In this document: piece by piece, positions 1-64,000 of the stretch
How positions within the stretch are numbered: the stretch's first letter is position 1
Layout of the letters: each line of letters opens with the position of its first letter
DNA from: Tubulanus polymorphus
Taxonomy: Eukaryota > Animalia > Nemertea
NCBI RefSeq assembly: GCF_964204645.1
Contig: NC_134028.1
Coordinates: 25,602,345 to 25,666,344, forward strand
Direction: 5' to 3'
Length of the DNA: 64,000 bases
Translations under genes and position numbers: made by a program
Notes under the pieces: generated by a model
Seen by the model: the letters and a program-made list of their open reading frames with translations, nothing else
Told to the model about the DNA's origin: nothing
Databases searched by the model: none

Positions 1-420
1 GGTTATCATTTTTATCAAAATCTAACCTATTTTTGGAAATCGCATATTTTTTAAAAAGTTTGCAAAAACCATTGACGAGGAAAACTCTGCTTGCGGTTAA
101 TGGCTTATCCGGGTAATGCCCTTTCATTTCTTTTGGACCCGACCTTTTTATTTCCTAGATCCCCGCCAGTGATGATATTCATTTAACCATTTTGCTTCTA
201 CTTTGCTTGAGAGAACGCGCAAATGGGTCTTGAGGGAACTCGACAAAACAATCACTAAATTTCAACTATTTATGGTTAGCTGTCTAAAATCAATACAAAG
301 AGCTGCCGTTTGAGGAAACATTTTGTGTAAAGCTCATTAACGGGAACACGTTTCATCGGCGCTTTTTTTCACGAGCAATTCAGCTTTAATTAAAACTATG
401 ACAGATTGATGTGAAGAGAA

Positions 421-631
421 CTCTCTCTTTCCTCTCATCCTCTCATCTTCCTCCCTCTCTTCTCTCTCACCTCTATCCCCCTCCCTCCCCTCTCCTCTCC
501 CCCTCCCTCTCTCCTCTTTCTCCTAACCCTCTGATCTTTCTCCCCTCTCTTACTCACCTCATTCTCTCCTCTCCCTCTTTCTCCTGCTCCCCCCTCTCTC
601 TCACCTCACTCTCCCCTCTCCCTCTCTTTCT
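421..631. repeat. Imperfect (CT)n/polypyrimidine low-complexity tract
   Basis: About 210 bp of almost only C/T just upstream of the C1q gene first exon; explains the spurious ORFs 411-788 and 554-859. Confidence 0.9.
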
Positions 632-885
632 CGATAATGCGTTGAATGGAGGTGTGTCGAAACGGAAATCTGTCACCGATTTCCACGACGATGACGATTC
701 AGACAACAATAAAATCACTGGGCAACGACGAATGACGACCAGCTCGTGTGTGTGTGTGCGCGCACGCGGTTTACAGAACAGAGTATAATCAATGCGTACA
801 TCGTGTGAATAAAATATCTTCAGAAACTTATTGAAGAATGCGATATTGACGCAGTTCACAGCGGAAATTCATTCTATACACAATC

Positions 886-3800
886 ATGATCGCAATTCAG
901 GTAGGTGATCAAATATTATATATTTCTATCAACAGAACAGTTACTATGACAACTTTTGAAAGTCATGTGACATATTAAGGGTATTTTTGATTATTGAAAA
1001 TGCACATTTCGACGCATATTAGCAATTCAGCCATCTATAGCATTTGAAATTTGCAGATGGGTTAGATGCATTTTACAGCATTCTAAAGTGGAAATTTAAA
1101 TGACAAATAATAGAAGAAAGGTCTTTAAGATTCCATGTAATAAGGCAGGAAAAAGTGTTCGTTCAGAAAAGGGCAACTCAAAACATTCAAACAGTCTTGT
1201 ACAAAGCCCACAAGAATCTGTGCCTGTGTTATGTTTTTTTTCATTATGCACTTGAAGATGATTCTTTTTTTGCATAAATGAAACGTCTTCAAGGAGAAAG
1301 TTCTTTTTTGAAAATGCTTCAAATAGGATTCGTGCCCTGCCTTAGTACAGGGAACAGAATCACAGAAAATGTTCGATTAATTTTTCTCGTCCTTCCACTT
1401 GCATAGGTATTTCAAAACCTACTGAGTTCATGCTGCAGTTACATGAGATTTCAGTAGTAAACAGGACTTTTTAACAATTTCCAAATATTATTTCTATTAA
1501 TAAAATGTTAATTTTGAAAGCGAATTAACAGCCTGCATACAATATCATTAAATTTCTGTAAAAAATTGAAAATACATTATCCCAGATATTCATCATCAAA
1601 CGAATTAGAATTTCTCTTAAATCTATGTTACTGTTGAGCATAGCGATCGGATTCCAACCGTTTTGGATCAAAACTTTTTTTGAAGAAAAAGCACTATAAA
1701 TCTAGTTTATTGTCGAGACATAACCAAAGGTATGTGGAGCAAAAATCCATCAGCGAATGAGACATTCGGACAAGACTCTGTTTTATGGGGCTTTTATCAG
1801 AAAACGTTATATCAATAATAATCAGTTAATGCACTTCTGGCGGTCATCAATCTCGATCGCGACTATGTATCGTACTTTCAAGGTTCGTCCTTCCTTCCAA
1901 TAACAACGGGTAACAATTCATGAATAAACATAACCATGATTGATTTCATCGTCGTCGTCATCGACAGCTCGAAACGGCTGAAAGTTTGTCGAAACCGAAC
2001 AAAAGACAACGTCATGAAATATTACTGTCGCTTTTCACTGTGAATTCGACGGCGAGATGAAACCTGGTTTCTATATCGCGATATTGATTACATAGACGCG
2101 CGTATTGTTGCGAAATTTACGTTAATAATTCAGTCGATTACGACAGTGAATTAGAATTCATCGGTAAATGAAATAGATAGCGGCGCAATCATAGGTGCGC
2201 AACGCTTCCGTATAAAGTGAAGCCAAAGAAATTTTAGTTCGAAACTAAAGCCGTGATTACGAGGAGACAATTTTGCCCGGATTAGGCCCAGGATTCAAGT
2301 GCCTCATTAGAGAGCGCGTTCATACATGAACCACTGGCCTGATTTGGCAACTATAAGAACAGTTTTTCCAAGCCAAATTGGCTCAGGCCAAAAATGTTCT
2401 CGTGATCCCGACTTATGTTCAGTTTGTAGCAATCAGGCTGCGACAAGTCAGCACTTTCTAAACTTTTTAAAGCACTTGCAGGATATCACCAGAAAAATTA
2501 GCACTAATCAGGACCTATCGTAAATTTTTCCAAAAGTAAATACTATTCAGAATTGGTCAGACTCAACCTGTATGGGTAGATCATAAGCGTGAGAAAAAGT
2601 GACCAATTCATACGCACAATTTCAACAACAGGGGTCAGTTGCACAGGCCGGTCTAAGACCATCTTAGTTCTAAAGCCAATCCATACGACCATTTTCTTAA
2701 GATTTAGCTGTAGCTGAAGCTGTATCTGTCCATGACATCCTGATATTTGCACGCGGCACTTATTGAACGCACACGCGGTCACTGCGTCACACAATTCATC
2801 GCGTCTTAACAAAAGTTTCTAGCCGTGGCCTCTTAATCAGGAAACGGGATAATGACAAAAGGTTCAATCAGAAAGTTAATCCTATCGCGGATTCGTAAAG
2901 AGGATTACAGCGCTTTATTTCAGCCTTGTCGACTGATTGATCTCTTCACGCGCGAGACAAAAAGCTGCAGTAGCTACTTCAACTCACAGCCACTTAAAAC
3001 ATGTGTTACACACAACTCACAATCAGCGGTCCTTAGTGCGGGCTGACCACGCATTTTCTTGACTTAATAAACTTTGAGCTGATCACCGGGGTCCAGGGTC
3101 CAGTTCCACAGTTGCGAGTTAAGATTTGACCCTGAGTTAACTCATTGAAAATGAACTAACTTTAACTCAGAGTTAACTCTAACTCAGAACTGTGGAACTG
3201 GGTCCAGTTCTACAGTTCCGAGTTAAGATTTAACTCTGAGTTCAATCATTGAAAATTAACTTACTTTAACTCAGAGTTAACTCTAACTCACAACTGTGGA
3301 ACTGGGTCCAGATATATATTCTAGAAATCAAATCGAATGATTGTCCAAAAAAAATTACTTGCGATAGCAAAAGTAAGCACTTTTTGAATTTGGTGTGAAA
3401 AGTGATAATTTTTTAAATCCGCTGATGAAATTTTCCTCGTAGTTCTAAGTTTGACTACTATCTACAGAAAACGATTCCCCCCCCCCCGAATAATATGATA
3501 TAATACGCATCCAGAAGATTTATATATCGTTATCTGAAATCTGTCCCCAGACAAAAACCTCGAATACATTCACGAGAAACTATTCAGCAGAATACCTGCA
3601 ATAAAACACTAGATTCTCAGATCACTCGCGAGAGATTAAAGCGCTCACATATCAACCTTCCTATATCGAGGGGTCGTCACTTGGCATTTACAGATAACAT
3701 CTTAACGCACCAAATGGACCTCTCAATCATAAAAATATCATGAATACTAAATGACATTTGTCAATAGTTAATCGTTAAAAGGTAATGGCCACGGATGTGA

Positions 3801-6800
3801 GGGAGAGGGAGAGTTAGAGGGAGAGGGGGAGAGGGAGGGAGAGAGGGAGGGAGATAGGGAGAGAGAGGGAGAATGGGAGAGGGAGAGAGGGGGGAGAGGG
3901 AGAAAGGGAGGGAGAAAGGGGGAGAGAGGGAGAGGAAGAGAGAGAGAGGGAGAGAGAGAGAGAGAGAGGGAGATAGGGAGAGAGGGGGCGAGAGAGAGGG
4001 AGATAGGGAGAGAGAGGTGTAGCATGTGCTAATCCTGCGGCTGCTGTAACGCGAGCATCAACATCATCCCTACAGATCCGTCATCCCTGGATATATCAGG
4101 AGTTTGACTGAAAAGATTTCAAGGAAGCTCTGCATCGCTTTCAAAGCCTAATTACTATGGACTCCTCCTAAATCGGCACTTGCATATTTTGGTAGACTGG
4201 TAATTATGTGCTTTTGTAAGCAAATCTTTATCCTATACATTACCTAAACTCAGGCCTCAAACCGCCTCATTGGGTAAAAGATTCCACGTGCCAACTAACT
4301 GTACTGATTATGGAGTAGTTTACTTACAAACAAGACAACAATTTTCAATTGCCTACTTCTCAAAATTGAAGGAGTTCCAGGCATCTTTAAAAGCATTTTC
4401 CGTTCAAAAGGAGTTTCTAAGGATTGAAGGAGTCGTAGGGACCGTGATAGAGGTCTACGTCAACGCGAGAATCAATCTCGCTCGCTCACGCACGGCGACT
4501 AGATTCGAGAAAATCTGATTAACAATCGGCCAGTCGTCGGTAACGATTTCAATCGATCGTAACCGAATTCTCGGTCGGTCGAAAATTAAACGATTCACAA
4601 TTCGACGACGCGCTTAATTTCATACATGCATAATTCATCGGGGAAACTTCGTCGCTGGTTTATATTCACTAATTGGCCGAGACGCACGTTTTTCGTACGA
4701 ACGTCGATATTTTTTTGCGACTTTGATGATCGGAATAATAAAATTCATCGACGTCTCGACGAGAGGACCGCAGCGACTTCAAAGCTAATCAGGGATGTGT
4801 TCGCATACGTCGCGATGTACCTATAAACAACAAGACATCGTCATACGCGAGAAATACGGTTCACGCAGCGTTCTGCGCGTCGAGATCAAGCGATTTCGAG
4901 AACCTTTCGTACCTAGTGAAATAATCATTAATGATATTGACGGCGTTGTCGCCTTCGGGCGCGACTCATTATTAATCACCGATTAATACGTAACGAGCAA
5001 GAATCGATCGTAAGCCGGTCGTCTGAGCGTCGCGCAAACATCACTTAAACGACTGAGTCAGATACGATAACATTTCTATCAGAAACCTGCGCGTGAAGTC
5101 ATCACAGAGGCCGATCCAGGCTGGAAGAGGGGGTTCACCTCATATATGAAGAGGGCACTTTTCAGTCAAAACGGGTGCCTAAATGTACCTATAATTTGAC
5201 AATTTAGGTACTTTTTATGCACTTTTAGAGCCTATTGGATTAAGATCAGTAAGCAGCGGATAAGAAGCCGATATCAAGCGCATTTTCAGGGCGCCTGGTC
5301 AGAAAAGGGGAAGTTGAACGAGCCTCTCGATCTGCGACTGCATTTGGGAGACGTGCGCTTTGGACGTTTGAACCCATAGTATGGGATTGTTTTCCCCAAC
5401 CCCTCTGTGAGACTGACCCTCACATCTCATCTCATGACGTCTATCACCTGAGCGCTTTTCTACTAGTTACAAGCCACTACACAAAATATGGGTCATTCAG
5501 ATTCAAATTCAACTACTGCTGAGCAGAAATTGAATTATATCAAATGAGTTTTTTAACCGACACCCTGGTGTGACCTGATCCGACTGTTTAATCCTCACAC
5601 ATGATTTACCACTAATGGCAGACGACCAACCGAGGAACACTCCTGAGAGCACGAAGAGATTATCGAGATTATGAGACGAAACGATGAATCCAACACCAGA
5701 ACATTTATCAACACCCTATAAAATACAGCAGCGAAACATACATCACATCTCTAACAGAGCATTCATTCTCAACTTACGAATCTCATCTTGGACACGAATT
5801 CAATTCAAAATTCCGCAACACAAACACATATCACAGGCGTCTGCTGCCGATAATTGGCAAGAATCATATCGTAATCAGCCTAATAAGATGTCAAATACAC
5901 AATAACAAATTGCTAGTGAAGAGCACTGCAAACTAGCTAATGATAAAACCTAGATTTAAGCTCCTCAATCATAGATATTGGCAGCTAATTAACAAGATTC
6001 ATTTCACGACGAAAAATAGATTTAGCGAAATACCCGATGACGGACGCCGGGTGCTACAGACACGTCGCCTGTTACAACAATATTTCAAAACATCGAAAAT
6101 AATTGGATATTTCTAAATATGGTAGGGCGCCCACTTTGATTTGATTTTTCTCTGACTATTACCCGACATGCCGGTGTTTTCCCCGACTTGATCTGTTAAG
6201 ACACCGTGAAACACTCTGTGGAAACTAATTTTAAACACAATCTAGCAATCTCAATCAATTTCCCAGATCTTCGGCTTTCTTTTACAAAATTCCCTCATTT
6301 CCAGGTAAGAACCCAGCCTGTACATCCTCTACCTCAAGTCCTTCTCATGGGGGCGACTTAAAGGAAATGTTTTTGCGGATTAGTTCAAACGAATGGAAAT
6401 CAAAGGAAAAATATTTTCATAATGACTCATCCTTCAAGCAGAACAATGAGAAAATTCTCTTCTAAATGCTTGGTTTCAAACATTCCAGGGTCGCTACACA
6501 CTGGCTGGATATAAGAAGTGTCCGTATCTCTTTCATATTCCAATTACTGTAGTGAACTCCTAAAACAGTTTATCTAGTTAAACTGGTGGTTTTGTAAGCA
6601 ATCATTATCCTTTACACTACTTAAAGCCCCTTTGAAAGCATTTACATAAAGTTTCCAGAGTTTTTGAGGAATGAAAGAGTCGTAGGGACCCTACATGAAA
6701 ATTAATTTTCTACGTTTTATTTCTATTTTCAGACAGGAGTTGGGTTGTTGTGCGTGCTGTGTGTTGCGACATCACAAGCCCTAGCCTTCTCTCATTCCGC

Positions 6801-8082
6801 TAACGACGTTCTGACAAACGAACGCGGCACGAACAAAATCGGAAAAGATAAATGCGAATCGGACAAATGTAAATGTTTCCAAGGACCGATGGGACAGCCG
6901 GGGAATCACGGCATGCCCGGTTTACCGGGGACGAGAGGAGATGACGGAAAACATGGTAGCAAAGGAGAGAAAGGAGAGGCCGGACCAATAGGTCCACCAG
7001 GTAAATTCACATCTTCATGATTCATGGCTGGACTGGGTTCCTATAGATCAGAGTCCATAATTCCCCAACATTTCCATCGTTCATTCTCGACCTAGATAAA
7101 AGGAGTTTTAAGAAAAAAAAATTTCAAGGAAGCGTCCGTTTGACTTCCATAAACTCCTCCTAAATCGGTACTGTTTATCATTACTGTTTACCATTAATTT
7201 TGGTGGTTTTGTAAACAAATTTTTATCCTTCGCACTACCAAAACTCAAGTTCTAATTTGGTAACAACCTACCCGGTAATTGGGTTAAGAGAAAATCCTGG
7301 TCCCAATGGAAGCAGTTTAGGCGTAATCTACTGTACAACTACAAACATTTCTAATCGTCTATTTCTTAAAATTGATGGAGTTTTAAAGGAATTCCAGGTA
7401 TTTCTGCTCGAATTAAAAGAGTTACAAGCTCCTATTAAAGCATTTTCAATTTTAAATAGTTCAAGAAATCAAGCAGTCGTTCTGTGTTCCAAACATTCGA
7501 AAACTCGTTCTTGACCGTTGAATCTTTTTCTATTCAGGTGAATTGGGTCTCGCCGGAAACCGAGGTAAGAGAGGTGTTAAGGGCGAGCGAGGAGAGCAGG
7601 GAGAACGTGGAATCATGGGAGAACGCGGCGAACCGGGATTCCCCGGTTTAGACGGACAGCGCGGCGCTAAAGGCGACCCGGGTACGAACATACTCAACAA
7701 GATCGCGTTCTCGGCGAGTCGCAGCAAGAAACTCGGACCCGTGTTACAGAACACGATCATCGTGTTCGAGAACGTGCACACGAACATCGGCGACGGTTTC
7801 GACGTCTACACGTCGCACTTCGTGTGCAGACGCAACGGAACGTACGTGTTCATCGCGCACATACTCGGCCAGGAGAAACAGGACGCAGAGGCGTGGATCG
7901 TCGTCAACAATCAACACAAAGTACCGCTACACGGCGACGCCCGCGCCGGATACGGAACCGGAAGCAACACGATCATCTTACATCTGAATCTCGACGATCA
8001 CGTTTGGATCGAACTGAGCAAGAATACGGCCATTTTTTCCGATTACACAACGTTTTCCGGTTTTCTCTTATTTCCCGATTAA
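886..8082 (+). CDS. Secreted collagen-like + C1q domain protein (C1q/TNF-related, CTRP-like); exons 886-900, 6733-7000, 7538-8082
   Basis: ATG ATC GCA ATT CAG|gtaggt (phase 0) joins ttttcag|ACA GGA GTT to give a signal peptide [23 protein letters not shown]. Gly-X-Y repeats run across a phase-1 intron (7001-7537). The C-terminal gC1q domain has [44 protein letters not shown] near 8754 and 8767. Exon 1 is an inference. Confidence 0.88.
3097..3308. mobile_element. Head-to-tail dimer of a ~108-bp palindromic MITE (GGTCCAGTTCCACAG termini)
   Basis: Terminal inverted repeats ggtccagttccacagtt...aactgtggaactgg; two copies share a terminus; near-identical copies at 16683-16790 and 16833-16940. Confidence 0.85.
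3798..4017. repeat. Imperfect (GA)n polypurine tract
   Basis: About 220 bp of almost only G/A; explains the spurious ORF 3768-4025. Confidence 0.9.
4110..4445. repeat. Degenerate copy of a dispersed repeat (related segments at ~6580-6695 and ~7120-7480; its end matches the reverse complement of the MITE at 20284)
   Basis: Shared blocks tttcaaggaagc, actcctcctaaatcgg, ttgtaagcaa(a)tc.ttatcct and gagtcgtagggacc. Confidence 0.6.
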
Positions 8083-9290
8083 ATCGAATTCCGATCGATA
8101 CCGAACACCGAGCGAGATCGTCGACCTTAACGGGGGGTGGAACTAGGAATTTTGAACAGAGACCTAAACATCCGAGGTCTTGTTGTATACAGCTACTTGG
8201 TACATGACCACGAGCGTGAAGCCTCTTACGTCCTCCCTCGAGAAAATTCAAAAAAAAAGATCATTTATTGAGCATCTAGAACGTTTCTAGAACCTGTGAC
8301 TGGCAAATGTTTGCCACTGTATGTGTAACTTTCTTAAGCCAGGTTGTGAAAATGTCATCGTGGCAGAAGAAACCCGGCCTGCTTTCCCCCACCTAGATCC
8401 ACCCCTGCTTAATCATACCTAACAAATTTTATGAAAATATTTGCATTTCAGAGCCTGAAAATCCTCTTTAAAATGAACCAATTTCACTACATATTGGAAT
8501 CAATCCAAACATCAGAATGGCAAATGAGTGAATTATTGCGCCATCAAGTGTACACCGCCGGTAGCTCAACAAGATATTAGCGAAGCAATTCTAGAAATCT
8601 CTTCTAGCAAAGCCCTGAGAATTTGTGTAAATATTGTAAATACAATCAATTCAGTACGAATAGTAGTTAAACTCTCGTGTTATAGTAATAAGTAATCTAT
8701 ATAAGTACCGTATAATAGTTTAATGCACTTATAGTACATGTCTATGTTGTAATAATAAATGTTGCAATAAAATGTCTGATCCTAAGGTCTTCGTTAATCA
8801 ATCAACTCCGTAAGTCGTATTGGACAATGTAACAAACCTTTGTGACTAACTTAGGCTACAAGATGTATATAAGTCTGATAATAAATACAACTTGGATGTG
8901 ACAGGGTGGCCTCTGGCATGCAGGTTGTTTTCCCTGACTTGAACTGATAAGAATCCAATTAATTAACACAGTCAAATATGTAAAACATAGACGGAGACTG
9001 TTTGATTTCACACGCAATCTAGCTATCTCAACAAATTTCCCTGATTATTAGCTTTTCTTGACAAAATTCCAACTTTTCAACAACAAAAAAATTCCCCATC
9101 TTTTCCTTGTTTGACCGATTCTAATTTTAATGCATTTTTCCAACGGGAAAAAATCAGACTACAACTAGCGGTAGTTATGTGATGACACAAGTTTGACTGC
9201 ATTCAGGTCTAAATCCAAGACTTCATTTTAATACTCGCCGATGACAAACAAATTGAAATATATACAACATTAAATAAACTAATCACAAAC

Positions 9291-12262
9291 CTATTTTTCG
9301 TTGGTTTCTTTTCTTTGTTTTCCGGTGGACTTTTGATCTCTTCTTTGACTTTAACCGACGATTCAGAATCTCCTTTCTTCGAGGGCTTTTTAGCGACATT
9401 TTTAGGAGCTGTTGAAACGGAAATACCGAGTAAAATTATACAACTCGAAACGCTGTTTATCGAAAAAACATCGTACTTTTTATGAAAACATTTCCACAAT
9501 TTGGAGAAGCAGTTCATTTACTCTGCCATTATGGGACTGTAAACCATCGATAATAACAATAAGCCGAGAATTGGGAAATTGTCCACCCTCGACATTTCAA
9601 TAATTTTTGAAGAAATACATCCAAAAAGACGCAAATTCCAAGAGGATGAATGCCAATTTAGGGACATTCGAATTACTTCTGTGTTGCCCTCGATGAGAAG
9701 GTAGGAATATCCAGACCTATGAGACCTCTGACCACAGTAAGTCCCTGTAGGATGAACACATATTATAATTATGCCAATTTCAATCCACACTGAATCCACA
9801 CACATGTATAAATGGCCTCTTAAACTCTTTATCCATATACATATATCAAATCAGCCAACGTATGAATCCGAGAAATATCCATCAACCCTCATGTATGTTT
9901 TACTAATCATTAAAGGTTAGTAGTGTCTCATGATGTATAGTATTCACCTGCCCTGTGATTCTCTGGTGCTAGTAGTCGTCTAGTTATATCACTACCACAC
10001 AGAAAATAACAGGACACATGTTAGAGTGAAGAATTCCCGAGCGCGGGCGTCATTGATAATACGACTGCAAACACTGGTATCATTTGGTGCTAGCAGTTCG
10101 TATCGAAACTGACGCCAGCACGCGAATGATACCAGGATCTGCAATCAACAATCTCTAATCCTTCATCGCCGAGTCTTAAATTCGCAGGAAGGTTGTTATT
10201 TTCTGTAGCGAGCCCTGGTGTCATCTGGTGCTAGACATTCCTAACACGAATCCAGCACTCGGATACTACCAGGACGCGATACGAATTATCTGCAAAAACC
10301 TGTAAGATCCACTCGCAACGAATCATCAATAAAAATAGCAATTATTTCTTGTTTTACTCACCGAAAAAACTGTTCACTGCAGCAGATTCAACTTTAGGTT
10401 CTGAAATGAAGTTAGGTCCATGTATAACTAACACAGCAGACTCGCCATCTATCACATAATTACTGAACTAATAATAATACCTAGTTTAACGCTGTCCGTT
10501 TTCACTTTTTTCTTTAAATCGACAGGATTTTCATCAGTTTCCATAACGTTCTCGGACTTTACGGCGGGGGACTCGGATTTAGGGCAGACTTCAGCGGAGT
10601 CATTCTCCTCAGCGGTATCATCAGCCAGTTTAGCGACTCCGAAACTATTATCGTGGTCGTTCTCTTCAGTTTCATCATCCGTACGACTCTTCTTTAAGGG
10701 TTGCGCCAGCGGAGAAGTGAGTTTGTCTTGTTTTCGTTTGTTAGGCGTCGGTGTACCGTAACCACAAGATTTCCTAGCTGTATGAAATCAGATTTTTTTA
10801 TTTACCAAAAACAAAGTCCAAGAGACTGATTCTGTAGCATTTGAATGGGACCAAGTGATAGGTATCTTACTGATCAGGGAACCCAAAATTCTTGAAACCT
10901 ACTAGCTAGCTGATCCCGCACACCTGATCAGATGAGGATCCCCAGTTCGAAACCTCTCACCATTTGATATTAATTTTTGATAAATACAAATTTACTCTTA
11001 AATTTTTGAAGTCACGAGATATCTTCAGTGGAGACTGATTCTGCTCAAGAGGTTCATTGTGCTGTTCATCACCAACAAGAACAAGATTTTTTTAATTCCC
11101 CCGATTTTCAAATAGAGTTAGAATTACCGAATCTGTGAGAACCTTAAGAGATATTTACCAGTTTTACGCAATGGCGGAAGAGGTGTTGAGGGAGTGTTCG
11201 GCTCAGATTTAGAGACAGGACCTTTCATTGCGGACAGCGGAGTCTTCTCCTAAGAAAAAAATTCTTCATTATGTAAACACTGAGAAAGTTATGGGTTGAC
11301 CAGTTCATTCTCCATACTTATGAATGAGATTTTAAATTTTCTATAACTTTTCCATTGCCAGAAAGAAAAACATACAACATTTCCACAAATTTCCAGGGCC
11401 TACAGGGAAAACTTCCCACTTCCCAAAACCTGCTAGAACCCTGATTTGAGATGTGAAATGAAGTTGCAGCTGATGCTGTCTGTCAGATGCGCGCATCATT
11501 AACAAGGCACATCAAAGCAGGCTGTGATATGATAGAATATGGAAACATTTCACAGCCACTGTGATGTCCATGATAATGATCAGACGATGAAGAATGTTGT
11601 TAGATGTTGATCGGGTTGATCGGGTGACGAACTCTGGTGAAGAAATTTATGTGAGAAAATGTAGGAACAATAAATCCCTGCTTTTTGTTGATCAGAAAAA
11701 CCTGTCTGAAATATCAAGGTAGCATATTAGACCTCATTAACAACAAATAAATTAATTGATTACCTGTTTTTTCGAAGAATTGTTGTCTTGTTGAGGAGTT
11801 TTGAATGGGCTTTTCGTTTTCGGTTTGGGAGTCTTAATCTCCTCGGGCTTCTCTTCGCTTTTATCATCATTTTCTTCCTCTTCATCACTACTTTCAATTA
11901 TTCGACGACTCTTTTTTTTCGAAGTCGACTTCTTCACCGGCGAGTCTAACTCAGCTCTAGGAGGGCTGGCTGCTTGTTTTGACTTGTTACTTTTCCTTAT
12001 CATAAATAAAGAGTGCGAAATTCTATGAGCAACGTGAACTACCTTAGCACTTGATACTAAGCGGTGTAAAGACAGACTACACACTTACGGTTTATCGCTC
12101 TTGTTTTCATCCAAATTACGATTTTTATCTTCTCTTTTCGGCGCAAAGAACGACCTTTAATATCAGATATATAACCAGGTCGCGTTAATAGAGCCACTTA
12201 ACCTGAAATAAGACCGAAAATCGACAATAATATCCTACTCACATAATGGATGGTTGCGCCAT
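9291..12262 (-). CDS. LIG1: DNA ligase I, N-terminal regulatory region; exons 12262-12243, 12154-12089, 11995-11764, 11249-11159, 10777-10481, 10400-10362, 9408-9291; gene continues to the left of the window
   Basis: Phase-consistent GT-AG exons translate MAQPSIMSFFAPKRE..., matching the LIG1 PIP box (human MQRSIMSFF). They also give RRIIESSDEE, PLRKTARKS (human PKRRTARKQ) and NSFFAPK...VKEE (human SSFFTPRK...VKEE), which precedes the DNA-binding domain. Confidence 0.85.
9949..10016 (-). ncRNA. pre-miRNA, miR-29 seed family; predicted mature 3p UAGCACCAGAGAAUCACAGGGC (9971-9950)
   Basis: Hairpin UGUCCUGUUAUUUUCUG...CAGAGAAUCACAGGGCA with G-U pairs on the minus strand; mature starts with U and has the AGCACCA seed. 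Confidence 0.75.
10066..10143 (-). ncRNA. pre-miRNA, miR-29 seed family; predicted mature 3p UAGCACCAAAUGAUACCAGUGU (10092-10071)
   Basis: Long stem CUGGUAUCAUUCGCGUGCUGGC / GCUAGCACCAAAUGAUACCAG with a basal extension UGCAGAU/GUUUGCA; AGCACCA seed. Confidence 0.8.
10205..10282 (-). ncRNA. pre-miRNA, miR-29 seed family; predicted mature 3p UAGCACCAGAUGACACCAGGGC (10233-10212)
   Basis: Stem GUCCUGGUAGUAUCCGAGUGCUGGA / UCUAGCACCAGAUGACACCAGGGC with a basal extension; AGCACCA seed. Confidence 0.8.
11495..11580 (-). ncRNA. mir-2: pre-miRNA, miR-2 family; mature 3p UAUCACAGCCUGCUUUGAUGUGC (11529-11507)
   Basis: Two mismatches to canonical miR-2a UAUCACAGCCAGCUUUGAUGAGC; star arm GACAUCACAGUGGCUGUGAAAUG and an extended basal stem AUCAUUA/UAAUGAU; lies in LIG1 intron 3 on the same strand as the host. 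Confidence 0.92.
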
Positions 12263-12375
12263 TTTCGCGCCAGAAAATTATCGATTCACGCGTTACGTCA
12301 TCGCAAGAACACTAGGAGGCAGCACATGACGGTCTGTCTCTTTGATCCAGCGCTAGGAGGCAGCACGTGACGGTC
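12262..12375 (-). promoter_or_regulatory. LIG1 promoter: E2F site abutting the ATG, ACGCGT/CRE-like element, and a 23-bp direct repeat with CTCF-like and E-box motifs
   Basis: ttttcgcgccagaaa (TTTSSCGC) at 12262-12276; acgcgttacgtca at ~12288-12300; ctaggaggcagcacRtgacggtc twice (~12312 and ~12353). Confidence 0.6.
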
Positions 12376-12815
12376 CAAATTAAAATTATTCGGGGACCTC
12401 TAATGTCCAGTTAATCCACTTCATTATTAGGAATTTCAAGGGGCGCCAGAATATATTTTCGTTATCATCAAAAATACATCGTTAAATCGTCGATGAAATT
12501 ATCAACATTTTTCCATTCGGGACGAGACAGTAAAAATGAGATTCCATGGGTAAAAATGAGAACTACTCCTGCAGCCGCACAACCAGATGTCCTCGGATTT
12601 TTGATGATTAAGACTTCATGAGCGCATTCGCCATTCGGTACTTTATCTCGCTAACTGAAGTCGACTATCATCAATATCATTAAGACACATGAAAGATCAA
12701 AGGACCAAACCGACAACAATATGAGAACTACAGGACGACAATAATATCATTGAACAACCAATAAAAATGGCTTTGTATAAATTTATTTTTTCTCTTATTT
12801 TATTGTTCCATATTT

Positions 12816-15154
<2,339 letters not shown>

Positions 15155-15389
15155 TTAAGAAGTGTGCTGTGTTGTGTAAAAATGGTAGCCAGCAATTCTC
15201 TTATCTCACTAGCCCTAGTGATCAGCCTTGTGGGTACAAATTGAGAATAAACCACCCAGAAACAATCGAACTGGACCCAAATGAAATGATTTAAAGGAAT
15301 GATTTACTGGCATATTCGTTAAGATGTAGGAGTAAATCTAGAGGCCGGTAAAGCTAAATACACGAGTAAATGCATTTGCGGAAGTACAC

Positions 15390-15815
15390 ATCGTATGGAA
15401 GGAGAGCGGAAATAAAACGGTTATATTTACTCCGAAATCGGGGTTAATGGCACTTTTAACGGCTCAATCTGTAGCTTAGAAACTTATTTTTTGGAAAATT
15501 TATTCAGATTTAACATTAGGTCATTATAATCAGGGATGAATGACGATATTTGTGAATCGAGAAATCATTATGATTACCTTATCCAAGATGGCGGTAGAAG
15601 AGGAAGTGTTTGGGCATTCTGGGTAAATGAATTGCGGGTTTCCCAGGGTAGGGATTCCTCGGGATTTCCTCAGCAAGGTACTCGGGGAATACCACGTCAG
15701 GTGCACGGTATCCGATGTAAACAGTAACGTTGACAAATGTATTAATTGAAGGGATTTCTTTATCAATTTAGCAGTTGAAATGTAATTAACCATATAGCAA
15801 CCAAGTAGATTGTAA
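15390..15815. promoter_or_regulatory. Divergent promoter region of RPS15A and the HEAT-repeat gene
   Basis: Minus-strand polypyrimidine (TCT/5'TOP-type) start ctctccttcc at ~15406-15397; YY1-type caagatggcgg at ~15584; RFX-like half site tagcaac at ~15795 followed by the donor gtaagt at ~15812. Confidence 0.55.
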
Positions 15816-15965
15816 GTATCAGCGATTTGGGTAATTTAAATTCCGCTTTCAAGCTAAAATCCTTGTCAAAACGTCCGAAAACTTCAGTTTTGCGATCTTT
15901 CACAATAAATTCAAATCAATTTATTTATTTTGACAATTCCTAATCTGTGATTTAATTTTTCCAGA

Positions 15966-18900
15966 ATGATGCCGGGCCTTTTTGAAAAGCCGTTACCAGT
16001 AACAAGTGGTAAACCAATCCATACTAAAGTCGTCAGACATCATAGATCTGATTTCCTTATGCGAGAACAGGTAGGCTAGGCTAGAAATAATAGTAGTTAG
16101 TTACCTAATCGTTGGTGGTAAGCTTTTTATAATCGGATGGGCTTATACTAACCTTTTGGTTTGTGAAAATATCCGATCGTGAAACTAAACCGCAGTCAGG
16201 TTACTGACTAGAAATAATGGCAGCTTTTTCAACACCAGAGAAAATAAAAGTGTCTCAAGGGTGAGAATAGGGTCCTGGGGCCGGTTGCTCAAAAGTTGGT
16301 TTGAGTTAACCAGTGGATAGTTGATATGGTGACAATTGAAATTTCATTGTTACTATGGTATTTAACGGCCGGTTATCTTCAACCAACTTTTGAGCAACTG
16401 GCCCCTGGGGCCCAGTTTCACGAAAAGGATTAAGGCCTAAATCAATTTCAGATAAACTGAATTAATGAAGAAATAAAATCGATTTAAGGGTTTAAAACAT
16501 TTTTGTGAAACTCGGCCCAGATGCGTCATAATAGGCTATCAGTGATAAAACAGTTAACGTTCCATCAGTTGTTTCAATGATCATAGCTCCAGTGCCATGG
16601 GCTAGTACTCAGGTGCTTGTGTGTGCGAACACCATTCCAATTTTCATGGTTTTATCACTGTGAATTTTCCGGAAGTAATCCGGGTCCAGTTCCACAGTTG
16701 TGAGTTAAGATTTGACTCGAGTTAACTCATTGAAAATGAACTAACTTTAACTCAGAGTTAACTCTAACTCACAACTGTGGAACTGGGTCCGGAGTATTGG
16801 TACTGTAGACACAACATATTTGTATCAACCTGGATCCAGTTCCACAGTTGTGAGTTAGAGTTAACTCTGAGTTAAAATTAGTTCATTTTCAATGTTTTAA
16901 CCCAGGGTCAAATCTTAACTCACGACTGTGGAACTGGACCCTGCTGTTTATTGAGCTATTTCATTTTTCAATCAGATCCGTGAAGTGACGGAAGCTCAAG
17001 ATGCACTTCAATCGGCTTTGGATGAACTGGAGAAATTTAGCCGCGATTCTGAAGAATATGCAAAACAACTGCTTATCGTGAAAGAACAGAAATATCTTGT
17101 GGACGAATTGACGATAGTTCTTCTGGTGGGTTTCATCAATAACTACTGCTGCGAAAATGATTTCTTTTCTTTGTTCATTTCAGTTTTCTAATATTTTTAC
17201 GTTTTCAGGTTGTTGATAAATTGAATAACGAGTTGTTTTACGCGCGAGAAAACTTACGCAAAGTGCTGAAATCAGGGGAAAATGTTTACGGGGCGCGTAA
17301 AAGAGTCGTGTGGTTGGAGGGTCGAATGGAACAAATTGTAATCCATAAAGCAAGAAATGTAAGTATATTAATTCCCTTTTTTAAGGTCAATATGATATTT
17401 GTAATTATTAAAAAGAGTAATGAATGGTTTTGGGCATGTGTGTGTCGATTTGTGACTGCTTGCTAATGGTCACAAAATATGGGCATGTTGGTTTGGTGCG
17501 ATGGTTTGTGACTGGGCTGTGTCAGTCACAAAGGAAGTGTATGTCACTTTCATCCTAGGAGAGATGGTCGCATCGCAGAAAGCAGAATATGTGCAACTTG
17601 ATGCGACTGGCATTGCCAGCTGTTGCAAGAGGACGTAGGTTGACAGGTCTTTGCGATGTGACTGTCTCTGATGGTTGCAGAGAATTGATCGCAACAAGTC
17701 ACTGGAAGTCGTGAGGCTTTAGTTCATATCATTGCATGTAAAAATGGTCTTTTAATCGATTACAGGAATTATTAGAAGGTAGAGTCAGTTCAGAATCATC
17801 TGCATCATTCAAAGTGGAATCAACTATTGACAGCGAGGAGGAAACTCAACTGGAGAAACATGTCATAATCGATGTTGATGAGAAACAGGTTACATCTGTT
17901 GGCAGTGATAACGGTAGTGATGATATAAGCATTGCAGACGGAACTGATGTAAAGGATGCTGAAGCTGAAGAGGAGGACAAAATTGAAGATGTTGATGAGG
18001 ATAAACGTGAGGCTGGTGCTGAAGAGGACAAAGTCGAGGCTACCACTGAAGAAGATGATATAACTGAGGGTGTAGATGAGGAAGTACAGTCGAAGGCTAG
18101 CAGTAAAGATGACGAGCCAGAAATAGGAATCAGTGATGATGAAGAACAGAACAAAGAATCTGTGATCGATGAAACGTTAGTTGATGATGATAAATCAAAC
18201 GCTTCAACTAACGGTGAACAAGCATTTCTTACTGAAGTTGCCGAATCTAATGACGCTAAATTGAGGTCGAGATCAGTAACTGTGAAATCACCGGATACAG
18301 AAGGTTTGTATCGCCGGATTTAATTTCAATTTCCCTTTATCCTTTGAGTTGTGAATATAATTTCATGTTGTTCTGTGCATTTTATAGATTTGGCTGATTT
18401 ATACTGGAAATCTGAGCATCATCGCTATGAGTATGGCGACCATGCACAACCACTCTGTGATCTCGATCATCTCTCCTATCATCAAGTAGGATTAGCAATT
18501 CCCGGGACATTCGTTTCGAAAAGTATGTATTTAAAGGTTCTTGGAAAATGTTTCAGTAGGATTTTCAATAACTGGTTCTAAACTCATTCAATTCTAGTCG
18601 AACAACAGGACATTAATCTTCCCTGGAGACCAAGCCGAAAAGGCAGTGTACAAGACATTCATGTAAGTATTGAAGGATTTATTTGTTGGCATTCCTCAAA
18701 AAAGCCATACCAGAACTTCATCCAAATTTCCTACATTGAAAATGTAAGAGTGGTTTTCGACACTGATCTTAACTTTGTCAATTTGTTTCTTTTTTAGAAA
18801 ATTGCTCTCGATAAATTGTCGATGCGAGTGCACAAAATGTATAATAGTTTGTACAGCGCTGCTATGTTATCAGTCGATCCTCATTTCATGGATAAAGCTG

Positions 18901-21900
18901 AACGCGGTACATTCCTTCAAAATGTTGACCGTAAGTTATTATCGTTTGCATTCTTTCTAAACTCACAAAGGGAAGACAAGATATATGCAACTCAAACAAC
19001 ATGAATTCACACATTACATATTTATCTTTTTTCAGTTGATAGTATGAAACCAGACAGTGCAAGTACTAGAGATGTTATACTGGTCAGTACTTCTTTCGCT
19101 TAAATTTCGATAGATTTAACCTAGTTTAAAACAGATATTGATAGGTATCATTATGATTTTCCAACAGCCCACGATAGTGCAGCCCGCTGACCGTCCAAAA
19201 ACAAAAGACAGTGCCAGTCTACCGGACACAATACATCCGAAATCAGCCAGACTCGTGTATCATTCGAAACCAATCCCGCGTATTGCGAATCTGCCTCTTA
19301 CGCAAGTGGTATGTGGACATTTTGCTGAAAATTTGACGAAAAAACCTTCCATTTTGTATAGATTTGTGTCAAACTACCGAATATTTCGTTTAAGAGCTGG
19401 CAGGAAACTTTTCCAAGGAAGTCGACGAGTTTTGTGAGCGATTCGCCGCGCGAACGAGCTGAACGTATCGTTGATCAGAGAAATCTGATCGACGAAACAA
19501 AGTTTTCATCCAGTCTTTTTCATGAGAAAAAAACGAAATCGCGTAAAGGTTTGTAAGGTTTTTAGAATTCACTGTTTTACATGTTAGATTTACAGGTTTC
19601 ATGTGCAGAAGCATTCATTATTTTACCGTTAGGTCTTTCAACTGGTGAACGCCGTTTACAAGAGTTACTAGAAATTGAGCGACAACTTGATGAGGCACAA
19701 AAACCACCTGTTCATCAAGAGGAAACTCCTAAAAGGTTTGAAAGTTGTAACATAAACATGTTTATTCATATCTATGACTTGAGAATAAAATGAGTTTTCT
19801 AGTGTTATATTGATTGATTCGCTTTCAGGGGAAAACAACAACTAAAGAAAGTGGGCAAAATTATCAAAATTGCGTCTCAATTTTCATCAGGTATTTATTG
19901 CGATATTGGAATATACAAATATATCTCTACAGAATTTGTATCTGACTTTTCATTGAACGATATAATTTGTTGTACATATTGTATTTCATGTTCGCTTTCG
20001 TTGTGTTTAATTTCAAAGATATCAGTTTGGATAATGACGATGCGGGTGAGACTTGCTATAGTGAATTGTCCCTTGCTTTTCCCTCAGCACTTCACAAATT
20101 ATATATTACATTTTGTTACCGCATGCTGAACCACCATCATTCCTGCCTGCACCTGTAACGACAATGAAATCTTTATCCTCAAACTTCTTTATTCATTCTA
20201 TATCCCACTATGATAACTTAAAAACTTACTGTATCAAGAACTGCAGAGACTTGAAATCTGAGTGAATATATACACATGTCATGCAGGGTCCCTACAACTC
20301 CTTGAATCCTTGAAAACTCCTTGATTTTTGAATATATTTTTCGAGGTCCTTGAAAATCCTTTAATTTTGAGAAATATCCATGAACTCCTTGAAACTCCCT
20401 AAATTCTGGGAATGTCCTATTAAAAATTTTCAAAAGGTCCTTTTCAGAAGACAGTGTATTCTATTATTCTTCACTGTGTGACTTGTGAGTGAAAGTTGTT
20501 TCACTTTGAGATTTAAAACATTTAAACATGTAAAACCAAAACGGCACACACAACAACTGATCAAAATTTGAGAAAAACATGGATTTTGTTTTTGAATTTT
20601 CGACTTTTTTTCCTTATATATGACCGCGAAAACCTCCTTGAATTTTGAAAATTACTCCTTGAAAATTCCTTGAAAAGGCCTTGAATTCTGGATACCAGGA
20701 ATTGTAGGAACCTTGTCATGAATTAGTTTTATGTGTTTCCGAACCACAACGAAATCTATATAAAAGAGTCATCCTCCGTTGTTTGTATTTATGTTAAATA
20801 GGCCAGAAGACACAATGGGGTAAATTAAAACCAAGATCGGGAGCTTTGCAGCATTCCGGACTGAAGTGGGAGAGAATCAAACATTTAGTGCACAGCGGTT
20901 TAATGTCCGAAAGACCGGATGAACGCATTGACGCTGCCATAGTCAGTATAATTCTAAAAACATTTGGCCAATCGTGTTTATTATTTCAAGATTCAATATG
21001 AACGCTCTAAATTATCTTATCACCTCTGGTTAGCTATATTACTAATTGAACTGTTTCCCAAGTCCATAGTTCAGTGTCACGCATTACGGACATGGGGGAA
21101 CCGGTTTAGTAAATCGTTTCCCAGGCCCAAAGTGCAATCTTGACGAAAGTTTATTCCAATTTGACGTCAAGGGTTCATTCAAACTTATACACGCTCTCTT
21201 TATTCAGCAACTCGGTAAATTACGGTGTCCCGACACGATGGTGCTTTATCAACTCAGATCAAACCTGAAAACTGATCCCGTGCACAGAGTGCGATACGAG
21301 GCAGCGAAATCACTCGTTTTACTCGGTTCGTGGGACGAAGATGTCATGAAGTTGGTCGTCTGTCAATTGGGACAAAGAAAAAATACTGAAGAAATTAAAT
21401 TAGACCTCGTCACCACAATTTATAACGGTTACAATATCCAATATATGGATAAGGTAAACTAGATGCTGTAAATGTATTTAGAGAATCCCACACTAATACA
21501 ACGAGAAAGATGAAGTCCGAATCGTTCCCCAGGTTCCTTTTAAGCTGATAATATATTGATTCAACATTTTGACTACCAGGGTATAACCTTATAAACAACC
21601 TGATGATGACTATCTTCTGGAATATTGAAGTTATATTAGTATGGGATTGTCACAACACGGACATAGTGTTTCACCAACGGTTATACTGTAACTGTATATT
21701 CAGTGAAGTTGCAGGATTTCTTGTTCTGAATCAATTATGCATAATTTCCTTTCTAGAAAATCAAACATTTCGATATTTTGCTGAAAATACTCAATCATTT
21801 TACGAAGAGCCCGGGCCCTGATAATAAACTGGCGTTAGAATCGGCGATATGTCTCGGTAAATTGTGCGTGGCTGACGTCGATGCGAAGAAACGACTGTAT

Positions 21901-23788
21901 GACACCGTCCTCAGTAGTTCGGCTGATACTCACACGAAAGCCAATGTAAGACATGTTCTATGAAAATACGCGATTGTAAAGAAAATAATCACTGCTCATC
22001 GATAACGTAAACCACAATACAAATGGAAAAACGAGTCCGAAATAATTTCATTAGCTACAGTTTAAGTCAGCTTAACCTAAAGCTAAAGGTAATCGTTCGG
22101 ATTAGTTCTTTTTGTATTAACTTAGATTTGGTTTAACTGTATAATGGTTTCAACACAGACTCAGAGTGTTCATCTAGATTATAACAGTTCATTCAAGCTG
22201 TTTTTACACCAAGTTTCGAACTTCGTTGACTTTCTACATTTGGGTCAAGATTGTTTTTCATTTGTTTGTTGTGTTTGGTTTTTCCCACTGTAGACGCTAT
22301 TAACTATTGCAATTCAAAATCATAAGATTCGAATCAAATTTTTTCTGTTATAAACGACGATCTCGTTTAATTTTCGAAGGCATTGGATGTACTTGTGCGA
22401 CAAATGAACTGTCATGAACCGGGTATCGTAAACGCCGTACTGGATCAACTGTGCTCGTCGCCTGTGTGGAAATATCGTCACAACGCTGCCAAACTAATCA
22501 TTACCCTCGGTTCAAGATACGTACTTCAAGAAAACCCTTCTCTCACCTTCGACGAGGTTCGTGGCGCCACTTGTAATTTTCCGTCGGTTTTCAAGTATAA
22601 GCAAAGAACGAACGACACACGTTGCTCTCAGTACAAAAAGTACAGAAACATCGATTGATAATATAATGATAATAAATGATTGTATCTGTTGATTAGGTAT
22701 TTGAACGATTAGAGTGGCGTTTATGGGATGATCTTAATAAACTCGTTCGATTAGAAGTGGCCAAGGCTATCACCGCACTTGGAATGTTTAATAAAGCTTG
22801 CGAACGAGCTGAAAAGTAAGTTGTATGAACCAATTTTAATTTTGTTGTTTGGTTACTGATCGGTATTGTTAACATCTCTGGAAACTTTATTATAACAGGA
22901 ACCTCGAAGATGCGGATGATGATAAAAGAGCACAAGCTGTTATATCTATTGTAAGCTCAGTATTTCAAATAGATAGATTATATATTTTCTACTAATGCAG
23001 TATATTGCTATAATATGAGGAATATATGTATGAGGGGTATCTGATTTCAGGGCACTTTAGGTATTAAAAGAGAACGCGTGGTTCGACTGCTTCTAGAAAT
23101 GTTAGAACTTGATTCAAGCGAATACGTGCGATTGCAGGTACAGTAAATATACAGGGGCAGATCTATGGTCTGACTCGAATAGCGTTGCGCACCCCCAAAA
23201 ATAGGGCGTACCGTAAAGCTAAAAGAGCACCCGAAAAAAACTCATCGGAAAACTAATTTTTTGGAAATAAAGAGAACACTAGTAGCGAAAACCCGTACTT
23301 TTGATACAAACAAGTTAAATTTCAAAGCACTCTTTGTCTCAACGTTTGATAACTCATTCTTGTCCCTTTATTTTCGGTTCTTACGTCGGTTCACTTGTCT
23401 TAGATGCATGATTAATCACCATCAACTTTTTACGTATTGACATTTCTATCCTAACAGATTGTACGAACGTTTGGAATGTTACAGCTGTACGATAAACGAG
23501 TTTTACGCAGTTTGAAAGATCGGGATCGCGGTGCTGACAATGGTAAAATATCCAGGTACATAAATTCAATGAATTTCCTGAAGGTCACGGTACTATTCGA
23601 AGGAGATTTTGGTTTCCCATTTTGTGTAGAAACAACGAACGATCATTCTTTCTTTGTTTTTCCATTTCAGAGAAGCTAAAAAATCGTTGAAAGCCATACT
23701 CCATCCCAACGGCGAAACGACAAAAACAACTGCCGTGCCAAAGATCAAAGTTTCTGCGCCTCCTGCTAAACTAACAGGAGAAATATAA
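15966..23788 (+). CDS. Multi-exon protein with an N-terminal coiled coil, an acidic low-complexity region and C-terminal HEAT-like repeats (HEATR4-like); about 22 exons
   Basis: Phase-consistent exons include 15966-16070, 16976-17125, 17209-17298, 17766-18303, 18388-18522, 18598-18662, then ~21208-21452, ~21757-21945, ~22380-22556, ~22697-22815 and ~23671-23788. HEAT-type motifs: DPVHRVRYEAAKSLVLLG, WKYRHNAAKLIITLG, DLNKLVRLEVAKAITALG, DSSEYVRLQ. Confidence 0.75.
16278..16517. mobile_element. Two abutting palindromic MITEs (16278-16404 and 16408-16517) sharing CWG flanks
   Basis: ctg|gggccggttgctcaaaagttggtt...aaccaacttttgagcaactggccc|ctg|gggcccagtttcac...gtgaaactcggcc|cag. Confidence 0.8.
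16683..16940. mobile_element. Two oppositely oriented copies (16683-16790, 16833-16940) of the MITE seen at 3097
   Basis: Same TIRs and internal gagttaactc repeats; the second copy is flanked by CTG on both sides. Confidence 0.85.
20284..20715. mobile_element. Non-autonomous DNA transposon with CAGGG-type TIRs and a 5-bp TSD
   Basis: tcatg|cagggtccctacaactcct...aggaattgtaggaaccttg|tcatg; many subterminal tccttga(a) repeats. Confidence 0.8.
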
Positions 23789-24186
23789 TAAACACGTCTG
23801 ACAAATATAATTCTATTAAGATCATGTTATAATTGCGTATGGATTCTTCCAAAATTGTGTAAAATAATTGTGTCGCTTTTATGAGTTTGTACTAATATCG
23901 ATGTATGTACGTAATGTCTTCAGCGGATATAGTTAGTATAGTCCGTTCTAATCGACAGATTTCTATTCGACGACAGAGAAACGGTCCGTTTTAAAATTTT
24001 AGAACCGGCCAACGCCCAAAACGACTGATTTTGGTCCGTTCTCAAATTTTAAAAATTAAACGTACCAATGAATTTATAACGGACTTTTCGCTTGTGTGAA
24101 CATTTGATCCGTTTTCTATTTGGACGGACTAGTACGTCCTAAATAACGTAGCGTGAATGCGACCGTGACGCATCATCTGCGGCGAC

Positions 24187-24296
24187 CAGTATGACGCGGT
24201 TCATCGAGCTCACGCGGCCAACTGAAGTTGACGGCCAGTATTACGCGGTTCATCGCGCTCTTGCGGCGAACTGAAGTTGACGGCCATTATGACGCA
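24187..24296. repeat. ~49-bp tandem repeat, about 2.2 copies
   Basis: ccagtatgacgcggttcatcgagctcacgcggccaactgaagttgacgg repeated with a few substitutions. Confidence 0.7.
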
Positions 24297-25535
24297 AGAA
24301 ATAGTAACCTTGACGTACTTGAGACTTTTCTGTGTTGTATATCCGCGCGATTTATCTGTTATTTATTATAGAATATTCTATTTTCTAAGTGTATTCATAC
24401 GTATTTTACGTCTGATTGTAACTCATTATTTTGGAGACTATTTTGCCCTATGAGATTTTGTGATATAAATATACATTAGTTTTACCTAGTGAACACGTTT
24501 TTATTTTTTGCTGTTTTTATTTTATGAATGAATAAATTTGAATATATAAATATTTCCATTAATCTTTTTTTTCTCGTGACGGATATCATTTATTCCACTT
24601 TATATACACATGTGAAGATACACTTTCGAGACGTCATCACGGTACGAATTGACTGCTTAGACACGATGAGAGCAGGTGCTGCAGCACGAGGACTCGTCAC
24701 ATATAAGCTGGGTCGAAGACAAAAGCACTAGTATCCAAACATACATTCAAAGATTGGATGGTAGAGTAGAGCTTTAGTTTTGGACCCCAGCTGCATTTGA
24801 CTAGTCCATGTGGTTCAATTTCCAACAAAATTCGGTAAGTTCGACCGCCGATCGCACGATTAGTCTGTACTTCGAATTCCGATTTCAAAATGAAACCCCC
24901 TGTTTCGCTCCCGGCAGGTGCGGTGGGTTATATGCGGGACACTAAATTAAATCATATCGAGTAAAATCTACCAATCAAATAAATAACAGGGTCAATTGCT
25001 ATCTTAATAAAAAATACCTATGGAATAAATTTGTATTTGAATTAGTTGCCCAATTACTCTCACTACAAAACTAAGAAGATAATAAAGTCACGCAATTATC
25101 ATTATCAGGTTGACATCGTATATATATAAGTATTTATCGCATGTCTGCTTATTATGTGTGTCAGCTGTTAGGCTTCGCCAGTTATATCCACAGAGTCTAT
25201 ACCGTATACGCATAGCGATCCTTGTTAAAGTGAGTCATATAAGTAGTAAGTATGTTTGTGAGCATCAGTTTTACGCATTGCCATCCTATCATTTTTTACT
25301 AGATTTGAACTTGGAGTAATTTACTCAATTATCATGTCCAGATAGTTACTCTTGTTGAAATCATCACCAAGCGGAATCTCACCGCGTCGAGGTGGAGGAT
25401 GGTCTTGGGGTTTTCTTTCGAGATATCACGCTGTCGCATTAGTCACTGGGTTTAAAATTGTCAATGATACTTTCGATTGTCATCGCTATTTGGCTATTTG
25501 CTGATAAATATGATGTTTACATCTTTTCAGTCAAA

Positions 25536-26012
25536 ATGATCCAGGCTCCATATTCGTCGTTTAAGACAATGCCCGATGGGTCATCGTCACACTTTGCAAC
25601 ATCGTTCATTCCCGCGGGGACGGTCATCCTTAACCAAACCGGTAACACATCTCAGAAACACGGCACCGTGCACTCGATTCAAGTCACCCCGGACCTTCAT
25701 GTCGATACTCTCGCTCCGTTACGGTTTACGAACCATTCCTGTAACGCGAATAGCCGCATAGTTATAGAAACCACGCCCGAAATCAGCATCAAGTTAATCG
25801 CCCTCCGTGATATCAACGAAGGGCAAGCGGTCACATACCCTTACTATACTTCCGAGTATAAGATGGTCGCTCCTTTCGATTGCCAATGCGGTCATGGAAA
25901 ATGTCTGGGGAAAGTTCAAGGCTACTATTTCTTAGAAGATAAATCGATGGTTCCTGATACGTTGCTGTCTTCTTGCGTGGTTACATTACGTGACCAAGAA
26001 AGTCGGAAGTGA
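25536..26012 (+). CDS. Small SET + post-SET domain protein (putative lysine methyltransferase), paralog 1
   Basis: RFTNHSCNANS, LIALRDINEGQAVTYPY and post-SET FDCQCGHGKCLG. The ATG follows the acceptor tcttttcag|tcaaa; TATA at ~25120, UTR donor gtgagt at ~25230, AATAAA at ~26020 and ~26085. Confidence 0.88.
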   Translation: MIQAPYSSFKTMPDGSSSHFATSFIPAGTVILNQTGNTSQKHGTVHSIQVTPDLHVDTLAPLRFTNHSCNANSRIVIETTPEISIKLIALRDINEGQAVTYPYYTSEYKMVAPFDCQCGHGKCLGKVQGYYFLEDKSMVPDTLLSSCVVTLRDQESRK

Positions 26013-28134
26013 TTCCTTGTAATAAATATCAAACGAGATTGAATGATGTGTTTAAAATGTTTACTATAGATATGAAGTAACTTCAATAAAAAAAAGATTG
26101 AAACGAAGAAAGCGTTTTTATTTTAATCGTATGTCCATCTAAATGGGTAAAGGTGAAGATAGATCTTAAAAGAGAGATTCCACAAGGAGAGGATGACATG
26201 TAATGAAGGCAACATACTGAAGCATACTCGGCGAACTTCGTAGCTAGTCGGAACTTATAATCGAACGCACTATAGTTCGGTTGTAACGCATTTCACAGTG
26301 TCGGTCATAGGTCTACCGTGTTCAATCCCGTGGTCGACTATTTCCGGACTAAATTACAAAATATTGAATGAAAAACAGTTGCAATTGTTAACTTGTTTTC
26401 TTCATGCTCGGATCCCTAGGCATAGATTCACTGAGCAATATACGTAGAGAAAATGGCCTGACCAAATCGAAGGACAGGCGGAGGTCATGTATTGATTGAC
26501 CTTTGGACAAATTCGCGAGTTCGACTTTATACTGAGAAAGAAATATGGAACGTGAGATTATTGTTACACGTATATTTATTTACCTATATTCGTTTTGGAC
26601 ACATTTTGCGGTTTAATGTCGAGTGTATGGCAAAGATCAACACATTCGTTCTTATATTTTTCCAACATGTTTGTTCAAGAATAAAAATAATCTTCTGCCT
26701 TATTGCACTCTGTATCGAAATTATCTCCCGTCTTTGTGGTCTAATATCTTTTAAGGTTAGACAATTGATTTCTTTAAACAGCGTTGGCAAATCGCCTGAC
26801 GAATCCGTGAAAGGATATATAGTCCGCAAGAGTTGCCAAAAATGCAAATGATGCAGACTTTCTGGTTCACAATAGAAACCGTCCATGAAATGAAAAGTGC
26901 AACTTTTTAATGATATGATATGATATATACCAGCAATTAAAAGGAATACAAAATTACGTTAGGAATACATGGAACATGACATGATTGATGATAGGGACCT
27001 GAACAGAGCCATAAAGGTTGTACACTAACTAGACCGTTCAGGCCCCTAGAAAAAGTTTAATGATAAGTAATAACGATAACAACTCTTTTGTCTTTTTTTA
27101 AAGATTTTAAAGATTTTATGAAAAATATTTATAGACTGAAAAAAGATTGGAAAAAGATAGCGATTTTCTACTCGTAAAACTAGTTTTACATATCGAAGCG
27201 ACCTGAAGAGGAATACTTTTTGAATCTGAATGTTCGATCGTATGATTAATGTATCGACCGGTACTCCACGTGACCTTTCCAGATGGAAAAATACTAAACC
27301 CTCTACAGACGAGTGTTTCAGAACTCGATTCCAGAACTTATTGACATTTCGGCTGGGTATTCTCCGATAACGATCAGGTCATAGTGCTAAAGGCTACAGA
27401 GTAAAGGTTGACAACTGTGCGACCTCATCAACTATAAATACCGTATCGTAGCTTATAACTTTACACATTTACTGCTGAGCGATCGCCTTCGTCACCATCC
27501 AGCACGGAAAATATTTCACTGGTAGGAAATCCATTTCTTTACTTTAATTTCACATACAAATCAAATTGAATGCACAATGCGTACTGAATCAATTCAAATT
27601 AACAAACTTATTTACGACTAATTTCATTTCATCAAAAATGATTCTGAAATTCACCAAATTAATTGATAAGTCGATTAAGGAGATACATATCTATTCAGAA
27701 ATAAATCAACAGTAATATTCTACTCTATACATTTTCGAAGGTTTCTTGAATTCAATTCATCGCAAATTTTAATAAAGATTCTACTTCCCTAAAATCAACT
27801 GAGTTTCCATTATTTCACTAATTAGATACAGTTCCTTTTAATCAAATTTATATGATCATACACCCCTTGAATAAACTGTATATATACGACGTATTCTGGA
27901 TAAATGTTATATTATATAGACCTTCGTGGTCTGAAGCAAATAGATAAATGAATGATAAATGAATGAAATGAACAAAAAATAATATAATGATTACGTACGG
28001 ATATCTCAAAGTATGATTTACTACGGAAATTGAATGTATGCATATATGCAAAACTCGAAGCTTAGATAATTCAGACTACAGACTATAATAGACTAGATAT
28101 ATATATGCTATCCTTTTATTTTTCAGACGTAAAA

Positions 28135-28626
28135 ATGAACGGCGTGCTTCCAACCACCAAGCTTTCAAAGGCTGTTAAACGCGATGATGATTCGTACGGA
28201 CACATTGCGACGCGTTTCATTAAAAAAGATGAGTTGATTTGCAGCGTTCCGTACAACAAGACGCAGTCGCACGCTACCAAATATTCCGTTCAGATCGGTG
28301 TAAACGAACATTTTGATTGCCCGTCGCCGCTCATGTATACCAATCACGCATGTGTCCCCAGCGCCAGAATCGATTTGAATCGAACGCCGAATAGTCTGGA
28401 CCTCATGGCGACGCGCGACATACCGGTAGGCGACGAAATTACGTTTTGCTACTTGACGACCGAATACAAAATGGCGACGCCGTTTCTTTGCGGCTGCGGC
28501 CACGACGAATGCCACGGAAAGATCCAAGGTTACTACCACGCCAAAAACAAATCGCAATTACCAGACGATCATATTTCTCCGGCCGTTAAAGAATTAGCTC
28601 GAAACATAATTTGCAATGACCAATAA
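28135..28626 (+). CDS. Small SET + post-SET domain protein, paralog 2
   Basis: MYTNHACVPSA, LMATRDIPVGDEITFCY and FLCGCGHDECHG. The ATG follows the acceptor tttttcag|acgtaaaa; TATAAATA at ~27433 and donor gtagga at ~27522. Confidence 0.88.
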   Translation: MNGVLPTTKLSKAVKRDDDSYGHIATRFIKKDELICSVPYNKTQSHATKYSVQIGVNEHFDCPSPLMYTNHACVPSARIDLNRTPNSLDLMATRDIPVGDEITFCYLTTEYKMATPFLCGCGHDECHGKIQGYYHAKNKSQLPDDHISPAVKELARNIICNDQ

Positions 28627-29094
28627 ATGCAAACAGCATATATTGGAAATATTGGTTTAAGATTGAGCGGGTTTGAACACCCAGAATCTGTTCTAAAGGC
28701 GTGTATATATTTACATATAGTTTAACAGGACTCATTAAATCCGTACATATTTACAATGTTACTTTGTGAATAAAAACGTATCTTGTAGAGCGATAATGAT
28801 AGCCTGGAAAATACATGCTGTATATATCATGATCTGAAATAAATGTATCAATATAATATCATCGCTTCGTTTTTCTGGTTTTCATCATTTTACGCAGGGG
28901 ACGCACTGCAAATTTCTCATGAAATCCCAACTTGCTCGTCACATCGGAGGAGAATCACGAATAGATCTATATACATACAATATATAGCTTTTCTTACTTT
29001 TATTTTCATTTATTTGAAACTTAAACCCATGAAAAATATAAGAGAAATCCCACAATAGTTCAGCCAAAGATATAAAGTTCTTGAGTATGAGTAT

Positions 29095-29396
29095 CAGGCG
29101 CGGATCCAGACTATCACATGCAGCATGTGCGGTAGTCGCAGTTTTTACTCAAAAGGGCACTATTCGAAAAGAGACATTATTGTTGCTCTATAAATTTAAT
29201 CGAAAAAGGCCAAATTTCGCCAAAAATCTAAAAAAGGCACAAGCGAATTGAATGTGTAGGCAAATTTATGGCATGATACCAATGAATGCACTCAAACTCA
29301 AACTCACTCGCTGGGCATTAAATACTGGCCCTTTTCAAAGTTGGTGCCCTTTTTTCACTGTGCTGTAGTCACTGTATGGCCCTGGATCCGCGCCTG
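29095..29396. mobile_element. MITE with CAGGCGCGGATCCAG TIRs (degenerate relatives at ~5105-5340, ~8130-8408 and ~23151)
   Basis: Perfect 15-bp TIR caggcgcggatccag...ctggatccgcgcctg; flanks agtat/ggtat resemble a 5-bp TSD. Confidence 0.75.
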
Positions 29397-32300
29397 GGTA
29401 TGTTTAGGGCAACGTTTCGGCTAAACACTATTAGCCACTATCAGACGTTCTGAGTACGGATTAATTTTACAAGATATTCATACAAGAATCAAACACAGAG
29501 ACTGAATGAGCGAGTAGAAAAATTGAAAGGGATGTATTGAAATATAATAACATATGATAATAATATACATAATAACAAAAATACATAAAGATAATACTCT
29601 TTATTTTTTTTGATAATGGTGGAAATATATACGTACATAGGCCTAACAGTAATAAAATAATGAAATATACACTTTTTTACTCAAAAACTTTACATCTTTG
29701 GTGGCTGAATTATTGCGAGATTTATCTCGTATATTCATCTTGCACCGATATTTTTATCTCGATTTAATATAAAAATACATTATAGTATTTTTCCATAGAT
29801 GTTTTAGGTGATTGTCTTGTTTTTTTCCTGATCGATAAATCGATTAGTCTCTGCGAAGTTTGGATCAAGATCAGTCAGAAATAAAAAGAATAATTGTCCC
29901 GGCCCATTCATAAATTTATCATGATAACCGCGCGTGGTCATAGAATTGTTAAACTACATGATCTTTCCCCCTGATCCCTATCATATTCATCAAACAGTTG
30001 ATAATTCTTTTAAGTGTTCGAACACACTTGATGTAGCTTTTCGTAGAAATGAACATTAAATACGTTACAAAAACACTTCAAACGCGTCCTGAATTTAGAC
30101 GACTGTCTGAAATCAACTGTTTCATTGTCTGGTCATTCGATTCTAAAATAGACTTATCAAGAGAAATTATACGTCTGACTTTTTTTCGTCGTCATCTAGA
30201 TATTGATAATTTGCGAATTTTAAGCAGTTCTCTCCCGGTTAAAATATCCATAAAAATACAAATATTATCATTAGATTTCCTTTTCTTAAACTTGATAACA
30301 ATTCTAGAATTTTAAAATATAAAATGTAGTTCAAGAATTTTTTTAATTTTTTTTTTTAATTTCGATATTACACTCTTCGCACTAAAACGTATTCTAAAAT
30401 TGAGGAATTATTTTGAAAGGCACCGCGACTAACCTTTAAAAATCTGATTTATATGTTTCCCTTTTTAAATTTCAATGTGCATATTACACTTGACCCTGTC
30501 TGAAACACAAGACCGAAGTCCATATATTGAGACAAAGTTTATTTTCCAAATATTGTTTCACGTGAAACAGTCATGGAAAACTTATCATTAAAACTTATCT
30601 TTAAAAAGGCGATGGGTGCAGTGCTAAATATTGATATTCAAATGTACATTCGAGATGTTTTTACAACAGTGTATATCCAATATCTAAACGTGTATAAATA
30701 AGTTATATCTATTCTCCCGTATTTGCTATAGTAGATAGACGGTATATGTTCAGTCAAATTTATTTCGCGAAAAATAAGATTATAAAGTCGCACTGGTGCG
30801 TGGAAGTGCTCTTTGTAATAGTGTCTCTAACCGTCCGAACCTTAAACACTCCTTATAACCTCAAAGATTTAAAGAAAACATGTTGTTCGTCACAAGCTTG
30901 ATAGAGTATTCACGTCAACAGGTCTCAAAAAGTAGTGAAGTTGAATAATGTCCGCAGAATTTCGTTCGACTTTGCCAAAGTATTGATATGCCTATAGTGT
31001 TTTGCCATTACATTAATGATAATAGCACTTGTGGCAATACATTCACGACTCGAACATCACGTCTCAGAAGTGTCTATAAATAAGATTGTTTGAATGAAGC
31101 GGAACCGATATTTCCAATTATGTACTTCGATTTAAACAAATGATTCTGTTAATTGGGCTGCCGATCACACAACTATATCTGTACTTGGATTTCCGATTTC
31201 AAAATCAAACCCCCTGTTTTGCTACCGTCGGCACCAAATCGAAACAAATCAAACGAAATCTGCCTATCAAATATGTAACAGGGTCAATCCCTATCTTAAG
31301 ATTAAGACTCAAAATATCTAAGATTGAGCAACGAAATTCCCTAACAATGACGTTTCAGATAGAACGCTTCCATCCATCTTTCTACCCCAAGTTTCAAAAT
31401 GAATGGGTGAAAACGGGTGGCAGCATTTTATCCGAAATGTCAGTGTAAGAACATCTCTTCAATGTTGTAGGTCTTTCTGATGTATATACGACTTTCCAAA
31501 TTATATCAATAGTAATGTAATTGTATGAATTTGTTTTTTATTCTAAAGAAAATGAGAGTTCCAAATGTTGCTAGCATGTATTGTTGAAATCAAAATCACG
31601 CCGCCTCTCTGATAGGATGTCAATTACTGAAAAGAAAGAGAAATCTTTTTTCAACGATTATAGTTTTGGCGCGTGGCTTCAAATCGTTTATCGTGTGTCA
31701 GACACAACCGACTGAATTTCAATTGAATTGTGTTTAGGCAGTCACTAAGCGTTTCTAAGCACCTCGGCGGTTTGACCGGGGCCTTCGCTGCCATGACCGG
31801 TGACTTGCTGGTCTTACATTTCAGCCGTGAAGCAGAACGGACGTGGACAAGCTATCGAGCTGAACGGTCTTCACGCATTCGGGTGAGTAGAAGATTTTTA
31901 TGCCACCACTACTGCTGGGTTCGTATAGAAAAGCCCTCTTCCAGTGAACTCAATATTCGCCATCAACCATGACAATACCTCTCGAATTTCATTAATGAAA
32001 CAATGCTCAAGGCGTAGCTATATTTGCGCAATGTTACGCTTTTCTGGGTGCACTTTTCGAATTGGTGTCACTTACTTACGTACTCGCTCGGTTTTAACGG
32101 TCGTCACGAAGGCGATATGTTCAAATATTTAATTTATTCCGAATTCAATCTTTTTCATCTGTAGACTTTATCATGGATGATGGTATCGACTTTTCGACAT
32201 TTTTTTAAAATCATTTTGAGAATCTAATCGGAAGTCTTTAGATATGTGATTTCAAACAAGTTATTATTCGTTAAACTAAATTCACGCGCGTGTTTAAAAT

Positions 32301-35300
32301 GTTTATATCCAAGTACCAGTTCTATATTTGATTTATATAGTGTGACATATAACTTCTACATATCTATAATTCGTCTTTCCATTTATAATCTACGTTCGAA
32401 TGGAATTTATGTATTACTTAGGACTAGTGTAGAGGTGTACGTATGATACTTAATTATCATGATTTCAGCGGGTGACAATAGGTTAAATTCTGTTCTAACT
32501 TGACCATTCTAATAACTCTGCGTGGAATAGCCGCACTGGATTATATTCATATTGTCCGATGTTACAATACGACATTCAGACATTTTGTTATAATGCATTT
32601 TCTTCAATACAGTTGAAGCATATAGGGGGGCCTGATCTCAGTTCGGCTCTAGACATAACCAAACTAGCGAACAGTATGCCCAGCTAAATCACCATGTCAT
32701 TGGCACAAGCCACAACACGTTATTGAGAAAGTTTTAGTTCCAGAATATTGTTTAAAATCAAAATAAGATTACACGAACAGAAACTAGAAATTGATATCGG
32801 TCCGATTTGATAGTCACCATTAAGCGAATTGTTTCCAATTTCTTCATTAGTAGCTCGCATAGCGTCGTGCATGTTACTATGAGAACTAGCAACATTCCAA
32901 CTATTCTTAAGAGGAAAATGATACAATTACGACAAGTCTTCACAATCGAGTTAGAAATAGCCGAACTATCCTCGAGATGCGCGATGAATGTGGAAATTAA
33001 ACAGATTAATTAATGGCCGGTCAATATTAGGTGTTACCTACTCAAATAAAACCGCCCTCGTCAATAGGCAACGTGTTTACAAATATTGACTTCAATGCTT
33101 TTCTTTTATAGACGATAATTTCATTACACGTTTTCACAATCTGATGTAGTTACACCTTTCCATCAGCAAATACGACTCAGATGTTTCAAGTATGCATTAT
33201 TTCGCTTTGATTCCCGTTTTAAGAGTTATCAAGATAATAGACTCTGAAGATCTTGACTATTTTATGATTGATACACCCAGGGAGGTACCTCATCGATCCA
33301 CAGTTGTTTCTACGCAAATTTTGTCGGCTTAGCCCATGATGTATAATATACATTTTTAGATAATTCGGGTCTATGATCCTGAACCTGAGGTAAGGTGCCA
33401 GTCTAGGTCATAAGTCTGTACGCGTGCACGTGTGACGTCAAGCGTTCCTGCGTGACGTCACGCAGATACGGGCCGCCGCACACTACCTCGTCGGGTCAGA
33501 CGACAGTTCCAACATTCTAAGAAGCATCAGTTCATTGAGGCGGCGTAAACCCTTTAAAATCCTTCATCAATTATGCAAAATGTTCTAATGATGCCTCTAT
33601 CAAGATACGTTAACATAATGTATCTCATAATATGTGAAAACAAGAAATCATTTTCAAATACATCATTGCTATACACGTCAGCGAAGTTTTCATTCTGTTT
33701 AATGATCTATAAGCTTCTTTTTTTTTATTTGAACCAGTTTTTGTCGTATATGTGGCACGCATTATCTGACTATTTCTACTGGAAAAGGAAGTGTTATAAA
33801 TCTTCTGCCGCCCAGGTTTATATGACCTGTATTGATACAGCCTCACGTTTTCAATGAACTTCATTTTTCATTGTCGTACCAGATTGTCATGCGAAGAAAT
33901 TCGTGCAGCCCGAACACTATAGAAATTTGGTGGTAAATCACTTTGCATAGTTTTGCATACATCTTATGCGCCTACAATGCGATGAGCGAAAAAATGGTCT
34001 TTAAAAAGAATTCCGCACAGTTTGGGAAAAAGATTGGCGGAAATTATAGAAATCACCTCAAATAGAGCGAGAAATCGTTTTCAAAAACCTTCGTAATTTT
34101 GTTTCGTTAGTTTTCACACTCGAGCGGAATATTTTTAACTCGAATTTGTTGTTGGGAACGAGTGAGTAGAACCTGTGTTGTAACACACGAATTGAGGAGA
34201 GGGCAATGTGAAAACTTTCCTCTGGGCGAAAATCCTTAAAACGTCAATTATTTCCTGTCTTCTCGTGGATTGCTGTCCAGTCATCTCCGGAATGATTTTC
34301 GATTCTTTAAGACAGCGCGCGATCGAACGCGAAAACTATTTGGTCGTGTCTAAAAAAATCTATTTCCTGGACAATAACTTAAAAAGTGAATTACTCGGAT
34401 AACTTGGGATATGAAAACGTCTCTGAAATGGTTCTGAGGTTATATATCTTATAAGGTTAAGGAAACTAACCTGTATATAAAAGGTACACTCAAACATTAC
34501 TGTAAATGATGAACAGAAAAGTAAAAAAAATTTACGACCAAAATTTACAAGAAAAACAATGGAATAAAACTGAATCTGATGTGACTGTATATAAGTAATT
34601 TCGTACGTTCTCGTACATATATTCAAACATCTTTTACTTGTATGTAAACGTTTCCCTCCTGGCCTAACTGGTCAAACATATATACGTGTATGTTTAGAAA
34701 AATAAATCGTTTTATTCACGTCATTGAGTTAAAATACAGAAATACACATGACAAATTTTGAAAAAAAAAATATTAGGAGACACGTAAAAATATTGTCCTT
34801 GAGATACGACTCGGCGGTTGTTAGGAGCAAAAACGGTAATTAATCCGTACAAACTATTCAATTAGACAATTAATTAACATGGCGCGTCTGTAGTTCCGAG
34901 GTGCTGTCTGAGATTGATGACACGTTAGAACAATTAAACTCTCATTCTGGCTCTGCTAATTACTGTTGATTAATCGATAATTAGGATACTTGTTATTTGG
35001 CATCAGTACTCAGTAGATCTCAATGCGCTTCGTCCAATAATAGTTTTTCAAACATGCCCTAGGGCCACTCGGGGCCAAGCTGTTCTTAGGGACTCAGTCA
35101 ATAAAATATTATTGGTTTGTGACGCGACACAAGACGATCTTCCGTTTTTCTCTTCGCCAATCGAGGATTATAAAAACGACCTTCGGGTAAGAACCGGTTT
35201 TCTATAGAAAAATGATTAAGTGTATAGAATTAGGCATTGCCATAGCTTAAAGGGAAGGATATTTGCATGTGAATAGGAAATCGCATTCGTCAACTTTATA

Positions 35301-37443
35301 CAGCAATTCATAACATCTAAAACTGAGAATCGTATATAGATTTATTGGCTAGTAAGGGACCTAGAAATCTCTAAATCTCGCTATGCGTTATAATATATTA
35401 TGACAAATACAGGTTCGAACTTGGTGAAGAAATACGAACTTTCTAATTGGATAAATTATTTCGGCGGGCAGCGGGTTAACCTTTCACCCCTTTGAGTCAC
35501 CGTATGGGCGGGGCTTGTCTGTCGGAATGTCGCAAACTTTTCCGATCAGTGCGTCTCAATAGTGTCACCTGTGTTTCGTTCTGTCTTTCCAGTAGAAAAG
35601 TTCGTGCTTGGTTAACCACGTATTGGAGATATAGTACCACTTGCCAGGGTGTGTGAAGTCAACCTGAACCTAAACCATGGAAGGTACGTTAACATTCTTT
35701 TCATCACGAAATTACCAAAGCCAGCGAACGGGACGCTTTTTATCGAAACCAGTTTTTGGCAAATGAATTCGTAATGCAATACCCTGAAATGTAAATGTTA
35801 TGTAATTCTTAAAATCAGCCAACTTGTGTTGCGAGCGCCTCGTGAGTTGTGAATTTGTCATGTTTGCTGCCACTACCCGAGTCTTCGACGTTAGTTTTTC
35901 AAATCGAATTAGGTTTCAATTTATCGTGAATGGGTTCACTTTAACGAGCATTCTTACTATTTCAATACGCTTTAACAGTTATAGATTCCAATAGCGTTAG
36001 ACTAATAAGAGATCTGAATCTCGGATAGAAGATTTGAAACCAATAGATATTGAAAACTATGAACAGTTTCATCAATGATAGCGGGGGGGTTTTAGGCTTT
36101 TATCATTGATGCATTCAACCGTATGGACGTAGTTACTTTGCTTTTGCATGTCCCGGGGAGAGTATCATTGTTTTCTACTGGTCACTCACTACTGAATGCA
36201 ACTCTGGCACCAGTCACACTTCAGTCCCGGTGAATGGAGTTTAACCATCCGCCAGACTAGAACTTCAGCAACTCAAATGTATCATATTTGTGGTGGCTGT
36301 TTACAAATCTAGCAACCTGTTGACAATCCAGATTAGTTTATTCGCACAAGTAAGCCCGGTCATTTGTCAACTGTTTCAATGAAAACGGTTGGTGAAATAT
36401 CGATAATTTCAGTGGCGATTTTTAAAAATGTTTTCAATTGAAAACGATTTCCAAAATTTCCAGTGAAAAGCTCGAAATCGAATTCAAGATTTATTCATTA
36501 TGATATAACTATAGTTGAAGAGAATGAACTCAGTTTTAATGCCTTTAGGCTCATACTCCGCTACTGTTGAGTTGAGAGAGAGAGAGCGAGATGTTCGTAT
36601 TGTGGTTATGTGGTGGTCAAATTTCCTGTCCTGGTCTCACTTATTACTGACCATTGTTATCTGAAACCCATTTATTATAGTCTCAAATTGCATATTTTGA
36701 TAACATCGGCTCCGAACAGGACGAGCACCATAGAAACGGCAGTTTAAATTGTACAATGACTTTCGGACTTGTCGTCATTTTAAGGATATCGAATTATCCG
36801 ACCTAAATGTCCAAATGTGACAGTATTCGATTCTGTCAATTCAATTTAATCATTCAATGTCGGCCCAAAAGACTATATTCAAAACACTACGGAGTCGCAC
36901 CCATAGCATAAACACACATCACATAGACACATTCAAAAACATAGTTTTGATAAAATATTTCACCAAATGCTTATACAAATAAGATTTGGAAATTACTTCG
37001 AAAACAGAAGCGTCGACATAATTCAGTCGTTCGAATATCGTGTATATGATAATATAGTCTTAACGAGACATAGAATTAATGAGTATTACGTGTATATATA
37101 TGTGTATAGGCATGCAGCCTGTCGTGTTGTGATACCAAATAGTAAAATAGCATTACGTGACGTAAGATAATCGCTCCGAGAGATAATATCACCTTTTGTC
37201 GGGTAATTACACTCGGAGTCAACTGCTATTGTGACAGAATACGTTAATTTCTACACCCATCTTCGATAATTCGTGCCCATTGTCATGTAAACCCCGATAG
37301 TAAAGCCCGGAGACTGGAATTTGGTCGACATTTATTGATACCGATCCATTTGGGGCAGACGCTCGTTGTCGGTCGCAAGCGACATAGCTGGATATAGTTA
37401 GAGATTTCACTTGGGAATTTTCATTCAAATTGTTTCCGCGAAC

Positions 37444-39510
37444 ATGGGAATGTCAGGTAGGCTACGCATAAAGACTTAATTTTCAAAAATTCGTGGTCAT
37501 TCGCCATCCTGCAACGCTTATGCAAACGCGAGGTGGTCCTATTCTGGTAGAAATTGCCTTCGAGGAAAAGAACACAGTTCAACTTCAGAATATAAAAAAG
37601 CGACCTTGAAAATGGCTAGTTTCTGAGTAGTTAAGGAGGTTATGTTATGGTTCACGCTCCTCCGAGCATATCCGTCCTAATTTATACTTGTACTATTTCC
37701 GTCTTGCTCGATTAATCTCCAATTGTCCTTTTAATTTTTTACTTCACGAACTCGCAACAAAAAAACAAGCTTTTACCGTATTTTCAGAGCGGAACGCGAC
37801 TTACTATACGCATCGCTTCTTCACCATAGAGCCACGCGTATAACCGGGGAACCCCGGGCCCATTTGTCTTGTCCACTGGACCAGTTCACCGAATTGTTGC
37901 TTTTGGGTTTTCAAGATTAATTGACCGATGCATAGAACCCGTTAGAAAAGATTCGCTTGACCACTATCCGTTGTAGGAGCCATTCTCTACCGCTTTAAGG
38001 AAGCCACATTTGCTTGACTTAACACATCGACAATACGACAATATATAAATCACTTTCACCTTAGAACCCCTTTCACTCGGTAATGTAAGCCGATAATCAT
38101 GAATTCTACTAAATTTTTGAAGTCAATTGCAGCGTTAAATAGTTGCTTAGAAGTCCCAATAGTATCAGAAATTGAAATATTAACGCACATTTATGAAAAA
38201 ATTCAATGACATGATTCATTTTGACTACAAAAATACGGTTTTTACTGATGGATAAAGATTTCGCCTGGAAACATATCGCTAGTCAACACACACGTCATGT
38301 AGATGCATGGCTGTGACCCAAAATATGAAATTTTCTGACTAGGAACTTCTTTATGGTGAACATCATGTGTCAACGAAGACTATGGGACCAAAAGGTAGTA
38401 AAATTGCTGGTTTGACAATAGTTGACAATGAGCCGCCTCGTATGACTGTAATCCAAGTTCCCATTCAGCCGTCTTGTATATTCCTTGGCATGGAATGCAG
38501 GTCACACAAGGTAGCCATTTTACCACGGAGCTATAAATCAAAATGTTCGCCCGAACAATAAAACCGCGTTCCCAAAAGAAATGAAAGAAAACTCGCAGAA
38601 AACTTCTGACGGCTTTGGGAACTTCCAAATATCACGGGAAGATAAACTTTCGAATTAGAATTCGCTGGGTTTATTAAAAACGTTACATCAACTCTGTTGA
38701 ATAATAGTCGAAACAAATTTAATTATCACGTGTTTAAATATTTATTCTAATTCAAAGAATAACGCATGGTTTTGAACGTAACCACCTCGTATCTAGGCTA
38801 GTGCCTCTGGGCTTCGAAGGCACCTGTAGCTATGTATCCCCAAATATTACATTGAAACACAAGCGAACCTTCTGAATCGATGTAAATTGGAAACTATTTA
38901 ATGAATGGGAACTATGAGAATTCTATTGACGGTCTCTGAGGGTATTGTAAGTCTTCTTAGAGTCGGACTACAATGGACCAACGGCGGATTCGTGCTATAT
39001 GCCTAACTGTGTACCAGTATCTATACCTTACTCAGTGTTGAGCCTATGGGGGCAAGTTTTGTGTGTGTCTAATGTGGCTTTTATGAAGTGCTAAACTGTA
39101 TCAGTCATTTGTGGGAAATGAAGGACTCTAAAACCTAGAGACCATTGTCTATTAGGAAGTGCCCTGTCGTACATCATTCACTTCCATCTACAGCCTGTCC
39201 ACAATCTCCATCCAGCAGTTACGAGATTCTTAAATCAGGTTTTAGTTTGATAGAATATACGTGGATGATCTATATTGATATCAACAATAACAAAAGTGGA
39301 ATAATTCAATCCGATGAGCATTCTGTTTGACGTCAAAAGCGCAAATAAAAGATGCAAAATAATGATTTTATTGCATCATGTATTTTTTTCATTTCAGACG
39401 ATGTTCCTACAGATTTGAGCGTATCCGGAGTACAGCATCATCACCAGTTACACGACCCAGATCAAATGCAACACCATCATCACCACCAGCAGCAGCAGCA
39501 GCAGCACCAT

Positions 39511-39546
<36 letters not shown>

Positions 39547-40108
39547 GACGAGCTGCATCAACACCACATCCAACATCACCATCAACATGTACTCGAGTAT
39601 CAACAGTCCTCGTTACAGGAAACCCAGGAACAGGTGGAAAATCATCAGACTGATATGACGTCATCTTCGACGTCACCTGTTCCGATAAGTCTGATGAAAG
39701 TGAATGATAACATTGAAGATGTCACTGTTGACATGCAACGACGTTTGACACCACCGATGAATGTGGCAATGGCATCGATGCCTGTTAGTTCTCCAGATGT
39801 AACAGCGGTTGTCACTCCTGTCACCATCCAGATGCCCACATCGAGCCCACCGCTGGCAGCCCACATGACCCCTGCATCGACTCCAGTCACGCCTATCAGC
39901 GCGCATCATCAAGCCATGTCAATGGCTAGCCCGATGGCCGCTCTAACCCCGATGACGCCCGTGTCCAGTCAACAGACCATGCAACAAATGCAACAAATGC
40001 AACACAACGGAGGATATTCAATGTCATCGCATGTGGTCCAAATGACGTCACAAGTACCCCAAATACAGATGCATATGGTGTCCGAACAGCCAATGAATCG
40101 AAGAAAAG
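37444..40108 (+). CDS. Candidate Pax2/5/8 N-terminus A: micro-exon 37444-37456 (MGMS) plus a 711-nt exon 39398-40108 (PTDLS motif, polyQ/His, S/T/P/M-rich)
   Basis: Strong acceptor tttttttcatttcag, an open 237-codon exon, and a phase-1 donor AAAG|gtaggc that joins the paired exon as ...[14 protein letters not shown]. The micro-exon and the link to Pax are inferred from phase. Confidence 0.65.
39487..39546 (+). repeat. Coding (CAG)n polyglutamine tracts
   Basis: Two CAG runs separated by CAC CAT CAA. Confidence 0.9.
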
Positions 40109-43100
40109 GTAGGCATTTTGCGGATGCTTCAAATCGAATCGTATTTCGCCATATTCCCCGAGTAAATATTATCCTTAAGTTATTCAAAAGCTATCCAGCC
40201 CTTAACGAACTCCTTGATTTTATGATATTAGTAAATCTAGACCTATAGACAGCGACACGGAGTTGTTTTTAGTGCAAAAATGTTTTTACTATGTTTAATC
40301 AACGATTGTATTGTGCATATGATCTCAGTAGTGTCCCATATTCATCGCTAGAGAACTCCGAGCACTTAAGTAGTTACTAAGACGCGTAGTTCGGGTTCAA
40401 GTGATTTTGCCGTGTTAGCATTTTTTGTCGAGTGTGAATCCTACAGAGTTTACCCATCTTCTCAAACATGGCAATAGAGTACAACAGGTTTTTAAGGTCA
40501 TTGTAATACGACGTGGGAATGTTTGAATAAGCTCCCCTCGATGAGGGTGGCGATGATCATTACTTTGAAGTTTCATTCATTAACTATCGGCATTATAAAC
40601 ATTTCGCGAAAAATTTCGAATAGAATTAACAATTTTCTAATGGGTCATGTTTCAAAATAAATAGGTTTTAATTTGATTGGCGATCATCTTCACTTCGATA
40701 AAATCGAGTCGATTTAAAGAGTGTCAAATACGGCTTCCCGGCAATTCATCAGCTCTGTTTGAAATAAATACTTTCAACATTTACTCAACGATTCGGTCAA
40801 ATATTTGAACGTCAAACACTTTCGCCAACGCTGCCCTGCGAGTAGTCATCCGGTGGCGTTTACCGTCCGGTTGAGAATGTTTGCCATTACTCGAAAATCG
40901 CCTTACATCCAACGCGATACAAAATATCGAATTGGACGTGATTTGACGGGTAAATATTTAAACCACACAGCCGACCGTTACGCTCCCGTGATTCTCTGAA
41001 GACGACCGTGTTTAGACACAATCGAAAGAATTTTTACGACGTTTTCAAATATGAATCGTGAAATTACTTCTCGATACTAAAAATGGATTTTGATACTGAC
41101 ATATACACATTTCGATGGTTTCGGCGTATCAAAAAAAATATCGGCTCGGTTTACAGTTTTACTGGGCGCGCGCGCGAGTTACTCAAACGTAAAATATAAA
41201 TATCGGTCGTATCTTGTTCACGCGACCTGTTTTGAACATAGATCTAAGATATTTACTAATGCGAGACGAACTTGAGTATCGAGTATTATACATGTAGTAG
41301 GCATAGTGAGAGTTTCTTTCTCTCTTTCTTTGTTGTTTAAAACGACAGAGCACGTTACGCTTGGTTAGAATACGTTTACTACTTCCGCATACTTCGCTGT
41401 TTTTTATACGTCACGCAATTCATGTTAAAATCTCGAATTTGTCTTGAGCAAAATGATTAGTTGTATATTTCAATAGTTCATTTGTCTTATTATGAATTAT
41501 AAATAAAGGTGCGTTTCGCTTAAAAATGCTTAAATCTTAAAATACGTATAAAAATAGTTACAAAATACATATAAAAAAATTCACCCAATTCCTATGTATA
41601 AACTATTTATATTTGTCTCAAGCAAAATAATTACTGAGATATTTCGTTATTCTATCCTTCGACAAATACGGGTATATTTCGGTGGAAAATACTTAAATCT
41701 ATATTTAAAAAAAACTACAAAACCGAATATCAAAATGGTTCGAAAGAAATTCACCGAATTCCAAGGTTGGTTATCAATTTGGGAAGAAAAATCGGATAGT
41801 TGGAATGGTGTTTACTGTGATTTGATCGTACGGTATTTAACTCTATTTGATAGCGTGATTTCCGGCTCAGTTTGGGGTCTGGGAACGCGACCAGTCGATA
41901 ACAGGTGAAATGTTTAAGCGATGATTTTCGGGGCATTTAACCATGTCTCCGATTGCGTGCAAAGTGACCACCGGTAAACTCGACACGATCCTTCCCGCGC
42001 TAATTACACAAGTGTCGGATTCATTAGCCGAACCGACGGGTTTCCGATTGATTCTATTGAGTTTTCGCAGGCAGACGCTCACGAGTCCACTGCCGTTAAT
42101 TAGCGCTGAAAGAAATACGCAGTTAATTGCATCGGAAACCGATTGGTTGGAGAATAGAAATGGACAGCAAATTTCACACCTTCGTTCACCACCGGTTCAG
42201 TTATTTTTCCTTTCCTAAGTTTCCTAAGATTCCCCGAACAGTCAATACAGAGTTATTGAAGAACTCCTGTATGTATTGGCACTGTGGTTTCAGTTCCTGG
42301 ACCGATTCCATATGAGACAATCTTTTTCAAAAACAACAATCCCTTAAATAGAATTGCAAAGTTTATGACCTTCTGAAGAAGATCTATTCAGAGCAGCGGA
42401 ACTATTGAAATAATATCTATATGTATATGAATGGAATGAGTTGATTTCCTTTCGGGCGAAATCTGAACTACTTGAATTAATAATGATGGGAATATTGGTG
42501 AGGTGTTCTCCCGGTGTCTCGGGCATCAGTGTCGCTGATTCTCACGATAGTTTGCTGCGTGACCTTTCGCTGCAACGATCGTGTGAAAACTATTGTTTGC
42601 GCAACATCGGCGCAATCGACAAGAATTGCACACAGACGTATGGAATTGTCAGTATAGTGTGGAAATCAATATCTCTCTGCAAATTCCACAAGCCGTTTTT
42701 CGGTGTTTTTTAGTGGAAGCGTCTTCAATCGTAGACCGGACACTTGCGACACCAAGCGTTTAGAAAAAACACTTGAGCGAAATTATATAGTTCATTGTTA
42801 TAACGACAGGTGACTCTGCCTGTTTAAGTGTTCAGCCCAGAAATAATCAACATTTTATGATAAATATGCGCGCTGTAAATATTTAGTTATGTTAATGAAT
42901 TCGACCCGTAGCAGCGATAGATAGATTATCAATTTCGGCAAATAGTCGCGATTTTAATGAGAAAATTCGAGGAATTTCTGCGGCTTGAACTTATGAAATG
43001 ATGTATTGAGTTATCAATGTGAATTCAACCGATGAAAGATTATGAATAATGTGTGATCCGACCACGAATCGGATACGCGCCAGTAATCCGTACCAAATCT

Positions 43101-46100
43101 TATGATTAATAGTTATTTTTCGGCGATTTCGACTGCGTTTAAACGCGTAAAAATGAAAGGATTCGGTAACCGATGACGAAGCTCGGTCTTATGCCTGATT
43201 CGTCGTATGGGTCACCGATTTCAACGTGTCGTAACGACTGCCCCTAGAGGCGGCTACCGTTCAAACGCAATCATAATTGCAGCCATTTCGCAGGCTTATT
43301 CCACGCGCACACAAAATCCGGTCATCGATCAACTGACATGCTTGCTGGAAAATTGTAAATGAAGTTCGGGGCTTGGTTAATTAAGTTTCGCCAGCGTCTT
43401 GCATTAAGAAGAAGCACCGCAAAATTTATGTATAAACCGTTGGCGGCAGCGAATACTGTCGAGATGCGAACGTCTTCGTGTCGGTTCACTGAACTGAAAA
43501 ATTACATTATTTGCAGTAGCAACTTTTCCTTAAACATTTATATCGGCGCTTGCATTATCGGAGAATATCTAGATGTTTTTCTAATCGATCTAGTAGTTAA
43601 GCCGTATAATGGTGTCCTGAGCGATCTGTCCAGCCTCCACGGGGGACAAGGACGTCGGTTAAAGAAAAATTATCAGTCGCTTTGATCGTTTTGATGGCGG
43701 AGAGAACGGCACCGGCTAATCGAACTGATATGTACATCAGATTTATCGGTGATAAAAGAATAATTATGATCGCCAGTTTTCCTCACGAGTGATTTAACCT
43801 CATTGCTGTTGCCATTTGAAAATCATTCGTTTTATCGGTCGCGATATCCAGACACATCCTGGTTATTATCGGTTGACAGCGCCGCTGTCCGCGTTTTCGA
43901 CGCCAACTCGATGTACTTGAAATTCGTGTTTCTAAAAACGTTGTTCGATGTAAACGAAAAATCAGTAAATTCTACACCGATCACCAAACTTTTTCATTCT
44001 GTACTTCGATTTTCCATTTCTAAATCAAACTCCATTTGGTTCCCGACAGATGTGACTGGTGGGTTTATAATGAATTCGCTAAATCAAGTACAATCAAATC
44101 TATCCAATTGAATAGATAAGATGGACAATCCCTTTTTCATGATTAAGATAAAACTTCGTTCGACACTTGCTCGAATTAATGGTTCAATCTGTTTATGGGG
44201 TGAAGCTAATTAGATATTCAGCTCATCACTCGTGTATTGTATCGCTACCTGTAGTATCTAATCGCTTGTATTGTGGGTAGACCCTACTCGTTCCTGTTCG
44301 CCGTCATCAAATATTCATGCAATAATTCCGCATTTTAATGCAAAACAAAACAAAGATCGGATATCCGCCGGAGACCATCAGTTTTTGTCATCGACAAAAT
44401 TACGTCCATTAAAGCGGTCATTTTTGCTACTTTATGGCCTGTTTACAAAAACTAATATGCGCTTGTTGCTAAATATTTCATGACCCGTTTCGAATGTGAG
44501 CCACCATTAAATTCGCTACGTACAATGCTCGCCCGTGTCGCAGCAACGAGCTATAAAAATGCAAATTTGATTAAAAGTTTTGACTATTTCGTCTGGTGAG
44601 TTTCGAAGTGAAAAAAATGGAAATTCCATCTTTCAGTAACCTCGGGATTTGGAAGAAATAGAAATTCTTGCCTCGGGTACAGTCACTGTTCTGGATTTAT
44701 GTTATTTATGATAATGAATCCATCTCTGCAATAACGGAAATGGTATAGTATATATACATGCACATATCGTAAATCAGAACGAAGAAATGTCTGCCGTTGG
44801 TTGTTTTTGTTGTTTGTGCTTTCGTCGTGTTCGGCCAGGCGTCCGTGTCTAAGTCGTGTGTTTAACTTGTTATCAGAACGGCCAGGTATATTAGGAGAAA
44901 GTCGTGCTGGTATATTGGCCGCCCGTTCGAGGGCATCGTTCCTGGTGGCTAGCAGCGCGATAACAAGACAAGTACGCCACACGAAACACCAACGTTCCGT
45001 ATCCTTGATCACGCTAAGCGAACAAAACCGTCAAGTATCATGTATGATTTAAGGCTAGGCTAAATAAAGTGCCTACGTCTGATGCCCATAGTTCAGTCTA
45101 AATTCAGTTTTCTTCACGTCAAGACGTGTAAATGCAATTTTTTGTGAAACTTTGGATTCTATGCTCCCCGATTGTTTTCTGGATTTATATACGCACACTG
45201 ATGACCACGCGGCCATATTGAAATTCGAGCATCTCGAATGGATTATAACCATCTTACTTCGAAGGTATCTGATGAAATAGAAAAAAATTATAAAATCTAA
45301 TTGAAGCGGCTGAATTTATTTGTCATTAGCCTGTTGCGTCGAAGAAACCATAAGGAAAATGCGCGCCATCTCTGGTTGAATCAACTGGAAATAATTATCC
45401 AATAATCAGAAATCTATTTTTCTAATATTAAATCTATTTTCTTCTTTCCCCAAATCGAGGAAGAATATTCTCGATGCGTGCATTCTTAAATTCAAATTTT
45501 CTTTTCAACTGACCGTCGTAATTTATTTCGGGCATAGCAACGTATTGCGATTCAGCTCTCAAATTTCACGCGGAAATTGCCGAATATTTTGAGTCTAAAA
45601 ATCTAAAAACGATCAGTTCTTATTTCCGCAGTTGTTTTCATATTGTTTCTAGAGGTTTGTATTAGGAGTCTGTTTTGGTTCGGGTTGTTGGTGCGTTCTG
45701 GTTCTGTAACAGGTGTGGTTGCTGTCAGCGGCGTTGCTGACTGGACCGAACCCGAATATTCGTCGGGTATAGTGTTGCACGAATTGCGCAACGCTGCGTT
45801 TATTTAGCGAAATTAGTGCTAATAGTTTGATTTCATAAGAGAACGCGCGATATTTGAATAAGTTTGTAACAAAACAAATCGTTCGATTATCGGGAACAAT
45901 TCTAAACAAATCTAATCGTGGGCATCTTTTGAAATATGTAGTTAATTTTGGTATAGAATTTTATCGGTTTTTGGACTTTTTACAACTTTTCCCCTCGTGA
46001 ATGATGCCAGTGTACAGCATTCGACCAATCTCTCTCTAATTGTCAGAATCTCATTCTTTTGAAATTACGGCATAAATTTCGACGAAATTTCATCGGTTTT

Positions 46101-47090
46101 TTGTCGACTTTTTTCAACTTTACTCGCATGAATTATGCGACAGACGACACAAAAAATCATTCGTGTTTATGGTGTTGTATAAATCTTAGTATAGACGATG
46201 TGTGAAACCAATCAGCGCTGGTTCTATTTATCGTCGATGAATAACATTTTATTGTGCGATGCGGATTCCGCTGTGGGACTTTCGCTGCTCTTGTCAAATG
46301 ACGGGGCTGTCTGTCTTAACTCATAGTCGCGAAACCACGACGCGAATTAGATAACCGAATATTGACATCTGACTCATTAATACACGAAATTTATGACGAA
46401 CTTCGGCGCGATTCGCTCCCTCGCCTTTTCTCCCCGAACCAATTTCAAAGTGATTTACCCGGTTAATCACCGATCGCCCGCCCAGATGACTGGATGCGAG
46501 TAACTCCTCCGTCGATTCTGCGACTTCTTGTCAAGGGGTATCAGTTACAGTATTTGCATGAACGACGCTAATTATGCGTTTTGATAGGGCCTCGGGCTCC
46601 AGTCCGCGTTTGACTCACTGCAAGGTGCATTCCACGAATTCTCATCGGTAACATTCACTATAGTCCAGCTTTGTGTGTTGTTTGTTGTGTTATTTTTGTG
46701 TATGTACGTACAATCTGTGCGCACAAATAACAAACGAAACGTGGCGGCCGAATACTGCATTGTATTTTTCGGTTACCTTTGAGTGAATTCGAATGCGGTT
46801 TTTTCTGGTGTTTATCATTTGTCGCTGATGTGCACCGAATTGGACTATACCGATGAGCGCACGTGGTCACTGGCGATCTGAGCACACACACAACTGCTGC
46901 AGCTGTGACGGATTTTTGGTCATAGCTCGATGGATTATGGCTTGTAGATATTAGCTGACATTCGTCGACGTTAAACACTTGGTAGCCAGTAAGTGGATGG
47001 TTAAACAAGGTACTGCTTCGCTAATAGAGCAAGACCCGATCATCACTGAGCAAAGACCCATCCATCGCGCGCGGAAAAACCGACAAAATA

Positions 47091-47283
47091 ATGATGTTCA
47101 TGCCCAGCGAACAATACAACCCGTACCACCAGTACGGCGCCAACTACAAATGTTCAGATTTTTACAAAACGTTCGCGGCTTGTTCGTTCGAAAACGTCAT
47201 CCCAGCTAATTTCGGATATTCGACTAGCCACGGAGCCTACTTCGGCGATGAAGCCAACTTTTCGAGGAGCGGCAGGGCGAAAG
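47091..47283 (+). CDS. Candidate Pax2/5/8 alternative first coding exon B
   Basis: MMFMPSEQYNPYHQYG...SRSGRAK G|gtattg; 193 nt, phase 1, compatible with the paired exon. Confidence 0.55.
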
Positions 47284-50200
47284 GTATTGCTTTGTATGAA
47301 ATAGACGACCATATCGTTTACTTAATATCTACAGGTTTCCTTCCTTCTTATTTCGGTTTTCGGTTCTCGTAATAAGTAAGTGCTATCGTACTTCAGGAAA
47401 AAAGAATTCAAACGTATTGTTTTCCGACTTTCGTATGTTTATGATAGGCGTTGTTACCTCACAATAAGCTCAATTGTATCATCGTATAGGCTTTGAAGCA
47501 GTCGTGTGTACATAAGAGTTATATTTATGAAAATTAACGGCAATAAGAGACACAGATGTAGCGAGAATCCGCGCACAGAAAACCAACGAACCAGGAACCA
47601 CTATTACCGATCTCCATAATCGAATGTTATATCATAATTAATTAATTCGTTATTGTTAATAACTTGATCATCAGTCTCACAACCGACACATCTGCCATAT
47701 TAACATATGATTCTAATCTGATAATCTTCTCGTTCTGTGCCGGAATTTACCAGAATTCTATAATTTCAGTGTGATATATTTAAGCTGTATATGATAGGAT
47801 ATTAATTTCCCATTGATCCGATATAATGATACAAAAATATTTCTTATACAAAAAAGTTTTCTTGGAGAGGACCGCAGAGGAGCCTTAAGACGTGATGGAC
47901 CCCGAGTCGGCCTTCGGTCTCATTTCTTCCCTTTCGCGATTTATCTGTATCGGTTAATCAAATTAATTAGATTTCATATAGATGATATAAACATGCATTA
48001 GTTCATTCTGACCACTGGTATAATCACTAACAGCTGTAATAATTAATCGCGTTCATATAATCTAAATCCCGCTACGTATGTCCTGCGTTTTGGCTGGGTG
48101 ATTAATTATTAAGATTAATTTGTTTCGTTCAATACGAAACCAGATTAAACTTACTGAGATGCGACACGCATCGTTTCGTTATATTAGTTTTCGTCGTATC
48201 GAAACCAGGCTAAAGTCATCTCGAAGCCAAAAACCTATTTCGTTCGATGATTACTAAAATATCATAAATCCTATGATTATCGCTTGACTGTAGTTGGCGC
48301 TATGATGGATAGTATCGATCATAGAAAATACTGTTGATTTTCTATTTGCTATACTAAGCTCCGTTACTTTTGAATTTATGACAGTTCGGGCTCAGCTGCC
48401 ACTGGCGTTCGCGTAGTTTTCTAAACAGTATCAAAAGTCTTTTTTCATAAATAGATTCTTTGTATGTATTTCTGGAGGAAGGACGACGCTTCTCCCTGGT
48501 TGACTTTCCCGACGGCCAGGCTGCTCGTATGAAAGCACGAGCTAGCTACCGTTCGTGTTATAAGGAGTTGCCAGATGTATGAATGGCAACTAAATTAAGT
48601 AAAAACATTGCTATTGAAAAGTATTGTTCGGTCGAATACAACTCGACCAAAACATCATGCTCATAGTCTATAATTTTCCATTACGTTTTCTGGTCGACTT
48701 GTTTTGCCACTGTATCAGTTTTCTGTCGATTTACGGCACAGTTGCTTCGTCACAATGTCCCGAGACGGTTAGACTGAAAGGGTGGGCCAGCCGCGTATAA
48801 ATCATTTGATGATCTTTTCAGCGGACCACTCGAAATGTCTTGTTTTATGTGTTTTTACGCGACGGAACAAAACTGTCCACTCACTTTTGAAGTGATTTTC
48901 CGAAAGGCTTTGGTGCGCCGGTGAAATATTTGATAGACACTGCCGCAGACGAGCATGAGTTTAATGGCGTTTAAACACAACGAGTTCATCGTTTGGTGTT
49001 CAGCCGTAAAAATTGAACGCATCATCAAAATGACCGTCCGTGATATTGGCGCCCTCGGGTCGTAGTGGTTCTTTCAGAATTCGTCTCGCAGATCAATATC
49101 GCTGGTTAACAGCCATGACGAGCGTTATTTCACGCAGAATAGTTGCGAATGTTAATTTTTCATTGAATGGTCAGTTTTCCAGTTTCAACACCTAGTCTTA
49201 TTTATGGTCAAAAGGTCGAGACCTGTTGTCGAAAGGCTCAAGATGCGTCGCGGTCTGATAAGCTTTTTCATAGTATTGAAAACTGGAAGAAAAAAATCCG
49301 CATTCATTTCGATAAAGCGTCGGAAACAACTGTCAAGATTTTCTGAGGATTAAATTAATGCGAAAAAATTGATCAGAAGTCAGAAAATAATGTTTTCGTG
49401 GCTCTTCTATAAAAAAAAAAAAACGCATTCTTGTTTTTCATATTGTATCATGTTTTCCTATTTCGCCTCCCTCGGTTCCATTTTGTTGTAATTTCGAGCC
49501 AGAAAACTCTCGACAGTTCCGAGCCGATACGGTAGACTGGCGGCTGGTTTGATTACGTTGAAAGCGACTGTTTTCCCCGGACGATTCGTGTAAATCTCAA
49601 CGGGTCTTCGATCGGCTTTATCTCCGTTTGGCAGTGAAGTATCGCCCGCCATTTCTGCGTAATGAAACCAGCGCGGCGTGACGCACTGCATAAAACAACC
49701 TGCGTCTCAACGACCCGAATGTATATCATCCCTTTATGAGGAAATTATTTCACTTCCTCTCCTCGCCCGCTGGCATTTTAGAACGATTTTGCGATGTCTA
49801 TACCGGCAATATTTTGCCGCCGTATATAACGATATCTGATGTACGAATCAACTGCGGTTCATATGATATTATGATGATTATCTCCACACTACCAGTGTTA
49901 GGTCGTGTCAATTTGTTTGAATTATCTCGACAGAAATATTGCCATCTCGTTTTATCTCGCTGCTGGGCTTAGCGGACTTATCTCGCGTAGGCCACAGGCG
50001 TTTTGTCAACCTGGGGGGACGCTGGGATGAGAGTCTTATATAAATATGCGTGAATAAAGCTAACGGATCCAATTTCAGGAAACGTGCGTTCGGCATTAAT
50101 AGATTCTTATATCGTTACCATCTAAATTTACTTTATTTGTATCGTCTATTGTCAAACTGTTGTCGTATCGCAGGCGTTCGATGGCGCATAAAAACATATC

Positions 50201-52059
50201 TATCAAAGCTTGAATCACCTTCCGCCTTTTCACGACCAAATGACAATCCGCGTTCGTTTCTTTTATTTCGAATTTTGTCGTTTGGCTCGAGCGTGTTCGG
50301 ACCGGAAGCTTTTCGGCCGATCAAACGTGCGCGCTTTTTACGCAATGCTCGCCGAGAATTAAGTAGTTTTCGGCCAGAGTTTTCTCGAACTGTCAACAAC
50401 ACGGATCGAGCCCGAGTGCGCGACACGTGGTATAATGTTGTAACGTCGTGTCCGGCTTTTGTTGCCGAATCGCGTAATCTCTCCAGCGATGCTTTAAACC
50501 GGTAACTCGTCTCAGCACGACAAAACAGACTTTATAACACGCTACGTTGGTTATTTTTTCATAGTCAGTCCAGTTTATGGGTAACCACTGCTAATCCGGC
50601 ACAACCTCGCAGTAGGAACACGATTGTGTCTATTTCATATACGCTGGTGCCCGATGTTGCGGAGCTCAATGGTGAATTAGGTTGTCGCGACACTTGACCA
50701 AATAAGTCATATGATTAAAACGATAATATCGGCTGCGTCCTTCTATTGTCATTTGATTGCGTGACTTTAAGTTATGTTCGCATTAACTGATTGAAATTTA
50801 CAAACAACCTCATAATAATCGACACGTGGACCATATGTCGTGTCTGAGACCGGGGTCGGTCCATACGAAATTTAATCGGCGACAGAATGAAAAATTTTAC
50901 AAATCGAATAGATCAATTTGAAGTTTAAAAAAAAAGAAACGTATCTTTAGAAATTCTGTTTGACTGAACGTTCACGCGAATACATTCATCGTCTATTATT
51001 CATTAGCATCGAATCAAATTTCGGCGTTCGTCCTCTCATGTCGAACGTGAACGAGTGACGACTGCAGCCGGCAGCGTCATTTTCGCTTTTTGTTGCGTTG
51101 AACCGTCCCCGCCGGCGTCATCGACCGTCATCCATCTGGTTTCAACCGTAGCCCACACCTTGTCGCTTTTCAGATGTCTTCACGCTCCGTGTGAAGAACC
51201 CTCTTCATTTCATTGTTTGTCCCGTAAATTGGTGTAATGACATCATTACGTTAGGATGACGCTAATGTGTCGCCGTTAACATCGAAATAATAAAACGCTA
51301 ATCTAATTCCGACGTACTGGTAATGAAATGATTGTATCGGTGCTATTTGATTTAATTGTATTGATGTGCACCCAGAGCGATGTGAAAATTACATCAACTC
51401 ATCCACTGGTTTCACTCTGGTTTCTCGCTAATGGCATTTGGCTCGGTCTCTATGCGTCGTATTTCTCGAGCGATCCGTTTGAAAAGCGGTCCGTTGTAGA
51501 CGCCGTTTCGATGGTGTTTAGGTGCTCAGGTTGTGTGATCGAGTTTGAATTTCATTCGTCAAGCTTGGCAGTCTGACTTGAATCGGTCATACCCTCGCGC
51601 TACACTGGCTGCTTTTCAGGTGTTTACATCAACACCGGCGACTGTATCTATAAAGGTCAAGTTGTTCACGATGTCAGTTGCATTTCTTCGTGCCGTTTTT
51701 TGCTTAAGTTCTAATACTTCTTTTACCAAAACGTGACCGCTTCCCTTCAGGGCCGCGATATGGTGAAGAATATTGTCCTCGTTATTTAGGAAACCGTGTA
51801 GTCACGCGGGTGTTGTTAAGTATATTTTATCGTTATGCGTAATGATAATAATTTTGTTTGGTGATTAGACGGGTGTTTAATCTTAACGCGTTAACGCGGG
51901 GATACGGGTGCGGCCTATGAATAGAACCTTTTGAACGGCGTAGATTTAAGAGAAGTAAGATCCTATTGGGAATCCGGTAGCGAAACGTAATGCTTCGATG
52001 GCGTTGTGTCGCATTGACGATGAATCTCACGTATTCACGCCGAGTGTCGGCTGCAACTG

Positions 52060-52120
52060 CAACGGGGGCGGGTCCCATTGGTCACGTGGCGTAGTAATCG
52101 GTGACACTTGATTGGCTGAG
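52060..52120 (+). promoter_or_regulatory. Proximal promoter of Pax2/5/8 first exon C
   Basis: GC box gggggcggg, two inverted CCAAT boxes (attgg) and the E-box gtcacgtgg within 60 bp. Confidence 0.6.
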
Positions 52121-52334
52121 GATAGCCGGGATATTAATGGTGACTTTTATTGTGGATCAGCCTGTGGGGATTGTGCTTATGGCCGGCACACGGGAACGCA
52201 ATCAATATTAATGAACAGAACCGAACAATTCTTGCCCAAATTTCACTCTAGTTTCCCGGCGTCATAGACATCATCTTTAATAGTTGTTCATCTAGTCATC
52301 TATAACAGAAGCACCCGGCATTTTAACGTTCGCC

Positions 52335-52440
52335 ATGGAACTGGCCGCCGCTTATCCGCAAGTTCACCAGGTCCATCATCAGATGCACCCGCATCATCAT
52401 TATAACCGTAATGTGATGGAGTATTTTCATTCTTGTAAAA
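52335..52440 (+). CDS. Pax2/5/8 alternative first coding exon C
   Basis: Kozak gccATGG; MELAAAYPQVHQVHHQMHPHHHYNRNVMEYFHSCK; perfect donor A|gtaagt, phase 1. Confidence 0.75.
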
Positions 52441-54931
52441 GTAAGTTTTCTTTTCTTTATTTCGTGTCCGGTTCAGTCATTTAAGATGATACATGAACCC
52501 TTTAATCCTTCACGGTCAGTAGTTGTTCTGATACGGGTTATGGGATCGGGGCCTACTGTATACTGTTCGGTAACTTACAAAGTAAATTCACTGAGACGGA
52601 ACAATTATATTTGTGCGGAAAGGTTTTAACGCGACCTACCCGGTTGACATTAGTCGCGTGTGAAATAAACTCAATTATACTCGGGCGAGTGTAGACAAGT
52701 AAACATTGATGTAAATAAGTTAATAAGCTTATACAAATCTGCCATCTCCTTTGAACTCGATGGTGACGAGTGGTAACTTTATTTCGCAATGCGAATGGTA
52801 CATCCCAAAGTCAGACCGAGATTCGGTCGTTGAATCAGCCGGGATTGTCGATTAGGATCGGTGTGTTGATATCTCTGGGGAAGTGTTCCGCTTTGCTCCA
52901 TTCCGTCGCCTCGACGCTCTTTTGGAGACACGGATTTTGACGGCGGATATGGCTTACTCTTTAGGCGGTATTTACTATTTTCTGGATCAACAGTACGCGC
53001 TCAGTTTTGGAAAACTAGGTAAAATGTTCGTGTACATCTTTTATGTGGAAGGTTTAACGTTTTATGTAGAATTCGCGTCGAAATATTTTATAGAATTTAT
53101 ATATAATTTTGGTTTCGATTTTCAAACTGGTCAGCTGGTTATCTGAATAACAATAATAACATTTTATTCATTAACATCTTTTAATAAAGAACATACTTCG
53201 ATGATGAGAAATATTCTTCGTTTAAATTCCTCATACGATTTGAGAAGGTTTTATGCGCGGGTTATTTGTCAACTGTTGAATGTGTGAATTGTTCGGCAAG
53301 TTTTATGGATCATGACAAAATTAAAGACCCACGGATTTATTCCGTTATGCCATTAATTCGCCGGGAACAGCTGTTTGTAGATGCTTTCAGAGGAAATCTG
53401 TTTGACCGCCGTGCTCGGATCGACAAATCTCTTGAGTACACGCGGCTTACTGCGCCGTCAAGTAGGCTAATGAATAAACGACATAATATAAATTCGCTTT
53501 CAAAAGACGCGATCTTGTCATTCGGTTAGATTTTCATCTTAAGCAGGCGTGATTGGTAATGAGTTTTGAGGGTCTGCCACGACCGCTTTTTTACAGTTTT
53601 ATTGTCGATTTCAAGTATCGCATTCAGTTCTGAGTGTTGATGACTTCTGACTGCGCGCTGTGGGACGACTGATCTTTTTTTCGTATTGTCTCCGCGTATT
53701 CTGAAATGTTTACCGACTTAGCGGGCGGGGTAGGGGAAGAATGAGCATCGGGCGGCTCGCACCAAAGCCGCGGCGTTATAAACATTAAACGTATCAAAAA
53801 GCCATGATTATCATTTCGAATGCCCGGGTTTCAGTTCGGGGGGAAGCTAATCTTGTTGATTCACGCGCGGTCATGCCTTTCAATCCGCAACCAAAATAAA
53901 CGATAGTCCTACCTTATTGTTACTCGTAACCCGGCGTCTTTCTTCAAATGTGTTTGGGATCTACTCATTGCCGACGTGCTCATCAATTCATTTCTTTAAT
54001 ACTATAATTCACGGTTTATTCGCCAAAAATTACCGCGCGTCCCGTCGACGATGCATCACGCGCGGTCCGAAACTGACACGCAATTTGCTCGTTGTTCCGA
54101 CACAAAAGCGAGGCGAAAAATACACAGGGACGAACTGCGCATAAAAACTACCCCCGATATAACGAAAATAATTGACCCGATGAAAGGTTCTGGAATTAAT
54201 AATTATAATAATAGGAGAATTGATTAGTTGTTTCGAGCTACGCGACCTGTGTTTATATCGAATGATAAAATAACTAATCTGATCATTTTCAACTTTTGAT
54301 CACCGTCTTGCAATGGTGGTCTATTTCGAATTGATAGATCGTAATTATGATCAGTATTTTGATGATTCAGCTATCAGCGCAGCCGTCTCAGTGTACGATT
54401 CATCATTATCATACAAAACACAGCTTTCATTACTAATGTTCCTCACATATGTATATGTTACTAATATGACTTCATATGGTTATTGAACTATGTAATAAAT
54501 ACACGAAGTATTTGTTTTTCAAACAAATTCAATTTTGCTTTACATTTTATACTTTACATTAATTCAATGAGCCCGTTTTTCGATGAATAATCTTCTGTTT
54601 AATTTCTTCGATTTGCGGGATACAAAAATGTCGAATTCCGTGATTATCGCATTCTATATTTGATTCTATCGCTTAAGATCAGCATTGTAAAGTCAAACAA
54701 AGATTCTAAAACAAACAAATATCTTTAGTAATTTTAGCATAGAAAGTCATCACATTTCGCACTGTTCAATTCTATTTCAGGTTCAATTCATCAGATCGGC
54801 ATTCTAAATACACATTAATTTCGATCATATATCTTTGGTATTTAGGCAGAGATAATCAAATCATAATACATTTTGAATGAAGTTTTCTTTAAATCGAAAA
54901 ATATAAGAGGATCTATTTTTGTATAATTCAG

Positions 54932-55097
54932 GTCATGGAGGAGTTAACCAGTTGGGTGGTGTATTCGTCAACGGTCGACCACTTCCAGATTTGGTCCGAC
55001 AGAGAATTGTCGAATTGGCCCATCAAGGAGTCAGACCCTGCGACATCTCCAGACAGCTTCGAGTTTCGCACGGTTGTGTCAGCAAGATTCTCGGCAG
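54932..55097 (+). CDS. Pax2/5/8: Pax2/5/8 paired-domain exon 1 (PAI subdomain)
   Basis: [56 protein letters not shown], with the Pax2/5/8-type Q-R-H residues in SRQLRVSHG. Confidence 0.96.
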
Positions 55098-57490
55098 GTG
55101 AGCTCGAATAGAATATAGATAATTACGGAGCGAAATTGATTCGGGAGAGAAATCCCGAAATTTCCCGAAATATCGCGTGGATGTTTCGAGGTTTTTCGAG
55201 CGTATGATCTCGATTAATCTCGTGCGTCGTAAATCTCGTTAAATTTCGAAATAATAACGCGTCATATTTCATCCGGGTTTCTTTTGATTTTTAATTGCGA
55301 TTTAAAATAACGATTTGTTATCTTTCGATTGAAATCCGTTATGACCGAAAAACGCGCCATTCATTCGAATTCGTCTGAAACAACAAACACAATATTTCGA
55401 TCGTCGTCCCGCGGGATATTTTCATTTCTATTCCTCGTTTTATAATCAACCGTAAGCGTCGTCGACGTTTCAGATTAACAGGAGGAGCGTTTGTGTTTTG
55501 TTTTGTCACCAGACATTTGAGGTTGAAAAATTGAATTAAATTACATGTGAATTAATAATCGAATCGGCGTCAAAGAGCCATATGGTGACATCTAGAGAAA
55601 AGACAAGCCTTTAGGGAGAGAACGCGTATCAAACAATAGATTTCATCACAGAGGCTCCGACTGCAACATCCAGCATTGACACTGCTTATATTTTCAAAGT
55701 TTCTGAAATGCCACTCTCTGGGGCGGAGAACAGATGATTAATTTAAAACCTTCTATATACAGAATTTAAAAGATTAAAATCGAATTTTATTCATCAAGAA
55801 TCAAAATCAAAATACACGATGTTTCGAACTGTCAATAGAGATCATCGTCTGGTGTGACTTTGGTCAATTCACATTTTTAATGCTTTATATTCTAAGTTTT
55901 TACATTATATCTAGAGCTTTTTTCCTCAATCGAATTGAGGAAAAAAAAGTCGGGAAGATACACGATATCCGTGTATGAGAATCTGTAAGAAATCCGTCAA
56001 TAATTTCAGCTGAAGATGGAACGTTCTTGAGTAAAACAGTTTATATTTCGAGCAGCTGTTATGAAATAGGGATTTTACATAGTTTAACCGTAAAAATGTA
56101 TTTCTTATATTTCTTTAAAATACGTTCGGATATGAACTAGTAGGCATCATCAGGCGTGCTGATACAGAATGAATTCATACAACAACCAGACAAACTGAGT
56201 GAGTGATACAAATTAGAAAAGGGGAATACGTTAAGTTAAAGTTGCCCGAAATATTAACTCATTTACTCAAGAAGCTTTCCATTTTTGCTGAACTGATTGT
56301 CGGGTTTCTTGTGAATTGTTTCAATCTAACGTGTAAAATATCACAACACAGAAAGCGCTTAGCTTTCACTATACTCTTTCACTAAAATGTCGATATTTTC
56401 AATTTTCTTTCACATCTATTCACTTGATCGCAGCTGGTGCCCGGGTTCGAGTCCACTTCTATAGACTGGACATTGTTTACAACTCAATGATATCACAGTC
56501 GATACTATGTATATAGAGATCATACGACACCTGTTCAGGCTTTTGTTTTCTATTGATACTCGCCTCGTGGTCATTGTGTTACATCTCGCCGGACTAAAAG
56601 CTGTTTCCCGCCGCTTGGTCACAGTCCGTGCCTATCTCCTGTATAAGCTTACACATGCGTGTCAATGTATAGTGTAGCTGGGTTTCCAAATGATCAGAAA
56701 ATACATTCGAAAAATAGTGATCAACGGTGCGAACAATGTCATGGTGCGAATAAAAATGATATTCGATGGTTTGATTGACCTGCTGTGTTCGGATGATGAC
56801 CCGATGGTGCCATTGTAATGAATTTTATTAACCGTAGTTAATGATGGCTTCGTTTATCGACAAAATAAGAAAAATTGATATTATATAGAAAATGGATTTC
56901 CAGTATTACATTATCCATTATTAGTTCTAAGGAAGGCATAATATACATGATGACATTTTAAAAATTCCGTCTAATTTGCCCACTATCAAAACTAGCAGGA
57001 AAATCGGAAAAGCATCAATTTATTTGAAAATGCAGATGCAATTCGCCTCTCAAATGATTTTCGATGGATTTCGGTGTGGTATACGGCATCATGGTTAACA
57101 GTAGTGAACGCATTGATCAGCACTACTCTGACATCGGTCTGGCTATTATTGACTCCACGTCGTGAATATGATCAATTGTCAGATAATTGTATGAGAAGGA
57201 CCTCCTCGGTCGCTTCTAATCCCATCTGATTAACTCAATAGCCAGTTGATGTGCCTTTAAGAGGTGATCAATTAATTCGTTTGCTAACAGAACAGACCGG
57301 CGCGGCGTGCCGTCGATTTTAAATTGTTTTATCGTTCATTAGTGGCTTCCGACTGCGGGGGCAACAAATCAAACTTCAAAAGATCTCGCGCGATTTTTCG
57401 GAAAAAACCTGTCGTTTTCTTATTTCATATCTCGATTCTTAGCTCACGTGATTTAAGCGTTTATTTTGAAACGTGAAATTATTTTTGCAG

Positions 57491-57688
57491 GTACTATGAG
57501 ACGGGTTCGATAAGGCCCGGTGTTATCGGTGGTTCGAAACCTAAAGTGGCCACGCCCAATGTTGTAGAGGCCATTCTTAAATATAAAGCTGAAAATCCTA
57601 CAATGTTTGCCTGGGAGATTCGCGATATGCTTCTCACCGAAGGCGTCTGTTTACAAGACAATGTTCCCAGCGTCAGTTCCATAAACCG
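57491..57688 (+). CDS. Pax2/5/8: Pax2/5/8 paired-domain exon 2, copy A (linker + RED subdomain); missed by the ORF track
   Basis: tttttgcag|G TAC TAT...AAC CG|gtaaga; 198 nt, open; [66 protein letters not shown]. Confidence 0.92.
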
Positions 57689-57746
57689 GTAAGAATGTTT
57701 TACCTACATGTTTTTCGCTAACAACAATATTAACCGTGGTTTTCAG

Positions 57747-57944
57747 GTATTACGAAACCGGTACTGTGAAACCGGGCGTGATCGGTGGTTCGAAACCGAA
57801 AGTAGCCACCCCTAAAGTCGTCGACGCGATATGCACGTACAAACGAGAGAATCCAACTATGTTCGCATGGGAAATAAGGGATAGGTTACTGGCCGAAGGG
57901 GTCTGTGACCAGGAAAACGTGCCTAGCGTCAGTTCAATAAATAG
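57747..57944 (+). CDS. Pax2/5/8: Pax2/5/8 paired-domain exon 2, copy B
   Basis: ttttcag|G TAT TAC...AAT AG|gtaaga; 198 nt; [66 protein letters not shown]. Confidence 0.95.
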
Positions 57945-60386
57945 GTAAGAACACGTGTATATGTCGTATCAGTGTCCGTTATTAGCTTTTTTGGCTGTAG
58001 CCTTTTTTTTTAAACTTAAATCATTTCGAAATGAAAATGTTAGAATAGTTTAGAATCGTCCCACGGCTAGTAACCTAACCGTTATGTCCACTGCCCCGAC
58101 CTTAGGTCCGCGTTTTATACGACATATATTGTTTCAGAATAGCAACATATCGTCCGTCGTCAGTGTAAATATGCTGGCTAATTGTAACTTTGAGACAAAG
58201 ATAGATATTCTAAAAGATGCACGCGGGCTCAACAATATCGATCCCCGGCCCGTATAAGATTGCTCAGGACATAGAAACCACTTGACTATTGTCAACACAC
58301 GTGTCCCGTATCAGCGTGGCCACTGGTCATCCACGAACTGGTCAACTTGCCGACCGATTTTATCTAGACATCACACGGAAATTCGCGGTGAATAAAGTTT
58401 TATCTCCGACCACCAGAGCACAGCAGCATTTGAAGATGTTATGATTGATCGATAACGCCTTCGGGCATTTATTTCAACCGGACTCCGAATATAGATATGA
58501 TTTTGGAATAATAGCCTACTGACATGTCTTATTTAATTATCGACTCGTTCTCGGTGGTTTTTATTAATTGATGGCCTATCGGTCGCATCTACTAGCGTTT
58601 AAAAAAAAGTGAATGCGATCCCGGGCTGCTCTTTGTCTTGTCTCTTTCGAGAATAGACAGACTACACGATGGTATCAGTAAACGTAGAAAGGCCGCGCGT
58701 GTCCCTACGATTTTATGAGCTCGAATTCATTTATGTCACTGTCAACACGTTCAGTGAAATCGCCGACTGCGCCGAGATATTTTAAAGACATCCATAAAAT
58801 CATCTGAATCGCGATACGCTGTTCTTTCTCATCGACGAAGAGAAAGGAAGTAATTTTAAAGAAATTGTGTGTATACAATGCGCGCGCAAGTCAAACAGAC
58901 GACATTTCAGCGCGTGTTCGTCTGCTGAAATGACTTCCGGTGGCGCCGGTGCTCCTGGCGGGCCCACGCGATGTTTCTATTTATTACAACGACAGAAATT
59001 GTATCAAAAAATAACGACGACAATTTAAATGTCGCGCACTCAAACGAATTACGCAGCTGGCTTCCGCAGTGGTTAAAACGATGAACAGAATGAATATCAT
59101 GAAAAATATTTACGAACGGACTATGATCTTTTATTGTTTGAATTTTTTTTGAATTGAGACGTAAAATGATCGGATCCGCGTGCGGAAAAATTGCTCAAAA
59201 TTCTTCCGTTTTTTTTTTTTAATTCGAACGGCAACCTCGATTCTTTTGAACAATGGACATTGGATAATCAGAACTCGTGCTTTCTTTAATGACAGTTCGT
59301 TCGCTGTATATTTGGCCATTTTCACTTCACAATAGAAAACGCGTTATGTCCATCCGACCAGAAATATCGTGTTTAATGAAGCGAGATGTTCGTCTGAAAC
59401 TCGGCATCTGTGAGAATCCAGTCACTTCATCAGAAATGACCGTTCTTCGCTAAAATACGCAGATTCCGTTTCCAATTAAAAGTCAACACTGCATGAATTC
59501 TGGCTCGTTATAATTCACTATTAATTCAATCAGACTCGTATAACTCGTCGCCGACGAAAATATGTCGTTAGAAGTTTCTCCGTCGTGTCGTGGGCTTCGG
59601 CTGACATCTTTTCTTACCGTCTTTTTCCCGACGGTTGACGAAGATTGCCGATAGAATAATACGATGTGACGGCGATGATTTGTTTAATTGAATTTGAGGG
59701 TAGGAATTAAGACGTCAGCACTATTGAGCGTTAATGTTATAAGCCTAAGGCGTTGATATTGAGGCCGACTATACCCAGCACCCAGCCGGTTCACGTGAAA
59801 TTTAATACAAGATGTTCCGATTTTAAAGTCATCAAAGTAACATTTTGGACAATGAAAACTAGCGCAAACCAGCTATTACGCGCGAGCGCTGTCAGACGGG
59901 CATGTCATCGGGAATTTTCTCGAGAGAAAATCTTAATGGCTTCAATTTTTGAAATTTAATTACACGGTCAGATAGCCGGGGAAAATGTGTTTTGAGTTGA
60001 TGGCTTCATCTGCCACGAGTTAAAATCCGCAGTCGTTTTAATTATCGTATTTGAAACGCGAATATTCAATAGGAATTTGTATTGGATTTTGTCCGTTTTA
60101 TACTTTCAAATTTGTGATGTTTTTGATCATGAATTTCGTGAGGTTCGCGAGGCACAATGCGTCCCACGGTTCTAGTCGCGCCCTCTTGCACACCTGTCTA
60201 TATCATGTTACGCGATAAAGGGGAAATTGTTAAATGAAATATGAATGATGAAATTTAAAACTTTTTTTAATACTCACCTTTCCTAACATACTAACTATGA
60301 AAAGGTCACGATAGGCGTTATGAAAAATGTCGTCTTTCTGTTATGGCAAAATGAAAGAAAAAATGTTTCGATTTTTGTAATTTCAG

Positions 60387-60664
60387 AATCGTGCGAAATA
60401 AGGCTGCCGAGAAGGCCAAACATCAGCATCAACATCAGCAGCAACAACACACGCCGGGTCAACATCCAGGTCCGGTGCACAGTCCGAACAGCGGGGCCGT
60501 GTTAAACCCTCACACGCCGCCGCCGGAACATTTACTATCGAGACAAGGGTCGTATTCGATCAGCGGGATATTAGGTATCCCTCATCCGAACGGCGCCGCG
60601 CACACCCCGCAACAAGCGCACACCGACATAAACAGCAATAAACGAAAAAGAGAACCCGATGTTG
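60387..60664 (+). CDS. Pax2/5/8: Pax2/5/8 exon with the end of the paired domain, the octapeptide and a basic NLS-like motif
   Basis: IVRNKAAEKAK...GSYSISGILGIP (octapeptide/eh1)...NKRKRE; phases 2 and 1 are consistent with the neighbouring exons. Confidence 0.92.
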
Positions 60665-63191
60665 GTAAGTTGAATAATAATAATTCATGCAAAAATATTC
60701 TCAAATCGCTTTCCGAGAATCGGACGAAAAGAAGAAATTATACGACATCATAAAACGTCGTGAAATTGTGTTTTTTTTATTGTCTCGGGGAGTTTGTGAA
60801 TGAATTGTTGATCTAGAAATAAAACTAAATGCAAAAACGTGCGAAATAAACCGCGCTCAAGCGAAAGTTGCGACTGTAGCCGCGGCGGATTATAACACTC
60901 ATTTTTTATGATACGTGGCGCGATAGTTTTTTGTTTATCGGTTCGTTTCGAGAGACGACGTCGATATACTAGGGAAATAAACCCCAGCGACAATACGACC
61001 ATCGACCCGGTGCCTCTTGTTTTTATGCCGGCATTCTCCATTACAAAAACCGATCCGAATAGAAGCCGTGGCGACATGTATAAACGCCATGAGTATTGAC
61101 TGCCATTTCCTCTTTCCTCTGCGTCGCGGTCTTTAATGGCCGCTGAGAAAACACGACCGACATGAACAAACGACATTAACTCGACCGAAATTACCCTTCT
61201 AATTGTTAAATAATGGAATCCAATCCGATATTCGTATTTTCATATCGACGCTAATAGAATGGTTATTAGCAATCTTGTATGACTGATTCGCTGTGATAAA
61301 GATATTGCAACGCATGCCGGTTATCGTGATTGCCCCTTTCAGTCGCGACCGGCATCAATCTTCTAGCCGCGATCTGTAATCCAAATTCGCTCAGACAGCC
61401 GCATTCTGGCCTATTATCTACCGAAATTAACGGATTTATGACAATATCCGCCGTCGAAATCATATCCAATAGTAATCCATTGTCGCCGGAACTTATCGGG
61501 TCAATTTTTTATTTACTCATTCGGACACATCTGTATAGACTGCATCGCGATATGAATATTTAATTTTTTGAAAATTAATTTTTGCTCTTCGTTCCAAACC
61601 AGCGGTTCGTTTCAAAAGTAGCTATAAATATTGAATCAGTCGGTATGCTTTTTTTTTTCATTAGATCACGACAAGGTGCTCGTTTGTCCCGAGAGTTCGT
61701 ATTTTTTCCTGTCTATTCACACGGGTCTGCAGATTTCATCGAAATTTTCGAAATATTCCCGAGTCCTTTGTGGGAACGATATATCATTTTTCAACTCGTG
61801 CGTCCCGCCAGAAGCTCCATGGGAATTTCATTGTAATCAAAATTCGATAATCGAATTTAGTCCTAATTTCAAAAGACAATGAAGCACAGTTTGATATGAA
61901 CTATGCTCGAGACGCGTAGAACACGGAAGTTTATTGTTTCTGCACATTCGACCGTTTAGCTAGGATAATATTACGCTACTCGATTTCAGTTCGGAAGCCG
62001 ACAGTGGAGTTAAACCTGAAACAATTTCTACTCGAGTTACTCCGGTGCTTAATCGGGTTGAAAATCGCACTGTCGGCTGGATAAAAGCTCGGCAACTTTC
62101 CGGCGACGAAAGCTGTCAAGTTTTCCCCGAACTCGCTAAACCGTATCGGCTGCTATAATGGACGGCTTCGACGTTCCGTCGTTTTCGGGGGTGACAGAGG
62201 GCGACCTTTCGAACAATAGTCGACGTAAGATATCGCACATTTCGAGTTGTTATCGGCACGTACGAGTATCGGCGTGATTTGTACGCGCACGTGACTAGGC
62301 GACGGTTTCGAACTAACTGAAGCAAAATTAATACAAAAATTACCCCTTAAACGATCGTCGTATTAAAAGAGTCAATGACTAACAGTGAAATGTTGCCTCT
62401 TATAGTAGCCCCCGGTAGCGAAGCTGGACGCATAAGTTTTGCGTTGAGAAAATCATTTTCTTCGAGAATTTATTAACCGTCCGTGGACGTGGATGGATCT
62501 TTTCGCCGAAGGGCAAAGGAATGAATTTATTTGCAATTTTGCCGCCGTCCTAGCAGGGGTCGACATAAAAACAGCATATAATTGCCGGTTTCGAAAACTC
62601 TAGCACACCACAACATGCGGTAACATTATGGTTGCTATGCGTTGGTTGAGTTTATTTCGTTAGAGCCATTGCCCGGTCTCCGCTATCCCATTTACGGCGA
62701 CAAATAAAAACAGTTTAAAATCGTGTTTATCTCATAAAACACGACGGTTTTCATCGCTGTCCGTTTCGAACCCATTCAACAAACCGTCGACAAACCCCTC
62801 GATTGCTAACTGAGGCGTTAATACAGAAAAATGCCGTCGACAAAGATTGTCTTGCTTTGGCGACTACTGAAGAGGTTCGGACACTCCCACAAGCCGTGTA
62901 CCCATTGTACGGGACGATGTTGTTTGCGAAAAATGTACTTGAAATCGATGTTCTTTACTTCCGCTCCGTGCGGTAGAATATCAAACATATGCCACGGAAA
63001 TCCCGCGAACTTTTGATATTTTTCCTTGAGTTTTTTTCAATCGGTGAAACCAATATCGATATCATTTATAGACGCATTATAAGTAGATATTATAGAATTT
63101 AAGCGCCCAGTCCTTATTTAGACTAATGTATAGATACGAACTGATGATAAAATAGAATCGCAAATAGAATATCAAATATTTGTTTTTGCAG

Positions 63192-63586
63192 TACCGAACG
63201 GTGACCACGAAGCTAACAATAATGAACAAAGACCCGATTTAGAGGTAGGTCTGAAATCATGCTTTCGAACTTGTCCTCGAAGATGAAATTAGATTTTCTA
63301 ATAATTTTTTGTTATTTTGTAAAGGGCAAAGAAGGTGATTTATACGGACCTTTGAGTATGTGGTATAAAAAAGCGAAACCGGAACCGGAAATGCAATCGG
63401 CATCGATGGGAAATGTGTACTCTATGCAATATCAACAGTACATACCAGTATCAGCGACAACCGCAGAACCTCAGAAAAACAATTCCGATTATAACATGCA
63501 AAACCAAATAGTCATGACGTCACAGTCTAACGGCGCATCAGACGGACAAAATACAAACAACAGCGGCCATTACAGTCCAACCATGG
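63192..63586 (+). CDS. Pax2/5/8: Pax2/5/8 downstream exons 63192-63244 and 63325-63586; the gene continues past the window
   Basis: Phase-consistent VPNGDHEANNNEQRPDLE|GKEGDLYGPLSMWYKKAKPEP...HYSPTM G|gtaagt. Confidence 0.75.
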
Positions 63587-64000
63587 GTAAGTTGATTTAA
63601 TCTTATTTTTACAATTTTGCTTCATTTCATGGCTTAAAAAGTGCTTCAGTTTATGATTGATTTATTTATTTTGTAAAATGTATTTGTATTCAGTCGGTAT
63701 AGATAAAGTTGTAACTCTAACACGAAACGTGGCTCGGTATACATCTCTCACTTATTCGTTAGTGCAATCGTGTATTCAAATTCTCGGTCTACTATATTAC
63801 CATACAATATATGCCCGAGATGACATTTCGTTTTAAGATCACCAAAACCTGATAAACGAGCCAATTTCCTGATCATATAATCTGAATTAATGTATACCAT
63901 ACCGAGCCGAGTTCAACGCTATCAACTAATTTCTTTTCTTCACCGGTTTCCGCCCACTTGCAACGACGGAGGCGACGCGTTCTTCTCATCTAAACGCGAG

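Follow-up and report, generated by a model that had tools for sequence, protein, structure and literature searches.

Three hairpins in an intron of DNA ligase 1 are likely divergent MIR-29 genes with a K-box mir-2 partner in the ribbon worm Tubulanus polymorphus

The 64-kb stretch of Tubulanus polymorphus DNA analyzed here (the window) likely holds three divergent MIR-29 genes in an intron of the DNA ligase 1 gene, alongside a K-box partner. We number the hairpins H1, H2 and H3 in order of transcription. In each of these minus-strand hairpins UAGCACCA opens the 3′ arm, and no further copy of the 8-mer occurs in the 64 kb. The original prediction of three 22-nt mature arms with a common seed holds at this locus, each of them forming the 3′ arm of its own hairpin; the triplet is thus confirmed, but its intronic position in DNA ligase 1 and a mir-2 hairpin in the same gene had been overlooked.

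The three occurrences of TAGCACCA in the 64-kb window are all on the minus strand, at 9964–9971 (H3), 10085–10092 (H2) and 10226–10233 (H1). A count of three is unremarkable alone, at least as many being found in 4 of 100 shuffles; it is the clustering that is striking, with about 2e-6 triplets within 270 nt expected by a first-order estimate. Six 8-mers in the window recur three times at such spacing, two of them from the hairpin cluster and the remaining four from purine-rich simple sequence and an inverted-repeat element. With the predicted Dicer site assumed, AGCACCA occupies positions 2–8 of the 3p arm in all three hairpins. Among the seven 7-nt seed sites in the window, a U start together with at least 19 paired bases is found only in H1–H3, and the other four pair 0–13 bases.

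Cut sites that assume a 22-nt mature arm and 2-nt overhangs give predicted minus-strand pre-miRNAs of 62 nt for H1 (10212–10273; star 10251–10273, loop 17 nt, mature 3p 10212–10233), 66 nt for H2 (10071–10136; star 10114–10136, loop 21 nt, mature 3p 10071–10092) and 64 nt for H3, the most diverged copy (9950–10013; star 9991–10013, loop 19 nt, mature 3p 9950–9971). The three seed copies are spaced by 121 and 141 nt. Each 23-nt star arm is complementary to its own mature arm, as originally described, with 19–20 of the 22 mature bases paired; in the same test, 9 of 762 random U-starting 22-mers attain 19 pairs. The stars of all three carry a one-base bulge in the same column. A canonical animal microRNA gene has a minimum of about 16 pairs. 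The 22-nt mature arms, 23-nt stars, loops of 17, 21 and 19 nt and 19–20 pairs fall within the MirGeneDB geometry of 20–26-nt arms, loops of at least 8 nt and an imperfect stem, and the norms given in PMC11701709 are arms of 22 ± 1 and about 19 pairs. Minus-strand folding gives z of −5.6, −7.3 and −4.2, and none of 200 shuffles folds as well for any of the hairpins. Products of the plus strand, where the folds are weaker (z −0.9, −5.8 and −2.9), were rejected. When the whole cluster is folded the three hairpins remain, with 17–18 expected mature-star pairs each, as independent folds in the ensemble. A first U and a weaker-paired 5′ end of the mature arm are seen in all three, by a margin of just 0.9 kcal/mol in H2.

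Microprocessor motifs, examined by eye, are patchy. H1 has CNNC at +17, C at −5 and a mismatch at −6/+4; H2 has a basal UG at −14, C at −5 and a purine at +5; and H3 has G-U-G at +3 to +5 and CNNC at +15. The basal UG at −14 and the CNNC at +17 are thus each present in one of three hairpins, and an apical UGU is at the loop start of none of them. Such motifs are described as optional for microRNA genes in PMC11701709, and their patchiness suggests that output may vary between the copies. The H3 star arm and the 3′ flank of H1 are connected by a perfect 13-nt inverted repeat (9999–10011 and 10194–10206, 182 nt apart); the local hairpins outcompete this pairing in the folding ensemble, and the repeat could be chance, a relic or an alternative fold.

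Comparison of the three copies confines their similarity to the arms. The mature arms agree pairwise at 15–18 of 22 letters and the star arms at 14–18 of 23, H3 and H1 sharing 17 of 22 mature and 15 of 23 star letters. The mature arms do differ after the seed, as had been noted, but they are more alike there than was implied, with 7–10 of 14 post-seed letters shared pairwise. Loops and spacers show no similarity in any of eight pairwise tests (p 0.11–0.97), which bears out the earlier description of them as unrelated and argues that the duplications are old. In a three-way alignment, paired cells make up 88.5%, and both sides have changed in 7 of the 26 pairs, of which three belong to the lower stem and four to the mature/star duplex. 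This count is drawn from only three paralogs and from a structure derived from those same sequences. None of 500 shuffles is as high, and slid structures give 0–2. The covariation among H1–H3 is supportive of selection on structure, not proof of it. Among the difference rows listed for run X2, to which a further 36 belong, the cluster shows three substitutions and one insertion, all in the H1–H2 spacer (10186–10197), and the X2 contig over 9697–10094 carries one difference somewhere along its length; this sparing of the hairpins is a weak sign of constraint on them. Homologous arms, diverged loops and spacers and the doubly changed pairs in these three sequences agree with the original reading of the triplet as old tandem duplicates under selection for structure.

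The host is identified by tblastn mapping and spliced contigs as the 5′ part of a DNA ligase 1 gene (9287–12262, minus strand), whose seven exons encode about residues 1–290 of 967. In order of transcription the exons are 12241–12262, 12089–12152, 11763–11994, 11159–11248, 10481–10777, 10362–10400 and 9287–9408, with ends uncertain by 1–2 nt. Exon 3, 1.5 kb upstream of the triplet, is 100% identical to a T. polymorphus database protein named DNA ligase 1-like (P0001). The best solved match of the host protein is human DNA ligase I, at 918 bits (ligase 3 scores 143 and ligase 4 scores 119). A search with the N-terminal region of the host protein recovers DNA ligases only, with ligase Pfam domains in 21 of 21 hits. 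Six introns with CT..AC ends on the plus strand are missing from contigs of two studies (runs X4 and X5); both runs contain five of the joints, and X4 alone contains the first. The sixth coding intron (9409–10361, minus strand, 953 nt, GT-AG), whose joint 9408/10362 is present in X4 and X5 contigs, contains H1–H3. H1 starts 88 nt past the donor site, and 541 nt separate the triplet from the other splice site. All four hairpins, H1–H3 and mir-2, are on the host-gene strand. A protein-coding reading of the triplet interval was rejected, the interval being spliced out, and so were mirtrons, given these distances of 88 and 541 nt from the splice sites.

The window lacks ligase residues from about 290 to 967, yet the transcript continues, which places intron 7 at more than 9 kb unless the assembly is misjoined at a repeat near 8913–9050. 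A truncated ligase paralog was rejected: an X4 contig of 3399 nt extends beyond exon 7 by about 2530 nt, and the database entry is a full-length protein. A collagen-C1q gene (6706–8082) lies on the opposite strand, within ligase intron 7 unless the assembly is misjoined. The ligase N-terminus bears what we take to be a PCNA-box-like motif and an H3K9-mimic-like motif. A candidate E2F-like site (12263–12270, plus strand), sought after the host was known and with a consensus that we assume for E2F, abuts the ATG at 12262 and is one of six consensus matches in the whole window. A 23-nt direct repeat (22 of 23 identical, 41 nt apart) at 12312–12375, 50–110 nt upstream of the ligase start codon, contains what is presumably an E-box-like core.

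The K-box partner is a mir-2 hairpin at 11503–11571 (minus strand) in DNA ligase 1 intron 3 (11249–11762, from a contig joint), with its mature arm starting at 11529. It scores 61.6 bits against Rfam RF00047 (gathering score 45.5), folds with a z of −6.7 and carries the K-box seed on its 3p arm, which places it in the MIR-2 family. Ancestrally, mir-2 is linked to mir-71 (PMC3384581); in this window the mir-2 hairpin stands outside such a cluster. Neither mir-71 nor a second mir-2 is found in the window at the gathering threshold or by a seed-plus-fold scan, nor at E up to 10 over 4–20 kb. The predicted mir-2 star arm (11546–11566, minus strand) repeats positions 2–8 of the mature arm at the cost of one stem mismatch, so that both arms could carry the K-box seed, given a correct predicted Drosha site. 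Among the rows listed for Capitella in the supplement of PMC8915122, no mir-2 star has the duplicated seed.

H1–H3 are probably MIR-29 homologs by descent rather than products of seed convergence, as judged from sequence likeness. Their nearest Rfam models are mir-29 or mir-83 (RF00074, gathering score 46.7; RF00812, gathering score 44), with the seed in register in these best matches and every score below threshold: H2 reaches 30.5 bits with mir-83 and 27.3 with mir-29, both at E 0.0011 in a 441-nt search, H3 reaches 22.4 bits with mir-29 (E 0.026), and H1 is misaligned to mir-29 at 16.1 bits (E 1.4). Given these scores we file them as divergent family homologs and not as canonical mir-29 or mir-83 orthologs. 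Two read-supported MIR-29 genes of the annelid Capitella teleta, Cte-Mir-29-P1 and Cte-Mir-29-P2, are among the rows listed in the supplement of PMC8915122. Compared by hand, H1 matches Cte-Mir-29-P1 at 17 of 22 letters, H2 matches both Capitella matures at 17 of 22, and H3 matches Cte-Mir-29-P1 at 14 of 22; positions 1–8, 13 and 17–19 are identical in all five. After the seed, H1 and H2 each match Cte-Mir-29-P1 at 9 of 14 letters (binomial p ~0.002 each, by hand and for the best of two references), and H3 matches Capitella at 6 of 14 (p ~0.11, not significant alone). The first six star letters of H1 and H2 are, by hand comparison, those of the read-supported Cte-Mir-29-P2 star, which is also 23 nt. 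This likeness beyond the seed, including the start of the P2 star, argues for common descent and lends support to the predicted cut sites. The arms are also distinct from canonical miR-29, as proposed at the outset, differing from both Capitella matures at 5–10 letters. No canonical miR-29 was found within the 64-kb window, and miR-746 is absent from the Capitella rows listed in PMC8915122. Octopus supplements, in the two of eight places listed, have only Mir-29-P1 rows, without sequences. By position H1–H3 are not orthologs of insect mir-995 or mir-998, their host being DNA ligase 1 and not cdc2c or E2f.

The surroundings include repeats of several kinds. An X1 contig (9183–11033) spans the cluster without differences at a depth of 32.3, like that of the exons, and the repeat at 8913–9050, 400 nt past intron 6, draws more than 100 contigs per run and a depth of about 18,000, contig depth being a rough guide only. 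Like the repeat at 8913–9050, a second one, of about tenfold depth in the ligase intron at 9603–9656, is dispersed. Two related elements of nested inverted repeats, at 3096–3304 and at 16676–16947, the second scoring below threshold on plant MIR models, are probably a miniature transposon family. Farther along the plus strand are two tandem small SET-domain open frames, apparently single-exon (25443–26012 and 28066–28626), and a paired-box gene (57685–63600) whose octapeptide, we assume, resembles that of Pax2/5/8.

These repeats are the starting point for the least likely of the other accounts, to which we give very little credence: that the hairpins are chance folds or miniature-transposon remains and the 8-mer part of a repeat. 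An inverted-repeat element scoring on plant MIR models is present in the window (16676–16947) and a very abundant repeat is close by, but a single X1 contig crosses the cluster at exon-like depth, far from that of the repeat at 8913–9050, and similarity between the copies is confined to the arms. A covariance model of H1–H3 recovers no additional copy, either in the window or in the three ligase loci compared, the next, unrelated hit scoring 17 bits versus 87–88. The dispersed transposon family that the original prediction had named as its possible undoing thus finds no counterpart here, the cluster being at exon depth in X1 and without an extra copy in the window. It is improbable, too, that these are real microRNA genes whose place in LIG1 is incidental, with a promoter of their own or with only one or two copies still processed. 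The patchy processing motifs, the divergence of H3 and the 13-nt inverted repeat, which could compete with folding, would suit that account; against it, all four hairpins follow the host strand, H1 at just 88 nt past the splice donor leaves little room for its own promoter, and H3 retains 20 paired bases and a compensatory change.

Two further accounts accept the genes and differ over their history. It is unlikely, in our view, that the triplet is the sole MIR-29 cluster of the animal, formed from an ancestral P1/P2 pair and one duplicate that moved to the ligase intron and diverged. The two Capitella MIR-29 genes in the rows of PMC8915122 are about 640 nt apart on one strand, so that a tandem MIR-29 cluster is old in Spiralia, and the window is without a canonical miR-29. 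However, the Capitella matures are identical to each other at 20 of 22 letters and conform to the Rfam consensus, while H1–H3 differ from these matures at 5–10 letters, and H1–H3 share derived letters, such as A at position 10, which argues that they duplicated after the split from the canonical sequence. Quite unlikely as well is an old LIG1-intronic arrangement of mir-2 and miR-29 common to many nemerteans or spiralians, perhaps held in MirGeneDB 3.0 as orphan paralogs of Lineus longissimus. The full divergence of loops and spacers makes the duplications old, and MirGeneDB 3.0 does include this nemertean; the name 'Llo-Mir-29' is absent from the supplement of the MirGeneDB 3.0 paper. In Capitella, however, the two matures with the 8-mer among the rows listed in PMC8915122 are both canonical and on scaffold 794, and the mir-2 copies are on scaffolds 933, 876 and 36111, so that linkage is not evident in that annelid.

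Our preferred reading, which we hold with fairly good confidence, is that H1–H3 in intron 6 and mir-2 in intron 3, all on the host strand, are MIR-29-family genes and their partner, transcribed with the ligase in dividing cells. We infer the steps of origin and processing from what is directly observed, namely position, strand, intron splicing, geometry, and homology among the copies and with Capitella. LIG1 is an S-phase, E2F-driven gene. One miR-29 copy would have entered the ligase intron, followed by two tandem duplications old enough for loops and spacers to diverge. The ligase pre-mRNA would carry the hairpins, Drosha would crop them from the intron, and Dicer would cut them for loading of the 3p arm. 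With the common seed present three times, one core set of mRNAs would be silenced at triple dose, and the differing 3′ halves of the matures may tune that silencing. Redundancy has been described for clustered microRNA paralogs, in line with the triple-dose idea (PMC3384581). In flies, according to PMC4109884, mir-11 and mir-998 limit cell death in proliferating cells. By analogy the triplet and the K-box miR-2 might serve as a survival brake and hold down cell death during the S-phase programme, a role we consider doubtful.

A broader interpretation has a somewhat better chance, and we advance it tentatively: the ribbon worm may have independently built in DNA ligase 1 the two-seed module of insect E2f1 type, a K-box miR-2 with a miR-29-seed microRNA, the capture by S-phase genes being convergent, selected and protective of dividing cells. 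If so, a spiralian example would join the insect one, the K-box partner being the same and the replication gene another, and the pairing would recur across protostomes under selection. If the arrangement is species-specific or already in MirGeneDB, it adds three family members in an unstudied genome. The locus also shows microRNA genes of a kind that annotation by Rfam threshold misses. In the literature searched, mostly non-subscription, we found neither miR-29 nor mir-2 reported from a LIG1 intron, and no account of any T. polymorphus microRNAs. Passages of PMC2486268, PMC9820140, PMC12553114, PMC3840308 and bioRxiv 10.1101/2022.06.26.497643 confirm the seed family and add nothing more for the locus. 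A degenerate pattern from the three hairpins had 0 matches in metagenome contigs. Three ligase loci found by a search with the ligase held no miR-29 or mir-2 hairpin, which is no evidence either way, their matches starting at about residue 270–327 with N-terminal introns absent or of unproven coverage.

The closest known systems include the Capitella Mir-29-P1 and -P2 genes, with which H1–H3 share the first 8 letters, a 22-nt 3p mature, the post-seed register, a P2-like star start and a tandem arrangement. The Capitella genes differ in being canonical, two in number and without a linked mir-2 among the rows listed. Others are in insects. According to PMC4238352 (Mohammed et al. 2014), mir-998 shares E2f with the K-box mir-11, mir-995 is located in cdc2c and a copy of mir-279 in POLA2; mir-995 as well as mir-998 is termed an insect-specific transposition, and miR-29-family copies are seen as having moved into insect cell-cycle genes, with related functions predicted. 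The mir-995 and mir-279 cases resemble ours in that an ancient microRNA has a duplicate lodged in an intron of a gene for the cell cycle or for replication, although mir-995 is a single copy with no K-box partner described, and mir-279 belongs to another seed family. The Drosophila mir-11/mir-998 locus in E2f1 goes further, combining as here a K-box (MIR-2 seed) hairpin and a miR-29-seed hairpin in introns of a cell-cycle gene, and its mir-998, like H1–H3, has diverged from the canonical family member. Unlike that locus, the ribbon worm gene is DNA ligase 1 rather than E2F, in a spiralian rather than an insect, with three miR-29-seed copies rather than one and with a K-box hairpin that is a near-canonical mir-2 rather than a mir-11 and lies in a different intron from the triplet.

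What the first reader, a model, noticed from the sequence alone, without database searches (positions are those of the whole stretch)
57491..57944. Tandemly duplicated, probably mutually exclusive paired-domain exon in Pax2/5/8
Seen directly: two intact 198-nt phase-2/2 exons with canonical splice sites each encode the linker and RED subdomain. They differ at 12 of 66 residues but at many synonymous sites, which indicates an old duplication with both copies under purifying selection. The VPSVSSINR recognition helix is identical; changes lie in the linker (SIR/TVK) and surface positions (N/K, LK/CT, A/R, M/R, L/D). The spacer is only 58 nt, shorter than the other introns I traced here, and the branch-point-like cgctaAc (A at 57721) is 32 nt from the upstream donor, the geometry that sterically enforces mutual exclusion. 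Inference: one gene makes two paired domains by splicing; double inclusion would stay in frame and give PAI-RED-RED. Known paired-domain splicing such as Pax6(5a) uses insertions; I do not know of a described whole-subdomain swap, though I cannot exclude one.
Basis: partly seen in the sequence, partly recalled or inferred. Interest (0 to 1): 0.9.

Follow-up and report, generated by a model that had tools for sequence, protein, structure and literature searches.

The report
Swappable DNA-binding exon in Pax2/5/8
A ribbon worm's Pax2/5/8 developmental regulator gene carries two old, intact copies of the exon for the second half of its DNA-binding domain, likely used one at a time to make two versions of the protein, and gene models of another ribbon worm and of crustaceans show a similar either-or pair.

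Summary
Two 198-nt, same-phase exons (57491-57688, 57747-57944) each encode paired-domain positions 57-122. They differ at 12 of 66 residues, with saturated synonymous divergence. The gene matches Tubulanus polymorphus Pax2/5/8; its two RefSeq isoforms (574 aa each) differ only by this exon. Lineus longissimus, from another nemertean class, has the orthologous pair: A groups with A and B with B. Crustacean models show a parallel pair, and the 26 insect hits examined carry only its second type. Spliced contigs of one run show upstream-to-B and B-to-downstream joins; copy A was not covered, so its inclusion rests on annotation. Exclusion by the 58-nt spacer (branch candidates 33 and 45 nt from the donor) is likely but untested. 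The recognition helix is identical, so altered base readout is not shown; conserved A-specific changes lie on helices 4-5 and the linker start. Whether nemerteans and crustaceans share one duplication is unresolved. The kind is known (FoxP), but nine literature searches found no such pair described for Pax. This scan noted the arrangement earlier in another genome (e1-8075113).

The parts
39655..40108 (+). First coding exon of the RefSeq model (residues 1-152), ends in phase 1
   Evidence: tblastn of P0204/P0261 at 100%; donor position read
54932..55097 (+). Constitutive exon encoding the PAI subdomain (paired-domain positions 2-56)
   Evidence: covered by a spliced contig of run X4
57491..57688 (+). 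Alternative exon A: linker + RED (positions 57-122), SIR / L85 / A89 / M102 type; RefSeq isoform X2
   Evidence: not covered in run X4
57689..57746 (+). 58-nt spacer intron, GT...AG; stop codon in frame if retained
57718..57734 (+). Two branch-point-like motifs (adenines at 57721 and 57733; 33 and 45 nt from donor A); predicted only
57747..57944 (+). Alternative exon B: linker + RED, TVK / R89 / R102 / D110 type; RefSeq isoform X1
   Evidence: spliced to 60387 in an X4 contig, and an upstream-exon contig ends in 14 letters matching the start of B at 13 of 14 (A 9 of 14)
60387..60664 (+). Constitutive exon: end of helix 6, octapeptide YSISGILG, KRKR signal
63192..63244 (+). Downstream constitutive exon
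   Evidence: joint 60664-63192 in X4
63325..63586 (+). Downstream constitutive exon after an 80-nt intron; the gene continues beyond the window
   Evidence: joint skipping 80 nt and loose end at 63586 in X4

Best explanation
The Pax2/5/8 gene holds two tandem copies of its linker+RED exon that are likely spliced one at a time, likely because the 58-nt spacer is too short to splice, which would give two same-length proteins predicted to differ mainly in the outer surface of RED and the start of the linker. Shown: the anatomy, selection on both copies, skipping of A with use of B, and same-length swap isoforms in annotations. Inferred: regulated use of A (about 0.85), steric exclusion (about 0.55), an outward-facing position for the A-specific L85/A89/M102 patch, and a functional effect on partner binding, stability or affinity rather than on the base sequence read (about 0.55). 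The duplication predates the split of Palaeonemertea and Pilidiophora; the crustacean pair is more likely a separate duplication of the same exon (about 0.6).
For: Anatomy and pN 0.12 against saturated pS. RefSeq X1/X2 of Tubulanus differ at exactly these 12 sites. Lineus has 9 A-type and 2 B-type isoforms of 11, with two same-length pairs differing at 9 sites, all in the exon. Identity is higher between species than within: A-A 59, B-B 61, A-B 54 and 57 of 66; both trees pair A with A (93/83, 93/97) and B with B (91/76, 85/82). X4 contigs skip A and join B to 60387. Frame cannot enforce exclusion, since 198 is a multiple of 3, and both branch candidates lie under the ~50-nt steric limit cited in PMC5740500 and PMC7969005. 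Same-length swap pairs occur in Panulirus (two loci), Macrobrachium nipponense and Scylla (13-16 differences, all in the exon), and both types in Hyalella with identical flanks. A Procambarus model reads through only 17 residues between the copies, implying about 51 nt. In the model of isoform A the differences fall in the linker start, helices 4 and 5 and the following loop; helix 6 is identical. M102 occurs in 1 and L85 in 0 of 160 other distinct exons.
Against: No read or contig showed exon A spliced in; only one run held spliced contigs, and no raw reads were laid. RefSeq isoforms are automatic models whose read support I could not see. Five of 515 proteins fetched carry two exon starts in one model (four full tandem crustacean models and one partial), which could be prediction artefacts or real co-inclusion. 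The 50-nt limit comes from vertebrates; flies and nematodes splice introns of this size (recalled), and the shortest nemertean intron was not measured. No topology test reached p<0.05, not even one joining the two Tubulanus copies (p 0.09 and 0.12). No binding data exist here.
Confidence: 0.8

Rival explanations
1. Exon A is a conserved but rarely used or silent duplicate, and B is effectively constitutive in Tubulanus.
For: Only B appears in X4 contigs. A has the longer branch and a slightly weaker pyrimidine tract, 10 of 20 against 12 of 20; its donor pairs in a local hairpin, though the region's z-score is 0.49.
Against: pN is far below pS; rare residues M102, L85 and A89 are shared with Lineus A; A-type is in 9 of 11 Lineus isoform models; RefSeq models an A isoform here. 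Contigs drop rare variants.
Confidence: 0.07
2. A and B are independent cassettes that can be co-included to give PAI-RED-RED, or both skipped.
For: Double inclusion and double skipping stay in frame; tandem-RED gene models exist for Portunus, Petrolisthes, Amphibalanus and Procambarus; one Panulirus RefSeq isoform skips both.
Against: None of the 2 Tubulanus or 11 Lineus isoforms holds both; where decapod RefSeq isoform sets were listed, each isoform held at most one copy; the spacer is 58 nt with donor-near branch candidates.
Confidence: 0.1
3. The exons are mutually exclusive but functionally interchangeable; the pair is kept for regulation or by entrenchment, not for different protein properties.
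For: Recognition helix and the [12 protein letters not shown] linker core are identical; most differing positions also vary across single-exon species.
Against: Type-specific residues are kept across two nemertean classes, including loss of a nearly invariant arginine (R in 153 of 160); crustacean types differ in the linker (IRP against YKA) across decapods, an amphipod and a barnacle.
Confidence: 0.25
4. The duplicate is an assembly artefact (haplotype duplication or mis-join).
For: None found.
Against: 29% nucleotide divergence concentrated at synonymous sites; one 4112-nt contig of run X1 spans both copies, and an X2 contig spans the spacer (X1 may be the window's own source); orthologous pair in Lineus.
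Confidence: 0.01

Closest known systems
FoxP/FoxP1 alternative forkhead exons (Santos et al., PMC3002244; abstract part and passages)
   Same: Tandem duplication of the exon for the second half of a DNA-binding domain, alternative use, old origin, loss of one copy in some lineages or paralogues.
   Different: Forkhead not paired domain; FoxP isoforms differ in base-contacting residues, whereas here the recognition helix is identical; FoxP has one bilaterian origin, while the origin here is unresolved and patchy.
Paired-domain splicing in chordates: Pax6(5a), medaka Pax2 21-bp exon and 24-bp extension (Fabian et al., PMC4488758; passages)
   Same: Alternative splicing changes the paired domain of one gene.
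   Different: Those events insert or delete sequence in PAI; none in the passages read swaps a homologous linker+RED exon.
RefSeq automatic isoform pairs: Tubulanus XP_074648388.1/XP_074648389.1, Lineus XP_064634298.1/XP_064634315.1, Panulirus XP_071529071.1/XP_071529072.1
   Same: The Tubulanus pair is this very event, already modelled.
   Different: Unnamed as an event, with no description, mechanism or function attached.
Sterically enforced mutually exclusive exons such as OGDH 4a/4b (PMC7969005, passages; PMC5740500, passages)
   Same: Branch point under about 50 nt from the upstream donor.
   Different: There the branch points were mapped in vertebrates; here they are predicted, and the whole intron is only 58 nt.
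TCF3 E12/E47 mutually exclusive bHLH exons (recalled; TCF3 is named as holding MXE clusters in PMC5740500)
   Same: One transcription-factor gene swaps homologous DNA-binding exons.
   Different: bHLH domain, vertebrate, with a tested functional difference (recalled).

Membership tests
Pax2/5/8 (lophotrochozoan form) | Complete paired domain, closest to Pax2/5/8 | tested here: met
   PF00292 positions 1-125 in both isoforms; PDB ranking Pax5 > Pax8 > Pax6 > Prd
Pax2/5/8 (lophotrochozoan form) | Octapeptide Y[TS]IxxILG followed by a KR-rich signal | tested here: met
   YSISGILG and KRKR in exon 60387-60664; definition from PMC5333810 passages
Pax2/5/8 (lophotrochozoan form) | No homeodomain, as described for lophotrochozoan members | tested here: met
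   No homeobox hit in either 574-aa isoform; PMC5333810
Mutually exclusive exons from tandem duplication | Adjacent homologous exons of equal length and phase with own splice sites | tested here: met
Mutually exclusive exons from tandem duplication | Each copy is spliced into transcripts | tested here: inconclusive
   B shown in X4 contigs; A only in RefSeq models of Tubulanus and Lineus
Mutually exclusive exons from tandem duplication | Copies are not included together | tested here: inconclusive
   No A-B joint in four contig sets and none in 13 nemertean isoform models, but A was uncovered in the spliced run and no raw reads were laid
Mutually exclusive exons from tandem duplication | Both copies conserved across species (between-species identity above within-species) | tested here: met
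   59 and 61 against 54 and 57 of 66; criterion from PMC8373072 passages
Sterically enforced exclusion | Used branch point closer to the donor than the species' minimum | not testable with these tools
   Candidates at 33 and 45 nt; lariat mapping and the nemertean minimum are lacking
FoxP-type specificity switch | Copies differ in base-contacting residues of the recognition helix | tested here: not met
   Helix 6 (residues 268 onward) is identical; differences at 213-263. It resembles FoxP in architecture but is not filed as a specificity switch.

The most novel reading that the evidence does not exclude
The linker+RED exon of Pax2/5/8 has existed as a mutually exclusive pair since the protostome ancestor, and different phyla kept one copy, the other or both; insect shaven/D-Pax2 would then carry a different exon copy from chelicerates and myriapods, so that protostome Pax2/5/8 domains are not one-to-one orthologous and nemerteans and crustaceans retain an ancient, regulated paired-domain switch.
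Probability: 0.25. Interest if true: 0.82.

Novelty: new member of a known kind. Interest (0 to 1): 0.58.

Why it matters
Paired domains are treated as one nearly invariant unit per gene. A natural either-or swap of linker+RED, kept in two nemertean classes and in crustaceans, gives matched protein pairs that isolate what RED and the linker contribute, a question called elusive in PMC4345280 (abstract). The crustacean pair also offers an explanation for the unusual SFKAG linker of insect Pax2: it groups with the second crustacean copy (support 97/92 and 96/91), while chelicerates and a millipede resemble the first. Paired-box probes and paired-domain trees for these taxa may mix two exon lineages.

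Tried and rejected
No whole genome was held for this window, so no genome-wide intron-length distribution could be made. The run search listed no holder on record as RNA; four contig sets were laid and X4 again alone: exon A has no cover in X4, which is no evidence of silence. One X4 contig starts with 7 spacer letters before B, which fits partly spliced RNA but says nothing on A. A search for docking/selector pairings found only 11-14-nt complements in AT-rich introns, with no control and none in the spacer; folding of 57660-57790 gave z 0.49; RNA-structure control is not supported. Frameshift/NMD enforcement is rejected because 198 is a multiple of 3. AU tests could not reject any origin scenario (six tests, p 0.08-0.31; three, p 0.12-0.49); the deep split seen under LG+G4 collapsed under the mixture model. 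Pax9 was left out of both trees; the second also dropped the barnacle type-1 row and five unnamed rows. No named annelid or flatworm sequence came up, so these phyla were not assessed. The Pax6-DNA structure paper (PMC316729) was not held, so DNA contacts are taken from PMC4901127 and PMC2995082 passages. An ORF list for tracing short introns in neighbouring genes was not followed up. No supplements were read; bioRxiv supplements are closed and subscription papers (for example on spider Pax2 duplicates, recalled) were not searchable.

Full report
Observation. The window holds two 198-nt exons at 57491-57688 (A) and 57747-57944 (B), each preceded by CAG and followed by GTAAGA, separated by 58 nt. 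Each encodes 66 residues matching Pfam PAX positions 57-122, that is the end of helix 3, the linker and RED up to the middle of helix 6. Of 66 codons 20 are identical, 34 differ synonymously and 12 change the residue; pS is 0.83 (saturated) and pN 0.12. A, B, both or neither keep the same frame because 198 is a multiple of three; retention of the spacer gives a stop right after A. No further copy lies in the window.

Identity of the gene. A search with a Lineus isoform returned Tubulanus polymorphus XP_074648388.1. Its cluster has two members, X1 and X2, both 574 aa. They map to the window at 100% over the constitutive exons and differ at exactly the 12 sites: X1 holds B and X2 holds A. The protein has a full paired domain, the octapeptide YSISGILG, a KRKR signal and no homeodomain, as described for lophotrochozoan Pax2/5/8 (PMC5333810, passages); the closest solved structures are Pax5 and Pax8.

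Transcript evidence. No run was on record as RNA, but run X4 holds spliced contigs: B joined to 60387 (2442 nt skipped, GT..AG), two further downstream joints, and a contig of the upstream exon ending in 14 letters that match the start of B at 13 and of A at 9 positions. So a form that skips A and uses B is shown, the upstream join on a short overhang only. A has no cover in that run. Its use therefore rests on the RefSeq models, whose read support I could not see, and on conservation.

Conservation in nemerteans. Lineus longissimus (Pilidiophora; Tubulanus is Palaeonemertea) has 11 isoform sequences, 9 A-type and 2 B-type. Two same-length pairs differ at 9 sites, all inside the exon. Identities of 66 are A-A 59, B-B 61, cross pairs 56-57, and within species 54 and 57, which meets the common-origin criterion used in PMC8373072 (passages). 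Both trees group A with A and B with B, unstarred; forcing the two Tubulanus copies together costs 11-12 log units but is not rejected (p 0.09, 0.12). The A copies share R64, L85, A89 and M102; among 160 other distinct exons position 102 is R in 153 and M in 1, and L85 does not occur.

Other phyla. Four crustacean gene models hold two such exons in tandem (Portunus, Petrolisthes, Amphibalanus, Procambarus). Same-length RefSeq pairs that differ only in the exon exist in Panulirus (two loci, 14 and 16 differences), Macrobrachium nipponense (13) and Scylla (15), and Hyalella has both types with identical flanks. Type 1 (SIRPG, YKKQN) resembles the single exon of chelicerates and a millipede; type 2 (S[YF]KAG, YKREN) groups with insects at starred support. 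All 26 named insect hits in the best 120 are SFKAG, as are 10 of 10 Cloeon cluster members. One type only was seen in Lingula (12 of 12), Haliotis (15 listed of 26), Mytilus (15 listed of 46), Octopus (5 of 7, two lacking the exon), a tick cluster (11 of 11), Centruroides (5 of 5), Ptychodera (12 of 12), Liolophura (4 of 4) and Paramacrobiotus (4 of 4). These are annotations, not genome searches, so they do not prove absence. Whether nemerteans and crustaceans share one duplication is unresolved: Tubulanus B is closer to type 2 (58 against 54) while A is equidistant (54, 53), and no AU test rejects any scenario. I favour two independent duplications at about 0.6, by parsimony (inference).

Mechanism of exclusion. 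Frame cannot enforce it. The spacer has two branch-like adenines, 33 and 45 nt from the donor of A, both below the roughly 50-nt limit cited for vertebrates (PMC5740500 and PMC7969005, passages). The shortest other intron traced in this gene is 80 nt. The Procambarus model reads 17 residues between the copies, implying about 51 nt if it is a plain read-through; that model is flagged low quality. An earlier, unchecked note of this scan reports the same arrangement over 465 letters in another genome. Short spacers thus appear recurrent, which favours steric exclusion, but small-intron animals can splice such introns (recalled) and no lariat data exist. No support for RNA-structure control was found.

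Likely effect on the protein. The AlphaFold model of isoform A (20-row alignment; paired-domain blocks pLDDT about 80-93, linker 52-57, rest disordered) has helices at 229-241, 247-256 and from 268, and matches a 58-residue Pax5 chain at TM 0.86 and rmsd 2.5 (1k78_I, taken to be RED from its 77% identity). Differences fall at 213-215 (linker start), 230-240 (helix 4, spaced about one turn apart), 253 and 256 (helix 5) and 261, 263 (loop). Helix 6 and the linker core are identical. The Pax6 linker contacts the minor groove and RED the major groove (PMC4901127 and PMC2995082, passages). I infer the same core motif with changed affinity, stability or partner surface: A trades R89, R102 and D110 for uncharged residues. 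The crustacean linker change (IRP to YKA) is the better candidate for altered DNA reading. None of this was tested.

Comparison and novelty. The architecture equals that of FoxP, where the exon for the second half of the forkhead domain was duplicated in tandem and is alternatively used (PMC3002244, passages), but here base-contacting helix residues do not differ. Described paired-domain splicing uses insertions or deletions (PMC4488758, passages). Nine paper searches and a tenth on Pax258 splice variants were run; six of the ten addressed Pax splicing directly. These listings and passages of PMC12486386, PMC4244043, PMC5333810 and PMC8373072 showed no such exon pair for any Pax gene. The library lacks most subscription journals and no supplements were read. 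The event is already present, unnamed, in RefSeq models.

Verdict. A real, old, selected exon pair, very likely mutually exclusive, in a conserved developmental regulator, with a parallel pair in crustaceans. It is a new member of a known kind, with function untested. Interest 0.58.

Noticed in passing
P0445 and P0281 (Panulirus ornatus proteins): One low-quality model has a hybrid exon (type-1 start, type-2 end), as unequal crossing-over between the copies would give; another isoform skips both copies in frame. The species has several Pax2/5/8 loci on one contig.
   Followed up: no
P0299 (Idotea baltica model): Only the first 19 residues of the type-1 exon precede a full type-2 exon; decay, assembly gap or mis-prediction.
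   Followed up: no
P0027 (unnamed Logan protein): A divergent Pax2/5/8 that carries the nemertean A signature (A89, M102) and groups with A (92/85); its taxon is unknown and could extend the age of copy A.
   Followed up: partly
window 57688-57704: The donor of exon A pairs with a stretch 10 nt downstream in the minimum-energy fold; the region as a whole is not unusually stable (z 0.49).
   Followed up: partly
window 13500-12820, minus strand: Two exons that read like ribosomal protein S15a (identity recalled, not searched).
   Followed up: no
window 12084-9200, minus strand: Exons of a lysine/acid-rich protein resembling the N-terminus of a replication or repair factor (recalled), with a predicted 80-nt intron at 10480-10401 whose CTAAC adenine lies only 11 nt from the 3' end.
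   Followed up: partly
window 6706-8082 +; 25443-26012 +; 28066-28626 +: A collagen-repeat protein with a C1q-like end, and two related ORFs that look like SET-domain proteins (labels recalled, not searched).
   Followed up: no
window 55740-55860: A repeated element in the intron upstream of exon A (very high contig depth).
   Followed up: no
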